Part shown: piece after piece, positions 1 through 64,000 of the stretch
Numbering within the stretch: the stretch's first letter is position 1
Layout of the letters: every line of letters begins with the position of its first letter
Assembly (NCBI RefSeq): GCF_000143415.4
Contig: NW_003314276.1
Coordinates: 2,293,072 to 2,357,071 of the forward strand
From: Selaginella moellendorffii
Taxonomy: Eukaryota; Plantae; Lycopodiophyta
Direction of reading: 5' to 3'
Length of the DNA stretch: 64,000 nt
The notes under the pieces: generated by a model
What the model saw: only the letters and a program-made list of their open reading frames with translations
What the model was told of the DNA's origin: nothing
Database searches by the model: none
Translations under genes and position numbers: made by a program

Positions 1-3000
1 CTTGTATTTCAGCCAATTCTTCAGCCAATACACAAAAAACCTAATCAAGTTTACAGGAAAAGCTAAAGATGAAGATTATATCACAATTAAGGATGATATT
101 GAAATGCTTGAAAAAAGTGATGCTTTATTTGTGGAGCTTCAAAACATCACTTGTCTGGATAGTGGTTAGAATATACTACCTTTGGAGAACTTTGACATTA
201 TATGGATGGTTCCACCAAAGGGATTTTGAAGAATGTATAAAATATTCTACATATATTGGATAGATCTAATATAAAAGTTGCATTGTATAACATTTTATTG
301 CTTCAAAACTCATAATTATATATTACCCAAGTTCATCAATAACTCATGCAACTATTCCAGATTAAAATATGATTTTGGCATGAAACTCTCCTACCATTGT
401 TGATCTTGGAAATGAAGTTCATTATTGGAATAATTTGTTTATTTAGATATAAATAATCTCTTCAAGCTAAAACTCTAGTAAATCTATTACAAAATGGTGT
501 AACTTGGATTTTTATTCTTTATTCAATTTTGTAAAGTGAGGAAAAAGTGGATTATATATATAAGGTTTGTAAATTATCAAAGGCATACCTTAAAAAATCT
601 CTACAAACCACTATTGTTTAGAGAACAATAATACATTTCCATCCTCATGAAGTGTTGGAAACCTTCTTGCAAGACATCCCCAACTAATTGCAGCTCTAAG
701 AGAAGCCTATAGTAGACCACAATTGCTTTACACTTCATTACCATAATTGTTACTAAGATCCTCTAGAATTGTTTCCATAACCTAGTGAATATGAGTGATT
801 ATTGGGTTCTCCAATATCTCTTTCACCACCTCCTTCCTTTTATTTACAATTTAGAGACCCACATTAGTTTGTAACATATTCACTTTATCCCAAATTTGAG
901 AAACACATGACTTCAAGTCTCTTTAAAAAAGGCTATCTCATGATAGCTTTTTATCACCTAGATCTAAGATTTCCTCTACAACCATGGCTATTGTAGCTAT
1001 GTTACATAAACAAGAAACTTGTGACTGTGCTTTAAAACACTAGAACAACAACTAGCCAATTAATATATTCTATAAAAATGGATAATTAGAACAACTCAAA
1101 ATATTCAACTGGTAATTCATGTCTTTCTCCTATCAGCTTATTGTTAAGTAATTTGATATAGGAGTTTTTCTAGATGCCAATATAAAGCACCCTCAACAAA
1201 CATATAGACTTGATTTGTGTGGAAAATAAAACATTTGAATACATAGCAAATAAAATTGGATGTTACTTACATTTCTTGCTATTTTTCATAATATCTTGCA
1301 TAATGCATTCTTTTGTAGATCTCTAGCATCAATGATCTCATTTCCCACACCATTTACCCCACTAATATCACATTCATACTTCACTTGGAACCAGGGAATA
1401 TGATAATCTAGTTTAAAAAGAGGCTCTACGTATAAGAATTCATTATTTACAACTATTTATAAGACAAAAGACTTTTAATTGAGGCTAGAAGTATACAAAG
1501 CATGTACCATCACCAACTTTAGCTTTAGTTTCTAAGTATAGATGAAATATTATATGCTCTACCAAGAAACATGAGAATTGATTATATTTTGTTTTTATAA
1601 CTTTGAAAAACCTTTGAAGTTTGTTTTTGGTGTCTTATTGTCTTTCTAGGTACTAGTGTTTTATAATCTTTAGAAAATGCATTGCCACTCTTGCTAATAT
1701 TGCATTTTATTTCTGTTTAGGATCTGATGTAGAAAGGAGTTCCCTACTACTATCTTCACCATATCCTATTCCTCTACATTTCCCATCTTAGAACGACTAA
1801 GGATTTTTATCTTCAACTATGTTACCATGACTATCATGTTGTCATCTATAACCTTGAGTTCAAAATTTAAAATTCAAAATTTTTAATAATATTCTTTAAT
1901 AGACACATATAAAAGAGTTTTTATCTAAGGTTTTTGAAATTTAAATAAAGAATTTTATACTTAATATAAGGGAAAAAAAAAGTTTAAATCACACACATTC
2001 TATCACAAATCAAAATACTTGAGATCTTCCCAGCAAGTGAGCCTCTTCTTAGATATTAGAGTGTTGCATCTTGCCTAACTAACAAGTGATCAAAGATGCC
2101 CTAGAGTTTAACCAAACACAAATTGAAAACGTGTGTGCCATGCAATAGTTGCAAAGAAAGACAAGTAGTAGAAACAAGCATAGCTAAGTTTGGTTTGATG
2201 ATTTTGGGCTAATTGATGCAAGGCATTTTCACTAAGCCAAGGACAATGCCAAGAAAGCATCCATTGATGTTGAAAGTTTTAGAAGGCAAGAAGATTAAGT
2301 AAGACATGAGTAAAATGTCCTTATGAAAGCAAGTAGAGAAGGACAAAGGCATAAGCAAGTTGCCTAAGTTAAAATAAGTTTTTTGAATTTCAAGGAGGAT
2401 GAGGAGGATATAAAGTCAATGAGATGAAAATACCTAGTGATATAACTTGGAGATTATATCTGAAACTTTGTAAATTGCAATAGGAATAAGTATTAGATAT
2501 TTCTTTTTTGTTGCTGGTTGTTTGAAGAACAATCTAGGTTTTTCTTTCACTCTTTTTTCCTTACACAAGCTATTTATTATGTTCTACCAATTCAGTGGTT
2601 TACTGGAGGATGAAGTTAACTGCACAAAAATTTCAAGTTGCCAAGTAGGAAACTTGCTTTTTAATTGTCACTAGATTCTCAATGATTATAATATGCTACT
2701 ATGGACTGTGCAAGCACCAAGGAGAGATCCCTAGGTTACTTCTCCAGATAAGTAAGCTAACTCTCATTCAAGCATATTGATATAAAAAACTATCCAAAAG
2801 TAGAGGATGAAGTTAGACAATCTTTAGAGAGGCCTTTGTGGTTGTAAAACAATGAGAAGTGATAATTAGAAGATTTGGCTTGGGAATCCTCCCTTAAGGA
2901 ACCTCTCAACTTTCAACCTCTCAACCTTTCACTTTTGCAAGGTGTTGAGAAGCCCAATAAAATTAGTGTACTGTTGGAAGCTAGCACTTCCAAAAAATCT

Positions 3001-3750
3001 ATTCATTAGCATTATCGAGGCATTGGTGTGGCAAATGCATTAAGCTATGACTGGGAAAAAAAGATAAGTGTTGTGAGCAAGAAATATGAAAAACTAACGA
3101 CTCACATACATCCTTCTGGGACTTAAAGTTGCTATATTAGTGTAAGTATAATTGTGTTATATGGGCTTAAAGAAGAACATTGTCTAGGAGTATGCGAGTT
3201 GATGCATGTGTTAGCACTCATTAAGGGATTTGAGTTGTAGTCTATTGCCTTTGTTATTTTTCTTGTTTTTATTACATTTTCTAGCATTGATCATGTTGGA
3301 TTGGTGTGAAGGTAAAGCTTTAGCTATAAGAAAGATAAGAATGGGATATAGAATGCATATGAGTGAGAGTGTTCTTGATGATCATTTTCTCAACTTGCTT
3401 GTGTGTTATAGGCATGATGGGAATTAAATTGGTAGAGCATTATTCACATTGAATAGCCACAAAATATTAAGCTCCCTTTTTGGGTTTCCTTTCTTCTCAT
3501 AGTTTTTCAGTATACGTAGCTGAAATAAAAAAATGAAAAGTAGATCATATAGGGCTAAGATCACTTGGCATTACTATAGCATATTCCAAGCCAATCAATT
3601 GTTAGAACAACTGCATAAAATGGATGGAAGGTTGTTGCATGTTTATAATGGTGGGATGAAAATGTAATTGCCATATTTCAAATCCAATATAAATAATTAC
3701 TCTAACCTTAAAGTTTAGGAAGTATATATAATAAGCTTCCAAATTAACAA
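1..3750. mobile_element. Heavily degenerated AT-rich transposon-like DNA (probable old LTR-retrotransposon remnants)
   Basis: No credible ORFs and strongly CpG-depleted. The minus strand near 1345-1380 reads YECDISGVNGVG, resembling the RNase H ECDASGxGIG motif. Family not assignable. Confidence 0.35.
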
Positions 3751-4648
3751 TAAAATAAAATAAAATATAATAAGAATTTTATATTTTAATATAATTAATT
3801 AATTAATTAATTAATTATTATAATTACAAATTAAGTAAAAATTTCCACTTTATTTTTTAGTACAAAATAAATTCACAACTAAAAAAAGAAATATAACTCA
3901 TTAAAAAACTATAAAAAATAAATTTACTAAAAAATCATGTAAAAGAGAATAGAAAGCTATTATTTATATATATATATAACCAACCAAGGGAATGACTTAA
4001 AGGACAATCAATAAAAGTTCAATAAAGTGAAAAAACCCAAGAATAAGAGTGCACTATTTTTTAATTAATTAAAAGTTTTGGAATACTTGGGAAACCGTCC
4101 TTGGATTTGAATAATACTAGGTTGAGTAACATTAGTCAAAACTTAGTCACTTACATTTAGTATTAAAGGGGTCTCAAGTCCAACTCCTATTGGTTAGGTA
4201 GGAGAATTACATTAACATGTTGAGATTGACATTTGGTAAGTTTAGTTTACCTTTAATTGGGCTCGACTTGAGGGGTAAAAGTGCCAGCTTTAACTACATG
4301 ATCAATGTCAATCAAAGGGAAATTCAAGGGTATATTAAAGCATATTAGTGTAAGGAACTTAACCTACCCTAGAGCTCATAATGGAACGGTATTGCAATGG
4401 AGCTTTTGAGGTAGTTCGAAAGTGGTTGGGTGGTGAAGAACTTCAAAAGAAGGCATAATATAATTTAAGGAAATTAGATCTTTATCTTTTCATACCATTA
4501 TAACATTGATATTAGAGGCAATCTAGTTTATCTGTAGCTGAGCTTGATTCAAGGGGTAAGAGCAATCAAAAAGAATGACTCAAGAGGTAGTCTATAAAGG
4601 TTAGATTTGACTTGAGGGGTTGCCTTTAACTTTTATTAGTTGGCTAGA

Positions 4649-5569
4649 TGTTGCAAATGTGACTTCGGGTATTGAAAGATACTTGTCGGCCAGTCCTTAC
4701 GGGCACTCTTTTCTTACTGCCACGACAGCAGGAGGTCGGTACTGCTGGTTCCCTTTATCAGCCCCTCTTGTCCAAGTGTTAGTAAACTGGACTTAGCATT
4801 TATACTTGGCCGGATGAGCATAAGGAAGGAATTCCTAAGTGTCTATTTAGCCAAGTATACTTAGCCCGGCTTGTTAGTTCTTTTTTGCTCTGTCTTGCAC
4901 TGGCTTGGCAAGAACCCTCGCGTATTAAGACTAATCCCTCAATATCACCGGATGATATCTTATTGTGTCTGCCAAACACCTTCGCTATCACGCCCTTTGT
5001 GTTAGTCTCATTTCGGTCCCAAATGCTATTTATGAAAAGTGTCTAGATTCGCTCATTTGGCATATCTATGGAATGTAGAGGTTGGCTTGAACACAATGGT
5101 GTTCATCCCGTATCCAAATTCACAATCTAGTGCCATTCCATATTTAGTAAGTTTTGAGCTTATCCCAGAGACTAACTCCTGGTACTAAAGGAGGCTTGGG
5201 GTGAAAGCCCAAAGCGTGTGTTCCTTAGGAGGGGGGGGCGGGGGGGGGGGGGTGCTATGTATAGTAGGGATAGTGGTTGGAATGCATGTCCGACCACCTG
5301 AGACATTATTTTGGCTCCCGCTAGGTTGTGTTACTCCTTATTCTACGTTCGGCTTGGGTCTAAGCCCAAGCTCCATGCTGCTTTAGTCAGTGGGGTACCC
5401 TCCTCCTCACGTTAGGCCACCGGTATGCCAAAATTGTGCCAGACTCCGTCTGACACCATTTTGCGTGCAGGTGCTGGATACGGGGAGCTGGTGCTCGTGG
5501 GATTGTACCGGACCCTCGTTTCGTAGTGCAACGGGCTTGGAGTTTGGCTCCAAATTTAGGTGCACTATA
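4649..5569 (+). repeat. 5' LTR (~920 bp)
   Basis: Starts TGTTGCAAATGTGACTTCGGG and is collinear with 10868-11783. The terminal CA is mutated to TA. Confidence 0.95.
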
Positions 5570-5571
5570 TT

Positions 5572-5582
5572 TGGTATCAGAG
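5572..5582 (+). promoter_or_regulatory. Primer-binding site (tRNA-iMet)
   Basis: TGGTATCAGAG, 2 nt after the 5' LTR. Confidence 0.93.
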
Positions 5583-5739
5583 GAATTGTCTCAGTGATTC
5601 ATATCCAACTTTTGTTAGATTTTCTGACTCAAGTTGCATACGCAGAGACTTTTCTAGTAGATCCAAAGTGACCTGTGTAAGATTAGTTGGATTGCACCAT
5701 TCGGTAAGAACGTTGTATACATGTTCAGTTACTAATAGA

Positions 5740-8700
5740 GGCATGCATGCAGTTAATGAGATGGTGAAATGGAACCGTACTGATGACGCTGAAACCTCTA
5801 GACAGGTGAATCGAGAGGAGGAAACTCCTGCTAGAGAAGCTGCGGAAGAGGCTGAGGCCGAGTCAGAAGAGGAAGAGCCAGATGCTGCAGCGTTGGAGTG
5901 TACGGCTCAGGAAGTCAAGATCGAGAATTTGCAAAGGGAGATTCGCAAATTGAAGAAGGAGAACAAGAAGAGGAAGAAAGAGACTGCTAAGCAACCGGAC
6001 TCCTCTTCAAGTTCTGAGGACGATGAAGTTCTGCAGCCGCCCCTAGTTGCACGAGTTTCAAAGTTCAAGCCTCCGAAACCACCCAATTTCAAAGGCATGC
6101 GGGACTATCAGGTTTTGGAAGACTGGGTTTACGATATGGAAAATTATTTTATAGCGGCAAACGTAGATGATCGTACGAAAGTTGCATACACGCAATCCTT
6201 TCTCACCGATCATGCCAAAACTTGGTGGCGCTAGATGTGTGCTGAAAAAGGGCAGACTAGAAGTTGGACCAAGATGCAGTCTTGTATCCGTAAGGAATAC
6301 TTGCTGGATGATCTTGGTCTAAGACTTCGCACGGAGTTGCGACGGTTAAAGCAGCGAGGGGACCTTATGCATTACATTAATGCGTTTTCTCATAAGCGCA
6401 TTATGATTGCAAATATAAGTGACAAAGATGCTCGGAGTTATTTTCTGGAGGGTTTAAGTTCATTTTCTCGCAATGAGATTTTGAAGTTTAAGCCGAAAAC
6501 ATATCTGGAGTGTAAGGAGGCAGCACAGCAAGTTGCCTTTAGTCACTCGCTCATGGAACAATATCAGCAACCAAAGGGTGGAAAGCATGTATCGCCTTGG
6601 GGGCTCACAAGCTACGGTTAACAAAGGTGGTGGTGGTTGGAGACCACCAGCAGCTTCTTCTGGTCCTAGGCCCTCTGTTCCTCCTCTTGGTGGGTACAAG
6701 CAGCAGCAACTTGCAAAACCTACTCCTAGTGGAATGGGTAGTGTGGGTCATTGCTTCCATTGTGGAGAGTTAGGACATAGGTCCTTGGAATGTCCCAACA
6801 AGCATAAGACAAGGTCTCAGGTTAATGTCATGAGGGAAGACGGTGGTGGTGAAGCTGAAGGGGTTGACGAGTTGGTCAATGCAAACTATGAGGAAGAAGA
6901 GGTGAGTAACTTTCATCACTTTCTTCAAGCTTTTCTTGCAGTCAATGCAAACACTGATCCGTTGATGTATTTGGTAGGGTTTGTCTGTGGATACCGAATC
7001 CGAGTGATGATTGACACGGGAGCTACGCACAGTTTGATATCCGAAGACTTAGTTAAGTTGTTAGGATTGAATGCTGAGCAAATATCGCCTATGCACTTCT
7101 GGTTTGCAGAAGGTGTTCCAATAAAGATATCCAAGTGGAAAGAAAGAGTGGACTTGGTAGTGTTGAAGATATCAGATTTTCAGATGGTGTTTAGTATAGA
7201 ATTCTTCAACAAATATGTAAAAGGGATTTATGGTGCTGGACAAAGTCATATCACATTGAAGTCAGAAGGATGTCCTGATGTGTCCTTCTAGTTGCAAAAG
7301 CGCTCCTCAAAGGATTGGGATGCTAAGTTCCTGACTGCAAGAGCCACTCAAGAAGCAGCTAAGAAGGGATGTCAGACCTTTTGGGTTCAAGTGATGGAAG
7401 CTGAAGGTATTGGTGACTCAGTTTGAATTGGTGACGGGGTTGATTCTATACCAAAGAAGATATTGGAGTTGTTAGCGAGGAATCAGGATATCTTCCCGAA
7501 GGATTTGCCACTGGGGCTACCTCCTAGCCGTGAGGTTGATCATCAGATTGAGGTTATTCCGGGTTCTAAACCACTTATGAAGGCTCTATATCGATTGAAC
7601 ATCAAGGAGATGGCTGAACTCAAGAAGCAACTCACAGAGCTTCTTGACAAAGGTTATATCCGACTAAGTAAGTCACCTTATGGAGCGTCGATCCTTTTTG
7701 TTATGAAAAAGGATGGAACCATGAGGATGTGTATTGACTATCAGGCACTCAACAAGATTACGGTTAAAAACAGTTATCTTTTGCCATGCATTGATGACTT
7801 GTTTGACCAACTCTTAAAGGCTAAGTATTTTATGCGACTTGATTTGCGATCCGGATATCATCAGATACGGGTGGCGAATCAAGATGTGGAGAAGACAGCC
7901 TTTAAAACTCGGTACGGATCTTATGAGTTCCTTGTCATGTTGTTCGGGTTATGCAATGCTCCAGCAACGTTCAGCACTATGATGGATAGAATATTCGGAG
8001 ATTATTTGGACGCATTTGTTATCCTATATATCGATGATGTTCTAATCTTTAGTGAAACGTTGGAGGATCATTTGAAACACTTGGAGCTGGTGTTTCAGAA
8101 GTTGCGCGAACACAAACTGTATGCTAAGGAAAGTAAATGCACTTTTGGTCAATTGCGCGTAAAGTTTCTCGGACATATAGTTGGTGGTGGCGTGATTGAG
8201 GTCGATCCAAAGAAGGTGGAAGCGGTGAAGTCCTAGGAAGTCTTGACCATTGTATCAAATGTTCGTTCCTTTCTCGGTTTGGTGGGATACTATTGCAAGT
8301 TTGTCTGCAATTTTGCAAGAATTGCTCTTCTGTTGACTGAGTTGACGAAGAGTAGTATTCCGTTTCATTGGACACCAGCTTGTCAGTGTGCTTTTGCATG
8401 GTTGAAGGAGATCTTGACTACAGTTCCTGTTCTCAGGATCCCAGATCTTGATAAACCCTTCGAAGTGCATTGTGATGCGTCTGGCTATGCTATCGGTGCC
8501 ATATTGCAGCAAGATTGTGACAAAGCAGTTGGTGTTACACTAAGGCGACATGGTTGTCTCATTGCATTCTATTCCAAAAAATTGGATGAAACTCAATGAA
8601 AATGGCCAACGCATGGGAAAGAGATGTTTGCTATAGTGTCAGTCCTGGAACACTGGAGACACTACTTGGGTAGACATACCAAGGTTTATACGGATAGTAA

Positions 8701-10352
8701 CACACTGAGCTACTTTGCTATGCAGCCTAAGCTTACGCCAAAGCAGGCTCGTTGGCAAGAGAAGCTTGCTAGATATGATATTGAAATCATATATAAACCT
8801 AGTAAAGACAATATTGTCCCGGATGCATTGAGTCGCCAGGCTCAGTTCCGGGCAATATCAGCAATCAGTTCAGACTAATTAGAGGACATTCAGGCTTCAT
8901 ATGGAAGTGATCCATTGGCGAAGGCAATCTTATGCCGTGCGGGGTTGCTAAAGCAGAGCCCTGGTAGCAAAGCAGCAAAAGTTGCAAGTCACACTAATGC
9001 AAAGCTTCACTTCTCAATTTGGGATGGGCTTATATTCTATAAGCAAGAAAGATTGTATCTTCCCTCTAAGGATCTGCAGCAGTTATTTCTGCAGGAACAT
9101 CATGATTTTCCAGTAGCGGGACATGGTGGGAAGCAAAAGACTCTGGCTTCATTGAAAAAGGGATTTTTCTGGTCTGGTATGGAAGGTGATGTAGCGAACT
9201 ATATCCGTTCCTGCCCTATATGCCAGTAATGTAAGTGCAAAACTAAGAAGCAGGCTGGAAAGTTGTAATGCATTCCAGCACTGGCATGGCCATTTCAGAG
9301 TGTAACACTTAATTTCATCACTTCCTTGCCAAAGTCTAAGGGTTATGATACTTTGATGGTGGTTGTGGATCGGTTGTCAAAGATTGCACACTTCATTCCA
9401 ACTGTGGGAACAGTAAATGCAAAACAAGCAGCAAAGCTCTTTTTCCATGAAGTAATGCGGGTTCGTGGTCTTCCTGAAGAGATGATCTCGGATAGAGATT
9501 CGAGGTTTACGGGGAAATTTTGGGGCACACTGTTCCAGCTGTTTGGTACCATGTTGAAATTTAGTACGGCTTATCATCCTCAAATCGATGGGCAGACCGA
9601 ATGCGTGAATGCTCAAGTTGAGGATTATCTGTAGTACTATGTTGCAGCGGACCAACGCGACTAGGTTGAGCATTTGGATACAGCAAAAATTTGTTATAAC
9701 AACACATTTCACAGCACTATTGGTTGTTCTCCATGGGAGATGCTGCAAGGAAATGCTCGCGGAGTGCCTTAACAAATTGTTGTACCGAAACCAATATCCA
9801 AAGTGTTGGTCCCGGCCGTTGAGACTATGCCAAGGTTGGTCTAGAGCTATTGAGGCGATGGGCAAAGCTCAAGATAGGTATCGACGTGATAAGGATCAAC
9901 ATTGTCGGGATGTATCCTATCAAGTGGGAGATCCTATATGGCTATCTTCCCGAAACTTGAACATTAAGAGATCTTTGTCTCGGAAGTTGTTACCGAGATA
10001 TGTTGGACCCTATCGGGTGTTGAGGCGCATTGGTAATATATCCTATCAGTTGGATCTTCCTGCAGAGATGTCCAATATTCATAATGTATTTCATGCCAAT
10101 CTCTTGGCTCCATACACTATGGATGATGCATGTCAAGTGGAGATTAGTCCACCACTAGTAGTTGTGGATGGTGAACCTGAATATGAAGTGGAAGCTATTT
10201 TGGGTACACGTTGGCTTAAACGTGCCAAATGTCGAGAGTATCCAGTTAAGTGGAAAGGTTACCCATCTTGTGAATCAACTTGGGAGCCTCTTAGGAATCT
10301 TACCTATGCTCATAAGCTTGTCACGGAGTATGAGAATCATAATAAAGATTAG
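5740..10352 (+). pseudogene. gag-pol polyprotein with multiple stops and frameshifts
   Basis: Retrotrans_gag-like region, CCHC knuckle (CFHCGELGHRSLEC), protease (IDTGATHS), RT (LDLRSGYHQ, YIDD), RNase H (CDASGYAIG), integrase (GHGG...CPICQ, SDRDSRF), and a C-terminal chromodomain (EYEVEAIL...VKWKGY...STWEP). Confidence 0.96.
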
Positions 10353-10850
10353 CTTTTGTAAAAATCTTGTAATAAATCTTGCAAATTAATAAAGTAATAT
10401 ATTTCTATAAATCAAAGTGTCGTTTCTCTTTAGGTTAATTTTGGCAGGCTGACTTCGGCACTTCGGTGCATGGGTCCAATCCATAACCATGGGGATAACT
10501 ATTATAGACTGATCACAAGTCCTTGCTTCTCTCTTGATGCCTCACTTTCGGAAAAGGGGTATGGTCGTGTAAACAACTTAATCTGCCTGCGGGCAGGGAT
10601 ATATCATTCCTTTGTAAGCCGAGTGGTACTTGGAGCAGCAAGGGTGGCTAGCTCTGTTAGTCATTTCCTTGTCGGCGATGGCCGGAGGGTGTCTGAGTCT
10701 TAACATCTTTGGACGTAGAGGAGAGGTCGTTCCATCACTCATTTAAGTCGGTGTGTTCCCTATATAGTGTGCTTTCCATTAACTTTCGGAGTTGTTTCCT
10801 TGACAGTTTCCTAGACTCGGGTATGCATCGATGAGGACGTCGATCTTCCC

Positions 10851-10867
10851 CAAGGGGGGGGGGAGAG
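10851..10867 (+). other. Polypurine tract
   Basis: A purine-only aagg...gggagag run immediately precedes the 3' LTR TG. Confidence 0.9.
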
Positions 10868-11783
10868 TGTCGCGAATGTGACTTCGGGTATTGAAAGATA
10901 CTTGTCAGCCAATCCTTATGGGCACTCTTTCCTTACTGCCATGACGGCAGGAGGTCGGTACTACTAGTTCCCTTTATTAGCCCCTCTTGTCCAAATGTTA
11001 GTAAACTGAACTTAGCATCTGTATTTGGCCAGATGAGCATAAGGAAGGAATTCCTAAGTGTCTATTTAGCCAAGTATACTTGGCCCAGTTTGTTAGTTCC
11101 CTTTTGCTCTGTCTTGCACTGGCTTGGCAAGAACCCTCGCGTATTAAGACTAATCCCTCAATATCACCGGATGATATCTTATTGTGTCTGCCAAACACCC
11201 TCGCTATCACGCCCTTTATGTTAGTCTCATTTCGGTCCCAAATGCTATTTATGGAAAGTGTCTAGATTCACTCATTTGGCATATCTATGGAATGTAAAGG
11301 TTGGGTTGAACATAATGGTGTTCATCCTGTGTCCAAATTCGCAATCTAACGCCATTCCATATTTAGTAAGTTTCGAGCTTGTCCTAGAGACTAACTCCTG
11401 GTACTAAGGGAGGTTTGGGGTGAAAGCCCAAAGTATGTGTTCCTTAAGGGGGGGGGGATATGGGGGGTTCCAAATGTATAGTAGGGATAGTGGTTGGAAT
11501 GCATGTTCGACCACCTAAGATATTAGTTTGGCTCCCACTAGGCTGTGTCGTTCCTTGTTCTACGTTTGGCTTGGGTCTAAGCCTAAGCTCCACACTGCTT
11601 TAGTCGATGGGGTACCCTCCTCGCGTTAGGCCACCGGTATGCTAAAATTGTGCCAGACTCCGTCTGACACCATTTTGCGTGCAGGTGCTGGATACAGAGA
11701 GCTGGTGCTCGTGGGATTGTATCGAACCCTCGTTTCGTAGTGCAACGAGCTTGGAATTCGGCTCCAAATTCACGTGCGCTACA
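10868..11783 (+). repeat. 3' LTR (~915 bp)
   Basis: TG...CA termini, homologous to the 5' LTR, and followed by the TSD CTAGA. Confidence 0.95.
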
Positions 11784-14074
11784 CTAGAGGAATTATATTA
11801 ACATGTTGAGATTAATATTTAGTAAGTCTAGTTTACCTTTGGTTGGGCTCGACCCAAAGGGTAAGGGCAATCAAAAGGAATGACTCGAATAGGAGTTTAA
11901 ATATAAAAAAAAACCCATAAATAAAAATGCACCCTATTTTCTAATCAATTAAGGGTGTTAGGATACATGGGGTTAAGTGTCTTTGAGTTTGAATAGTATT
12001 GAGTTGGGTGACCTCTCGAGAAGTCTAAACTTAATCTCTTACAATAGACAAGTAGATAATAAAAAATAAATGGTACTAAAGCAGTGGGATTAAATAGTTT
12101 TAATATAGGGTTGGCTCTACTTGGCCTTCTTGGTTGGGTGGCAAAGAAAAAGATGGTGGCCCCATTGGCTTTGATAGTGGATGGTTAAAAGGTGTAAATA
12201 ACTAAAAAGGATAATTTAAGACATGGTTCATTTAAGTTTAAATATAGAGGGAACAGGGTTATGGGCCAATAAAAGGTGTAAATAACTAAAAAGAATACTT
12301 TAAGAAATAGTCTATTTAGCCTATGAATAATACATATATCAATTTGTAAGGAAGCATGATCTATAAGCAATAGAATACTCCATATTTCAATTGGTGAAGG
12401 GTTTTGGGATAAATGGAGTTAAATATATTTTTAATATTAGGTTTAGTGATTTCTTGGGAATATTAAATTTAAGAGCTTATAAATATGATAATGGGATGAG
12501 ATTTAAATATTTTTTTATTATGAATCCATATGGGGATAAATAGGGATAAAATAGCCATTAAAAACTTTCAATTACCCCAGCTTAAAGGGATATACAAAAC
12601 TTCTATGGTTTTTCTATAGTAATTTACTTTAGGATATAATGTACTACATTTGGTATCAAAGAGATAAAATATGTTATAACTTAGTTGTAAACTTAGTCAT
12701 AAATATTTTAGTCATATTTAGTCATGCTTGTGGAGGTCAGCTCTATGAAGAGAGTAGTGCTTTGCTAGTAGTTCCATTATTAGTGGTGAAGTCTATATTT
12801 TGCAAAACAAAAGTGACTTGAATAGTATGAAATCAATAAAGAAAGTTTTGTAATAAAATTTTTATATACTACCTTTTAGTATATATGCTGAACTTCATAT
12901 TAGATTGTTAGTTTCTATGACTTGTGTTTGGAAAAATTATTGAAGGTATGTAATTCAATCCATACTTTACACTTGCCGAGATTGATATAGTATTATGTAT
13001 CTTATGTTGAGATAGAAATGTAGTCATGGTCTGTTATAATTTTGTTTCCTATTGTTCTTAAAGCAAACTTAATATACTTTGAGTCAAAACTCTTATATTG
13101 GTGGAGAATTTAGAATTCAACTAAATACAATTTGAAATGGGGAAAAACTAAAAATATGCCAGATGGATAATGGCCATTTAACTTCCCAAGTGCTCTTCTA
13201 ATGATTAAAGTCACTATAGGTAGTGTTGTTGTAATATAGTCTTTGACTTTGTTACATCTGCTAATGCATATTGCATTGACAAGTCTAAGTGTAACATATA
13301 TTGTTCATTCAGTTTATATTAGTATAATGATTCACAATTGTTGCTATATCACTTATAAGGTAAAATGTTATTCAACTATAGCAAAATTAAATATTTTCTT
13401 CCTATAATCAAGTTTAAATCAAAGCATTAATTTGGATGTTTAAACTAAAACTTTTAACCAATTGAAAAACCACTTTATCTTCAAATTTGAACTATGATCT
13501 TTTATTGCTAATTATTAATAAACAATTATATAATTTATCAAAAAATAATGCCAAGTTATTTTCAGAAATTTCATAAAGTGAACATTTATAAATCATTAAT
13601 AAACATTTTTATATTACTATCAATTGATAATGGCTACTGATCAGAAGTTGGCTTAGTGTTAACATTAAGTTTGATTTTCAAGTCACTTAAACTACTTGGT
13701 TCTACTTTTGGTCATCCTATTATGCTTTGAGCTGTTTACCAAATTATATGGCAATTATATTTAGATATCTCTTGATTTTCTTAAAAACAAATTCCACATA
13801 CTTCATATTATTTTAAAATATGAGTTAATAAAATTAATAATATAGTAAATAATATATACAATTTTATTTTCATATGACTCATAAATGCTCGATATTCAAT
13901 ATATAGAATTTAATCTGATAGAATCAGGATCTTGATTACATTTTATTCTATATGTAATTTTGTAAGAATTGAAAATATTCTTTAAACATGGAAGATATCA
14001 ATATTCTTAGTTTTATTTAAAAATTATACTATAAATAATAATATCTTATAATTTAGAGTTCTATTTTCGATATC

Positions 14075-14494
14075 ATGTTTTACAAAATGAAGCTAAATAT
14101 TTATCTTGCTATTTTATTTATACTCTTTATTAATTGTTTTTCAATAGAAATTTTTATTATAAATAGATTAGGCTATTCTATTGATGCATCATGTGAATCA
14201 AAAAATGATAAAATAATCCCAAGTATTCAGAATGATAGAAATAAATTTTCATTTAATTTTACAACATGTTGGGCTTTTTGTCGAACTCAATTTTGGTGTA
14301 AATTTGTAATTAATGATGGACCTCTTAAAGGAAATTTAAAGGAATTCTCTGTTTATGTTCAAGGAAGTAATAGTGATTATGAAGAAGCTGAATATATAGA
14401 ATATTATATATTTACCTATGCAATTTTTGAAACTCACAAACATTATAGATATGATTGGTCTTTACCGCAAAGGAGGTATAAACTTGATTTGTAA
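14075..14494 (+). CDS. S-protein homologue (SPH / Self-incomp_S1-like) small secreted protein
   Basis: Signal peptide followed by the SPH pattern IINRL...SCESKND...FSFNF...TQFWCKF. Intronless 139-aa ORF with a TATA-like tataaat at ~14030. Confidence 0.8.
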   Translation: MFYKMKLNIYLAILFILFINCFSIEIFIINRLGYSIDASCESKNDKIIPSIQNDRNKFSFNFTTCWAFCRTQFWCKFVINDGPLKGNLKEFSVYVQGSNSDYEEAEYIEYYIFTYAIFETHKHYRYDWSLPQRRYKLDL

Positions 14495-15583
14495 TTAATA
14501 TTTTTCTAATAATAATATCTATATTAAAATATATTAAAGACCCAATGTTATCATAGCCTAAAATATATCTATATATTTCTTAAATTTCTACATTTATCTG
14601 TTCCTTTTGTTTGGATCTCATGAGCATTTTGGAATATTTGTTACTCTATGAGTGAATCAAACTATTCCATTATCATGATTATTATAAACTCCTCCTTTTT
14701 AATTTGGAGAGCACACTTCTTGGGGTACTTGTGAATAGTTTTTGCTTCATATGACACAAGAATTACTAAAGAAGTAAAATAAAAATGAGTTACATTTTAC
14801 TATATATTTACTTCAAGGTCTTCATGTTCTATAGATATACTAGTTAGTTGTGAGTGACTAAGCAAGTTTCTAATCTTAATAAACTTAATTACATTTAAAC
14901 TTGCCTCCCTTGGATTAAGTTATTTTATACATAAGACTATAGCTAGCAAAAGTACTTACAGCCAAGTTTAGTTTTTAATTATATATAGTAGCCAAGTTCA
15001 AGTTGTTTTTCATTTGGTTCCATTTTTAAATATCTTTTTCTCCCTTTTGAATCAACTAAGTTATGGAGAACATAGTTACCAATTACATATGGTATGTTCT
15101 CTAATCACACAAGAATTATTTTGATATTATTTAGCCAACACAGCAAATTAATTAAGCTCATGGTGAACATTTCGAATTAATTTGAAAAGTGATATATGCT
15201 TTCAGTGGGATTCAAACATTAGACTTCTAATTAAATTCAATATCTATCAAGATCAGATTTTGGATCTATATTTACATTACAGTTAGATTCTTAACACCTT
15301 ATAGAAGTATATTATAGAACTTTATATTTAGAGTGTTCAACACAATCCATCCATTATTTCTTTTCTTTATCTTTGTTTCTTTAGTCTCTTGCTCCTTGAC
15401 AACAAGCCCCTATAGATTTACTTATGATTTAAGAATAGATTGAGAAGGGATAAATTGTGTTGTTGTTATAGATGCCACATGATAAAAATCTAAATATATG
15501 GATTTTTTTTTATAATTTCTTGTTTTTCATACAATGTTATTTAGCATTCCCTAGGCATGTTCCTTGTTTATAATGAAGTATAA

Positions 15584-15585
<2 letters not shown>

Positions 15586-15651
<66 letters not shown>
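15586..15651. repeat. (TA)n microsatellite
   Basis: Direct reading of the sequence. Confidence 0.98.
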
Positions 15652-15653
<2 letters not shown>

Positions 15654-16078
15654 TTATAAACAAGGGAATGCTAACTGAAACCAGGTGTCAAATAAATAAT
15701 TAAAATATACTAAAAAGGGATTTGTATATAATTATTGTATAGATCTCACTGCTCAATTTCTTATGATGTAGTTAGTGATCATGGTGCAAAACCCCACAAG
15801 CTATCCCCCAAACCTGCACTGGGCTCCATCCAACCATATAAGCATAAGAGTATCACCATGTACCATGTTGTTTCTTCCTGTTATACTTCCTCTTCAACTC
15901 AGTAAGAAGACCCCACTTTGTTTGGCCAATAAAACCACCTCCAGCATCCATAATTTTTCATAAAATACATAGTCAAGATATGATACTTATATTAATTAGT
16001 TATGATCTGTAAAAGTAAATACAGTTTAAGAGCATGTAAAACAATCGGCATTTAAAAACCAAACAAGATATAATGGTG

Positions 16079-17101
16079 TCACATTTGGCCTAAGGTCTTG
16101 ATGTTCCACGGCTCGATGTAGTTCCAGTCGCCCTCCCAGAAGTTTTTGGCCAGGATGGAGTATGCAAACTCGGTGGGATGAGTGAAATCCCAGAAGAGAT
16201 ACTGGCTGGGATTATCGCACACCCCTTGCGGGTCATGAGTGGCGAGCCAGCCGCCACACTTTCCACAGCACGCGTGAGCCGTGTCGTAGAGGCCGTAGGC
16301 GGAGGCGTTGGACATGATCTCGGTCATGGCGTTGAAGCCTTTAGCGTAGGAGATTCGCACCCCTGGAAGCCTCATCACCAGCTCGCGAACCAGCATCTTG
16401 AGCGCCAAGTTGAAAGCGCCCGCGATCTCGTTGACGAGGTTGAAGCAGGAGCCGTGGAGGATCCGGCGCACCATGGGAGTGCATCCCAGCGGGCCCAAGT
16501 TGAAGACCACGATCCGGCGAGCGCCGTTCCGGTAGAGCTGGATCAAGTTCTTGCGGTAGATGCTCATCAGCGTGGACAAGAAGTGTCGCCGGTTGGCCGC
16601 TGCCTGGAACAAGTTCGCGAAGATGTCGTTGCTCCCGGCGGTGATCATGAAGAGCGAGTTCCGGAACATGATGGAGGCGTGGTAGTCACCGTTTTGCTGC
16701 CGCACGACGGTCGAGAGGTACTGGAACTGGTCCATCTGTGCGTCGAGCGAGAGGACCCCGAGCGGTGCGTCGGTGGCGTTGAGCAGGCCGCTGCCAGCCG
16801 ACGCAAAGTTTGCACCGTGGATGAAGCTCGCCCCCGGCTGCATGAAGGGTGGAATGTATGGTAGTCCCAGGAACTCGGCGATGAAGTCCGCTATCAGCCT
16901 GCCATCGCTAAACCTTCCTGTTGGCACTCCGAAGGACGTCGTTCCGTAAGGCGTGACGTTGGCAACCGCCAGCGAGCCAGGCAGGAAGTTGTTGTTGCCG
17001 GTGTCGAAGATTGAGTCGCCAAACAGGAAGAGCATTTGCACTTGACTGGCGGAGGCGAGTGTGAGGACCTGGAGGAAAACCAAAGCTTTCAGGTGAGCCA
17101 T
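16079..17101 (-). CDS. GDSL esterase/lipase, secreted, intronless
   Basis: Signal peptide, FGDSIFDTGNN, GRFSDGR, GANFASAG, GSND and FWDFTHPT (catalytic Ser, Asp, His). Confidence 0.97.
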   Translation of the reverse strand: MAHLKALVFLQVLTLASASQVQMLFLFGDSIFDTGNNNFLPGSLAVANVTPYGTTSFGVPTGRFSDGRLIADFIAEFLGLPYIPPFMQPGASFIHGANFASAGSGLLNATDAPLGVLSLDAQMDQFQYLSTVVRQQNGDYHASIMFRNSLFMITAGSNDIFANLFQAAANRRHFLSTLMSIYRKNLIQLYRNGARRIVVFNLGPLGCTPMVRRILHGSCFNLVNEIAGAFNLALKMLVRELVMRLPGVRISYAKGFNAMTEIMSNASAYGLYDTAHACCGKCGGWLATHDPQGVCDNPSQYLFWDFTHPTEFAYSILAKNFWEGDWNYIEPWNIKTLGQM

Positions 17102-17311
17102 TTTGGATTGGAAATTGTTAGCGGAGAGAACCTGGTAACAAATTTATACAGGCCATCCACTGCTCCACCATGCTCTTGATTTGCAGCAAGCCACACCAAA
17201 AGACCGTCTACGTACTATGTAACAGCATGCAGTCATGCATTCCATCCGCTGTACCTATATTACCACTTGTTAGAGAAAAAACAAGGATTCTCAATGTAAC
17301 GACATGCCTGA

Positions 17312-19250
17312 TCAATCTCTTCTCGCCATTTTCAAGACTTGGCCTGCCCTGTCCTCCAGTCTGCTCAAAGCTTGCTGGATATATTCGTTGTGCTCGGCAT
17401 ACATTTGCAGCGCCTCCAAGGCTTCAGCTTGCTCCTGCTCCATTTCCTCTTTATAAGTCTTGAGCTTTATCTCGTAATCCGCGTTTAGTTTCTGGAGCAC
17501 ACACAGCGTGTTTCATTTTTTCAGAAAAAAAAAATTGCTCAGAGATAGATAAGACACTCTCACCTTTAGTAGTGATTCCGCGTCATTATACACCTGTCTT
17601 AACGTTGTTTGTTTTTCTGCCAAGCTCTTCTCGAATTGAGCTCTTTGAGCGGCTTTCGAGGCAATGTAGTTATCCAGTCTCTCCTTCCTCCCTTTATATT
17701 GTGCCTCAAGCTGCATAACGGGACATCGTTTTAGGAAGAAAATACGATTGCCTGACTCACCTTCTTATTCTGAGTGACGAGTGTGGAAACCTCGTCAGAT
17801 TTTTCTTGGAAGGAAACCTCATCCGCATACAGTTTCTTCTGCATGACAAGGACTTCTTCCCTCGCATCCCTTGTTGCCTTCTCAATGTTTTCCATGAGAC
17901 TGGCAACCAGCGGCTTGAACACACCCTTGACGTTAAAACCAAGTATATCTTCGGGTTTCTCCTCCCTCGAGTTAACTTTCATCTCGAGTTGAACTTGCCG
18001 AGCTTCCAATTCTGGATACATATTTTTGAGCCTGCTCAAAAAAAAAAAAAAACACAAATCGCTAAGAGACATAACAAAAAATTTCTTTACCTCGCGCTGC
18101 CAGTGTTGTAGGTGATGACAACGTCCTCCACCTCCCTCAGCATGTTCGCAGACTGAACTTCCTTGTCCCATGCTTCCTTTTGCAACTCCTGTGCTGCTTT
18201 AGAGACTGCATGCAATCGCGTCTCGAGAATTTGGCTTTCTTTGTCCATCTTCTCGACGCCAGCGACGCTGAGCTGCTGAGCCCCGATCCGTTGCCGCAAA
18301 GCCTCGTTCTCCTCCGCTATGTTGGAAGCCTCCGTCTTCAAACCCAGCAGATCCTCCCTCTTCTCCTCCATTTTCTTGAGCGACGCCTCCTTGTGCGACT
18401 GAAAGTTGCTGATGATGGTCGTAAACTTTGCGACGTCGTTTAGAAAGTCCGCCTTCTTCGACTCCAAAACAGCCAAAGGCGATGGCTCACTTGTAAAGGT
18501 GTGGAGCTTAGCTTGCAAATCATTCACGGTCTTCTCGAGCTCTTCTGCCTGCTGCACCAGCTGGGCCTTTTCTTCCTCAAACTGGACCCGAAAGTCCGCG
18601 TCGAGCTTAGCGCACGCCTCATCGTTGCCGCAAAGAAACTCGTTGTAAGCTTGGCTGAGGTACTCGAAAAAAATCAAATCCCCGCTTCCCTCGTAGCCAA
18701 ATCCACCACCATTCCCTTCTTTGATCTCCCGAGCCTTCTCCTCGTAAGTCAAGAGATTGACGAGCCAGGCTAGAGCGGCCAGCAATCCAGGCCAAGAATG
18801 CGGGCTCCCGGCGGCATAGAGGGCACTCTTGCTGATCTGGAAAGGATAGTTGAGACTCCTGAAGAAGCCCGGGACATCGTCTTCGAGCTTGCCAAAGACG
18901 ATGTGTGGATCCACTTGACGGAAAAGAAACTCTATGATATCTTTGATCTCCTTACCGGAGGGCAGCTTGGAGGAAATGGGCGAGTTGAATCCATGGGTCG
19001 TGAGGTACTCGATGAGCTCCGCCGTTGCCTCTTTCTGGAAGCTCTTGTCGTTGATGTTCCTGGGATCCTGTGCCGACGCACCTTTGGAGGAGGAGAAGGC
19101 CATGGATTGGCGGCTCAAGCTGGGGCGGTGATGGCCCCCGGGAGGCATCGGGGGGCCTCCCAAGCTGGGGCGCTTCATGTAGACACCGCTACTCCGCGGC
19201 AGCTTGGCTGGGATCGATGACATCCGGCTGCTGGATCCCCTGGAACTCAT
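17312..19250 (-). CDS. NDC80: Kinetochore protein NDC80/HEC1, 4 exons (19250-18091, 18031-17761, 17710-17564, 17491-17312)
   Basis: CH-domain motifs DPRNINDKSFQ, LNYPFQISKSAL and SPHSWPGLLAALAWL, followed by coiled coil. Three GT-AG introns (59, 50 and 72 nt) join the exons in frame. Confidence 0.93.
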
Positions 19251-19298
19251 GGCAAGAGCCACTCCAAGCCCTAGAAGAGCCCTAGAACAATGGAAAAA

Positions 19299-19314
19299 GC
19301 GCGGGAAATTCAAA
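19299..19314 (-). promoter_or_regulatory. E2F site with adjacent CHR-like element (TTTGAATTTCCCGCGC)
   Basis: Canonical TTTCCCGC E2F motif abutting TTTGAA, about 50 bp upstream of the NDC80 ATG. Confidence 0.65.
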
Positions 19315-21765
19315 ATAAAATAAAATAATTTCTAAATCATATTTGCAAATATTTTGGAATAGTTCATTTTTTAATTTTATTATTAGGCTAAAAAAGTATT
19401 TATTAATAATTTTATCAAAAATATTGAAAAATGATCAATGAAACATTTTTGTTAGTTATTATTTTTTCAAGTAATTTACTATTATTTAGAACGATTGTGT
19501 AAATTTAATTACCAAATATTAAATATAAATATATTCATTAAATTAGGTTTATATTTTAATTTTTGTGAAATGACGAAAATGTTATAACAAACAGTACATA
19601 ATTGAAATTTAAGATTTGTAATTAAGAAATAATTATTGGACATTATTTTAATTATAATTTTATTAATATATAAATATAAAGTTAGAAATGGAGAAATTAT
19701 GAATAATATTATGGTGGTAAGAAAATACCAAATTTGAATAAGTGAGGCAAAACATTTTATACAATTTCAAAATATAAATAGATTTTATTATACTTTGGTA
19801 TATAATTAGATTCAATGCTTTTTAATTCCATGATAGAAATTAATTAAAATCTGAAAATTTAATTTAATTAATATTTTAATATTAATGCAATGGAGAAATT
19901 TCAGAATGCTATAATAAAAAGTTTTTCACATGTGAGTTTTAAACTCACTAGATATTATCTATGATAAAATATAAATTAAAAAATTTTAAAATTAAAAAAA
20001 TTATTTGGAAAACCTGATGCAACACATATTTTTAAAAAAAGCAATGCAGTAAGAATAATTTAATAATAGAATAATATAAACTTATTTACTAAGTTATTTA
20101 CTTATTTTTTAATAAAGATCATGTGGATTTGATTCCTTTTCTTTACACAAAAATAATTATTTCTAAAAATATTAAAAGATATATAATTTTAAAATAATAA
20201 TAATCTAGTTAATAATAAAAATTAAATTATTTAACTTATTATTACAAAAACAAATTATATTTATGCCTTTCTTTTCAATTATCTTTACATGTATGTACAT
20301 AAACATAACTAAAGAATGTTTCCCTCCTTCTGCATGTTAGCTAAGACTAATCTATACTAATGTTATGATCATCAACAATAAGTTGAGTTCAGGTCTATAT
20401 GACCTCTCTAAGAATTCCATTTAAAGGTCACTAATTAGATTCCAAGTTTAGTGTCATATCTCTTAACTCTAAAAAACCATAGCCAATTAAATTTAGTGGT
20501 TTGTAGAATAGAAAATGATGTGGTCAGGTTGGATAGTGGACTTATAGTGAGAAAGTAATAATCTTAGATTTTTGACAATTTCAAATTGTAATGGAGGTAT
20601 GTGAACTTGTAATTTAGAATCCTATTTTATGGCTTTAAGTAGCTTTAAAACTTAGAATATCCAAGTTCTTAATATAATCATTTTTCATATCCTCTTATTT
20701 CTTCTTGCACTTGGAGATAGTGATGGTAAAATTTGTGCTCGTAATAGTATTGTTGAATCCTCTTGCACTTTTCTATAACATCACCCATAGATATAGTATT
20801 GTGCTTGTAAGAGTATTATTGAATCCCCTTGCACTTTTTTATAGCATCACCCTTTTGATACTTTTGATTATTTATGTTGTTGAGAGTGATTATTTTCGTT
20901 TAAGTGGCTATAGTAAGAAAAAATTTATATCCCCCCCTTCCTAACTTTGATTTTTTCCTCTTGAAATCATATAAATCACTTCTACTAATATAGATTTAAG
21001 AGTTTCAAAGTTTATTGACATGGCTTATAGCAAGATCCTCTATTATTGAGAAGTTGTTATTGATAATAAAAGAACCAAAGCCAATTGAAATATAAAAAGA
21101 GAACAAATTATGCAAAACTACAAACTTCAAACTGAACCTCATATTGTTTATTCAGAAAACATTTTGGTAGTAGTAATAACTTGTTAAGAAAGTGAATGTT
21201 TCATAAACTACATAATACTTACTTCTAAAATCACAATCATAAATTTCAAATATTTATTTATAAGGAGTTTTAACTAAGTCTATACTTCGAGTTTTCTTAT
21301 AAAACATAAAATTTAACTTGAATGCACGAACTCACCATGACATTGCCAACATTCTAGCTTAAGAAAAGATATGAATTCTTGATTGAGAAAAATGCCAAAG
21401 AAGGAAATTTCCTTAGAGTTTCAAAAAATACAAGAAACTTAAATTTTAACTATATTTTAAGTTTGATGTTGCATCTTTGAACTTTGTATAGGTGCTTTTG
21501 AGCTTAGTATAATCACTTTGGGTCCAAGTGCAATAATTATTACTCACACTTGCACTTTTAATTCCCCAAGGCCTCATTTTCCTAAAATTTTATTTTCTTT
21601 AAGACAAGGTGAAATTGGTCACTTGGCTAAATTTTGGGTGGGAATTGTTTTGCATATAACAATGTAGTATTTCGAATTTTTCTATGTATTCCCCATATGT
21701 GATACAGATTTTATTAATATCCAAGCATAACTTCATATATATTATTTTAGAATGCAACTAAATAT

Positions 21766-24100
21766 TCTATATAAGGTTTGTAAATACATGTTTATATTTA
21801 TATATATTACCTGGCTAGGTAATACATTAATTGTAGTACTATAACATACAAACTATTTATTTGGGAATGAATTTAGTCTATCCATTTTTGTATATAAGTA
21901 AGGGTATAAACCCCAATTAATATGCCCATTTCTATATCTCAAACACTCACATTAGTGGAGCTAAGAGGCACTACAATTTGTTCTTGAAGGGTAAAGTTTT
22001 TTTGCAATGCTTTACTCTAGTGTTTGGGATTGTGTTTTTTGTTTTTTATTTCTTTATTCTCTTTTAAATCTAGATCTGTATTAACTTTTTGCAAGATCTA
22101 GAATTTTAACTATTGCTGTGTTTAAATCTACTCTTTCTTCTTATCATCATTGCATTCTTTTCTTCTATTATACTGCGCCATCATCGATCAAGGAATATGT
22201 CATTTGAGCTTGTTAATGCTACTCTGTTGGATCGAGTTTTTTGTGTTATAGGGTGTGATTATATTAATGTTGCACCCATCCTTGGTGTGTTGCCATTTCC
22301 AACTTCCATGAGATTTGATTATACAATTTGTTTTGTTCTCGGTGTTCTATTATTTCTAGTTGATATGGAGTGTGATTGTAATATCGATTGATGAGTTATG
22401 AATGATATAATCTAATTTTTAGAGAATGTTTGAGGATCAAGTTTATGGGAAGATAATGTTTATGAGCACAAATGAATTTTGGATTGTAATGAGAAACTTG
22501 ATTATTATAGAGATAACTTTATAGATGAGTTGGAGATTTTGCAAGGTAAGTCTTAATCCTTTAATCTGCTATCTGATCCTTTTTCTTTACCTTCTGCTCT
22601 TTCCTAATTTTTATTTTTATTTTTTAATCTAAGCTACCTTCTCATGTTCTTAGTGTTCTTTCTTTATTTGCAATATTTCCTTCTTCTGGCATATTAATTA
22701 TTTCTGGCTCTTATAATTTTTATTCTCAATTTGGTGTTGAGTTGAGTGTTTTCTATCTTTCTCATACTAATTTGGATGTTAAGTATATACATAAAGCTAA
22801 AAATCTTATTTTTGTTTCTTTAACAGAGTCTTTGATCAATTCTAGTATTAAATATTCCCCTATTCTAAAGGTTAAATCATTTTGGCTAGAGCTTCTGATT
22901 AAATGTGTGTTTTCAGTTGTGAGTACTATTGAAAACTTTTGTTTTATCATTGTTACTAAGGGGTTTATATGTTCCTTTGAGAATGTAAACTTTTCTATTA
23001 ATTTTCTTGTCTCAAGTGTTAAATTATGTATTAAGTAAGTTGAGCAGTGTGGAGCTCCCACTTATCTTCTGCTAACCAAAGTATTTTATCATAGTAAATC
23101 CTTTATTCTTCAAACTTTGAATATGTTTCCTTCTTTTCTCCCCATTTCTACTTTAACAATTGTTGAAAATTCCTTTTTAGATGTTTTTTTATCCACTTTT
23201 TCTTCTTTCACAATGCTTTTTCCTCCCTTTTTTTCATTTTCTCCCTTTTTCCTCAATATTTCAAACTTTTTTTTCCTTAGAGGTGGGGTAAAGGGGACAA
23301 ATAGGAGTCTAGTGTTGATGATAGAATAAAAACAAGTAGATACAATAGTAAAGTGAGGAAAAATGACATGGATTGTGGACTAAGGATAAAATAGATGAGT
23401 CTAAATGGAATATTTAGCTTTGACATAGTGAGGCCAAGCAAATGCAATAATAAAATGAGGCTAAATATAAAATGAAAGTGATCATAACAAATCTGAATAA
23501 AGCTAGTGTTTCAAAACTTTTTTTCCTCTAAGAAGGGGATAAAGAGGATGTGGAGAATAAATGGAGTGAGTCTAACTTCTCATATGCAATGCAGAATAAG
23601 GATGATAATTGTGAGTCTGAGTAAATATGAATTTTAAATGTTGACCAAAAGGAAGATGCAATAAGTTTTATTTATGGTCATGAATCTAAGTTAATAATGG
23701 TTCTGGAGGATTGTCCAACAAATAGACTTAGACATAAGATGCATTGTTTGTTGCAATGGTGCTTTATAAATCTACAATAACTCTTAAAATCATTTGTTTT
23801 GGTTTAAAGTTATAGCTTTATGGTTAGTTTGATTATTTGGTAGTTATATATGAAGTTGCAATTGGTTTATTAGAATTTCATAATTAATTAATGCTTATGT
23901 CATTGCTTTGGATTTTGTTTTAATCATGGTTGTTAACAACTTTATTAGTGGTTTTGTGGGAGTTTTAGAATTTTATGGTAATTTATTATCACCCACCAAA
24001 AGCTCTAGATATTTCACTTGACTTATTATCATTACCTTTTCATCTTCCAAAGGGGAGAATGATGTAAAGTTTGAAAATACACACACACACACACACACAC

Positions 24101-24174
<74 letters not shown>

Positions 24175-24317
24175 CCCTGACTAAGTAGTACATTAATTAT
24201 AATACTAGAGCATATGAACTATTTATTTAGGGCTGAATCTTATCCATCCATTCTTGTATATAAGCATGGGTTTAAACCCTAATTAATATACTTATTTCTA
24301 TATCTAGAGCACTCACA
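21766..24317 (+). mobile_element. Small non-autonomous LTR element with short LTRs (TRIM/LARD-like)
   Basis: Direct repeats at ~21766-21951 and 24060-24317 both end ...cactcaca. PPT aaggggagaa lies at 24050-24059, and the flanks aatat/gatat resemble a TSD. No gag or pol recognised. Confidence 0.75.
24078..24172. repeat. (CA)n(TA)n compound microsatellite inside the 3' LTR
   Basis: Direct reading of the sequence. Confidence 0.97.
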
Positions 24318-24713
24318 GATATAATATTAAATAGATTATATTCAAGTATTATAATAATTGTTTTTATTTAATCTTTCCACTTAACAAAAGTTTACAATTG
24401 CTACAATAACTCAAATATGAATTTAAGCATCACCATATTTTATTTAAGATTATACAAGAATAATCAGAGATTTTTATATTTTAACTTTATGAGTTAAAAA
24501 GTAATTAATAAAAATATATTTTTCACAATCCATAATATAATAATTAAAGACAAAATCTTAGGAGAACACCTTATCAAGCATTTATTAATTATAATTTTTT
24601 CTTATAACCCTTGAAATTTGTAATAATAATGAAAATGTTTTAAGAATTATTTCACATCCTAAATTTTAAATACACTATATATTCTGACCAGTTTGAACTA
24701 CAAATTTTATTCT

Positions 24714-26540
24714 TTATGAGTAGAAGTTGGCAAGTAGAGAGTATGGAGCAGCTCTTGTAGGATCTAGCTCTAAAGCTAGCTCTGCAACATTTGCCCCAAA
24801 TTGCTCATTCTTTTTGTGGCTTGAACAGGATCCAAGGAGTGAGGTCCAGTCTGTGGTATCTGGATCAAAAGGCATGCTGTAAATTAGATTGTGGGCATCT
24901 ACCAAGTGGCCTGCCCGTCCCAGAAGGTCAATTACACAAGTGTAGTGCTGCTTTGTTGGCTCCAAGAAAAAATCAGGCAACATCCTCTGGAAGTACCACC
25001 ATCCTATTTTAACATTGCCTTCATGTCCATATCCATTTAGAATGGAGACAAAGGAGATATCATCTGGCATCAATCCATCCATGATCATCTTTTGAAAGAG
25101 CCAAACAATGTATCTTGAAGAGGTATGAGTAGCAGAAGACTTTGATGGTTTTTTTAACCGCTTTAGCTCCTCATAAGAAGAGCAAGCAGAAAGCATAGCA
25201 TTCCAGGAGATTAGATTTCTGTGAGGCAGCCGATCAAACACAGTTTTCGCATTTACCAAATCACCAGAGTGAGTGTATGCTGCAAGAAGGGAGTTCCAGC
25301 ATGCAGCATCTCTTAGTGGCATTTCGTGAAAATATTGCTTGGCAAATTCCACCTTTCCACTGTTTCCATATGCAGCAAGCATCACTGATGAGGAAGCTAA
25401 GTCTTGATCTGGCACAAAATCTAGCGCTGTTCTTGTGTCCTCAAGCAAGCCATGCTGAGAGAAGGCAGTGAGCAAAACGTTCCACGAGACAACATCCCTG
25501 TCCGGCATTGAAGCAAAGAACATTGTGGCAAATTTCAGCTGGCTGCCATAACAATAAGCAGCCAGCATCGCATTCCATGAAACCAAATCTTTGCTTGGAA
25601 TACTATCAAACAAAGATTTTGCTTTGGCGAAGTTCCTCTCTCTCGCGTAGCCACACAAGAGCCCATTAAGGGAGATAATATCTTGCTCTGGCATGAGACT
25701 GAAAATTTGCTCGGCATGTTTCATATGCCCATGTTGGGCATAGGCAGAAAGCATGACATTCCAAGCAACAATGTTCCAATACGGCATTGATTTGAACATA
25801 GAAACCGTTTGATCGACCATGCCGCTGCTTGCATACGCAGCCAGCATGGCTGTAAAAGCAATGGTATCTTTAACAGGCATTGTATCAAAGATCTTCAAAG
25901 CGCTATCAACATGCCCATTTTGGGCATATGCACTTAATATTGCAGTCCATGACACGAGATCCCACTCAGGAGCCATATCAAAAATATCTTTAACTCTTTG
26001 AATATTTCCGTATGCACTATAAGATGTTAGCATTGCATTCCAAGAAACCAAATTCTTCTCTTTCATTGATGAAAACAGAGATTCAGTCTCTTCTAGATGC
26101 CCATTTTGGGCATATGCCACAAGCATCGAAGTCCAGGCCACAACATCCCAAGCAGGGATTCTTTCAAATACGATCTTCGCCTCCTCCAAAAGACCATTCT
26201 CCGCAAACAAATCCAGCAACGTTGTCCACGACACCAAATTCCTCTTGGGCATCGCATCGAAGATGGCCTTGGCTTCTGCAACGCAGCAGTTTCTGGCATA
26301 AGCTCCCAGTAATAGATTCCACGAGTAGAAATCCTTTCGATCGATGCTGTCAAACACCTGCCTTGAGCACTCCACACTGCCGAATTTCCCATACATCTGG
26401 ATAAGAAGATTGCACAGAAACACATCCGATCCTAGATCAAGCGACAAGAAAGAGGCGCACCTATGAGCAAATCTTACATCCGAGAGGTTCTTGCTCGATC
26501 GTATGACCTCAACACATTGATCTCGAGTGGCTACTAGCAT
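24714..26540 (-). CDS. PLS-class pentatricopeptide repeat protein (S/SS-motif rich, short E domain, no DYW)
   Basis: Tandem ~31-aa motifs (VSWNAMLxAY...G), HYTCVIDLLGRAG, and E-type end PYSLLANFYS. Confidence 0.95.
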   Translation of the reverse strand: MLVATRDQCVEVIRSSKNLSDVRFAHRCASFLSLDLGSDVFLCNLLIQMYGKFGSVECSRQVFDSIDRKDFYSWNLLLGAYARNCCVAEAKAIFDAMPKRNLVSWTTLLDLFAENGLLEEAKIVFERIPAWDVVAWTSMLVAYAQNGHLEETESLFSSMKEKNLVSWNAMLTSYSAYGNIQRVKDIFDMAPEWDLVSWTAILSAYAQNGHVDSALKIFDTMPVKDTIAFTAMLAAYASSGMVDQTVSMFKSMPYWNIVAWNVMLSAYAQHGHMKHAEQIFSLMPEQDIISLNGLLCGYARERNFAKAKSLFDSIPSKDLVSWNAMLAAYCYGSQLKFATMFFASMPDRDVVSWNVLLTAFSQHGLLEDTRTALDFVPDQDLASSSVMLAAYGNSGKVEFAKQYFHEMPLRDAACWNSLLAAYTHSGDLVNAKTVFDRLPHRNLISWNAMLSACSSYEELKRLKKPSKSSATHTSSRYIVWLFQKMIMDGLMPDDISFVSILNGYGHEGNVKIGWWYFQRMLPDFFLEPTKQHYTCVIDLLGRAGHLVDAHNLIYSMPFDPDTTDWTSLLGSCSSHKKNEQFGANVAELALELDPTRAAPYSLLANFYS

Positions 26541-26653
26541 CTTGCAGCATTGTTCTAATGGAGCCCTCTTTCAAAAATTCATAAATCAAGCGCGGGAATT
26601 TCAAATTAATAGGGTTTACTTTTAGGGTTCTTCGCGAGGTCTTGGAAATGTGA
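26541..26653. promoter_or_regulatory. 113-bp spacer, probable bidirectional promoter with E2F/CHR-like motif and telo-box-like motifs
   Basis: Lies between head-to-head PPR ORFs. Contains gcgcgggaatttcaaa at 26590-26605 and tagggttt/tagggtt at ~26610-26629. Confidence 0.55.
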
Positions 26654-28435
26654 ATGAGAAGGAGATGTGCGCTCTGTGCAAGGTCGGGCTGCCAGGTTAG
26701 TGCCGCAGTGGGCTTCCGCTTTGCCCAGATTCAGGGGATTTCTGCCCCTTCCCAGCACCAGGACGCTCTCACGATCTATCTCAGTGCTTTGAGAGGCTGT
26801 GGCGGAGCCAGGGATTTGGATTCTGGAAGGATGATCCACGCTGATGCCGTGCAAGCCGGCGATGATTCCAACGTTTTCTTGGCGAACACTTTGATCAGCA
26901 TGTATGGGAAATGCGGGAGTATGGCCGATGCTTACAGGGTGTTCCAAGGCATGGATCGTCTAGACGTGGTTTCCTGGTCGGCTCTGGTATTGGGTTTTGC
27001 CGAGAATGGCGAGGAAGAACAAGCGCTGGATCTTTTCTCGCAAATGGAGGAGTGGACGCCCAACTCTCAGACTTTTGTAGCTGCTGTCAAGGCGTGCTCG
27101 AATCTGGCAGTCAAAGAATCCGGCAAGCTTGTCACCAGCAGGCCTGTGAAGATCGAGTCGCTGAAAAGAGGCATGGAAGTCCATTCGCGAGCCGCGAGAA
27201 GGGGCTACGTCCAAGACGATATCTTTGTAGCTGGAGCGCTGGTGGATTTCTACGCAAACTGTGGAAGCGTGCTGGATTCCAGGATGGTCTTGGATAGAAC
27301 ACGGTGTCACAACGCGGTGCTGTGGAATGCATTGGTTCTCGGGCTGGCGGAGAACGGGGAAGCCGAGCTAGCTCTGGAAGTTTTCTCGGCAATGCCGGGC
27401 TCTCTGGTGAACGCTCGAAGTTTTGTTGCTGCGCTCAAAGCCATGAGTTCCATAGCTGCGAAGCAAGTTGGCAAGGAAAAGATGGCGTGCCTAGAGAAGA
27501 GTCGGGAACTCCACGCTCGAGCAGCAAAGCTTGGCTACGAGTCGGATATTTTTCTCGCAAACACTCTGGTGGATTTGTATGCCAAGTGTGGGAGCACGAG
27601 TGATGCTCGGGATGTTTTCGACAGGATGACGAGCCGGAGTGTGGTTTCTTGGGGGGCACTGGTTCTGGGATACGTCGAGACTGGGAACGCGACGCTGGCT
27701 CTCAAAACGTTGTCACGCATGCAAGACGAGGGATTTACACCTTCGGCACTAGTTTTCGTGGCAGCGCTCAAGGCCTGCTGTGGAGTAACGTTGGAGCTCG
27801 GGAGAACGATCCATGGAAGCATTTGCAAAGGCGGGCTCGAGCAGGACTCGCTCGTCACCACCTCACTCATCGACTTATACAGCAAGTGTGGAAGCATGGA
27901 CGACGCTCAGCGAGTTTTTGACGGCATCGCGGAGAGAGACCTGGTTTGCTGGAACGCTCTCTCGACGGGATATAGCCGCCAGGGATTCACCACCCAGGTT
28001 TTCGAGCTCTTTTCTCAGATGCTGGAAGAAGGCTTGCAACCAAACTCCGTGACTTTCCTCGCTGTTCTTACGGCCTGCAACCATGGTGGGCTCGTCAGCA
28101 AAGGAAGGAGCTACTTTGACGCCATGTCGAGCTCCAGGTTTGGGATTACTCCCGGGATTGAGCATTACCACTCCGTGATCGATATTCTGGGCCGAGCAAA
28201 CCTGCTGGAAGAGGCAGTGGCGATGGTGACGTGCATGCCTCACAAGCCCAATGCAGTAACTTGGAGAACAGTGATGAGCGCGTGTCACAAGTGGAAGAAC
28301 GAGGCAGTGGCAAGGCTTGCGTTTGATGCCATCGTGGAGATGGACGAGAGCGACGCTGCAAGCTACATGCTGATGGCCAATTCGCTCTATGAAAATCGTG
28401 ACAAAGTTCCACTAGAACGGAGAACCGTGAGTTAG
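26654..28435 (+). CDS. PLS-class pentatricopeptide repeat protein (E-type, no DYW)
   Basis: P-L-S triplets (LISMYGKCGS, VVSWSALV, TFVAAVKAC), EHYHSVIDILGRA and SYMLMAN. The true start may be downstream. Confidence 0.94.
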   Translation: MRRRCALCARSGCQVSAAVGFRFAQIQGISAPSQHQDALTIYLSALRGCGGARDLDSGRMIHADAVQAGDDSNVFLANTLISMYGKCGSMADAYRVFQGMDRLDVVSWSALVLGFAENGEEEQALDLFSQMEEWTPNSQTFVAAVKACSNLAVKESGKLVTSRPVKIESLKRGMEVHSRAARRGYVQDDIFVAGALVDFYANCGSVLDSRMVLDRTRCHNAVLWNALVLGLAENGEAELALEVFSAMPGSLVNARSFVAALKAMSSIAAKQVGKEKMACLEKSRELHARAAKLGYESDIFLANTLVDLYAKCGSTSDARDVFDRMTSRSVVSWGALVLGYVETGNATLALKTLSRMQDEGFTPSALVFVAALKACCGVTLELGRTIHGSICKGGLEQDSLVTTSLIDLYSKCGSMDDAQRVFDGIAERDLVCWNALSTGYSRQGFTTQVFELFSQMLEEGLQPNSVTFLAVLTACNHGGLVSKGRSYFDAMSSSRFGITPGIEHYHSVIDILGRANLLEEAVAMVTCMPHKPNAVTWRTVMSACHKWKNEAVARLAFDAIVEMDESDAASYMLMANSLYENRDKVPLERRTVS

Positions 28436-29092
28436 CAGCTTACCGGGGATGGATCATTCATATCGATGATGGTTTCCAGGTAAGTTTTTCCTCGTTAGAG
28501 TTTGCATCTTGTTTGTGCTCACGCTTTTAAACATTCTTTAATGTTTTTCAGGCGATCATGAAAGACGTGTAGCAATTTCGCTGGTGCGCCGGACAGGATA
28601 TTTTGGAAAGACGCAGTCAACAAGCACAAAGACATGGTACGATAATGGTTTCAAATCGTCCTTTTTATCTGAGGTGCGCACTGCTCGATCAGGCATGGGT
28701 CCCGAATGGAAGATCTGGTGCTCATACACGCAGTCACAAAAATTGGCTCCAGCGGCGTGTGCTTAGAAATTCCGAGAAGGAGAGGGGCCCGTCCGGCAAG
28801 AAAATTCTTCTGGAAAGATCAAGGCATGGATTTTGGTGGGATTTTCGCTTTTCATCAGCAGCGGCCGTGGACTTGAAGGAAGATCTTCCACCAGCGGAAA
28901 AGAAGGAAAGGAGAAAAATCAACCAATCAATCATCCTGGTGGGTATTTAGCCGAGGAGGTGCGGTGATCGGTGCTCTAAGACAGCCGTAGTCTTGAGAAG
29001 CAAGTACACAGGACTGAGGAGGAGAGGACTCTCCTGTTTTATCTTCCGGAAGGAGAAGTAGCTCTTCTTCTTCCTCGTATGGACACAGGGAT

Positions 29093-29881
29093 ATGGGATC
29101 TCCGGTGATGGTTTCTTCGTGGCTGATTTTTCTGGTTCTAGCTGCTATTTATCACAGCCATGGTGAGTTCCAGCGCCTTGGAGGCGACGAGAAACCACAT
29201 GTCAAGTTTGATGGATCTCCGGTGGCTCCCGAGCTCGATGATTCTTCGTCCAAGAGATCAAATGCAACTAGTCTGGCTTCCAGGGGCAATGGTGGCGTCA
29301 ATGTGCTAGCAGCTATGCTCGTCACGGCTTCCTCGGTCATGGTTTTCATGGCGTTTCGTCTCTCGGTATGCCGCCACTGCACTGGCTCGTCGCCAAACTC
29401 GAACGATCAGCTGGACAACGCTTTTGAGACTTCGGTAGAGGATGGCCAGGAGGCTGTGGAGACAATGACGACAGATCTACGTGAAGGAAGTGATCGTCGT
29501 CTCAAGAAAGAAGATCTCGGTTTGGGTCTCGACTCGATCGAGAAGTTTACAGTGCTGATGGACTACCAAAAGTTGATGGCGGAGAGGAAGATGGGCAATG
29601 CGGACAAGTGTAGCGTCTGCTTGTGCGAGTTTAAAGCCATCACCGGCGAGGAGGTCCGACTTCTTCCTTGGTGCAACCATTTCTTCCATCCCGACTGCAT
29701 CGACCTTTGGCTCGTCTCGCACAAGTCGTGTCCGGTTTGTCGGGGGAGTGTGATCCCGCCTGGCAGCAGTTCCACTGGGACGATCCCTTCCAGGAACTTT
29801 GGAGTGGAACCGGAATCTCCGACGCTCGAAAATGGTGGTGGACAACACTTGGTGCTTCAAGTTGACAGAAATGTGGCTTGA
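29093..29881 (+). CDS. ATL-family RING-H2 E3 ubiquitin ligase
   Basis: Hydrophobic TM segment, GLD motif (GLDSIEKF) and RING-H2 CSVCLCEF...[17 protein letters not shown]...CPVCR. Intronless. Confidence 0.95.
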
Positions 29882-30345
29882 TTTCAAGTCGACATGTGGT
29901 TGCTGCCACGGAACAAAGAGGTAAAATGAATATTTCGTGCCTGGAATCTTGACTGACGTTTTTTTTCTCTTCTTTGTTTCTTATCGTCTTTGTTCCTTGG
30001 CATGGCAGCTCCCAGTTCTCTTAAAAAGTCCGCATTCCACTCGCGACTCGAGGTATGCTAACAGGTGTACTCTTTCTACTTGTGAAGCAACGCTTAAAAT
30101 TGCGTTTGCCTCTACCTTTTTGTAGTGGAGAACCTCGGAAGCTATGATTTTCGAGGACTGTTCCAAGAAGAATATGAGTTCCATATCCTCCACTATGAAG
30201 CAAATGGCCTCAGTTGCTCAGTACACAAGGATTAGCATAACGGGCACGCCCTATACTTTCGTCGCTTAAAAGCTTGAGGTTCGAGGAGAGTGCCAAAGTG
30301 ATGAATCTATGAAGAAAGAGGCTAATTGAGCAGCAACCCACACCA

Positions 30346-31438
30346 ATGGCGGCGACCAAATTGTGGCTTCCAGCTCCAGCTCCAGCTTTCGGATTCTTCT
30401 ACTCATCACTGGTACGTTTTCGTCTTTCGTCTTTGCTGGCAAGGGATGGAGTGGACTTTTTCTGTTTCATCTTTTTCTACTCTTTTCACTGTGTGTTTTA
30501 GCGACAGAGAAGAAATGTCTTCATCATGCGAGCAGCCGATGGGAAGGTTCGAAATGCAAAGCTTGCTGCGAAGCGGTGTTTGACGGTCCCGTTCCAAGAT
30601 TCGTCCAGGCTCAATCAGTTTCTCTCGGAGCCCGCTGGAATGCAAATACTCATCAACACTAATGCTTTACAAAGCTATCAGAAACTCGACGACACCACCT
30701 ACAGGTTTGCTATCCATATTCATGAATAGCTCTCAAGTTGTTTTTGTTCTTTTTGTTTTCTCGATCAGATGCTGCTTGCCAAAGCTCGACATTCTCAAGT
30801 TCGAGGTTGCTCCGATCGTGGATTTGTCCATCGACGTTAAGGACGACGAGTGCTTGGTTAAGCTTCTCTCTTGCAAAGTTGAGGCCAAAGTTTTTTTTCT
30901 TTTTTCTTTTCGTTTCTCTTCGCAAGTTTGGGCCTGACATTTGTGAATTTGTTTTGTCTAGTTTGAAGGCTCGGAGCTTGTTGAGAAGCAGAACCAGCAT
31001 TTCTCAGGTTTGTATGCGTAGCTACTAGCTCCTATGGACTGAAGGAAAGTTTGTCTTTATGTGTGGGTTTTTGCAGCTTCGATGATCAACCATTTAACTT
31101 GGGGCTTGGAAAAGCAGCTGAATGTCAATGTAGAGCTTAATGTGTCTCTCGAGGTGCGCTTGATGATATTCTCCATTGATCTAACTCTCTGTGTTTCTTT
31201 CAGGTGTATACGCTGCCCTTCACGCTTCTTCCATTGCAAGCCGTGGAAACTCCCGGTAGCATGTAAGCTATCCTCTTCTCATGCAAAGATTTCAGACTAA
31301 ATCTACGTGTCTGTGATTTTTTCCAGAGTTCTTCAGGCCATGGTGGACAGACTTGTTCCCATTTTCCTGGACCAACTTTTCGATGGTTACAGGAAATGGT
31401 GCTTGCAAGAGGTTCTCCAGCCCGAGCCAAGCCAATAA
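30346..31438 (+). CDS. DUF1997-family (SRPBCC-like) protein, probably plastid-targeted, ~7 exons
   Basis: The spliced reading gives INTNALQSYQKLDDTTYR/CCLPKLDILKFEVAPIVDL...LLSCK/FEGSELVEKQNQHFS/ASMINHLTW.../VYTLPFTLLPLQAVETPG/VLQAMVDRLVPIFLDQL. Introns are short GT-AG type. Confidence 0.82.
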
Positions 31439-31479
31439 CAAAGAAAGAATCGTTCCACCAAAACAAAAGATAATAAAAG

Positions 31480-31960
31480 GTGATGCTCTTTGGTGAATGT
31501 AGTGATATTCCATTGAGCTCTGCATTTCTCGGGAATCATGTCTTAGATCTGGAGAGAGCAGTGGTGCGAATCTCCAGCCAGGAGAGCTACCCAATTGCGT
31601 CCGATTACGCCCCTCTCCTCCACGAGGCCAGGTCCGTCTTCGACAAGACGGAGAGGAATCTCTTCTTGTCTCGCGCTTGCAGTGTACAGGGAGATGCTCC
31701 CCAGATCCATCCAGCCGATCGACAGCACCACGTCTGCTCGGCGCTGGGCGGATTGCCATGTACTCCATAAGCTCAAGAGTGCTTTCTTTGCAAAGATATC
31801 GTCGTCGTCGTATGATCTCTTTTATGCCCAGCACGGGCATAGCAAGCAGGCACTCTCGCTCTTTAGTTCCACCGATGCTGTGACGCTTGCAAGCCTCGGC
31901 GTGCAGCCACTTGGGACACGTGAAGCACACTTCCTGTCGAGTGTGCACAACTTTGGCGAG
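31480..31960 (+). pseudogene. PPR pseudogene fragment
   Basis: FLGNHVLDL, LLHEARSVFDKTERNLF and YAQHGHSKQALSLF occur in different frames. Confidence 0.75.
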
Positions 31961-31999
31961 CGGCCAACTTTGTGGTGATCTCCGATATGGATATCCGGC

Positions 32000-32600
32000 C
32001 ACCAGGTTCCCGTCCAAAGTGTACACTAATTGCTATCCCAGCAATCCCCAAAAAGAGCCGCGGATTGCATCGGCCCCAACATTGGTTTTTCGGTCCAGCA
32101 TCTTCTCGGACTAGTGCAAGACCAAACTTGCAAACTTATAGTCATCAAAGTAAGCAGGGAAATATGCCTGGGTCTGCAATTCATTCACAAGGGAGCTGAT
32201 CTTGTTGCTTTCATGGGCCCAGACGTAACGTTCGAAAGTTATAGATCTCATGCCGTGTGCGAGACATAGATCGCACACCGGGGACGTGAGATTTTCATAA
32301 CACCATAGAATCTTGCAAATCGGCATGGTGTATAAGCATCCCTCGTCTGGCTTTGAATGTGAGGCACCAGAGCAAGGGAATGCCTAGCAGCAAAAGTGGA
32401 AATTAAAGCATTTGTAGCTGGGTATAAAGCTGGATTGAGGATCAGTCGATCTACCTCAAATCATTAGCACTTGCTAATGGAGCCCTCGTTACTCTGATTG
32501 TTGGTGTATTTCAGAGACAGAGGCAGTATCTGTACACTTGGAGTTAGACAACTGGGAAGTACTGGTCTTTCTGGGCTCCAAGAGAGATATGTGAGCCTTA
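32000..32600 (+). pseudogene. Fragment of an unidentified lineage-specific gene family
   Basis: FMGPDVTFESY and ggagttagacaact segments recur in inverted orientation at 34.3-35.3 kb. Confidence 0.5.
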
Positions 32601-33759
32601 AGGCAGAAAAAACTCTCTCTCAATTGAATCTATCTGGCAGTGTATATTCTTAGAATATTCATTATTTTTCTGAGGATATTATTGGCCCAACCCTAATTTT
32701 GATCAATGATCCAAAACTTCAAAATAGTGCTGTTTTTTTGGCAAACACTGGTGACAATTTTTCAAAGGTAAACACAATTTGAAAGTGCCCTAGTGCTGAA
32801 AAACACCATTTGGTAATTGAACAATTAAGAGAAGATTCCCTATGAGGTAATTAATCATTCATCTGTACCACAATTCTATTGTGCATTTATGGATGAAGAA
32901 TGCACTTATGGATGTTTAATAAATATGATTTTACTTTATATTCATGCCATTTGCTCTAATACTACATGTAATACATCATATCTTTCTCCTATTAGCCCAA
33001 TTGAAAAAAGGGTCGTTATTTGATGAAAAAACTCTTAATGGCTATTTTATCACAATTTATTCTCAAGGTTCTAAACATTTTTAGTGAGAGTATATTCAAA
33101 TCTCATTTTATAATCATATATACTACACTTTGCTTATAGTGATATTCATATTTTTGTGGCAAAAAGCTTTATAAATCTTAGTTTATAATATCATGACCAA
33201 CTTTGGAGAGACTTAGTGTTTAAGCTTGAATAACTCATTTGATTAAATTACGTGATCTAATTGAAACTTAATAGAAAGTATAAATGATAATGAATGCTAA
33301 CATGGTAAATGTTCTTTTAAATAAGGGGTTTCCATAAAGGTTTTAGCATAGACTCTATAAACATCATAATCATGCAAAATGAGCAGAGAAATTCTATGTT
33401 ACAGTGCAATAAAATGTGTGGTGTGTACAAGAGAACTCTACCATGGAAGGTTGGTTGACTTAGTTCTGATTTGCAACATGGAGGCCCACGTGGGAAAAAG
33501 GAATGGATGATGTGGGGAGACAGTATGAACTAAAAAGAATTCCTAAGTATAAAAGCCTCTCTATGGTATTGCTATGATCCCTCATGCATGTTTGTCCTCG
33601 TGGCTCTGGCACACCACCTTTTGTAGGATCTCCAGCTCCTAGTAGAGGTTGCCAGTGCTGGCAAATAGCACTCCATCTGCGTCAGCCTTGCTACCAGCTT
33701 GAGCATGCCTCACTGCGCAGCCAGATCATCTCCTCGGTGCTCAGGGATAAAGATCTTTG

Positions 33760-35330
33760 CCTTGGTCACCCTGCCACTACCACACTGCTTTCGATTTTTT
33801 TGCTATTGAGGCTACTTCCCAATCCTATCCCAAACAGCAATCTAGTGATGATGCCTTGAATCATCCTCATACTTCCACATTTTAGGCACACAGCTAGGGC
33901 TTTGCATTGAGCAGACAAAGAACATGTTTTCATACTTACAGATTTCTTTGGCTTGGCCATGCTGTCTTGCCACATCATCAATTCCTTTTTGCCACATGAG
34001 CCTCTATGTTGCAAATCAGAACGAGTTTTAACATGAGGCGTTATTGTGCTTGGTTGAGCACTCCATCTGCACAAGTAGTAATAGGAGTAATGTGTTCCTG
34101 CTCCCTTTTCGGGTTTGTCCTTGGATATCCATAAGTATGAAATGGATTTGGATTAGCTCTCTCATGCAGCCTGCACATATTCCTAACTGAGCTCTTCTGA
34201 GTTTCATACATGCCACACATCTTTGTTTTGCCTTAAGGCTCACATATCTCAGTGGCCACACCAGCTTGACCATCTGGAGGGAATGACAAATTAACTGTTG
34301 TGAAAGCAGTGTGAGAGTTATCCAGAAAAACAAGTACTTCTTAGTTGTCTAACTCCATCTGTATGGGTGCTGGAAGTGCCCTCTAAGGCTGCATTAGCAA
34401 CTGCATTAATGGTTTGAGCTAGATCAGTGATCATCACTCCTGCTTGTAAAGATTCATAAAGTAATTTCTTCTTCTTACTCTGACAGACGGTTTAGGAGCA
34501 GACAATGTTGGATATGCATTGGCTTGATATAGATCACTGTCCACCACCTTAAAATACTGATGAACAAATTTGTGATTTGGTGAAGCAAACAAAATCTCCC
34601 TGAACCAAAGCTGCCTGCCTCACCCACATGGAAGCCAAATCCAGCTTTATACTCTTCTATTTCCACTTGCCCCTAGGTATTCCCTTCCCCTGACGCATTG
34701 CATTCAAAGCCAGAGGAGACAGAAAGGCTATGTGATTTCATGCCACAAAGAGACATTGTCTCCTAGGAAGCTTGATGGTTATATACACCATAGAAATTTG
34801 TATAAAGCCCAAGAACTTGAAGATTCTATGCAGACAGATTTCTACACGTGTGGACTTCAATGCCTGTAGCATATGCGGCATCTGGAGTTTTTGCTCGTAC
34901 ACCAGTCTCTTGGGACACAAGACCTTATGACCATCATAGCTTTCAAAAATTATGTCTGGACCCATGAACTCTCTTGAATTCATGCAGTGCACTAAATCCA
35001 TCATGCGAGGTTATTGTGCTTGGTTGAGTTTAACAACCAAAGCCACAAGCCTGTGAGAACTCGTATTGCTCCTCTCTCCAATTAGTTCTCTCCTCTACTC
35101 TGTTTTTTGGTGAAGTGGCTTTTGATTTGTCTTTGGGGGCTATGCAATTTAAGGGTTCTTTTATCCGGCAATCTGTCTGTACATTATTAATCACTTCTAT
35201 TAAACATAAAATGTTAATGTCCATGGCAGTGACAGATCTTTGAGTCAAGATGACAATTAACTTCTGTGTGGACAATGTGAATTTATCCAGAAAGACACTG
35301 GAAGTTGTCTAACTCCACGTGCTGGTAGTA
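33760..35330 (-). pseudogene. Decayed member of the same unidentified family with an internal duplication
   Basis: Two related units contain caaccaagcacaataa (QPSTI) at ~34040 and ~35010, and ggagttagacaact at ~34345 and ~35305. Confidence 0.5.
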
Positions 35331-36169
35331 CTAGTGGTGAAGTGATTCTCAGAATCTGAAATCCTATTGGTCAGGCTGTTTAGTTGTCGATTTAATCTCA
35401 CAGGCGGTCGTCGCGGACGGCTCTGATACGGTACTTTAGTGAAACTAGTGCTGAAAAACATGATCAGAGCGAGCCAGGAAGAAAGTATCCCCTGGTTCGT
35501 CATCAGTATAGGAAGCAAAAGAAATGTTTTCCCTTAGTTAGCTACTGCTCCTGTACTTGTACTGCTCGATCATGCCTCGCGTCAATCCTGTTAGATCGTC
35601 CAGGGTAGCACCTGCATGCATCCGGCATTGCCGCCCCGCCGCAACCCAATCGCCGCCGCCCGTCGGCCCATATGCATCGCATCCAGTCGAATGAGTTGCT
35701 GGAGGTACTTGCAAAGGGATTCCGGGTTGATCCAGATTCTTTGATCTGCGACGCGCCCACGGCCCCGGATCAAGATCGCACTATCAAGAACGTGCGACGC
35801 AGGCCTTCGGCACGCAAGGGAAAACCTTCAGCTTCTCCATGGACGGCACCAGCTCGCCATCTCTCAAGCTGATCTCGCCCATGGATTGAGTTGACCATCC
35901 AGAGCTACCCGCAGCAGCTGATGATCCGGCCGCATTGACATTCCCCCGGTAGCTTCAGCAGCGTCGTGGGGGCTAAGAACAAAGCGACGTCGTCTAGCAC
36001 CGCCATCACCAGCGGTGGCAGCGCAAAGCCCTGAATTTACAGAGGCGTCTTCATCATCGGCTGCTGTATCCAAGAATCAAGATGAGGAACCGAGGAGCTC
36101 GGGCTCTTCAAGCGATGGTGAGCGATGGTGATCATCCAATGATCGCCGTGGAGACCACTCGGTCTAAGA

Positions 36170-37820
36170 CCAAGCGACCTCCAAGTGGCAGATCGAGCTC
36201 CAACATCATCAAAAGTTCTAGTTGTCCAGGCAAGAAGAAACGAGCAGGAAGAGGAAGCCGCCAGACATGTGCTGGGAGATACACTAAAAAGACACGTTGG
36301 AATCTCGTTTTATAAGCGAATCCAGCGGTGTGAGATTTACCTTTTCTTCAAAAGGAAGATTTTAGATTTGTCACCGTTTTCTTGGTGATGGAAAACAAGG
36401 AAACGTATCTAGGTTCCTGCAGCACCGAGGAAGCCGGAGCCAGGTTAGTTTGCTATTCTTTTTTTTTTTTCTTTTTCTTTTCTAAAATGTTTATCCTGTG
36501 CAGAATCTATGACCGAGATTACATCAAGTTCCGTGGCCAAAACTGCCCAAACTTCCCCTACTCGGACTACACTGATAAGATCCCCCATATAAACATTTCC
36601 ACCAAAGTTCTTTGGAAAGCTAACACTTCCATTTTCTCTGCAGCGGCTCAATCTGTCTGACAAAGTACATGCTACGTAACATGAGTCCCGGCGAGTCATT
36701 CCTCTGGTTTACACCTGAACTTCTTGGAGATGACGTTGGCTCTCCATGCACGAGGCAGACTTGGCCTCGAGCTTCAAACTATTGCGGAGTCTATCGTCTC
36801 AAAAGGTCAGAAAGTCCTTTGAAGGTAACTAGTAAGCCTTCCTCTAAACCTGACCATCTAGGATGTGAAATACAACGTTGCCTGATCTGAAGGCAACAAT
36901 ATAATCCAGAGCCAACACTCAATCTTTTGATTCCAACACTCTGGTTTTTATGTCTTTTCTCTGCTGGTTTGCTTCGAGTGTCTCTTGTCAAGATGGCGCT
37001 TCGGGACCAGCTAGTGCCGTGGAATTAAAGTTCCAGGCTTACGGCGAGGAGGCCACGCTCGGGTGCTGATTGCGGCCCAGCATGGCGTCACCGTGTGGCA
37101 GCCAGCGCCCCGACGCGCGACGAGATCGAGGAGTTCTTCGTGGGAGTGGAGGAGAAGGATGACAGCAGCAAGCGTTTTGTAGACAACTAAGCACGCTCTC
37201 CCTTTTCTGTTGCCTGGCTGCCGCTCTTACTTGGTTTGTTTCTCTGATGCTTACTTGGTTTTTTTCTGTTTACGTGTTCGGTTGTGCTTGACGTGCGTGC
37301 TTGCTCTCCGCAACGCAGGTTACAATTTTGATGTTTTCAATGTTCCCCTGTCTGGTCGTTTCGAATGGGTACATTTCCACCCTCGTTGCTCCTAAATTAT
37401 TCGCACGCTACTCGCTACGATGCGCTGCTGCAAGAGGAAAACTGGAGAAAAGGAAAGAGCAGGAAAAAAAAACCGTCTTGTTAGACTAGAGAGAGAGAGA
37501 GAGAGCTCCTAGAGAAGACCATGCATTGACACAGTCATGTAACAGACTAATGCCGTCATGATGTATAGAAAAGAGATGAGAAGTAAGGCAAGCAAGAAAA
37601 AGAGATGTCATACTCATACCTTCCTTTGAGCCTTTGAGCCAGTTGATTCTTTGCCATCATTGTTTTGTTTTTCTTCTCCTCTGGACTCTCATACGATTCG
37701 ACTGGGTGAGTCTTTCATTATACGTTCCAAGAGATGAACTTCGATATTTTGCTTGCTTGTTTTGTTTTTGTTTTGCATTTCCAGGGTCATGTAAGACACA
37801 AGAGGAGGCAGCAAGGTTCA
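36170..37820 (+). pseudogene. Double-AP2-domain transcription factor pseudogene, copy 1
   Basis: Exonic pieces KETYLGSCSTEEAGAR/IYDRDYIKFRGQNCPNFPYSDY, RASNYCGVYRLK and GSCKTQEEAAR match AP2 repeats 1 and 2. Frames are disrupted. Confidence 0.7.
37100..37395 (+). pseudogene. KRP/ICK cyclin-dependent kinase inhibitor C-terminal fragment
   Basis: PTRDEIEEFFVGVEEK...KRFVD / YNFDVFNVPLSGRFEWV. The splice donor is mutated (ctaag at 37187) and there is an apparent 1-nt frameshift. Confidence 0.8.
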
Positions 37821-40800
37821 AGAAAAACTCAAACCTCACTCGCTAATTACTAAGAATCTAACAATGACCGAGCAGTCATTAGATTCTTTGGCAAGGCTAA
37901 AGCAGACATGCCTCAGGTGATTTGTTTGTATTTCCTGATTGAGATACTGAGACGATATTACAGTGGATCACTTTGAGCAAGGAAGATTTTATTTCCTACA
38001 TACGGAATTCTGCACAGTCGAGCAGGAAAAGGAAGTTCAAAGTACATACAGCTCCAAGAGCTGTATACGATAGGAGGTGGAGAGGAGGATTGTGGTAAAC
38101 GAAGCAATGCCACACTGCATAGATGAGAAGACGATCGGTGACTGTATAGTAAACGAAGGGATGCCACACGATATAGCTTGAAGCATACAAGAGGAATGAA
38201 CGCTGAGGGTGCAATGGATGAGTCGAATTTGGAGAAAGACATTTAGCATGCCAAACTCTCATATGTCATTGTCTATGAATGAATCCAGTCAAAATTAACA
38301 TGGACCATGCCACAGAGAGTATATGCCACTTCGGTATACAAGTATCCTTAAAAACATACATCATTTGGTATAAAATTAACAATCACTTGGTCATCAATTA
38401 GACAATCAAACCATCAAGATACACAATCATATTTTGGATTTCTCTTGACCTAAGAATGGGGGAAGCGTAGCCAGTTCAGCAATAGATTCTGATGCTCTAC
38501 CCACATACTTCTTCAAGCTTCTCATCAGCAGATTTGAGTGTCGACTGTAAAGCAACTGTGAAGAAGGGTGTTCAGCTGCAGAAACTGGATCACTCTGCCT
38601 CGCAAACCCGGTGAGATGAAGCAGTGAGACACTGTCATTGGGTTCACGCCGAAGGCTTGGCAATCGTCCTTACAAATGGCACAGGACATAATATAGCATT
38701 CATGGCTTTGTTTGTGCATAACATTTGTGGATTTTGCTTTTACATCTGGAGTGGATTTCTAACCCTTTGGCTCTATTGTGCAATCTAGATTTGGACTTGC
38801 TCACAAATCCTAGGAAGTATCATGTTTGTATGTGCAATTGAGTTTTTTAGTTTGGAAGTATGTGTCATGAATTGCAGAACTTTTTCTATGTTTATGGTGT
38901 TGGATAACTGATTAAGTTAGTTGCGTGCTGAGAAATAATCTTGTTTAAACCATATAGCTTGGTCTATAACTACATGTTCTTTGTTGTAGGTTATTTATTC
39001 TTGCAATGAACGTCTCCGCAATAGTTGCTGTACTAGAGTTTGTCTACTCAAGTCCCGTCCTCAAAGCAACTAGATCCTTGAGGCCTATTTATGCTTGATA
39101 TTTCTGTTACGCATTTCTAACTTCCAGAATTTATTTTCTAACACAATTTTGTTTTTTCTTCCATAAGATAACAGAAGGCCACAACTGAACTGCTAATCCG
39201 GCCACCAGCCTCTCATTCTCACAGTCCTCGACAACGCACTCTTCAAAGAGATCTGGCCCGAGCAGCAGGACAAAGCTCTGGACGATCTAAACACCTGTGT
39301 GTCCCAGTCCACTACAACAACAGAGAAGGCAGTGAGTATGCTGAGCATTGACTCCACCTCAACAAAGTTCACTTGGGAGAGGGGTGACCATAAGCTTCTC
39401 AAGTTGCTACCTATCCCAGAGCAGCTTTCTAAGCTCGCTATTTGCCGGGCAAAAGGGGATCAAATCTTTTTCATTTCCATGTTTCATTTTAGCATGTACA
39501 GTCCACTTCCAGCAAACTTTTGATTGAGAAAGCTCTACAGCGACCTCGACTTGCTGCTGCTGGCCATGATCAAGGAGTGCCAAGATCTAGCGAGAAACAA
39601 TAGAGGCCAGACCCATGACTTACTGGGGCTGGAAACTCTTCTTTCGACAATTGGCCCGTGATGGAGGAGTGCAAGACCACCTACGTTGCTGGCCACAAGA
39701 TGATGGCAACTCCCCTCACCTGGTCCGTGATGGTTTTGCATATTGCTTTCAAGTTCAAGATTTGTTTTTCCTGGCTAGATCAACATAATTCTGGCTTTGG
39801 AGCTGTTTGAGAGGATGAGCTATGGACAATATAGCTAGAACAATAGGGTTCTATGTCAAGAAGCATATGATTAAACAGACTCCTGGCATACATGATAAAA
39901 TGCTATCAATGTATGGAAAGTGTAAAGACAGACCTCGCCCACCAGCTCTGAATATCTTGAACCAATCGTGATTGTGCCACTGCATCCTTGATTAAAACAA
40001 AGTCTTCAAATTAGAAAGGTGAATGTGTGCCACTTACTTGACAGTAGCAGCCAGCTCCAGGGAAGGAAATGGGCACTTGTCAAGCTCGTAACCACACAAG
40101 GAACCGACTCTTAGACTGCCAAAATCCCCAAATCTTCTGTTAGCGAGCTGAGAACTGGAGGATTCGGGCTGGAGAAGTCGGCCTTACATCCTCCACCGCT
40201 GCTACACAACTGCCGTAGCTCAACGACAAACCCCGATATATATATAATTCATGTTTTGTGCACGGTGAGACTATTTACTCCCGCATGCTAGGTGAGACTA
40301 TGCTGTGCCAACTAGAAGACGAGGCTGTCGTCGGCACCGAGCTCTGTGTCGCCCCTCCGAGCCACCTCGAGGATTCCGTCCGGAGGGCGCCATATGCCAT
40401 TTTGAGCATACGAGTTTGGTCAAAATGTTACTCCAAATGTGACTATTGAGACGCAAGAATTTTTGGGAGAGATTATATTTCTACTTACAAACGAATTTGA
40501 TTAGAGATATACAGCAAAGTGATTGATTTTTACAAGAGGAACAGATACAACAGGAGTGAGAACCATCACATTAGAAGAGATGCAACACTCAAAGTCAATT
40601 GCGGAACTTATTCTAGAATTCTTCTCCGAGGCCTCATTTTCGATGCAAGTAGATGCCATCGTAGAATTCTTCATACCTATTTTCAACCTCTGAAAAACAT
40701 GGCTCTTGCAAGTCTAACATTATATACTCTGGTGGTAAACAAGGTCTCTCCATAGCAGACCTTGTTCTATAGTCAGAAGATAAATTTTAACAAACAGGAT

Positions 40801-40970
40801 GGATTGATAACTGATCTACATGAAACAAAGTGTTGTCTCTCATAGTATGTCTATGAGCAAGCTTATATTTTAATGCAAGTAGCTGGCATAGTAGAATTCT
40901 TAATTTTGAGGTAGATTATTTTTTCAAGCTCCCTTAGTGTGTGTGACTGCTTAGTTTGTGTGTGTGACTG

Positions 40971-41372
40971 CTTACCTAATTAAACAACTCAAAAGTTTGT
41001 GTGTAATTCTGTCACAGATTGACAGTTCATTTTGTCTTGGGTCACCAAGTAGATTATTATAAAAGGAGAAGATAAAGAAGTTGAGTATGATTACACCATC
41101 AAATTAGAAGAGATACAACAATTGTATAACTTTTCTTCTCCAAAGAGTGTAAGTTTATCATCTTGCTCCCTCATTATTTCTTTCTTTATGCAAGATGATT
41201 AACTTATATTCTTCATGTTGCCGGAGAAGATAAGTTCCACAATTGCTGCATCTCTTCTAATTTAATGTTGTAATCATTCTCATATTGTACAAAATTAACT
41301 GTCAATCTGTGACAGAGTTACTGTGTCCAAAGTATCCAAGCACACAAACTTCAGAGTTGTTTAATCATGGTA
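40971..41372. repeat. ~400-bp imperfect fold-back inverted repeat
   Basis: Paired arms: ttaaacaactc/gagttgtttaa, ctgtcacagattgacagtt/aactgtcaatctgtgacag, aaattagaagagat/atctcttctaattt. Confidence 0.85.
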
Positions 41373-42010
41373 GCGCAGCGAGGCTCTAACCTCAGCGAAC
41401 AGATGAACATCACAGTGCGAAGCTCGGATCACTGCAGAAGCTCCTCCTCGCCAGATCTCCATCGTGGGAAAAGACTCCTCGTAAGCAATCACACTAAGGC
41501 CAGTACTAAACACTAGTGGTGTCTCCCCGAGCTCACATTCGATTTGTCATACATTCCAGTGGCACTGAAAGCCATGGTGCATATCTTTTAATGGGAGTGT
41601 ACGTCAAAGGCCCCGATGGTGAAATGAGAGTGCTGAAAAACATATCAGAGCCAGGAAAAAAATATGCCGTGGTCGTTTCCAGTATAAGAGTCTTGCACCT
41701 GTGAGAGTGAGAGAGATCTGTAGCTCGCTCGAAGAACAAAATTGAGAGAGAACGAAAGAGAGTGAGAGATGGTCTTCTTCTTCACTTTCTTTCCTGCGGC
41801 TTTCCTGATTTTCTTTGCTTTGATCCTTCGCTCTAGCTAGAACTTTAGCGTGGTGTGCGCAAGCTCTCGGGTTTCCAGTATAGGAAGGAAAAAAGTTCTC
41901 TTATGCAGTGGGCTTTAGTTCCTTCTCTTTTCGACTTGTGGTTCGTGGCCCCGTTTCCAGTACATGAAATCTCTTATAAGTTCCTTGGTTTCTCTGGTTT
42001 TCTTTCGTCT

Positions 42011-44070
42011 TGTATTGGTCGATCATGCCTCGCATCAATAATTCTGTTAGATCGTCCAGGGTAGCACCTGCACCTGCACCTGCCTCTGGCATTGCGGCGC
42101 CGCCGTACCCAATCGCCGCCGCCCGTCGGCCAATATCCATCGCATCGAGAGTTGCTCGCTACGGAGATACTTACGAAGGGATTCCGGATTGATCCGGATT
42201 CTAGTGACGCGCCCACGGCCCCGAATCAAGAAGAACATGCGGCGTGGGCGTTCGGCGCGCAAGGGCAAACCTTCAGCTTCTCCAAGGCCGGAACCAGCTC
42301 GCCACCAAGCTCTGGTCTTTCCAGCAGATTCCGCACCCACCATACAGTGCTAGCCGATCATGATTCAGCAGCTCCTCTTGATGATGATGATGACCCCGCG
42401 GCCTCATTGACATCGCCCCCGGTACCTTCAGCAGCGTCCCAGGCGCCAAGCTAGCGATGGCAAGATGAGGAACCAACGAGCTCGAGTTCTTCAAGCGATG
42501 GTGAGCCGGGTGGTGATCATCCAATGACCGAGGAGAAGGCCACCACTCGGACTAAGACCAAGCGACCTCCAAGTGGCAGATCGAGCTCTAAGATCATCAA
42601 AAGTTCGAAGATGGCTCGAAAGGTTTTATCATCCAAGCAGGAAGAAAAGAGCAGGAAGAGGAAGCCGCCGACGTGCGCACGGAGATACACTAAAAAGACG
42701 TCCCGTTTGGAGTCTCGTTCTACAAGCGAATCCAGCGGTGGGAGATTCACCTTTGGTGAGTATGTTCTTCAAAAGAAGATTTTAGATTTGTCACACTGAT
42801 TTTCTCGTTTTCTTGGTGATCAGGGGAAACAAGCAAATGTATGTTGGTTCATGCAGCACTGAGGAAGCCGGAGCCAGGTTAATTTGTTTATCTTCTTCTT
42901 TTTCTATCTTTATTAATGACAGTGACCGAGCTTACACCAAGTTCCGTGGCCAAAACTGCCCAAACTTCCCCTACTCGGACTACGTGGACGAGATCCCCCA
43001 CGTACGATCATATTAACATTTCCATCAAAGTGATCTAACACTTGGGGTTTTTCTGCAGTGGATCAATCTGTCTGACAAAGAATCATCTACATGCTACGTA
43101 ACATGAATCGCGGTGAGTCGTTGCTCTGATTTACACCCGAACTTCTTGGAGGTGACGCTGGCTCTCCATGCACGACGGAGACTCTGCCTCGAGCATCAAT
43201 CTATCGCTGAGTCTACCGTCTCAAAAAGTCAGAAAGTCAAGAAGTCTCTTGGGCGCCTTCCATAACGTAAGTAACCCTTATCCCTCTAAATTTGACCATG
43301 TAGCTACCTGGATGTGAGACACAACGTTGCCTGGATTTCACTTTCCAAAGCCAACACCCAAGCTTTCGATTCTAACACTTTGTTTTTCATATTTGGTGTA
43401 GGCTGGACTCTCGTACGTTTCAACTGGATGAGTCTTTCATTATATGTTCCAAGAGCTGAACTTTGATATTTCGTTTTTGTTTGTTTGTTTTGTTTTGCAT
43501 TTCCAGGGTCATGTAAGACACAAGAGGAGGCAGCAAGGTTCAAGAAAAACTCAAACCTCACTCGCTAATTATTAAGAATCTAAAACACAGGAGTTATGAC
43601 TGAGCAGTCATTAGATTCTTTGGGAAGGCTAAAGCACTCAGCTTCGCATATGAAGACTACATGGATGAGATGCCTTAGGTGATTTTTTTTTTGCATGTCC
43701 TGATTGAGAAACTAAAACGATATTACAGTGGATCACTTTGAGCAAGGAAGATTTTATTTCCTACATACTACACACTTGAGCAAGAAAAGGAAGGTAAAGG
43801 TACATACAGCTCAAAGAGCTGTATACCATAGGAAGGTGAAAAAGAGGAGGATGAATGATTGTGTGGTAAACGAAGCAATGCCACACTACATAGATGAGAA
43901 GAGGATCGGTGATTCTGTGGTGAATGAAGGTTGGGCTTAAGGAAGTACCAAGCATATTAGAGGAATGAACGCTGTGGGTGCAGTGGAGGAGTTTAATTTG
44001 GAGAAAGACACTTTGGAAAGACACATAGACTGCCAAACTCTCATATGTCATTGTCCATGAATAAATCCTA
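42011..44070 (+). repeat. Segmental duplicate, copy 2, with AP2 pseudogene (~42550-43540) and no KRP insert
   Basis: GNKQMYVGSCSTEEAGAR, DRAYTKFRGQNCPNFPYSDY and RASIYR*VYRLKK. Confidence 0.88.
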
Positions 44071-44169
44071 GCATGAGAACTCTACAAGAAGCAGCTATGT
44101 CACAAAGAGAGGGATGCTTGACGCCCAAGAATACATCCGCGTAGACTTCAACACTTGCAGCATTTTGCA

Positions 44170-44795
44170 GCGATGATGTTAAACCATTGAACTTGTGGCT
44201 TGGAAATCTGCGTAGTGCTCAACGTGTCTCTCGAGATGTGCTTGATGAGGCAGTTCCTGGGTAGGGCGAGCACGTTCCTGCCCAGAACGGGCGAGCCGGG
44301 CGTTAGCCCGGCGAGCGCGTTCTGGAGGGAACGAGCGAGGCCGTGCCCGGGAACGGCCTTAACGGGCTGTGGCGAGACCGTTAATGGACACGTGTAATAA
44401 CGTTATTGGAGGATGAGAGGGTTCTCCAGAACCTCGCGGCTAGCAGCTGAGTTCTGGAGAACCTGGCAGTTGTCAGCCACATTCTCCAGAACCTGATAAA
44501 ATTCTCGTAGAGAACCTGACTCGATCCAACGGCTGCCAACGGCTGGATCAAGTTAACGGGTGAGCCACAGCCCGTTAAGATATGATCTAACTCTCTCCGT
44601 TTTCTTTCTACCAGGTGTATACGCTGCTTCTTCCACGTTAGCATGTTAACTATCCTCTTCTCATGCAAAGATTTCAAACTAAATTTACGACTTTTTCCAG
44701 AGTTCTTCAGGTAAAGGTGTTCCCATTTTCCTGGACCAGCTTTTTGATGGCTACAGGAAATGGTGTTTGCAAGTGGTTCTACAGCCCGAGCCAAG
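44170..44795 (+). pseudogene. Partial DUF1997 duplicate (3' exons) interrupted by fold-back elements
   Basis: Homologous to ~31080-31435, with deletions. Confidence 0.8.
44249..44579. mobile_element. Two abutting MITE-like fold-back elements (44249-44358 and 44358-44579)
   Basis: The first is a GC-rich near-palindrome with GGC...GCC ends. The second has a perfect 16-bp TIR cttaacgggctgtggc/gccacagcccgttaag. Both are absent from the parental intron at ~31160. Confidence 0.75.
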
Positions 44796-44899
44796 CAGAA
44801 AGAATCGTCTAATGAGAGTTCCAGAAAAAAACGGCTTGGCTGCCATAAGAGAGCCTTGTACAGGAGGAATTCCTTTTTGACGAACCGATCTTTGTATCT

Positions 44900-46050
44900 G
44901 TGCTTACACTTTCAGTTCAGACGCTGGCTACTCTGAATTTCAGATTTGTCCCAAAACCAGCAGTATGGGCGTATGGAAGTCTGGTCGTTTTCGAAGCCAG
45001 CGACAAGATCACGGAGCTCGCGTTTCCTCCCTTCCAATCGAATCACACCCTGGGGGTCTTCACCATATCGCTCAGTCGCACTTTCTATGACATGAATAAA
45101 TCCCAAGTTTGCGACTTTGGTCTCCATGAATCCCAGACTTCGATCTTGTGTTCTTCCGTCGCACCAGAACTAATGCTGCAATCGCTGGGAGTTAGCTCTA
45201 GAATGCGATCAGCGGCTCGTTTTCCAACGTGCAGATTGTTGGATTCGAGCACACCGTCCTCTACAACGCCAATTCCGGCATACATCCTCGGCCTCCTCAA
45301 GTGGCTGAGCATATCTGAGATCACTACATTTTGCTCGAAAGTTGGCCGCTTGCCAACGTGGTGCTAGACTACAGGCGTCGAGGATTGTAAGAAAAATGGC
45401 TATATCAACCAGCAAGAGGTCTAGCTCCTCCTTGTGATGTCCATTTTGGCGATCTTCCGAAGACCCTACCGCATATTCTGATTCTATAGAATATCCAGAT
45501 CGTGATGGGATGGATACCAAGGGCTTCTATGCCATCGTGTGGTGGAGCCACAATACAAGCTTTCAACCATCTTTACGTGTAACAGTTGCAGCGAAATTCT
45601 ACAACTGCGTATGGGATGGAATTCTACACTCCCACATCACTTATTTACATCAAACCATGAACTAAGAGAACTTGTGTTCCTGTCTCTGATTGAGCGCTCT
45701 CGTCCCTTCTCTAGTGATGTGGCTTTCGGTTTTGACCCAAGTTCAACAGTGACTATATTCGATCGGAGGTTTGTATAGATGTTTGTACACATGCAAATTG
45801 GTAGATGTATCCGTTAACTCCGTTCAACCAAGCACAATAATTCCCAGGCAGATGGTGGATTCTGATTGTGCTGCGCATTTTTTGGGCGTGGTCACATGCT
45901 CAAGGCCCAGATTTCTGATGGCATATGACCATTTGTTGGGGGGCGGGGGAGGGTCTCGCTTGCTGACCAGGAGACAAGTCAGCGTGGAGAGTTATATGTA
46001 TGGACACGAATCCAGCGGCCCTGAAAGCCATGGTGCGTACGTTTAAGTGG
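44900..46050 (+). pseudogene. Decayed coding-like region of the unidentified QPSTI family
   Basis: Broken ORFs. SVQPSTIIPRQM at ~45815 matches the motifs at 34-35 kb. Confidence 0.4.
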
Positions 46051-46749
46051 GCAGCTGCATGGCTTCATATCGAAGGCGGTCGTCATGGGCAGCCCTGATA
46101 CGCTACACTAGAGAAATCAGCTGATTCAATATGTATAAATCGGTAGTAAAAGTCAGTTGAAATCAGCAATGAAATGCAAGTTAATGTGCTACTCTAGGGT
46201 TTTCCCACAGACGGCCACTTGACCAGACCAGGTGTGCTAGGTGCCATGATTGGTGAGGAGAGGCAGCAAATCCAGGTATGGAGCTCTCTGGAATCTCCCA
46301 AAATCCTGTTATTCCTTGTTATGGAGACAAGTGATGGCAAGTCTCCATGGCAGCAAACCAGCCAAGTCATCCATCAACCGCCAAAGCAATGGATTTTCTA
46401 CACATAAAATTTAGATATCTACATGGTATCATGTTTGTTTCAATTTAGTAAACACAGCAACATGACGAGCAAGAATGTGCTAGTGCTCTCACAGCAGAGG
46501 GCGGAGCAGCTAATCCAAAAATGTATGTGAGCACAGCATGAACCCAATCCTTGCCCTTGCCAATCTGTGTGCATGGCGCGTGGGCATCCCTTCCAAAGAT
46601 TCCCACTGCCTCCTCCCCCTTCTCTTACTCTTTAGCGGTTTTCTTTAGTATTAATGGCTTCTAGCACTCCACTCCACCTCACACTACACCTGCTTGAGCC
46701 ACCCCAGTGAGCACGGCAGTCACTTTGGCTGGCAGCTAGGACACAAGAT

Positions 46750-47940
46750 GGGAGAAGAAGTTCACAGCAAGAACTTCATGACATGGAACACTAAAGTCCA
46801 ATTCATTTTGATGGCTAAAGATTGCTAGGACTTAGTCAAGGGAATTGAAGAAGACTTCCTGGCACTAATGCCACTTTGTAGCTTATCTGGACTCCAAAAA
46901 CTTCAAAGCTGGTGACTGGACTAGGCTTTGGAGATGAATTCAAATGCCAAACTAGTTCTCACCCAAACTGGTTGCAACATATGTTTGCAATAGCTCAAGG
47001 AAGTGGGGGGCACAACAGTCTTACATGATTATGCAAAAGCTTTCTTTCTCTACTCTGTCTCCTTAGAGTTGTAACAATCATCTTCCATACTCTCATTCGT
47101 CCCATGCAAAACCATAAAGGAGCTCTACTCTAATATGCTCAAGGAAGAGCACTGAGTATAAAGCTAGCAATTCCCTTTAGGCTGCTCATAAGTAACCCTT
47201 GTTTCTTGGCAAAAAACTATCGAGTGGGGAGCAGAAGAAAGGAGGCAGGGCCTCATGGCTTTCTTATAGTTTTTTCTCCAAGAAGAAAAAAGGTCCTTAT
47301 TGTGTAAAGATGAGATATATAAAGCATGAATGTATGCAAAGAAGGCTACACCCAACACTTGCGTACACAGAGCAATTTATTGTTGATGATGGCTTTTCCC
47401 CCATCACTGGTGTTTGTTCTAGAGGTGTCATAACTAGATCACACGACTCCCTTGAGGTTTGTATTTCACATTTATAAACCTCTCCACATTCCACAATAGG
47501 TTTATGTTGGTGACAACATGGCATGGTGGTGGTTAGACTTTCAGATGGACCTCTTAAAGAAGTTCATCATGTTCACTTTGTTCCTAAAGCTAGATAAACT
47601 ATTCTTTCCATAGGTGCAGCATAGCATCAAGGCTTTACCACCACTTTCTTTGCAAAAGGGTGCACATCTTAAACTCTTTATTGTTTAAATAAGCATAAAA
47701 AACCATCAAGTTGTGGCATGCTTGTATGGGGCATGTCAATGAACAAGAGTTGCACACTTACTTTGTCAAGAATTATGGAGGATCAAGTTACAAGTTTGCT
47801 AGATCTGGTTCACAAAAACATGTGTTACCTACTTGTGGAAACATACATACTTTGTGTCTTTTATCAATGACCATTCCAAGTATGCTGTGGTGAGTCTCTC
47901 CACACAAAGAGTGAAGTTTTTGACCACTTTAAGCTTTCCA
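46750..47940 (+). mobile_element. Ty1/copia fragment (gag, pre-integrase, integrase)
   Basis: KNFMTWNTKVQFIL, LWHACMGHVN and YFVSFINDHSKY motifs. Confidence 0.75.
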
Positions 47941-48224
47941 AGTCTATTTTGTAAGTGTTATTTACAACCTTTTAACATCTGTATTGGTTTCTGGACCATT
48001 GAGAGGCAATGTCCTCTTTGATCCATGAACTCCATCCTTCTGTCACCTCATTGTTTAGCAGTTTCACATGACATTTGACTTTTTAACGTTGAGAAAGTCA
48101 GCGAGTCATCCGGAACTGACCGTGTTTATCCTTATAAGACGCGGTCAATCCCGCACTCAGCACATCAAAGTTCACACAAAAGCTTCTGCAAGTTTCTCTA
48201 GGCAAGTCTAAAAAAGTTCTAAAG

Positions 48225-48539
48225 ATGGCGAGGAACAAGATGCTGCTGGCGATGTTTGTGGTGCTCCTGGTGGGAGTTGACATTGGAGGAATTGCAAGCG
48301 CGAGCGCCCAGGGGCGATGCAAGCCAGGGTGGCACTGGGATGGGAAGACGTGCGTCTCTTGCCCACCCCGCTGGTACTGGTACAACAATTCTTGCCAGCG
48401 ATATCGATGCCCGCACAATTGGTACTGATACTTGGGTTCTTGCCACCGCTGCCCGACCAACTGGTATTGGTATGGGAACTCTTGCCACCACTGCCAGATG
48501 GGCTGGCGCTGGATTGGAAGTTTCTGCAAGAAGAATTGA
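48225..48539 (+). pseudogene. Secreted Cys/Trp repeat peptide paralogue B (5 units, in-frame TGA at 48426-48428)
   Basis: Signal peptide nearly identical to copy A. After the TGG>TGA stop the frame continues YLGSCHRCPTNWYWYGNSCHHCQMGWRWIGSFCKKN*. Confidence 0.88.
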
Positions 48540-49125
48540 AGTTGCCCATCAAGATCCAAGCTTATATAAGACTAGCACTTGCCCAGCATATGCTGCCCAA
48601 TTAGCAAAATACTTTTTTTTATATTAAAAAATAAATTGGAATAGTATAAAAAAAACAAATTGTGTTCCACTTTGAAAGAAGAATTTGATAATATAAATAT
48701 TTAGAACAAAATATATTCCTAGGCATAAGTAAGAAGAAATATCCATTAATAAAAATAATAGATAAAAATTATTATTTGGAAATATAAATATATTTATAAA
48801 AATACCCAACCCAGAAAAAGTAAAAATAAAATTTCTATTATTATAATATGTTATATGTAAATTATATTTTTAGTTGGGATAAACTTAAATTAAAATTTTA
48901 TCAAATAGAAGAGAATAATTACTAAGAATAATTATTACTCATTTTTATTAGCAAGACATTACTTAATTATAGTTTTTACTTAGAATATAAAACAATAAGT
49001 TTACATTAATATATTACTACCCAGATCTTGTCATGAAAATAATTACTAAAAAATACTTTGTAAATATATATGCTATAGAAACTGTAATTCCATAGTATTA
49101 TGTACTATTATTAGGTTTTGAATTT

Positions 49126-51310
49126 ATGTTACAGGTTTCAAGAACCCTAATGGGGCGAGCACTTCACTCGCAGAAAATGAAGAGAAAGATGCCAGCTCAT
49201 CCACCCCAGTGCCTCAGATACATCATATACCATATTCCTAGGCTTCCCAGCAACGACACAACCACCTGGCTCAAGGACCATGGATTCGAGCTCCTCCACA
49301 AGGCCTTTTCAACACACCCAGACCAAAAACTGGCAAGGAAATTGGCTGCCTCCTTCAACCCCAAGAACAGCACCATAACCGATGGCACCAACGAGATCAC
49401 CCTCAGCCCAGCAAGAATCGCCTTTGTTTTCAAAATCTCCAACAAGGGACTGCTCAAATTTTCAGGAGAAGTTCCACAGCAAATCATCAAGGCCAATCGA
49501 GAAATTACCAGTGAGCTCACATGGGAGGACATCCAGGAGCAGCATATGGATTGCCTCAAAGCCCTCCTCCTCTACTACGAACTTTGCCCAACAGACCGCA
49601 CCATCGGCAAGCGCACAGCAGAAGTCTACGGAGCTCTACTCGATGGCAAACGTGTGAACGTGGCTCATCATCTCCACAAGCTCCTTCTCAAGCTTCTCGA
49701 CTGTGCCATCCTCGCCACACTCAACCAGAAGACCATGCGGACAGTAATCTTCCCAATGCTGATTGCTCTACACCAAGCCCTTCCCAACAAGCAACCGTGG
49801 ACAACCCAAACAAACTCCACAGAACAAAGTGACAGCTCTGAAGAACACTTAGAATCAGAAGGAGCAACTCCCAGCAAAAAACTGAAGCCAGCATCTCAAC
49901 AATAAGGCTCAACTCACTCCAACAACACCAGCTCCAGCAACAAACACTCCAACAATTCAACTCCACTTCGCTGCCACCTCACACACAAAACACCAACGAA
50001 TCCAGCTCCAAAACCGCTGATCCAAGAGCACCTTGTCATCAGCGACAATGAAGACAACTCACACCACCATCCACACTCACCCCAGAGCCCACATCCACTC
50101 GAATCAGCCCCAAAACCGACAACTTCTCCTACATCGCCAAAGGAAAACGTCAGCTGCTCGCCCAGAACTCAGTTTCTCCACCAGCTGAGAACAACATTCT
50201 CACCGCCCCAACCTCCTTGACACGTTCCACAAAAGAAAACATTGACTACCTTCGCCAATCACTTGAAGAACACACAACCATGCCTCCTCCAGCAAATACC
50301 ACGACCAGCATTAACAAAAATTCCGCCCTTTCAACAAAATTCCAAGCGAAAAATTTCCCAACGGATAAATTAATTTCAGTGCCACATCTGGGCCGTTCAT
50401 CCACCATCAAACTGAAAAGCTCATGTCCAACCACCTCAAAGAATCCGGACCGACCACATCACCCACATCCAACAAAGCAGATTCAACCTCCAGCAACTTC
50501 AACTCCCGGGACCAAGAACACAGCGAACCCTAGCGGGAACCACCAGGATCACGGAGCAGGAGCAGGAGCAGCAGCCATGCCTCAGCCACAGAGTCAGGTA
50601 TGCCGTGATTACAATGAAATCAGGAAGGAGTACGAAGATAAACTCTGTGACCCAAGCTACTGCACCCGCAAGTTGTTTGAAGCCCTTGATCAACGCATGC
50701 ACCGCGAGCAAGCAAACCACCTCCCAACACCAGCCGATATCGCATAGCATCTTCTCAAGCAAGACTCCTTCATATACACCCGAAGAGCTATCAAGAAGGA
50801 GTTCTATGAGCCTTTAAACCACTGGCTGGATACTTAGCTCGAAGAGATGAAGCAGGTACGCACTGGGGACATTAGGAAGATTGTCTCCAAGAAGCCATCA
50901 ACCCCATCAGCAGCTCATGAATTCACCTACAAATTCAAATACGAATAGCTCAACACCTGCTACCGGAAGCTCGAGGATGATCATACCGCCCTCCTGGCTG
51001 AGGTAGCCGACCTCCAGGAAGATGGGACAGAGCCACCAGACGGTGTCCCCAACCACGAGCTTACACTCCCACAGCAAAAACGTCGCCTCTATCGACTGGA
51101 GCAGCAGCAACAACAAGCGATGGAGACAAACTATGTTCGCACTGAGGACGGTGTTTAGTTCTGTCAGGGGAGCAGAGTGTATCAACAAAAAACCTAAACT
51201 CAGGGGATTTTGACCTTGAACCCAAGGCTGCATTGGAGCCATAGATTAACTGCTAGCATATACTATATGCTGTGCATAATTTAGAACCGCTAACTTTTCA
51301 AAGGGGGGAA
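49126..51310 (+). mobile_element. Degenerate TE-associated ORF region (unassigned; retroelement accessory-ORF-like)
   Basis: A 259-aa ORF plus broken low-complexity and coiled-coil ORFs, with strong A/C strand skew and a PPT-like aaaggggggaa at ~51300. Confidence 0.4.
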
Positions 51311-51469
51311 TCCAAATTGTGGATCCCTATCTCCATTCTATCATTTTTCTTATCAATACTCAGCATTTTCTTACTCATGCTTCTTCTCAGCCCTTGGAGA
51401 TCGGGCCCTTTTTTCTTTTGTTTTCTTACTAATAGTAGATTTCCAGCGAAAAGGAGTTTTCACACCTCT

Positions 51470-52298
51470 TCAAGTGCTTGCTTGCTATGCCTGTGCTGGG
51501 GATACGAGGAGATCATAGGATTCCAGATATCCTCCTTCACATGACGATATATTTGCGAAGAACACATCAACGCAAGCGAAGCACTCTTGAGCTTCTGACC
51601 AAAGGTCCACACTTGGAGTACATGGTGCCAAGCAAGCACTCAACACGTGGTGCTGTCGATCGCCTGGATGGATCTGGGGAGCACCGAGATCTCGATGCTC
51701 GTTCCGAGCATATGCTGCGATCATGATGCTCCACGAGAAGAGATTCCTCTCCGGGGTCATGTCGAAGATGGATCTGGCCTCATCGAGGCGGAGGAGAGGG
51801 GCATAACCGGATGGAATTGCGCAGCTCTCCTGGCTGGAAATTCGCTCAATTGATCTCTCCAGATCTAGTTGATGGAATATAGCTTCATTTGCAATTTATT
51901 TTGGCTTTTGTTTCACACTAGATGATGTTTTCTTTGTTATTGACTTGGCTCGGGCTGAACAATCTTTGCATGAGAAGAGGATAGCTTACATGCTACCTGG
52001 AGTTTCACAGCTTGTAAATGGAAGAAGCGTGAAGGGCAGCATATACACCTGGAAAAGAGAAAGAAACATAGAGAGTTAGATCAATGGAGAATGTCATCAA
52101 GCGCACTTTGAGCCACACATTGAGCTCTACATTGACATTTAGCTGCTTTTCCAAGCCCCAAGTTAAATGGTTTATCATCGAAGCTGCAAAATCCCACACA
52201 TAAAGACAAACTTTCCTTCAGTACATAGGAGATAGTAGCTACGCACACAAACCTGAGAAATACTGGTTTTGCTTCTCAACAAGCTCCGAGCCCTCAAG
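51470..52298 (-). pseudogene. Inverted duplicate of ~30965-31860 (DUF1997 3' exons plus PPR fragment)
   Basis: ASMINHLTWGLEKQLNVNVELNV and PERNLFSWSIMIAAYARN on the minus strand. Confidence 0.85.
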
Positions 52299-52399
52299 AC
52301 GATAAAAAAAACCTGGCTCTGGCTTCCTTGGTGCTGCATGAACCTACATACATTTATTTGTTACCAAGAAAATGAGAAAATAAATCTAAAATCTTAGAA

Positions 52400-52730
52400 C
52401 ATACTCACCAAAGGTGAATCTCCCACCATTTGTAGAACGAGACTCCAATGTAGCAGGATGTCTTTTTAGTGTATTTCTGCACAAGATCATAAAGGCAGTA
52501 AACCTTTAGAATGAGTGTGATGGTCTTTTGGCTCCTGGGATCTAGTTTCTGCCAAGTTGCATTTGAAATGTGAGCATACACTGTACAGATGAAGACCCTC
52601 AAGTGCCCCAACCGAGGGTGCTTCCCAGGCAGGTCAGTTTTTATTAGAGTACAATTGAGTTGCTCTGCCAGACCGTTCTACTGGGGAGTATAGGATGTTG
52701 TAATGATGCAATTGACTTGAATTACCTCAA
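52400..52730 (-). mobile_element. Ty1/copia integrase/SH3 fragment
   Basis: TSYTPQ*NGLAE and HLRVFICTVYAHI...KLDPRSQK. Confidence 0.75.
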
Positions 52731-53031
52731 ACAATGGCTGGCCTTGTCCAGAGATGAATCTCTCTTGTAGTAATGCCTTCTGTTGCGATCATAGAGGGCA
52801 TCTTGGCTGGAAGCAATATGCACGTGGAATCCTTCCCGAGCACACAATCTACGCCACTTCCCCTTTTTTAACCTTTCATAGCACTTTCAAAACAAAGTTT
52901 TTATGATTTAAGCCTTACTTCGTGTCACCTGAGGAGCCTCTCTCACCCCATTTCTTCTCCCAATAAGTTTGCGATTTTATTTAAATCAGATTTAAAATCA
53001 TAGGACAATTCATTTTGTGCCTCCAATTTTG

Positions 53032-53205
53032 TTAGTTCTTGATGCAGTGGCCCTTGCTCCATTTCCAGCCAAACTGGCATTGGTGGCACTTCTTGTTGTA
53101 CCAGTACCAGTTGCCTGGGCAACTCACGCATTTGCTTCCACTCCACTTCCATCCGGAGAGGCATTGGTGGCAATCGCTGCTATACCAGTACCAGCCTTTG
53201 GGACA
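53032..53205 (-). pseudogene. Cys/Trp repeat peptide paralogue C (4 divergent units, no signal peptide)
   Basis: CPKGWYWYSSDCHQ CLSGWKWSGSKCVS CPGNWYWYNKKCHQ CQFGWKWSKGHCIKN*. Open frame, but the N-terminus is unrelated sequence. Confidence 0.75.
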
Positions 53206-53718
53206 CTGGATGGAGGATTTGAGGCTGAGTCTAACACTGCTATGTACACGATTTTTACTGCTTCTCGGGCACGATATGTCGTGTTTGTGCTTCATTGACG
53301 GTCAATAAACAAGTGTACGACTTTATCCAAATGAACAACCTCGAGTTTCGATGTGAAATTATCAAAAATATCCATAAAAATGTCTATCTATCTAATTGCG
53401 ACCAATCACTATTTTATATGAATATAAATTGAGTTGCTAACTGGCTCATATGCATTCAAAAATATGGTAATGTTTTTAAAAGTGAACGCACTTATTGAGT
53501 GACACGTATGTGGTGGAGAAAAGGCCTCAAGCTTCTAAACATTCCGAAAAAATTTATGAAATATTAGAAAATGAAACTCAAGCAGCAAGGCAGGATGAAA
53601 TCTCTTCTGATTTTGTTGTGAGGAAATTGGACTTAGAATGGGACGACACAGTTTATTTACCAAAAGGTTATTACAATTGGCTATTATACAAGTTTCAGCA
53701 TGGATCTTGATGGACAAT

Positions 53719-54021
53719 TCAGCCCTTATAGAACCTTCCAGTCCAGCGCCAGCCCCTTTTCGCATCTGTGGCAACCGATGCCATACCAGTACCAACAGAG
53801 CAGCGGTGGCAAGAACATGGTATTCCAGAACCAGTACTCCGGGCATCGGTGGCAGGAATTGTTGTACCCCAGTGCCACCCCGACTTGCATNNNNNNNNNN
53901 NNNNNNNNNNNNNNNNNNNNNNNNNNNNNNNNNNNNNNNNNNNNNNNNNNNNNNNNNNNNNNNNNNNNNNNNNNNNNNNNNNNNNNNNNNACCGCCTCAC
54001 GCTCTTCTTGTTGCTCGCCAG
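53719..54021 (-). pseudogene. Cys/Trp repeat peptide paralogue D (frameshifted, ATG>CTG, spans N gap)
   Basis: CKSGWHW, YNNSCHRCP, WYWYG and GWRWTGRF occur in shifting frames. ctggcgagcaacaag corresponds to atggcgagcaacaag of copy A. Confidence 0.75.
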
Positions 54022-54569
54022 TTTCTTAAAACTCTCCTCTTGCCTCTGTCTCGACTTGCAAACGATAAGAAACTTTGAGAAACTCGAAGCTTGAAGTGTT
54101 GGATGGGAGGATTTACAGTTCTAGGCGGTGACCACGTCTTACAGTGACCACGTTTAGTTCAGGGCTACTCATTGACAATATCTACGTTAAAAAGTAAAAT
54201 GTGAAGCTGTGATACAATGCGGCCTTGGCTTGGACTGGGTACTGATTGATCCAGATTTGGTCCTCGCGTTTGAGACAACACAATCCTGTGGGGAAGGATG
54301 GAAACCAAGTGAACTAGAAAATTCACGTAAACGTTTCTTGAAGTTTACCTCAAACAATGTCTAAAAGATGCCATAGACACTTCTCTGGTAGCTTCTCTTG
54401 TACTGAAGCCTTCCTTTGTGTTCGGAGTATCTTGGTTGTAAGTAAAAATCAGTCGTAGAATGCAGCTAATTATTCACGCAGGATAAGTTAAATAAATGTT
54501 AAAAAGAAAGAAAGCAGGGCAGTCTGAGGCCAGGAGTTCGAGCCTCACATCTTTCATATACTTTCATAA

Positions 54570-54700
54570 CGAAGCACCACGTCGCGCCCCGAGGGAATGC
54601 ACTCGTCAAAGATGGCCACAGAGAGATCCGTTATCCCGGCGCGCGTATAGGCTCCCATCATAACTGTCCAGGAGATCGTGTTCGGCTGGGGCATAGCGCG
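54570..54700 (-). pseudogene. Single PPR-motif fragment
   Basis: AMPQPNTISWTVMMGAYTRAG...AIFDEC. Confidence 0.65.
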
Positions 54701-55272
54701 GAGCGAAGTAAGACAGCTATGCACACGGTTTTTACTGCGTCTCCGGCACGACAAGTCGTATTTGTGCTTGCTTGACGGGGTCAATCCAAATGAAACAGTC
54801 TCTATTTAAGTCCCGTGAAATCATCAAAAGATAATGGATCTTTGTTTTACCTGAGTTGCTAATGCATTAAAAAATAGGATAACATTTTTACGAACCGTAA
54901 TTTCTTGTTGGGTATTTAAAGTCCACTCAGAAGCAAGAACTAAGAAAAAGTAAACTAAACTAAACTGGCTAAACTAAGAAGCATGGGACTTTAATTCACA
55001 TTTCTCTCTCATCTCTTGTCTACTCAGAGTATGAAACTCAGCAGCGGAAGACTTTGGTATTTCGATAATCTTGCTACTCGAGTTGCTAGAAACTAAAAGT
55101 GAAACTGGCAGCAAGTCTCTCATCAAGCGGATTCTGGATGAGGAAACCGAGCCTTAGAATGGGAAAGAAAAACACACACATTTTATTCACCAAAAGGTTA
55201 TCACAAGAAACAACACAACCACAACATTTATTGTCGTTGACATATTACATGAGCTAATCTTGATAGGCAGCT

Positions 55273-55668
55273 TCAGTTCTTCTTGCAGAAACTTCCGGTC
55301 CAGCGCCAGCCCATCTGGCAGTGGTGGCAAGAGTTGCCATACCAGTACCAGTTGATCGGGCAACGGTGGCAAGAGTTGCCATACCAGTACCAGTTGATCG
55401 GGCAGCGGTGGCAAGAACCCGAGTACCAGTACCAGTTAATCGGGCAGCGGTGGCAAGAACCCGAGTACCAGTACCAGTTGTGCGGGCATTGGTGGCAAGA
55501 ATTGTTGTACCAGTACCAGCTTGGCAGGCAAGAGACGCACTTCTTCCCATCCCAGTGCCACCCCGGCTTGCATCGTCCCTGGGCGCTCGCACTTGCAATT
55601 CCTCCAATGTCAACTCCCACCAGGAGCACCACCACAAGCATCGCCAGCAGCATCTTGTTGCTCGCCAT
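55273..55668 (-). CDS. Intact secreted Cys/Trp/Tyr-rich tandem-repeat peptide (131 aa; 7 C-x10-C units), paralogue A
   Basis: ATG at 55668, hydrophobic signal peptide ending ASA, 42-bp tandem units and TGA at 55273. TATAAA on the minus strand at 55793-55798. Three local paralogues. Confidence 0.88.
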   Translation of the reverse strand: MASNKMLLAMLVVVLLVGVDIGGIASASAQGRCKPGWHWDGKKCVSCLPSWYWYNNSCHQCPHNWYWYSGSCHRCPINWYWYSGSCHRCPINWYWYGNSCHRCPINWYWYGNSCHHCQMGWRWTGSFCKKN

Positions 55669-56379
55669 CTTTTTTAAGAACGCCTCTTGCTTTGATGTGA
55701 TCCCAGACTTGTGAACGAGATCGGAGAAAGCTAGAGAAACTTGGAGGAGCTTGAGTGTGAGCTTTGATGTGCTTGAGTATGGGGTGGGAGGATTTATAGC
55801 GCAGGAGAGCGTGTTATAGTTCCGGATGACTCGCTGACTTTTTCGAAGTTGAAAAGTAAAATGTGAAGCCGTGCAGATACGGATGTAGACCTTCGACCGT
55901 GTCAGGCGCAAAGTCAGACGTTTTGGGTATTTGTGCTTTCATTGTAGTAAAAAACATTAATGTTTTACAACGTCTGGAGTAAAATGGGTTTGCCAAAACA
56001 TAATTCTTGCAAATGCTACGCTTGAGAATCTTTTAGATTCATGACTAATGGGGAATGTTATTGAATGAATTTCTTCCGCTTTTAATAAGCTCAGCTCCCA
56101 GACTGCATTTTACCTGGATTTGCCTGTGCACATAGACAAGGAACTCCATATAAGACAAGCCTTGTCTTCGATCATGAAGGAGTGGAACATCATCTCTATA
56201 ACAAAACTGAATGAGCAAGAGTGCCTTGAAAAAGAAAAAATGAGAGTGTTTGATCACCTAAAGGACCTCCTTGTTTCAGCAAATGCAACCTAGAATAGCA
56301 ACCATCTGCATTAGAAAGACTGATTTGACACGAGGTCTCCCACAGTCATTTTTTAGGAATTTTAGCCCATGAAAATAAA

Positions 56380-58499
56380 ATTAGAGATGAAATTAATTAA
56401 TATATCATGGTTGGATTACCAAATCCTCGTGACGAGCTTGAACTCTTTGAAATAGTTACATTGCTTATTATCATGTTGTTGAGTTGCTAAATGGATTTCA
56501 ATAGTGGCACAGTCATAGCCTTTTGTAAACATATTGAAATAGATATTTAATACTTTTTATAGTTGCACATATTTTAATATTTATATGAGCCTTATATTTT
56601 TTATAGAGGTACTTGTTATAAAGTACAACCCAATGGTTATCCATATGACAACCATTTTTAAAAATTGTATGTCCATTGTTTGGTCTATAATAATCTAGAT
56701 ATCCATTAACAAAAAATGTTGTTTCATTATTAAAATTTTTTAGAAAACCTTTTGAGCAAGAACCATTTTCCATGCAAGGACTATTAAGATAAAAAAGTCC
56801 ATATGGTCCATACATTATATCTTAAATTAAGATGAAATTTCAAGTTTTTTAAATACCTGTTATGTTTTTGCTCCAAAAGTTATATAGAAACTTTTTCAAT
56901 TTAAAATGCATGGCCATTCAACACTTATAATTCTTCTTCCTATTCATCTAGAAAATTTCCAAAATGTTTATTTCATTGAAGGTAATGAGTTAATTGAACT
57001 TCAAAGAGTTAAAATGGTACCATATTTACAAAATGGTTTGAATTAAATAAACATGATCCAAATGCAAGACAATATACATATCCTAAAATTCCTCTACATT
57101 ATACATTTAATAAACACACTTATCATTGACATCAATGAAATATTATCTCGCAAATGTATTCTTTTCCTTATTTAATACTGAACTTTATTATTTATGCTTT
57201 ATACTGCTTTATAGAAGAGGGGCTACTTCCTTTAATGATCTAAAATAGTTTATAATACTTATTTTGAAATATATTGCTATGAGATTTTTTGCAGATGATA
57301 TAGAATGAGAAAAATGTTTAGAAAATGCTTCCTCTTTCAAAATGCCACCACAATTAAGATAACTATTTATTTTTTATATGTCTTTTTTAGTCCAAAAAAT
57401 CCTTATTTTTTATGGGAAAAATTCAAAAACTCTTTCTCTTAAAGTTTTGTACTAACAGATCCATTATCTTGTTATGAACATGCTTTACATTATATAAATA
57501 ACAAATTCAATCTATATGGAAAATCTAATCAAGATTATAAATTGCCTTCATCTTATATAAGTTTTGATATAAATAATCATATTAATTTAACACAATTCAT
57601 TCATTCTGTAAAAAGCAATTTACTTTAATTTAATAATGAGAAAAAGATTATATATTATGATATCCTTAGCACGATTAACAACCCAACTGAACAAAATTGA
57701 TATATTTTCATTGATGGTCTTAGTGGTACTAATAAAACTTTTCTCCTTAACACTCTTATACATATGTTTCAACTTCTAAACAAAAATGTAATTAGTATGG
57801 CTTGGATAGGTATTGCAAGCATTTTACTACATAATGGTTTATGCTAAAAAATTAAGAATTCACATGTGTTAATATAAGATGAAATTAGCATGGTTTACAT
57901 ACATGCATTTTCTGCCATTAATTTAAATTTACAAGATATAAAAAAAATCAATTACCTTTTGGAGGAATTGTTATTATTACAAGTGGTGACTTTAGACAAA
58001 CACTACCAGTTATTCCACATGGTCACTGAGCACAAATTATTTCAAATTCAATAAAAATGAATAGGTTATAGAAATTTTTTAGAACACTTCCACTAAAAAA
58101 GAATATGAGACTACTTAAAAACAACTCTTTATGGGCTGATTGGCTTCTTCAAATTGGAAATGGTAATAGTTATGTGAATTTACTAAATTTACCTTTAGAA
58201 TCTATTATATTGCCTTACATATAAGTAATAATATCCTTTGTTGTTGATTTTGTTTTCCCATCTCTATAAAATATTTCAAACCCCAACATTGCATCTGATA
58301 GAGTCATACTTATCCCACTTTATAATGATGATACTTTTCCTATTAATAATGCTATAGTCTCTTCCTTACTTGGTGACATACATATTTATGAAAGTGTTGA
58401 CTTTTTTGATACTAAACACCTAGAAGATATTCCAATTGAATTCTTGAATTCCAGTACTCTTTTTAGTCTTCCACCACATAAACTCTTGCTTAAAGAAGG
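56380..58499. mobile_element. Degenerate Helitron Rep/Pif1-helicase relic
   Basis: Minus strand: SPCMENGSCSK...DNHWVV...AHINIKIC...KYLFQYVYK (Rep). Plus strand: FIDGLSGTNKTF, GDFRQTLPV, LKKNMR, WLLQIGNG and LPPHKLLLKEG (helicase). Confidence 0.88.
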
Positions 58500-59630
58500 T
58501 GTTAGAATAGACTAAGTACCTAAAGCACTAAGTTGCATAAAGTGCTTAGATCTTGGAAAGAAAAGTGATTAGATTCTACTTTATCAAGATAAACATAAAC
58601 CTAGTTCACTACTCTCTCCACCCATCTCTACATCACCTAAAACTTGTTGCTACTGCGAATAAACATCATCTGGTGATGACTTGTAATTGTAATCTACATG
58701 GTCTTAAGACCCCATATTAGAATTGCTAGTTGTTACTGCCATCGGAGAGAAAGATCCTGAATGAAGCAATTGATTAACTTTGGGTTAATCACAACTGTTG
58801 GCCCAAAGGCCTGCTTAATTTTTGCCATGTCATTGGGCACATGCAAAACTCACAATAGCTTTTTCGGAGTCTGGCGCTATTTTGGCATACCGGTGGCCTA
58901 ACGTGAGGACATGGGTACTCCACCAGCTAGCATGGAATGGAACTTGGGCTTAGACCCAAGCCAGACGCAGAACAAGGACAGGCACGCAAGTGGGAGCTAG
59001 ACTATGCCTCAGGTTGGTCGGCCATGCCCGACCTACCCACTATCCCTACTACACATTTGGAACCCCCCCGCCCGTTGAGGAACACACGCTTTGGGCTTTC
59101 ACCCCAAGCCTCCCTTAGTATCAAGAGTTAATCTCTGCGACAAGCTCGAAACTTACTAAATATGGAATGTCCCTAGATTGCAAATTTGGACACGAGACGA
59201 ACACCATTATGTTCAAGACAATCTCTACATTCCGTAAATATGCCAAATGAGAAAATCTAGACACTTTCCATAAATAGTATTTGGGACGAATTGAGACTAA
59301 CACAAAGGGCATGATAGCGAGGGTGTTTGGCAGACACGGTAAACTATCATCTAGCGAATATTGAGGGACCAAGCTCAATATTGCAGGGGTTCCCAACATT
59401 AGCAAGTGCAAGTCAACAACATGAGTTTCTCATCACCGTGTCAAGTCTGCTTGACAAATGACAACTTAGGATTTCCTTCCTTAGTGCCCTTCCGGTCTAA
59501 GTGCACATGTGATGACCAGTTTCTCAACTAGCTCAGGCAGAGATTGATAACGAGTCCAGCAATACCGACCTCCTGCCGTTGTGGCAGTAAGGAAAGATAA
59601 CTTTCGATACCCAAAGTCACATTCACGACA
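58500..59630 (-). repeat. 3' LTR of a second LTR element related to the chromovirus
   Basis: The minus strand starts TGTCGTGAATGTGACTTTGGG after PPT agagggggagag (59631-59642) and is homologous to the 10868 LTR down to ~58865. The probable end at 58500 coincides with truncation of the Helitron frame. Confidence 0.8.
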
Positions 59631-62600
59631 CTCTCCCCCTCTAGGGAAGATCGACGTCCTCGTCAATGCATACTCGAGTCTAGAATACCGCCAAGGAAAC
59701 AACTCCAGAAAAAGTTCACAGTACTCACACTATGTGAGAAATGCACCAACTTAAATGAGTTAAGGGGCAACCTCTTTGTCTAACGCGGATGTGCTACCAA
59801 CTCAGACACCTTCCGGCTATCGCCGACAAAAAAATGACCAACACAGTTAGCCACCCTTGCTACTCTGGGAGTCACCCAGCTTACAAAAGTGTAATATGCC
59901 TCTGCCTACAGGAACATAGAGAGAGAAGATAAAGGCCCCAACCCTCATGAGCAAAGAAACCAAACCCGTCAGTAAGGTTTAGATAGACTACTGTAAATAG
60001 GCAGTTAGAGTTGTTTACACGGTCACGCCCTTTCAATGAAAAAGGAACATCGATAAAGAGGCAGGTTATGTGACCAATCGACAGTAGCTACCCCATGACT
60101 AGAGATTTCAGTATGCACATGAAGTGCCGAAGCCAGTCTGCGTATATTGGCCCAAACTCAAAGATCAATAGATGGACAATATCAAAGTCATAGACAATGA
60201 TATCTTAGAGACTTATTTATCAGTGAATATATCTTAGATTAGAACACAAAAGTATTCCAAGTAAGTTATCATCCGATAAACCACCAAGATCACAATCATT
60301 GGAAAACATAGGATTCACTATCCAGCAAAATTCAATAGCAAGTATACCATCAAGTACACTCAATGAGAAAACTTAACTACCGAAGATTGTAGATAGTATG
60401 CTAAACAACTTACCAAAGATAACTCAAATAACACAAAGTATCCTTAACCGACAAGCACAATACTCGCGAATGTATCACCCGAAGGAAATAACATCCTAAT
60501 TTATCAGAACTAACTTGAGGAACAATCAACAAAACAGAATAAATGTGGTAAGACCAACAAACACTTAGTCATGCTAACCATCGCATAAGTTAATCTGAAT
60601 AAATCCCGGTCAATAATACTAAGGAACTAGAGTTGCTTAAGTAAGTGTCAACAACGTCCTATCGATATCTTAAACCCAAGAGACTAATCCAGAGCAAACC
60701 ACAAAGAACATGTGGTATTGTGAAAAGCCATAAGCCATCAAAGAGAACAACTAACCATCATGAAAGATCATCAATCATCCCATCAATAGAGAAATGCATA
60801 ATCGTCATCGAAGAAAGAATCCACCATCCCGAAAAATGGCAAATCATTCTAGATCAATAATAATCAAGCAAAACCTTTGACAAGGATAATCAACTATCCT
60901 AGATGATAGTCAATCATCACCAATGACTGCAAGATGCAAAAACTAACTTCAACATCGAAACTAACAAGCCAAAATGCCTTCCCCAACAACTTTTAACAAA
61001 TGGAACAATGAGCACAAACTCAAGGAACCAAAGCTCGAAGAAGCCTATAGCCAAGTTTTGCCAAATAATGATCACAAGTCTCATAGAAGCTAACGTCAAT
61101 GCGAAAGAAGAAATCGTGATGCAACTCACAATATCTTCCTCAACACATCCATAAGCCAAACTTCATAATGCCAAAGCTAATGAAGAGTATGTCTGCATCA
61201 ATCCAAAAGCTAAGCATAACGAAGCTATGCTCAACAAGTGATCATTAAATGATCCTCCATGAATCCATCTACAGCAAGACATAATTCACTTCATAACAAA
61301 CCTAAAAAAAAAAATCATTAATGATCGTTATATCCCGAACTCAAATCCAGCAAGGACTCAACATTCTAATATCGATCACTAACTCTTCCTCTCGTAGAGT
61401 TAGCATAGTCCACGACTAAATCACTTTTCAAGAAAAAGCTAAAGCTCAACCCTCTACTAAATAATCTCGTCTAGAACACAACTAATTCAACTTGCCACTT
61501 AGTTCGTTTGAACATCAACACAATTGCTAACTAGCAAATGCACGAATGCCAACAACACAAAGCTATAGCCAAATCATCAACACTATATTTATCAAGACTA
61601 ATGAAACTCAATATCAATCCTTGGAAGGATATCTCAGTTCACTCAGATCTCAATATCAATAATGTCAATGACAAGGCATCACTTCAATGCCATCAACACC
61701 AAAACAAAGCTAGAAGAAAGCATGAGTGAATCACCACTCAAAACTCTTCAACAACCAAGCTAACCAAAGTCGAAGATACTTTAGTCAGTATCCAAGACCA
61801 ATCCTCCAACAAAACTCAGTTACAGATAACACTTCATCAAGGAGTGATTCACCACGTCCAAGACTCAATGAAATCCAACACTACGGACTAAATGTAACCA
61901 AATGATATCGACAAAGGTAGAGTCGACATGTCAATATGAAAAGCTCATGTAAGTCTAATGACACGATCCTCCACAACACCATCCGGTAAAGCAAGCCCAT
62001 CACTGCTAAATCATCATCAACCAAAGCAAGTGTCAACGGTCCTTGATGAAGTCTACAAGTAATCACTAGTCNNNNNNNNNNNNNNNNNNNNNNNNNNNNN
62101 NNNNNNNNNNNNNNNNNNNNNNNNNNNNNNNNNNNNNNNNNNNNNNNNNNNNNNNNNNNNNNNNNNNNNNNNNNNNNNNNNNNNNNNNNNNNNNNNNNNN
62201 NNNNNNNNNNNNNNNNACTCGAATCCAACTCAACCGCAATAAGCTCACTAATGCATTTAGTCAATAGCTCTGAGCATGCCTTGAAGAGGCTAGCTATGTG
62301 ATCAACACTCAGTCGAAACTAAAGTGAAAACCATGAGATGGATTTATATCGGTACACAACCTCCTCATAAACAAAGCTATAGTATAGGTACCAACATCTT
62401 AACCTTAAACAACCAAGTTGGACATCACCATCCTTAGCCAAGGCACAGGGCCACCAAGACTAAGTCAAGATCAGTGAGAGCTCATTACTCTCGTAGAGTC
62501 TAACGAAATGCAAGGTGCAACCTACCACCAAGCAAAACGCTATAAGAAAGGCATAAGGATCACCTTTCTTAGAAAAGTGCAATGGCCACTTTTCTATACC

Positions 62601-64000
62601 AACTCCAGACTTTATCCAACTCAATTGCCTTAGCCCCAAAAATTAGCATCCCTTTCGGGCTACATCATACAAACTATATACTAAGGTTTAAGCCGACCGA
62701 AGTCAACTTCAACCCCTTTACTAGTTTGTACTGGCTTTCGAAAACGGAATGGTTTTTGGGCAAAATGATCAATAAATCAGCCATTGGAAAAGTCTAAGAA
62801 AATTTGTGGAAAATTTTCCATCCTAGAGAAAGAATGACTCTCAGTTCAGGAATGCAAACTTTCAAGACTCAACCAACTTCCTCTTACAAACAATTTCACA
62901 TAGGTTCACCTCAACACAAATTCTCATGACCCATAATATGCTTAAGCATCGAACACCTTTGCCCATTTTTCTGATATTCAACACTGACATTTGCAAAGTG
63001 CTAAATGAACATCTAAAGCTTGATCATGAAGACCACATCTTCAGACATTCACATTGCACTAACACTCTTCTTCAATCACCTTCAAGATCCAATGTGAAGC
63101 CAAAACACTAATAAGAAAAATGGCACGGAAAATCAAGGTCTAAGGAAAATTCCTCATCACTCGAATCAACAATGCCACTTCCACTAACACAAGTGCTAGC
63201 AATGTCAATGCCTCAACTACACACCTTCTCCATCCAACAATCTACTCCAAGTGCTAACGGATCAACTGATAAGTTATAGCAAATGAATGCTACAACCCTT
63301 TTTCTAACACATTATGGGCAAACCATCAAGAATAAGGAACCAACTTAAGCTTAGCATAATGGACCACCATTGAGATTCCAATCAAGGCTATTACAATGCT
63401 ACTATATGCAAGTAGACTAACTTCACCATCAACCACCTTGGGGTTGATCATCATTTAACCAAACAACTTCATAAACGCATTACTTATTATCACATGGATA
63501 TGATATAAGCATTACAATGACTTGATCATCAATTGAGCAACACCACGAGCAATGCCTATATCATTACTTCAAAAGTTTATGTGAGTATCAAGTGTCAACT
63601 CGATTTGACAAAATGCAACATAAATGCCACACTCCACCAATAGAGATTTACAACACCGAACACCACTAACTTTTGTTCACAACACGGTCAAGCTCATGCC
63701 ATTCTCTTTCCGACCAAACTCAAAACTAATCCAATACCAAGCTACTCAAGGGGCAATAGCAAAGTTCCCCGGAAAAGAATTAAGCATTGCAATCCAAGTC
63801 TTCCAATAGCAAGCCTAGACAAAATGGTATAACACTTCACCGCTATCCATCCCATAACTCACCACTTGTAAAACCATCATTTCCAATATGCATTAAGGTA
63901 GGGACTCTTGATTGCATGATGTGAACACGAGCAATGAGTTAACACCTCGTTGCAAATCATCCCTCCAAGAAAAGAAGATGATTTACATGTTTGATCCTTC
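58500..64000 (-). mobile_element. LTR retroelement 3' portion running off the window; internal region unrecognised
   Basis: 59631-60150 matches the 3' UTR of the first element (10445-10867). Further upstream I recognised no integrase or chromodomain. Confidence 0.6.

What the first reader, a model, noticed from the sequence alone, without database searches (positions are those of the whole stretch)
48225..55668. Four-copy birth-and-death cluster of the repeat peptide with variable unit number
Seen: four paralogues within ~7.5 kb. A has 7 units and is intact; B is inverted with 5 units and a nonsense codon; C has 4 divergent units and no leader; D is frameshifted. Cys and W-x-W positions are largely kept while loop residues vary, and upstream sequence is shared among A, B and D (e.g. 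aaaagtaaaatgtgaagc at ~54190 and ~55853). Near-identical internal units in A point to recent 42-bp slippage or unequal crossover. Inference: this pattern is typical of defence or reproductive recognition peptide loci.
Basis: partly seen in the sequence, partly recalled or inferred. Interest (0 to 1): 0.75.

Follow-up and report, generated by a model that had tools for sequence, protein, structure and literature searches.

The report
Spikemoss tryptophan hairpin-repeat gene cluster
A 7.5-kb stretch of the spikemoss Selaginella moellendorffii holds one intact and three broken copies of an unannotated gene for a small secreted protein made of 14-residue cysteine/tryptophan hairpins. It is a real, modestly interesting lineage-specific gene family whose function is untested.

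Summary
There are four paralogues.
- A (55273-55668, minus) is intact: signal peptide plus seven 14-residue units (C-x3-W-x-W-x4-C-x2).
- B (48225-48539, plus) has five units, a TGA in unit 3 and a 6-nt insertion in a CxxC.
- C (53032-53205, minus) has four divergent units in an open frame but no leader, because it starts at a rearrangement breakpoint.
- D (53719-54021, minus) spans the gap. It has lost its ATG and carries at least four frame-breaking indels.

The gap flanks are collinear with A, which has about 61 nt at that point. D is dead whatever the gap holds.

The copies are not assembly artefacts and show no transposon ends. A's two extra units are near-perfect chimeras of their neighbours, which fits in-register unequal exchange.

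A versus B gives dN/dS of about 0.22, so selection was purifying, not diversifying.

The unit is a known kind of cysteine-rich beta-hairpin (TNFR / ephrin-receptor-like). It scores below Pfam thresholds. No stand-alone plant relative is annotated.

The model (pLDDT about 90 in the mature part) is one rod of seven hairpins, not a polyprotein.

A role in defence or glycan binding is inference only.

The scan has already noted this family at other loci of the same genome (s1-408315, s1-432136).

The parts
55273..55668 (-). Copy A: intact single-exon gene, 131 aa (signal peptide plus 7 hairpin units, ending KKN-stop)
   Evidence: ORF and translation. The ATG context AAAAAAGATGGCG resembles a plant start site, judged by inspection. 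AF2 model with 7 hairpins.
55582..55668 (-). A: predicted signal peptide (residues 1-29, with ASA before QG)
   Evidence: Basic n-region, hydrophobic core and A-x-A motif, by inspection. Helix 4-30 in the single-sequence model. No signal-peptide predictor was available.
55279..55572 (-). A: seven 42-nt units, C-x3-W-x-W-x4-C-x2
   Evidence: TRF period 42; family D1.
55363..55446 (-). A: units 4 and 5, the two units absent from B and D; chimeras of units 3 and 6
   Evidence: Unit identity matrix and sequences. A4 matches A3 at 39/42 and A5 matches A6 at 40/42. Each is 1 nt from a perfect recombinant.
55793..55798 (-). A: TATAAA box, about 125 nt upstream of the ATG
   Evidence: by inspection. 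The D equivalent is mutated to TGTAAA (54112-54117).
55227..55232 (-). A: AATAAA, about 40 nt after the stop codon
   Evidence: by inspection.
55852..55869 (.). Upstream 18-mer shared exactly with D (54190-54207)
   Evidence: 2 exact matches in the window, 0.2 expected.
48225..48539 (+). Copy B: 5-unit pseudogene, 93% identical to A over 306 alignable coding nt
48426..48428 (+). B: premature TGA (Trp to stop in unit 3)
48402..48407 (+). B: 6-nt insertion turning CxxC into CxxxxC
48071..48224 (+). B: promoter and 5'UTR homologous to A's (55669-55864), about 74% identical
53032..53205 (-). Copy C: four divergent units (alternating WYWY and WKWS types) plus Asn-stop; frame open, no leader
   Evidence: 42-53% aa identity to A.
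53215..53718 (-). D 3' flank, homologous to A's 3' flank (54716-55272); the homology ends at C's first unit
   Evidence: about 70% over 455 aligned nt, with an 84% block at 53239-53306.
53719..54021 (-). Copy D: dead pseudogene spanning the assembly gap
   Evidence: ATG to CTG, unit 1/2 fusion, +1, -4 and +1 indels, Cys to Tyr.
53891..53990 (.). Assembly gap inside D's leader; A has about 61 nt at this point
49126..52900 (.). Block of unrelated repeats and transposon fragments separating B from C, D and A
   Evidence: Copia-type integrase fragment at 52405-52611 (PF25597). 51473-52297 repeats 30963-31854. ORFs at 49126-50747 have no Pfam match.

Best explanation
This is a small, lineage-specific gene cluster of Selaginella moellendorffii, evolving by duplication, inversion and decay.

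Shown:
- One copy (A) is a complete single-exon gene with a TATA box, a good start context, a signal peptide, seven 14-residue units and AATAAA.
- Three copies are pseudogenes or relics of different ages. B died recently, D long ago, and C is the oldest and is cut off at a breakpoint.
- The ancestral gene most likely had five units. A gained two by in-register unequal exchange between the near-identical Trp-Tyr-Trp-Tyr cores.

Predicted:
- The mature protein is about 102 residues, with 14 Cys, 14 Trp, 10 Tyr, net charge about +9 and pI about 9.
- It folds as one rigid rod of seven disulfide-braced beta-hairpins. This is the architecture of TNFR / ephrin-receptor-type cysteine-rich repeats. It is not cut into separate peptides.

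Inferred:
- It is secreted to the apoplast or cell wall.
- Its stripe of exposed aromatic and basic side chains binds a polysaccharide or microbial surface, giving a defence or wall-associated role. I put this function at about 40%.
For: Organism: the neighbouring GDSL lipase ORF is 100% identical to SELMODRAFT_429497.

Anatomy of the four copies.

Real paralogues, not artefacts: A-B coding identity is 93% but their flanks are only 74% identical. D is about 75% identical to A.

Constraint: A versus B gives dN/dS 0.22, p = 0.002.

Unit gain: A4 and A5 are chimeras of their neighbours. B and D each have one unit of each type.

Repeat class:
- Pfam gives only a sub-threshold TNFR_ELAPOR1_6th hit.
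- HMMER against 1.8 billion proteins gives 129 hits. One is P0006 (E 5.8e-16), which itself passes PF23091 and PF07699.

Fold:
- The AF2 model built with a 7-sequence alignment has pLDDT 81-92 over most of the mature part (residues 31-120; 77-88 in the last 11), with 14 strands forming 7 hairpins.
- Every structural neighbour is a cysteine-rich hairpin ladder:
  - mastigoneme MST1: Foldseek prob 1.0, TM 0.50; Z 4.7
  - mGluR cysteine-rich domain: Z 4.2
  - ELAPOR1: Z 3.9, rmsd 1.9 A over 44 residues, 32% identity
  - Eph and TNFR receptors

Cysteine count: each unit has its own pair (C-x10-C), and the single Cys at each end fit seven intra-unit disulfides (inference).
Against:
- A is absent from the protein collections searched.
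- Three of the four copies are dead, so the locus may be on its way out.
- Structural Z-scores are low in absolute terms (5 or below).
- Pfam thresholds are not met.
- Disulfide connectivity and any binding activity are untested.
- dN/dS rests on only 20 substitutions.
Confidence: 0.7

Rival explanations
1. The whole cluster, A included, is a decaying relic. A's open frame is a leftover and the gene is no longer expressed or useful.
For: Three of the four copies are broken. No annotated protein or database entry matches A. The cluster lies among transposon fragments.
Against: A keeps its TATA box, start context, signal peptide, all 14 Cys and 14 Trp, and AATAAA. A-B coding is 93% identical against 74% in the flanks, with dN/dS 0.22. 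A gained units without losing its frame.
Confidence: 0.15
2. It is a multi-core precursor: the protein is cleaved into seven 14-residue disulfide-cyclised Trp peptides, as in Ib-AMP-type polyproteins.
For: Exact 14-residue periodicity with one Cys pair per unit. Unit number varies between copies.
Against: There are no spacers, acidic propeptides or dibasic sites between units, and consecutive units are joined directly through a CxxC. The model is a continuous rod with high confidence. Sequence and fold relatives are non-processed cysteine-rich domains.
Confidence: 0.07
3. The copies are passive cargo of a transposable element, or assembly artefacts around the gap.
For: Transposon fragments lie between B and C. 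One copy abuts an assembly gap.
Against: No terminal inverted or long direct repeats bracket any copy, and the only repeats found are the genes themselves. The extent of homology differs between pairs: A-B runs from about -200 to +20, while A-D also includes about 550 nt of 3' flank. The copies differ by 7-50%, far more than haplotypes or assembly duplicates would. The gap flanks are collinear with A.
Confidence: 0.04
4. The repeated CxxC (often C-H-x-C) motifs bind metal (zinc-ribbon-like or copper-binding) and do not form disulfides.
For: CxxC-x10-CxxC spacing and 8 His in the mature protein.
Against: A signal peptide routes the protein to an oxidising compartment. The single Cys at each end fit seven C-x10-C disulfides but are left over in a paired-CxxC metal scheme (inference). 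All relatives found are extracellular disulfide-rich domains.
Confidence: 0.04

Closest known systems
TNFR-like / ephrin-receptor-like cysteine-rich repeats (Pfam PF23091 TNFR_ELAPOR1_6th, PF07699 Ephrin_rec_like; also the class C GPCR cysteine-rich domain PF07562)
   Same: CxxC-(P)-x-x-aromatic-x-aromatic-x3-4-C periodicity. Beta-hairpin ladder braced by disulfides. There is a sequence link through P0006 and a local structural fit to ELAPOR1 (rmsd 1.9 A over 44 residues, 32% identity).
   Different: It falls below the Pfam gathering scores (23.6 versus 33.2 bits; 6.7 versus 23.1). The period is a strict 14 residues with a W-x-W (mostly WYWY) core. It is a stand-alone 102-residue secreted protein, not a module of a large receptor.
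Cysteine-rich tandem of the Chlamydomonas mastigoneme protein MST1 (PDB 8wa2, 8tx1; PMC10602792)
   Same: This is the best whole-length structural match (Foldseek prob 1.0, TMq 0.50, rmsd 4.9 A over about 130 columns; VIA Z 4.7). It is an extracellular rod with a ladder of regularly spaced disulfides, which its authors liken to the ephrin-receptor cysteine-rich domain.
   Different: MST1 is a filament subunit of about 1,900 residues with Ig domains and a polyproline helix. Sequence identity is only 18-19%. No Trp ladder is reported for it.
Small secreted CxxC/aromatic repeat proteins of the zoopagomycete fungi Dimargaris cristalligena (RKP39162.1) and Dispira simplex (KAJ1652403.1)
   Same: They have the same layout: a signal peptide followed by 5-6 back-to-back units of 13-14 residues, C-H-x-C-x3-[YFH]-[YFW]-W-x3.
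   Different: They are only about 29-40% identical, in a low-complexity Cys-rich context. They come from a different kingdom and are uncharacterised. Common descent and convergence cannot be told apart here.
S. moellendorffii XP_024531936.1, 'putative pectinesterase 11'
   Same: Its first 49 residues (signal peptide plus first hairpin unit) are 69% identical to A. It is the only annotated Selaginella protein found that carries this module.
   Different: After about one and a half units it continues into an acidic linker and a pectinesterase domain. It may be a chimeric gene model or a real fusion. It is not in this window.
Plant multi-peptide antimicrobial precursors such as Ib-AMP of Impatiens (from my own knowledge, not tested here)
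   Same: Basic, Trp- and Cys-rich short units repeated in one secreted precursor.
   Different: Those have conserved spacer propeptides between cores and are processed. Here the units abut with no spacer.

Membership tests
TNFR_ELAPOR1_6th / Ephrin_rec_like cysteine-rich repeats (Pfam) | Score at or above the Pfam gathering threshold | tested here: not met
   PF23091 23.6 bits against a cut-off of 33.2. PF07699 6.7 bits against 23.1.
TNFR_ELAPOR1_6th / Ephrin_rec_like cysteine-rich repeats (Pfam) | Significant sequence link to bona fide members | tested here: met
   P0006 is hit at E 5.8e-16 in a 1.8-billion-protein search. It scores 105.6 bits on PF23091 and 74.7 bits on PF07699. Cys-rich composition may inflate the E-value.
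TNFR_ELAPOR1_6th / Ephrin_rec_like cysteine-rich repeats (Pfam) | Disulfide-braced beta-hairpin ladder fold | tested here: inconclusive
   The model has 7 hairpins, with pLDDT 81-92 over most of the mature part. All 28 VIA rows and the top Foldseek rows are of this class, but Z is 4.7 or below. Disulfides were not mapped.
Multi-core (polyprotein) peptide precursor | Spacer propeptides or processing sites between repeated cores | tested here: not met
   The units are contiguous 42-nt blocks joined through CxxC, with no spacers or dibasic sites.
Birth-and-death multigene cluster | Linked paralogues of different ages that include pseudogenes | tested here: met
   Identity to A is 93% of coding nucleotides for B, about 75% of nucleotides for D and 42-53% of amino acids for C. 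B, C and D are each disabled in a different way.
Birth-and-death multigene cluster | At least one copy kept by purifying selection | tested here: met
   A versus B gives dN/dS 0.22, p = 0.002. Coding identity is 93% against 74% in the flanks. The sample is small (20 substitutions).
Fast-evolving defence or reproductive recognition peptides | Excess of non-synonymous change (dN/dS above 1) in the mature peptide | tested here: not met
   For the mature region, dN is 0.047 and dS is 0.27.
Transposable-element cargo | Copies bracketed by shared element termini (TIR or LTR) | tested here: not met
   The repeat finder reports only the gene copies themselves. The extents of homology differ between pairs.
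Secreted protein | Cleavable N-terminal signal peptide | tested here: inconclusive
   An n/h/c-region with A-S-A before Q is seen by inspection. No dedicated predictor was available.

The most novel reading that the evidence does not exclude
Selaginella has an undescribed class of stand-alone secreted 'tryptophan-ladder' proteins. They are rods of 5-7 disulfide-stapled WYWY hairpins that bind microbial or cell-wall glycans. Their length is tuned by unequal exchange of 42-nt units. The same leader-plus-hairpin module has been recruited onto a pectin methylesterase.
Probability: 0.3. Interest if true: 0.55.

Novelty: new variant of a known kind. Interest (0 to 1): 0.4.

Why it matters
Lycophyte secreted cysteine-rich proteins are poorly catalogued, and this family is missing from the annotation. 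If A is expressed, it would add a plant example of a minimal, stand-alone TNFR / ephrin-type hairpin ladder with an unusually dense aromatic face. That would make a compact scaffold for studying glycan or membrane binding. The cluster also shows clearly how repeat number changes by in-register exchange inside a coding sequence. The gain is modest. The repeat type is known, selection is ordinary purifying selection, and the same family has already been flagged elsewhere in this genome.

Tried and rejected
- Word-based protein search with A found no hit.
- ESM Atlas gave no usable hit.
- A PDB sequence search gave only chance-level hits to the first hairpin of C-type lectins, with E above 0.6.
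I therefore did no expression check, no haplotype comparison and no genome-wide copy count.
- The bacterial-type promoter and terminator scan does not apply to a plant gene, so I ignored it.
- Literature searches for Selaginella cysteine-rich or Trp-rich peptides found nothing describing this family.
- I looked for a signal-peptide exon upstream of C. No candidate ORF lies between 53215 and 53700. The sequence before C's first unit ends in a CAG that looks like a splice acceptor, but this was not testable.
- I considered gene conversion between A and B to explain 93% coding against 74% flank identity. It is not required: synonymous p-distance is 0.17 and flank p-distance 0.26, which by my own rough two-proportion estimate (no tool call) do not differ significantly (p about 0.1).
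- I looked for A's 3' flank beyond the insertions downstream of B and did not find it.
- Weak Foldseek rows to pneumococcal choline-binding repeats (prob 0.06 or below) were not pursued.
Full report
**Where this is.** The window is nuclear DNA of the spikemoss Selaginella moellendorffii. The intronless GDSL-lipase ORF at 16079-17101 (-) is 100% identical to SELMODRAFT_429497. The neighbourhood holds PPR genes, an NDC80 homologue, a RING-H2 gene and retrotransposon ORFs. Earlier notes of this scan had named the species; I confirmed it independently.

**The observation.** Translation and tblastn with copy A find exactly four related stretches in the 64 kb and nothing else above chance.

- **Copy A** (55273-55668, -) is an uninterrupted 131-codon ORF. 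It has a 32-residue leader with a typical signal-peptide shape, then seven units of exactly 42 nt, each C-x3-W-x-W-x4-C-x2, then Asn-stop. TRF reports the 42-nt period.
- **Copy B** (48225-48539, +) lies in the opposite orientation. It has five units, a TGA replacing the second Trp of unit 3 (48426-48428), and a 6-nt insertion (48402-48407) that spoils one CxxC.
- **Copy C** (units at 53038-53205, -) has four units that alternate between WYWY and WKWS types. All its Cys and Trp are kept in an open frame, but it has no leader.
- **Copy D** (53719-54021, -) straddles the assembly gap. It carries:
  - CTG in place of ATG;
  - an out-of-frame fusion of units 1 and 2;
  - three further frame-breaking indels;
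  - a Cys-to-Tyr change in the last unit.

Over the 16 units of A, B and C, Cys1, Trp5 and Cys12 are invariant. Trp7 is missing only at B's stop.

**The gap, tested first.** In gene orientation, the sequence before the gap aligns to A's promoter, 5'UTR and about the first ten codons. The sequence after the gap starts at unit 1. Both lie on the same strand and in the right order. A has about 61 nt between these points, and the 100 N are nominal. Continuity is therefore plausible, but the frame cannot be known. This does not affect the verdict on D, which is broken on both sides of the gap.

**Artefact or transposon cargo?** Neither is supported.
- A and B are 93% identical over 306 alignable coding nucleotides but only about 74% in the 5' flank. 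D is about 75% identical to A in both coding sequence and flanks. C is 42-53% identical at the protein level. These distances are far beyond haplotype or assembly duplicates.
- A repeat search finds no terminal repeats around any copy.
- The extent of homology differs between pairs. A-B runs from about 200 nt upstream to about 20 nt downstream of the gene. A-D additionally shares about 550 nt of 3' flank.
- That A-D flank homology ends exactly where C's first unit begins. C therefore lacks a leader because it was truncated at a rearrangement breakpoint.
- About 3.8 kb of unrelated repeats and a copia-type integrase fragment separate B from the others.

**History.** Unit-by-unit comparison shows which units correspond:

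| Units compared | Identity |
|---|---|
| A1 and B1 | 95% |
| A2 and B2 | 86% |
| A3 and B3 | 93% |
| A6 and B4 | 93% |
| A7 and B5 | 95% |

D has the same five-unit set before its internal deletion. Five units is therefore the likely ancestral state.

A's extra units are chimeras. Unit 4 has the 5' part of units 5/6 and a 3' part identical to unit 3. Unit 5 equals unit 6 except for its last codon, which resembles that of unit 4. Each is one nucleotide from a perfect recombinant. Two in-register unequal exchanges or slippage events within the identical TGGTACTGGTA cores explain this. A single 84-nt duplication would give an alternating order, which is not what is seen.

**Selection.** A versus B has 10 synonymous and 10 non-synonymous differences. 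This gives dN 0.042, dS 0.19 and a ratio of 0.22, with binomial p = 0.002 for an excess of synonymous change. B was therefore functional for most of its history and died recently. The family is conserved, not diversifying. The data are few, and this is the only clean pair.

**What the protein is.**
- Pfam gives only sub-threshold hits to TNFR_ELAPOR1_6th and Ephrin_rec_like.
- The word-based search found nothing.
- Full HMMER against 1.84 billion representatives found 129 proteins at E of 0.001 or better. Most of those I inspected are proteins with CxxC-x9-10 repeats; a few of the short low-scoring ones are not Cys-rich.
- Among the hits is P0006, which passes both Pfam models.
- The hits also include small secreted repeat proteins of the fungi Dimargaris and Dispira.
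- The only Selaginella hit is XP_024531936.1, annotated as a pectinesterase. Its first 49 residues are 69% identical to A's leader and first unit.

**Structure.** AlphaFold with a seven-sequence alignment gives pLDDT 81-92 over most of the mature part (residues 31-120), with fourteen short strands forming seven hairpins. The single-sequence model had the same topology at pLDDT 68.

Structural neighbours are uniformly cysteine-rich hairpin ladders: mastigoneme MST1, the mGluR/CaSR cysteine-rich domain, ELAPOR1, Eph receptors and TNFRs. The Z-scores are low (4.7 or below), which is common for small elongated repeats. The MST1 paper describes a ladder of regularly spaced disulfides and likens the domain to the ephrin-receptor cysteine-rich region.

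**How it most likely works.**
- *Shown:* gene anatomy, repeat architecture, conservation.
- *Predicted:* a secreted rod of about 12.6 kDa with 14 Cys, 14 Trp, 10 Tyr, 8 His, net charge about +9 and pI about 9. The simplest pairing is one disulfide per unit, because every unit carries its own C-x10-C pair and the two terminal Cys are single. A laddered pairing is not excluded.
- *Inferred, about 40%:* the aromatic and basic faces bind polysaccharide or microbial surfaces in the apoplast, giving a defence or cell-wall role.

Processing into 14-residue peptides is unlikely because units abut without spacers. Metal binding by the C-H-x-C motifs is a minor rival.

**Limits.** I had no access to other Selaginella loci or to the second haplotype, no signal-peptide predictor and no model coordinates for checking disulfide geometry.

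The scan has noted the same family at other places in this genome (s1-408315: genes with five or seven hairpins; s1-432136). I could not check those loci, but their description agrees with what I see here.

**Verdict.** The birth-and-death reading and the unit-exchange reading are supported. The defence or reproduction reading is untested, and diversifying selection is not seen. This is a new variant of a known kind of repeat, of moderate interest.

Noticed in passing
not in window (protein P0010 = XP_024531936.1): An annotated S. moellendorffii 'putative pectinesterase 11' begins with a signal peptide plus a first Trp-hairpin unit 69% identical to copy A. It then has an Asp-rich linker and a pectinesterase domain. 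This is either a chimeric gene model or a real fusion of the module to a wall enzyme.
   Followed up: partly
window 51473-52297 and 30963-31854: An inverted pair of a dispersed repeat (up to 91% identity over 338 nt) carries a decayed PPR-like reading frame. A further PPR-like fragment lies at 54554-54784, between D and A.
   Followed up: partly
window 49126-50747: Two long ORFs (259 and 176 aa, + strand) with no Pfam match sit inside the block that separates B from C. They are probably part of an unclassified mobile element.
   Followed up: partly
window 52405-52611 (-): Fragment of a copia-type retrotransposon integrase (SH3-like domain, PF25597).
   Followed up: partly
window 5560-10352 (+): A run of ORFs with gag, protease, reverse-transcriptase and chromodomain-like sequence, apparently a Ty3/gypsy-type retrotransposon (judged by reading the translations only).
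   Followed up: no
window 62072-62216: A second assembly gap, of 145 N.
   Followed up: no
window 53206-53224 (-): The sequence just before C's first unit ends in a pyrimidine-rich tract plus CAG, which looks like a splice acceptor. C could in principle be a 3' exon of an unseen transcript.
   Followed up: partly
proteins P0045, P0112, P0089, P0094 (not in window): Small signal-peptide proteins made of 13-14-residue C-H-x-C / aromatic repeats exist in the zoopagomycete fungi Dimargaris cristalligena and Dispira simplex (P0045, P0112) and in unnamed environmental sequences (P0089, P0094). All are uncharacterised.
   Followed up: partly

Follow-up and report, generated by a model that had tools for sequence, protein, structure and literature searches.

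A secreted Cys/Trp tandem-repeat protein family in Selaginella moellendorffii and its possible role in binding extracellular surfaces

The stretch of Selaginella moellendorffii DNA analyzed here (64,000 nucleotides; hereafter, the window) carries near its end a short ORF whose product a sequence-only reading had proposed to be an undescribed multi-unit peptide system, functioning either as a chain of disulfide-closed aromatic beta-hairpins, as a precursor cut into several hairpin peptides, or as a burpitide-like precursor cross-linked in trans. This raises the questions of whether the gene is functional, to what kind of protein it belongs, and which of these fates is the most probable for its product. 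The gene is intact, comprises an uninterrupted ORF of 131 amino acids in a single exon (ATG at 55668, stop codon at 55275-55273), and is absent from the existing annotation. Its features are as follows:

55273..55668, minus strand: single-exon ORF, 131 amino acids (translation; coding sequence conserved relative to the sister copy)
55582..55668, minus strand: signal-peptide-like leader, 29 amino acids (hydropathy; kept in paralogues)
55531..55572, minus strand: unit 1, type A (C-x2-G-W-basic/polar-W)
55321..55530, minus strand: units 2-6, type B (WYWY strand, His following the second Cys)
55279..55320, minus strand: unit 7, type A, then terminal Asn and stop
55793..55798, minus strand: TATA box, 130 nt upstream of the ATG and 25 nt upstream of position 55773

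The residue counts previously given for this protein were reproduced exactly by retranslation: a 29-residue leader ending in ASA precedes a mature region of 102 amino acids, which starts with Gln30 and contains 14 Cys, 14 Trp, 10 Tyr, and a single Asp as the sole acidic residue. The hydropathy profile of the leader has its hydrophobic core maximum near residues 6-19. The putative cut at A29|Q30 is proposed on the conservation of this A-Q pair across the five intact members of the family, and cleavage at an earlier site is possible. The mature part (12.6 kDa) is cationic, with a computed net charge of about +9 at pH 7 and +15 at pH 5.5, and 25% of its residues are aromatic. It is built from seven 14-residue units of the formula C-x3-W-x-W-x4-C-x2, with Cys spacings alternating strictly as 10,2,10,2,...,10, and with six C-x2-C pairs and eight His in the chain. 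In a six-frame count, the motif C-x3-W-x-W-x4-C occurred once in positions 1-47000 and 15 times in 47001-64000, which argues against a chance occurrence. Two unit types were distinguished, type A featuring Gly4 and a basic or polar residue between the two Trp, and type B featuring WYWY and His13. The first and last units, already noticed as distinct, are both of type A, the unit order being A-B5-A in the focal gene and A-B-A-B-A in the five-unit genes.

Units 3 and 4 differ at only 3 of 42 nucleotides, and units 5 and 6 at only 2 of 42, pointing to recent intragenic duplications. Across the family, unit counts of 3, 5, 6, and 7 were found; whole units are gained or lost, and the Cys number is always even. 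Since a single Cys also remains at each end of the chain, one disulfide per unit, formed within the unit, appears to be the most plausible pairing. The unit junctions bear directly on the proposal that the protein is a multi-core precursor cleaved at the unit boundaries to release cationic hairpins singly or in pairs. Among 22 junctions, the dipeptides HR (8), VS (5), HQ (4), HH (2), IQ (2), and IR (1) were counted, so that an Arg stands just before the next unit in 9 of them, as would suit such cleavage. However, there is no spacer, the junction dipeptide is not conserved, and a C-x2-C junction between two disulfides would be poorly accessible to a protease. The Ib-AMP multi-core precursor, by comparison, has acidic propeptide spacers of 16-35 residues. 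Likewise, the suggested cut after Asn finds little basis, the internal Asn residues lying within the loop and being not conserved. The pattern of cyclotides and AEP processing was not recovered either: the terminal Asn has no residues after it, and the C-terminus of one intact member is different. Processing into separate units is accordingly considered improbable.

To place the gene in its genomic context, the window was compared with a locus on GL377581.1 (L005), which was found by following XP_024531936.1, the only Selaginella match of the exhaustive homologue search. The window contains three further family copies, all of them broken and translated with X or piece by piece, and a block shared with L005:

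48225..48542, plus strand: inverted paralogue, 5 units, with an in-frame TGA at 48426-48428 and a 6-nt insertion between units 2 and 3
53720..54030, minus strand: decayed paralogue, start codon gone, frameshifts, 100-N gap at 53891-53990
53032..53212, minus strand: 5'-truncated paralogue retaining 4 of 5 units; a deletion has removed the promoter core, the signal, and unit 1
52709..56321, no strand assigned: duplicated block colinear with L005:4438-8604, including a pectinesterase remnant at 54215-54466

At 53212, where the truncated paralogue breaks off, reads from the RNA of intact sisters continue into unit 1. Together, 52709-56321 and 48031-48571 of the window align colinearly with L005 4438-9123 apart from deletions and one inversion; the intact counterpart of the pectinesterase remnant resides in L005. 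The L005 array comprises at least nine copies of the gene family, of which four are intact. Its direct sister of the focal gene (5094-5447) has six units; one 42-nt unit and two bases separate the two genes. The window cluster appears to be a duplicate of part of this array. The alternative that L005 represents the other haplotype is disfavored because its block diverges from the window by 2-4.7%, compared with 1.3-1.6% for the allelic scaffold GL377680.1, and because its neighbors are different.

Several further observations were made at the two loci. In L005:178-16237, family copies are interleaved with pectinesterase remnants, and the repeated segment seems to consist of the peptide gene and part of a pectinesterase gene. 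One intact copy (16237-15938, minus strand) has a leader that is shorter by 8 residues and an atypical last unit. The called gene L005:977-4671 (Sec23 helical) begins inside a peptide-gene fragment. In the window, an insertion of about 4 kb at 48600-52700, possibly a transposon, separates the inverted paralogue from the remainder of the cluster; this insert contains ORFs at 49126-49905 and 50217-50747 without Pfam matches and a PPR fragment near 51.5-52.3 kb. Outside the cluster, an S-protein homologue was identified at 14075-14494 on the plus strand (PF05938, E 3.8e-7), the exact sequence of which is absent from the protein collection. The interval 5560-10352 (plus strand) is occupied by a decayed Ty3/gypsy retrotransposon in which gag, protease, RT, integrase, and chromodomain-like pieces are recognizable, and ordinary genes are located at 16079-29881, namely a GDSL lipase, Ndc80, a head-to-head PPR pair, and a RING-H2 ATL-type gene.

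Conservation of the focal gene was evaluated against its sister copies. In comparison with the direct sister, 2 differences in 354 coding positions contrast with 56 in 1202 flanking positions (Fisher p 8e-5), and the conservation of the coding region holds even assuming that one copy is neutral (Poisson p 0.011). Recent gene conversion could account for this low coding divergence instead. Relative to the 5-unit subfamily, dN/dS amounted to 0.28 for the leader and 0.32 for the units, and 8 synonymous versus 7 non-synonymous changes were counted between two 5-unit genes (p 0.003). The family is under purifying selection, with a dN/dS of about 0.2-0.3. At the level of the unit, the 27 units from the five intact genes show no change at C1, W5, W7, and C12 (pN 0 versus pS 0.30), whereas the remaining ten positions vary freely (pN 0.53). 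Purifying selection on Cys and Trp codons, which had been set as a check on function, was thereby found; since C1 and C12 belonged to the unit definition by which the 27 units were collected and W5 and W7 did not, the invariance of the two Trp is the independent part of this test. Counting against the invariance of W5, the expressed 3-unit sister has this residue replaced in its terminal units.

Transcription of the family was followed by mapping two 2026 RNA-seq runs, which may originate from other accessions. All first mates over the focal gene mapped to the plus strand, with leader depths of 385 and 38 in the two runs, indicating RNA from the minus strand; plus-strand ORFs over the focal gene were rejected on the basis of this strandedness. 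The depth over the middle units was only 2-5, a jump of exactly 168 nt (four units) occurs in 73 and 8 reads, and at 55576 the base of the sister was present in 312 of 316 and 39 of 39 reads, respectively, so the reads come mainly from a 3-unit sister. Contigs of run X1, presumed to represent RNA, matched the 6-unit sister at the unit junction and at four diagnostic bases; such contigs cannot show absence. The family is thus clearly transcribed on the correct strand, the diagnostic reads representing the 3- and 6-unit sisters and not the 7-unit copy. Position 55773 is the likely transcription start, as many RNA molecules of the subfamily, with reads largely from a sister copy, end there. Upstream of the TATA box, the focal gene, its sister, and the inverted paralogue have in common a promoter word with two TGAC cores 4 bases apart on the opposite strand (55832-55842 and 48095-48107), and W-box cores are present in the promoters of other paralogues. 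A separate transcript overlaps 55925-56100, just upstream of the focal promoter, being represented by a 2.6-kb contig in X1 and by stranded reads in X22 and X23. In run X11, which is labeled as a different organism, near-identical and exact pieces of the focal gene were found at 55294-55702, pointing to a close relative or a mislabeled sample.

Family expression was estimated at about 280 reads per kb per million in X23, and the depth of the subfamily differed tenfold between the two RNA samples. Lineage-specific secreted CRP families often signal, and expression that differs between samples would suit a secreted signaling ligand or a reproductive recognition peptide acting on a receptor kinase. 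The free variation in unit number and the very high level of transcripts are difficult to match with a receptor ligand, however, and a signaling role appears to be an outside chance, on a par with unit-wise processing.

Structure prediction was carried out in two AlphaFold runs, both of which yielded seven two-stranded beta-hairpins, in which a W-x-W-x strand is paired to an x-C-H-x strand (pLDDT 75 and 79, pTM 0.42 and 0.47); the alignment behind model 2 included hand-picked non-plant repeats. Model 2 aligned over its full length with the Cys-rich rod of Chlamydomonas MST1 (TMq 0.57-0.67, with a suggestive E of 7e-3; VIA Z 4.8, rmsd 4.8, 102 residues aligned), while model 1 reached a TMq of about 0.3 against rods of this type. 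The other top fold matches of model 2 were the Cys-rich domains of ELAPOR1, class C GPCR, Eph, and TNFR. These matches are consistent with one another and suggestive, none being significant alone (E > 1e-3, Z < 5, pTM 0.47). At the level of sequence, Pfam PF23091 matched the repeat in 5 stretches with an E of 1.4e-5, its 25.4 bits lying below the cut-off of 33.2, and PF07699 likewise remained below its cut-off (10.2 versus 23.1 bits). The focal protein did not match DUF5874 (PF19202) at E ≤ 1; 3 of 20 alignment members did, with a best E of 0.055, and an Atlas feature score of 0.82 for this domain is a lead only. Regarding chitin binding, no Pfam match to CBM14 or hevein was obtained, VIA returned CBM14 with a Z of 2.2 for model 1 only, and the Atlas hints are weak (0.79-0.82). 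Taken together, the predictions lend support to the architecture proposed as the first option, a chain of disulfide-closed aromatic hairpins, with the full-length MST1 alignment staying below significance.

The best sequence and fold matches are accordingly the Cys-rich repeats of the TNFR and growth-factor-receptor type (TNFR A1; MST1, PDB 8TX1, 8WA2, 9B4H; ELAPOR1, PF23091; Ephrin_rec_like, PF07699). In common with these, the focal protein is predicted to form an extracellular rod of small one-disulfide beta-hairpins, and a C-P-x-G-aromatic start is shared. In contrast to them, it is a stand-alone protein and not part of a large receptor or filament protein, and it features a strict 14-residue period, no B modules, a W-x-W(Y) strand, and scores under the Pfam cut-offs. 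Homology and convergence both stand as readings of this likeness. A hairpin with the same 10-residue loop, C-P-x2-W-x6-C, is also found at the N-terminus of long-form C-type lectins such as NKG2D and Dectin-1 (E 0.11, not significant), where it is closed by a disulfide; it represents a single hairpin of a globular domain, compared with seven in the focal protein.

The pairing of the Cys is also relevant to the alternative that the chain binds metal, its six C-x2-C pairs and eight His coordinating Zn or Cu with no disulfides. The C-x2-C pairs, the His adjacent to Cys, and weak zinc-ribbon Pfam matches for some alignment members would agree with it. Against this stand the signal peptide, which directs the protein into an oxidizing route, the unpaired Cys kept at each end, which intra-unit disulfides need and zinc ribbons do not, and the fold matches to disulfide-rich extracellular domains, making a metal-binding chain very improbable.

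An even smaller probability is assigned to the third of the original options, a split burpitide (RiPP) precursor whose Trp and Tyr are cross-linked by a BURP cyclase in trans, although Selaginella kraussiana makes burpitides (PMC11253845). Split burpitide pathways use a repeated recognition sequence in which a hydrophobic residue is flanked by charged ones (PMC12186524). No such sequence precedes the units, the mature region has one acidic residue, and the aromatic residues are situated inside hairpins whose invariant Cys pairs indicate disulfide folding. No BURP gene was detected in the Pfam-scanned segments of the window or among the called genes of the 22-kb L005 locus, a nearby BURP gene being common and not obligatory. 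The earlier statement that the window lacks BURP, P450, and protease genes was borne out in the ORF list and in those 44 longer stop-to-stop segments from 33.7-63 kb that were scanned with Pfam, the one exception being a gypsy aspartyl protease at 6533-7291, which is unrelated.

Searches for relatives returned few candidates. No homologues of 72-229 amino acids, and none with the N-terminal 61 amino acids, were found in the protein searches, the scope of which excludes unannotated plant genomes and transcriptomes. Exact look-up of the focal protein and two sisters in a collection of 15 billion proteins and a metagenome scan were both blank, and no description of the family was found in the literature searched. 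The focal protein is about 40% identical to P0007, and the same 14-residue period occurs in P0007, P0017, P0019, and P0008, which are unnamed bacterial or protist-like proteins; P0009, P0028, and P0052 were rejected as low-complexity false matches. P0007 (bacterial, 728 aa, 12 Tyr/His-rich C-x10-C-x2 units; L003:3108-7187) is encoded directly after two pilin-like genes (weak N_methyl match) and is possibly a type IV pilus-associated adhesin. P0051 from Dimargaris cristalligena (L001:5001-5366) is a small, secretion-type protein of 121 aa with five 13-residue C-x9-C-x2 aromatic units. These arrays share an aromatic strand with the focal protein, but they are Tyr/His-rich instead of Trp-rich, mostly lie within large uncharacterized proteins, and, in P0051, have a loop of 9 residues; they are probably convergent with the spikemoss family. 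Given the 14-residue arrays in bacterial and protist-like proteins and the 13-residue version in Dimargaris, the scaffold is widespread and was probably invented more than once.

Compared with known plant CRPs (defensins, thionins, heveins, snakins, alpha-hairpinins, Ib-AMPs, potentides, and jasmintides), the focal protein similarly has a signal peptide, is small, cationic, and disulfide-rich, possibly carries an N-terminal pyroglutamate, and belongs to clustered birth-and-death genes; none of these CRPs has (C-x10-C-x2)n. Pfam returned no match to any named plant CRP family, and none of the Cys patterns published in a 2024 review equals 10,2,10,..., including those of defensins, thionins, heveins, knottins, snakins, alpha-hairpinins, Ib-AMPs, potentides, jasmintides, lybatides, and beta-ginkgotides (PMC11253845). 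The lack of a match to named plant families, as noted before, therefore persists. As for the proposed novelty, the family is undescribed in plants, but its unit resembles the widespread TNFR/growth-factor-receptor-type repeat, which lowers the claim from a new system to an undescribed family of plant peptides built on a scaffold of known type, and it is classed here accordingly. The best explanation of its history is a Selaginella-specific family of secreted proteins made from a 14-residue module and undergoing fast birth and death.

Two uses of an uncut rod have to be weighed, of which a structural part in the plant's own wall or surface, binding hydroxyproline-rich glycoproteins, pectin, or cellulose, or self-assembling, is regarded as rather unlikely. 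The best fold match, MST1, has a Cys-rich domain of the growth-factor-receptor family that forms a disulfide-rich rod, arranged in antiparallel dimers beside a glycosylated poly-hydroxyproline helix (PMC11015965). The high family expression and the purifying, not diversifying, selection agree with such a role, as does the position of the L005 array adjoining pectinesterase and GH9 genes. A common fold does not imply function, however, and high gene turnover would suit defense better than a wall scaffold. Furthermore, RefSeq XP_024531936.1 ('putative pectinesterase 11', L005:10001-12026) joins the leader and unit 1 of an intact 5-unit gene to a pectinesterase; the model exits the peptide gene at a GT within unit 2, and the downstream pectinesterase possesses an in-frame ATG and a signal peptide of its own. 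A natural peptide-enzyme fusion was rejected on these grounds, and the protein is most likely a gene-model chimera, so the pectinesterase neighborhood may be chance.

The other use, and our main reading, to which a probability of roughly one half is given, is that the protein is secreted and stays uncut, and that this cationic rod attaches to a repetitive surface outside the cell by aromatic stacking and charge, with the unit number setting avidity, most likely in defense. Clustered copies with many pseudogenes are the pattern of plant defense CRPs, and this was counted in its favor, as were the tenfold depth difference between samples and the cationic, aromatic-rich composition. The recurrence of the same spacing and aromatic strands in the protein beside pilin-like genes and, one residue shorter, in the Dimargaris protein was counted for the rod as such. 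The missing excess of amino-acid change between the close five-unit paralogues counts against the defense reading. Mechanistically, each unit would fold as a beta-hairpin from the WYWY strand, a two-residue turn, and the x-C-H-x strand, its two Cys presumably joined in a single disulfide, as they are in modules of the TNFR A1 type and in the long-form C-type lectin hairpin. The hairpins would align into a rod that is not cleaved into units, and alternating residues would place W5 and W7 on the disulfide face and Tyr, Tyr, and His on the opposite face. By stacking and charge, this rod may bind repetitive or anionic surfaces, fungal or oomycete wall glycans or membranes in the first place and the plant's own wall polymers in the second, in what would most likely be apoplastic defense.

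More tentatively, this large and highly transcribed lycophyte family may represent a new class of plant protein for defense or wall binding, namely a modular rod of Trp/Tyr hairpins that attaches to microbial glycans or membranes, with intragenic duplication tuning both its length and its mix of A and B units. If true, it would be the first stand-alone TNFR-like Cys-rich module serving plants as an effector peptide, and would provide a natural scaffold of a new kind. The short units can be synthesized and the short genes expressed, making activity and ligand directly testable, and the natural 3-, 5-, 6-, and 7-unit variants provide a ready avidity series. The focal copy has the longest unit count observed and keeps a clear record of the gain and loss of units and whole genes. 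Plant CRPs have been cataloged almost wholly from seed plants, and the Cys pattern of this spikemoss family is absent from the current catalog. The genome of a model lycophyte, annotated twice, thus conceals an abundant class of secreted CRPs, the genes of which are skipped by annotation or spliced onto their neighbors.
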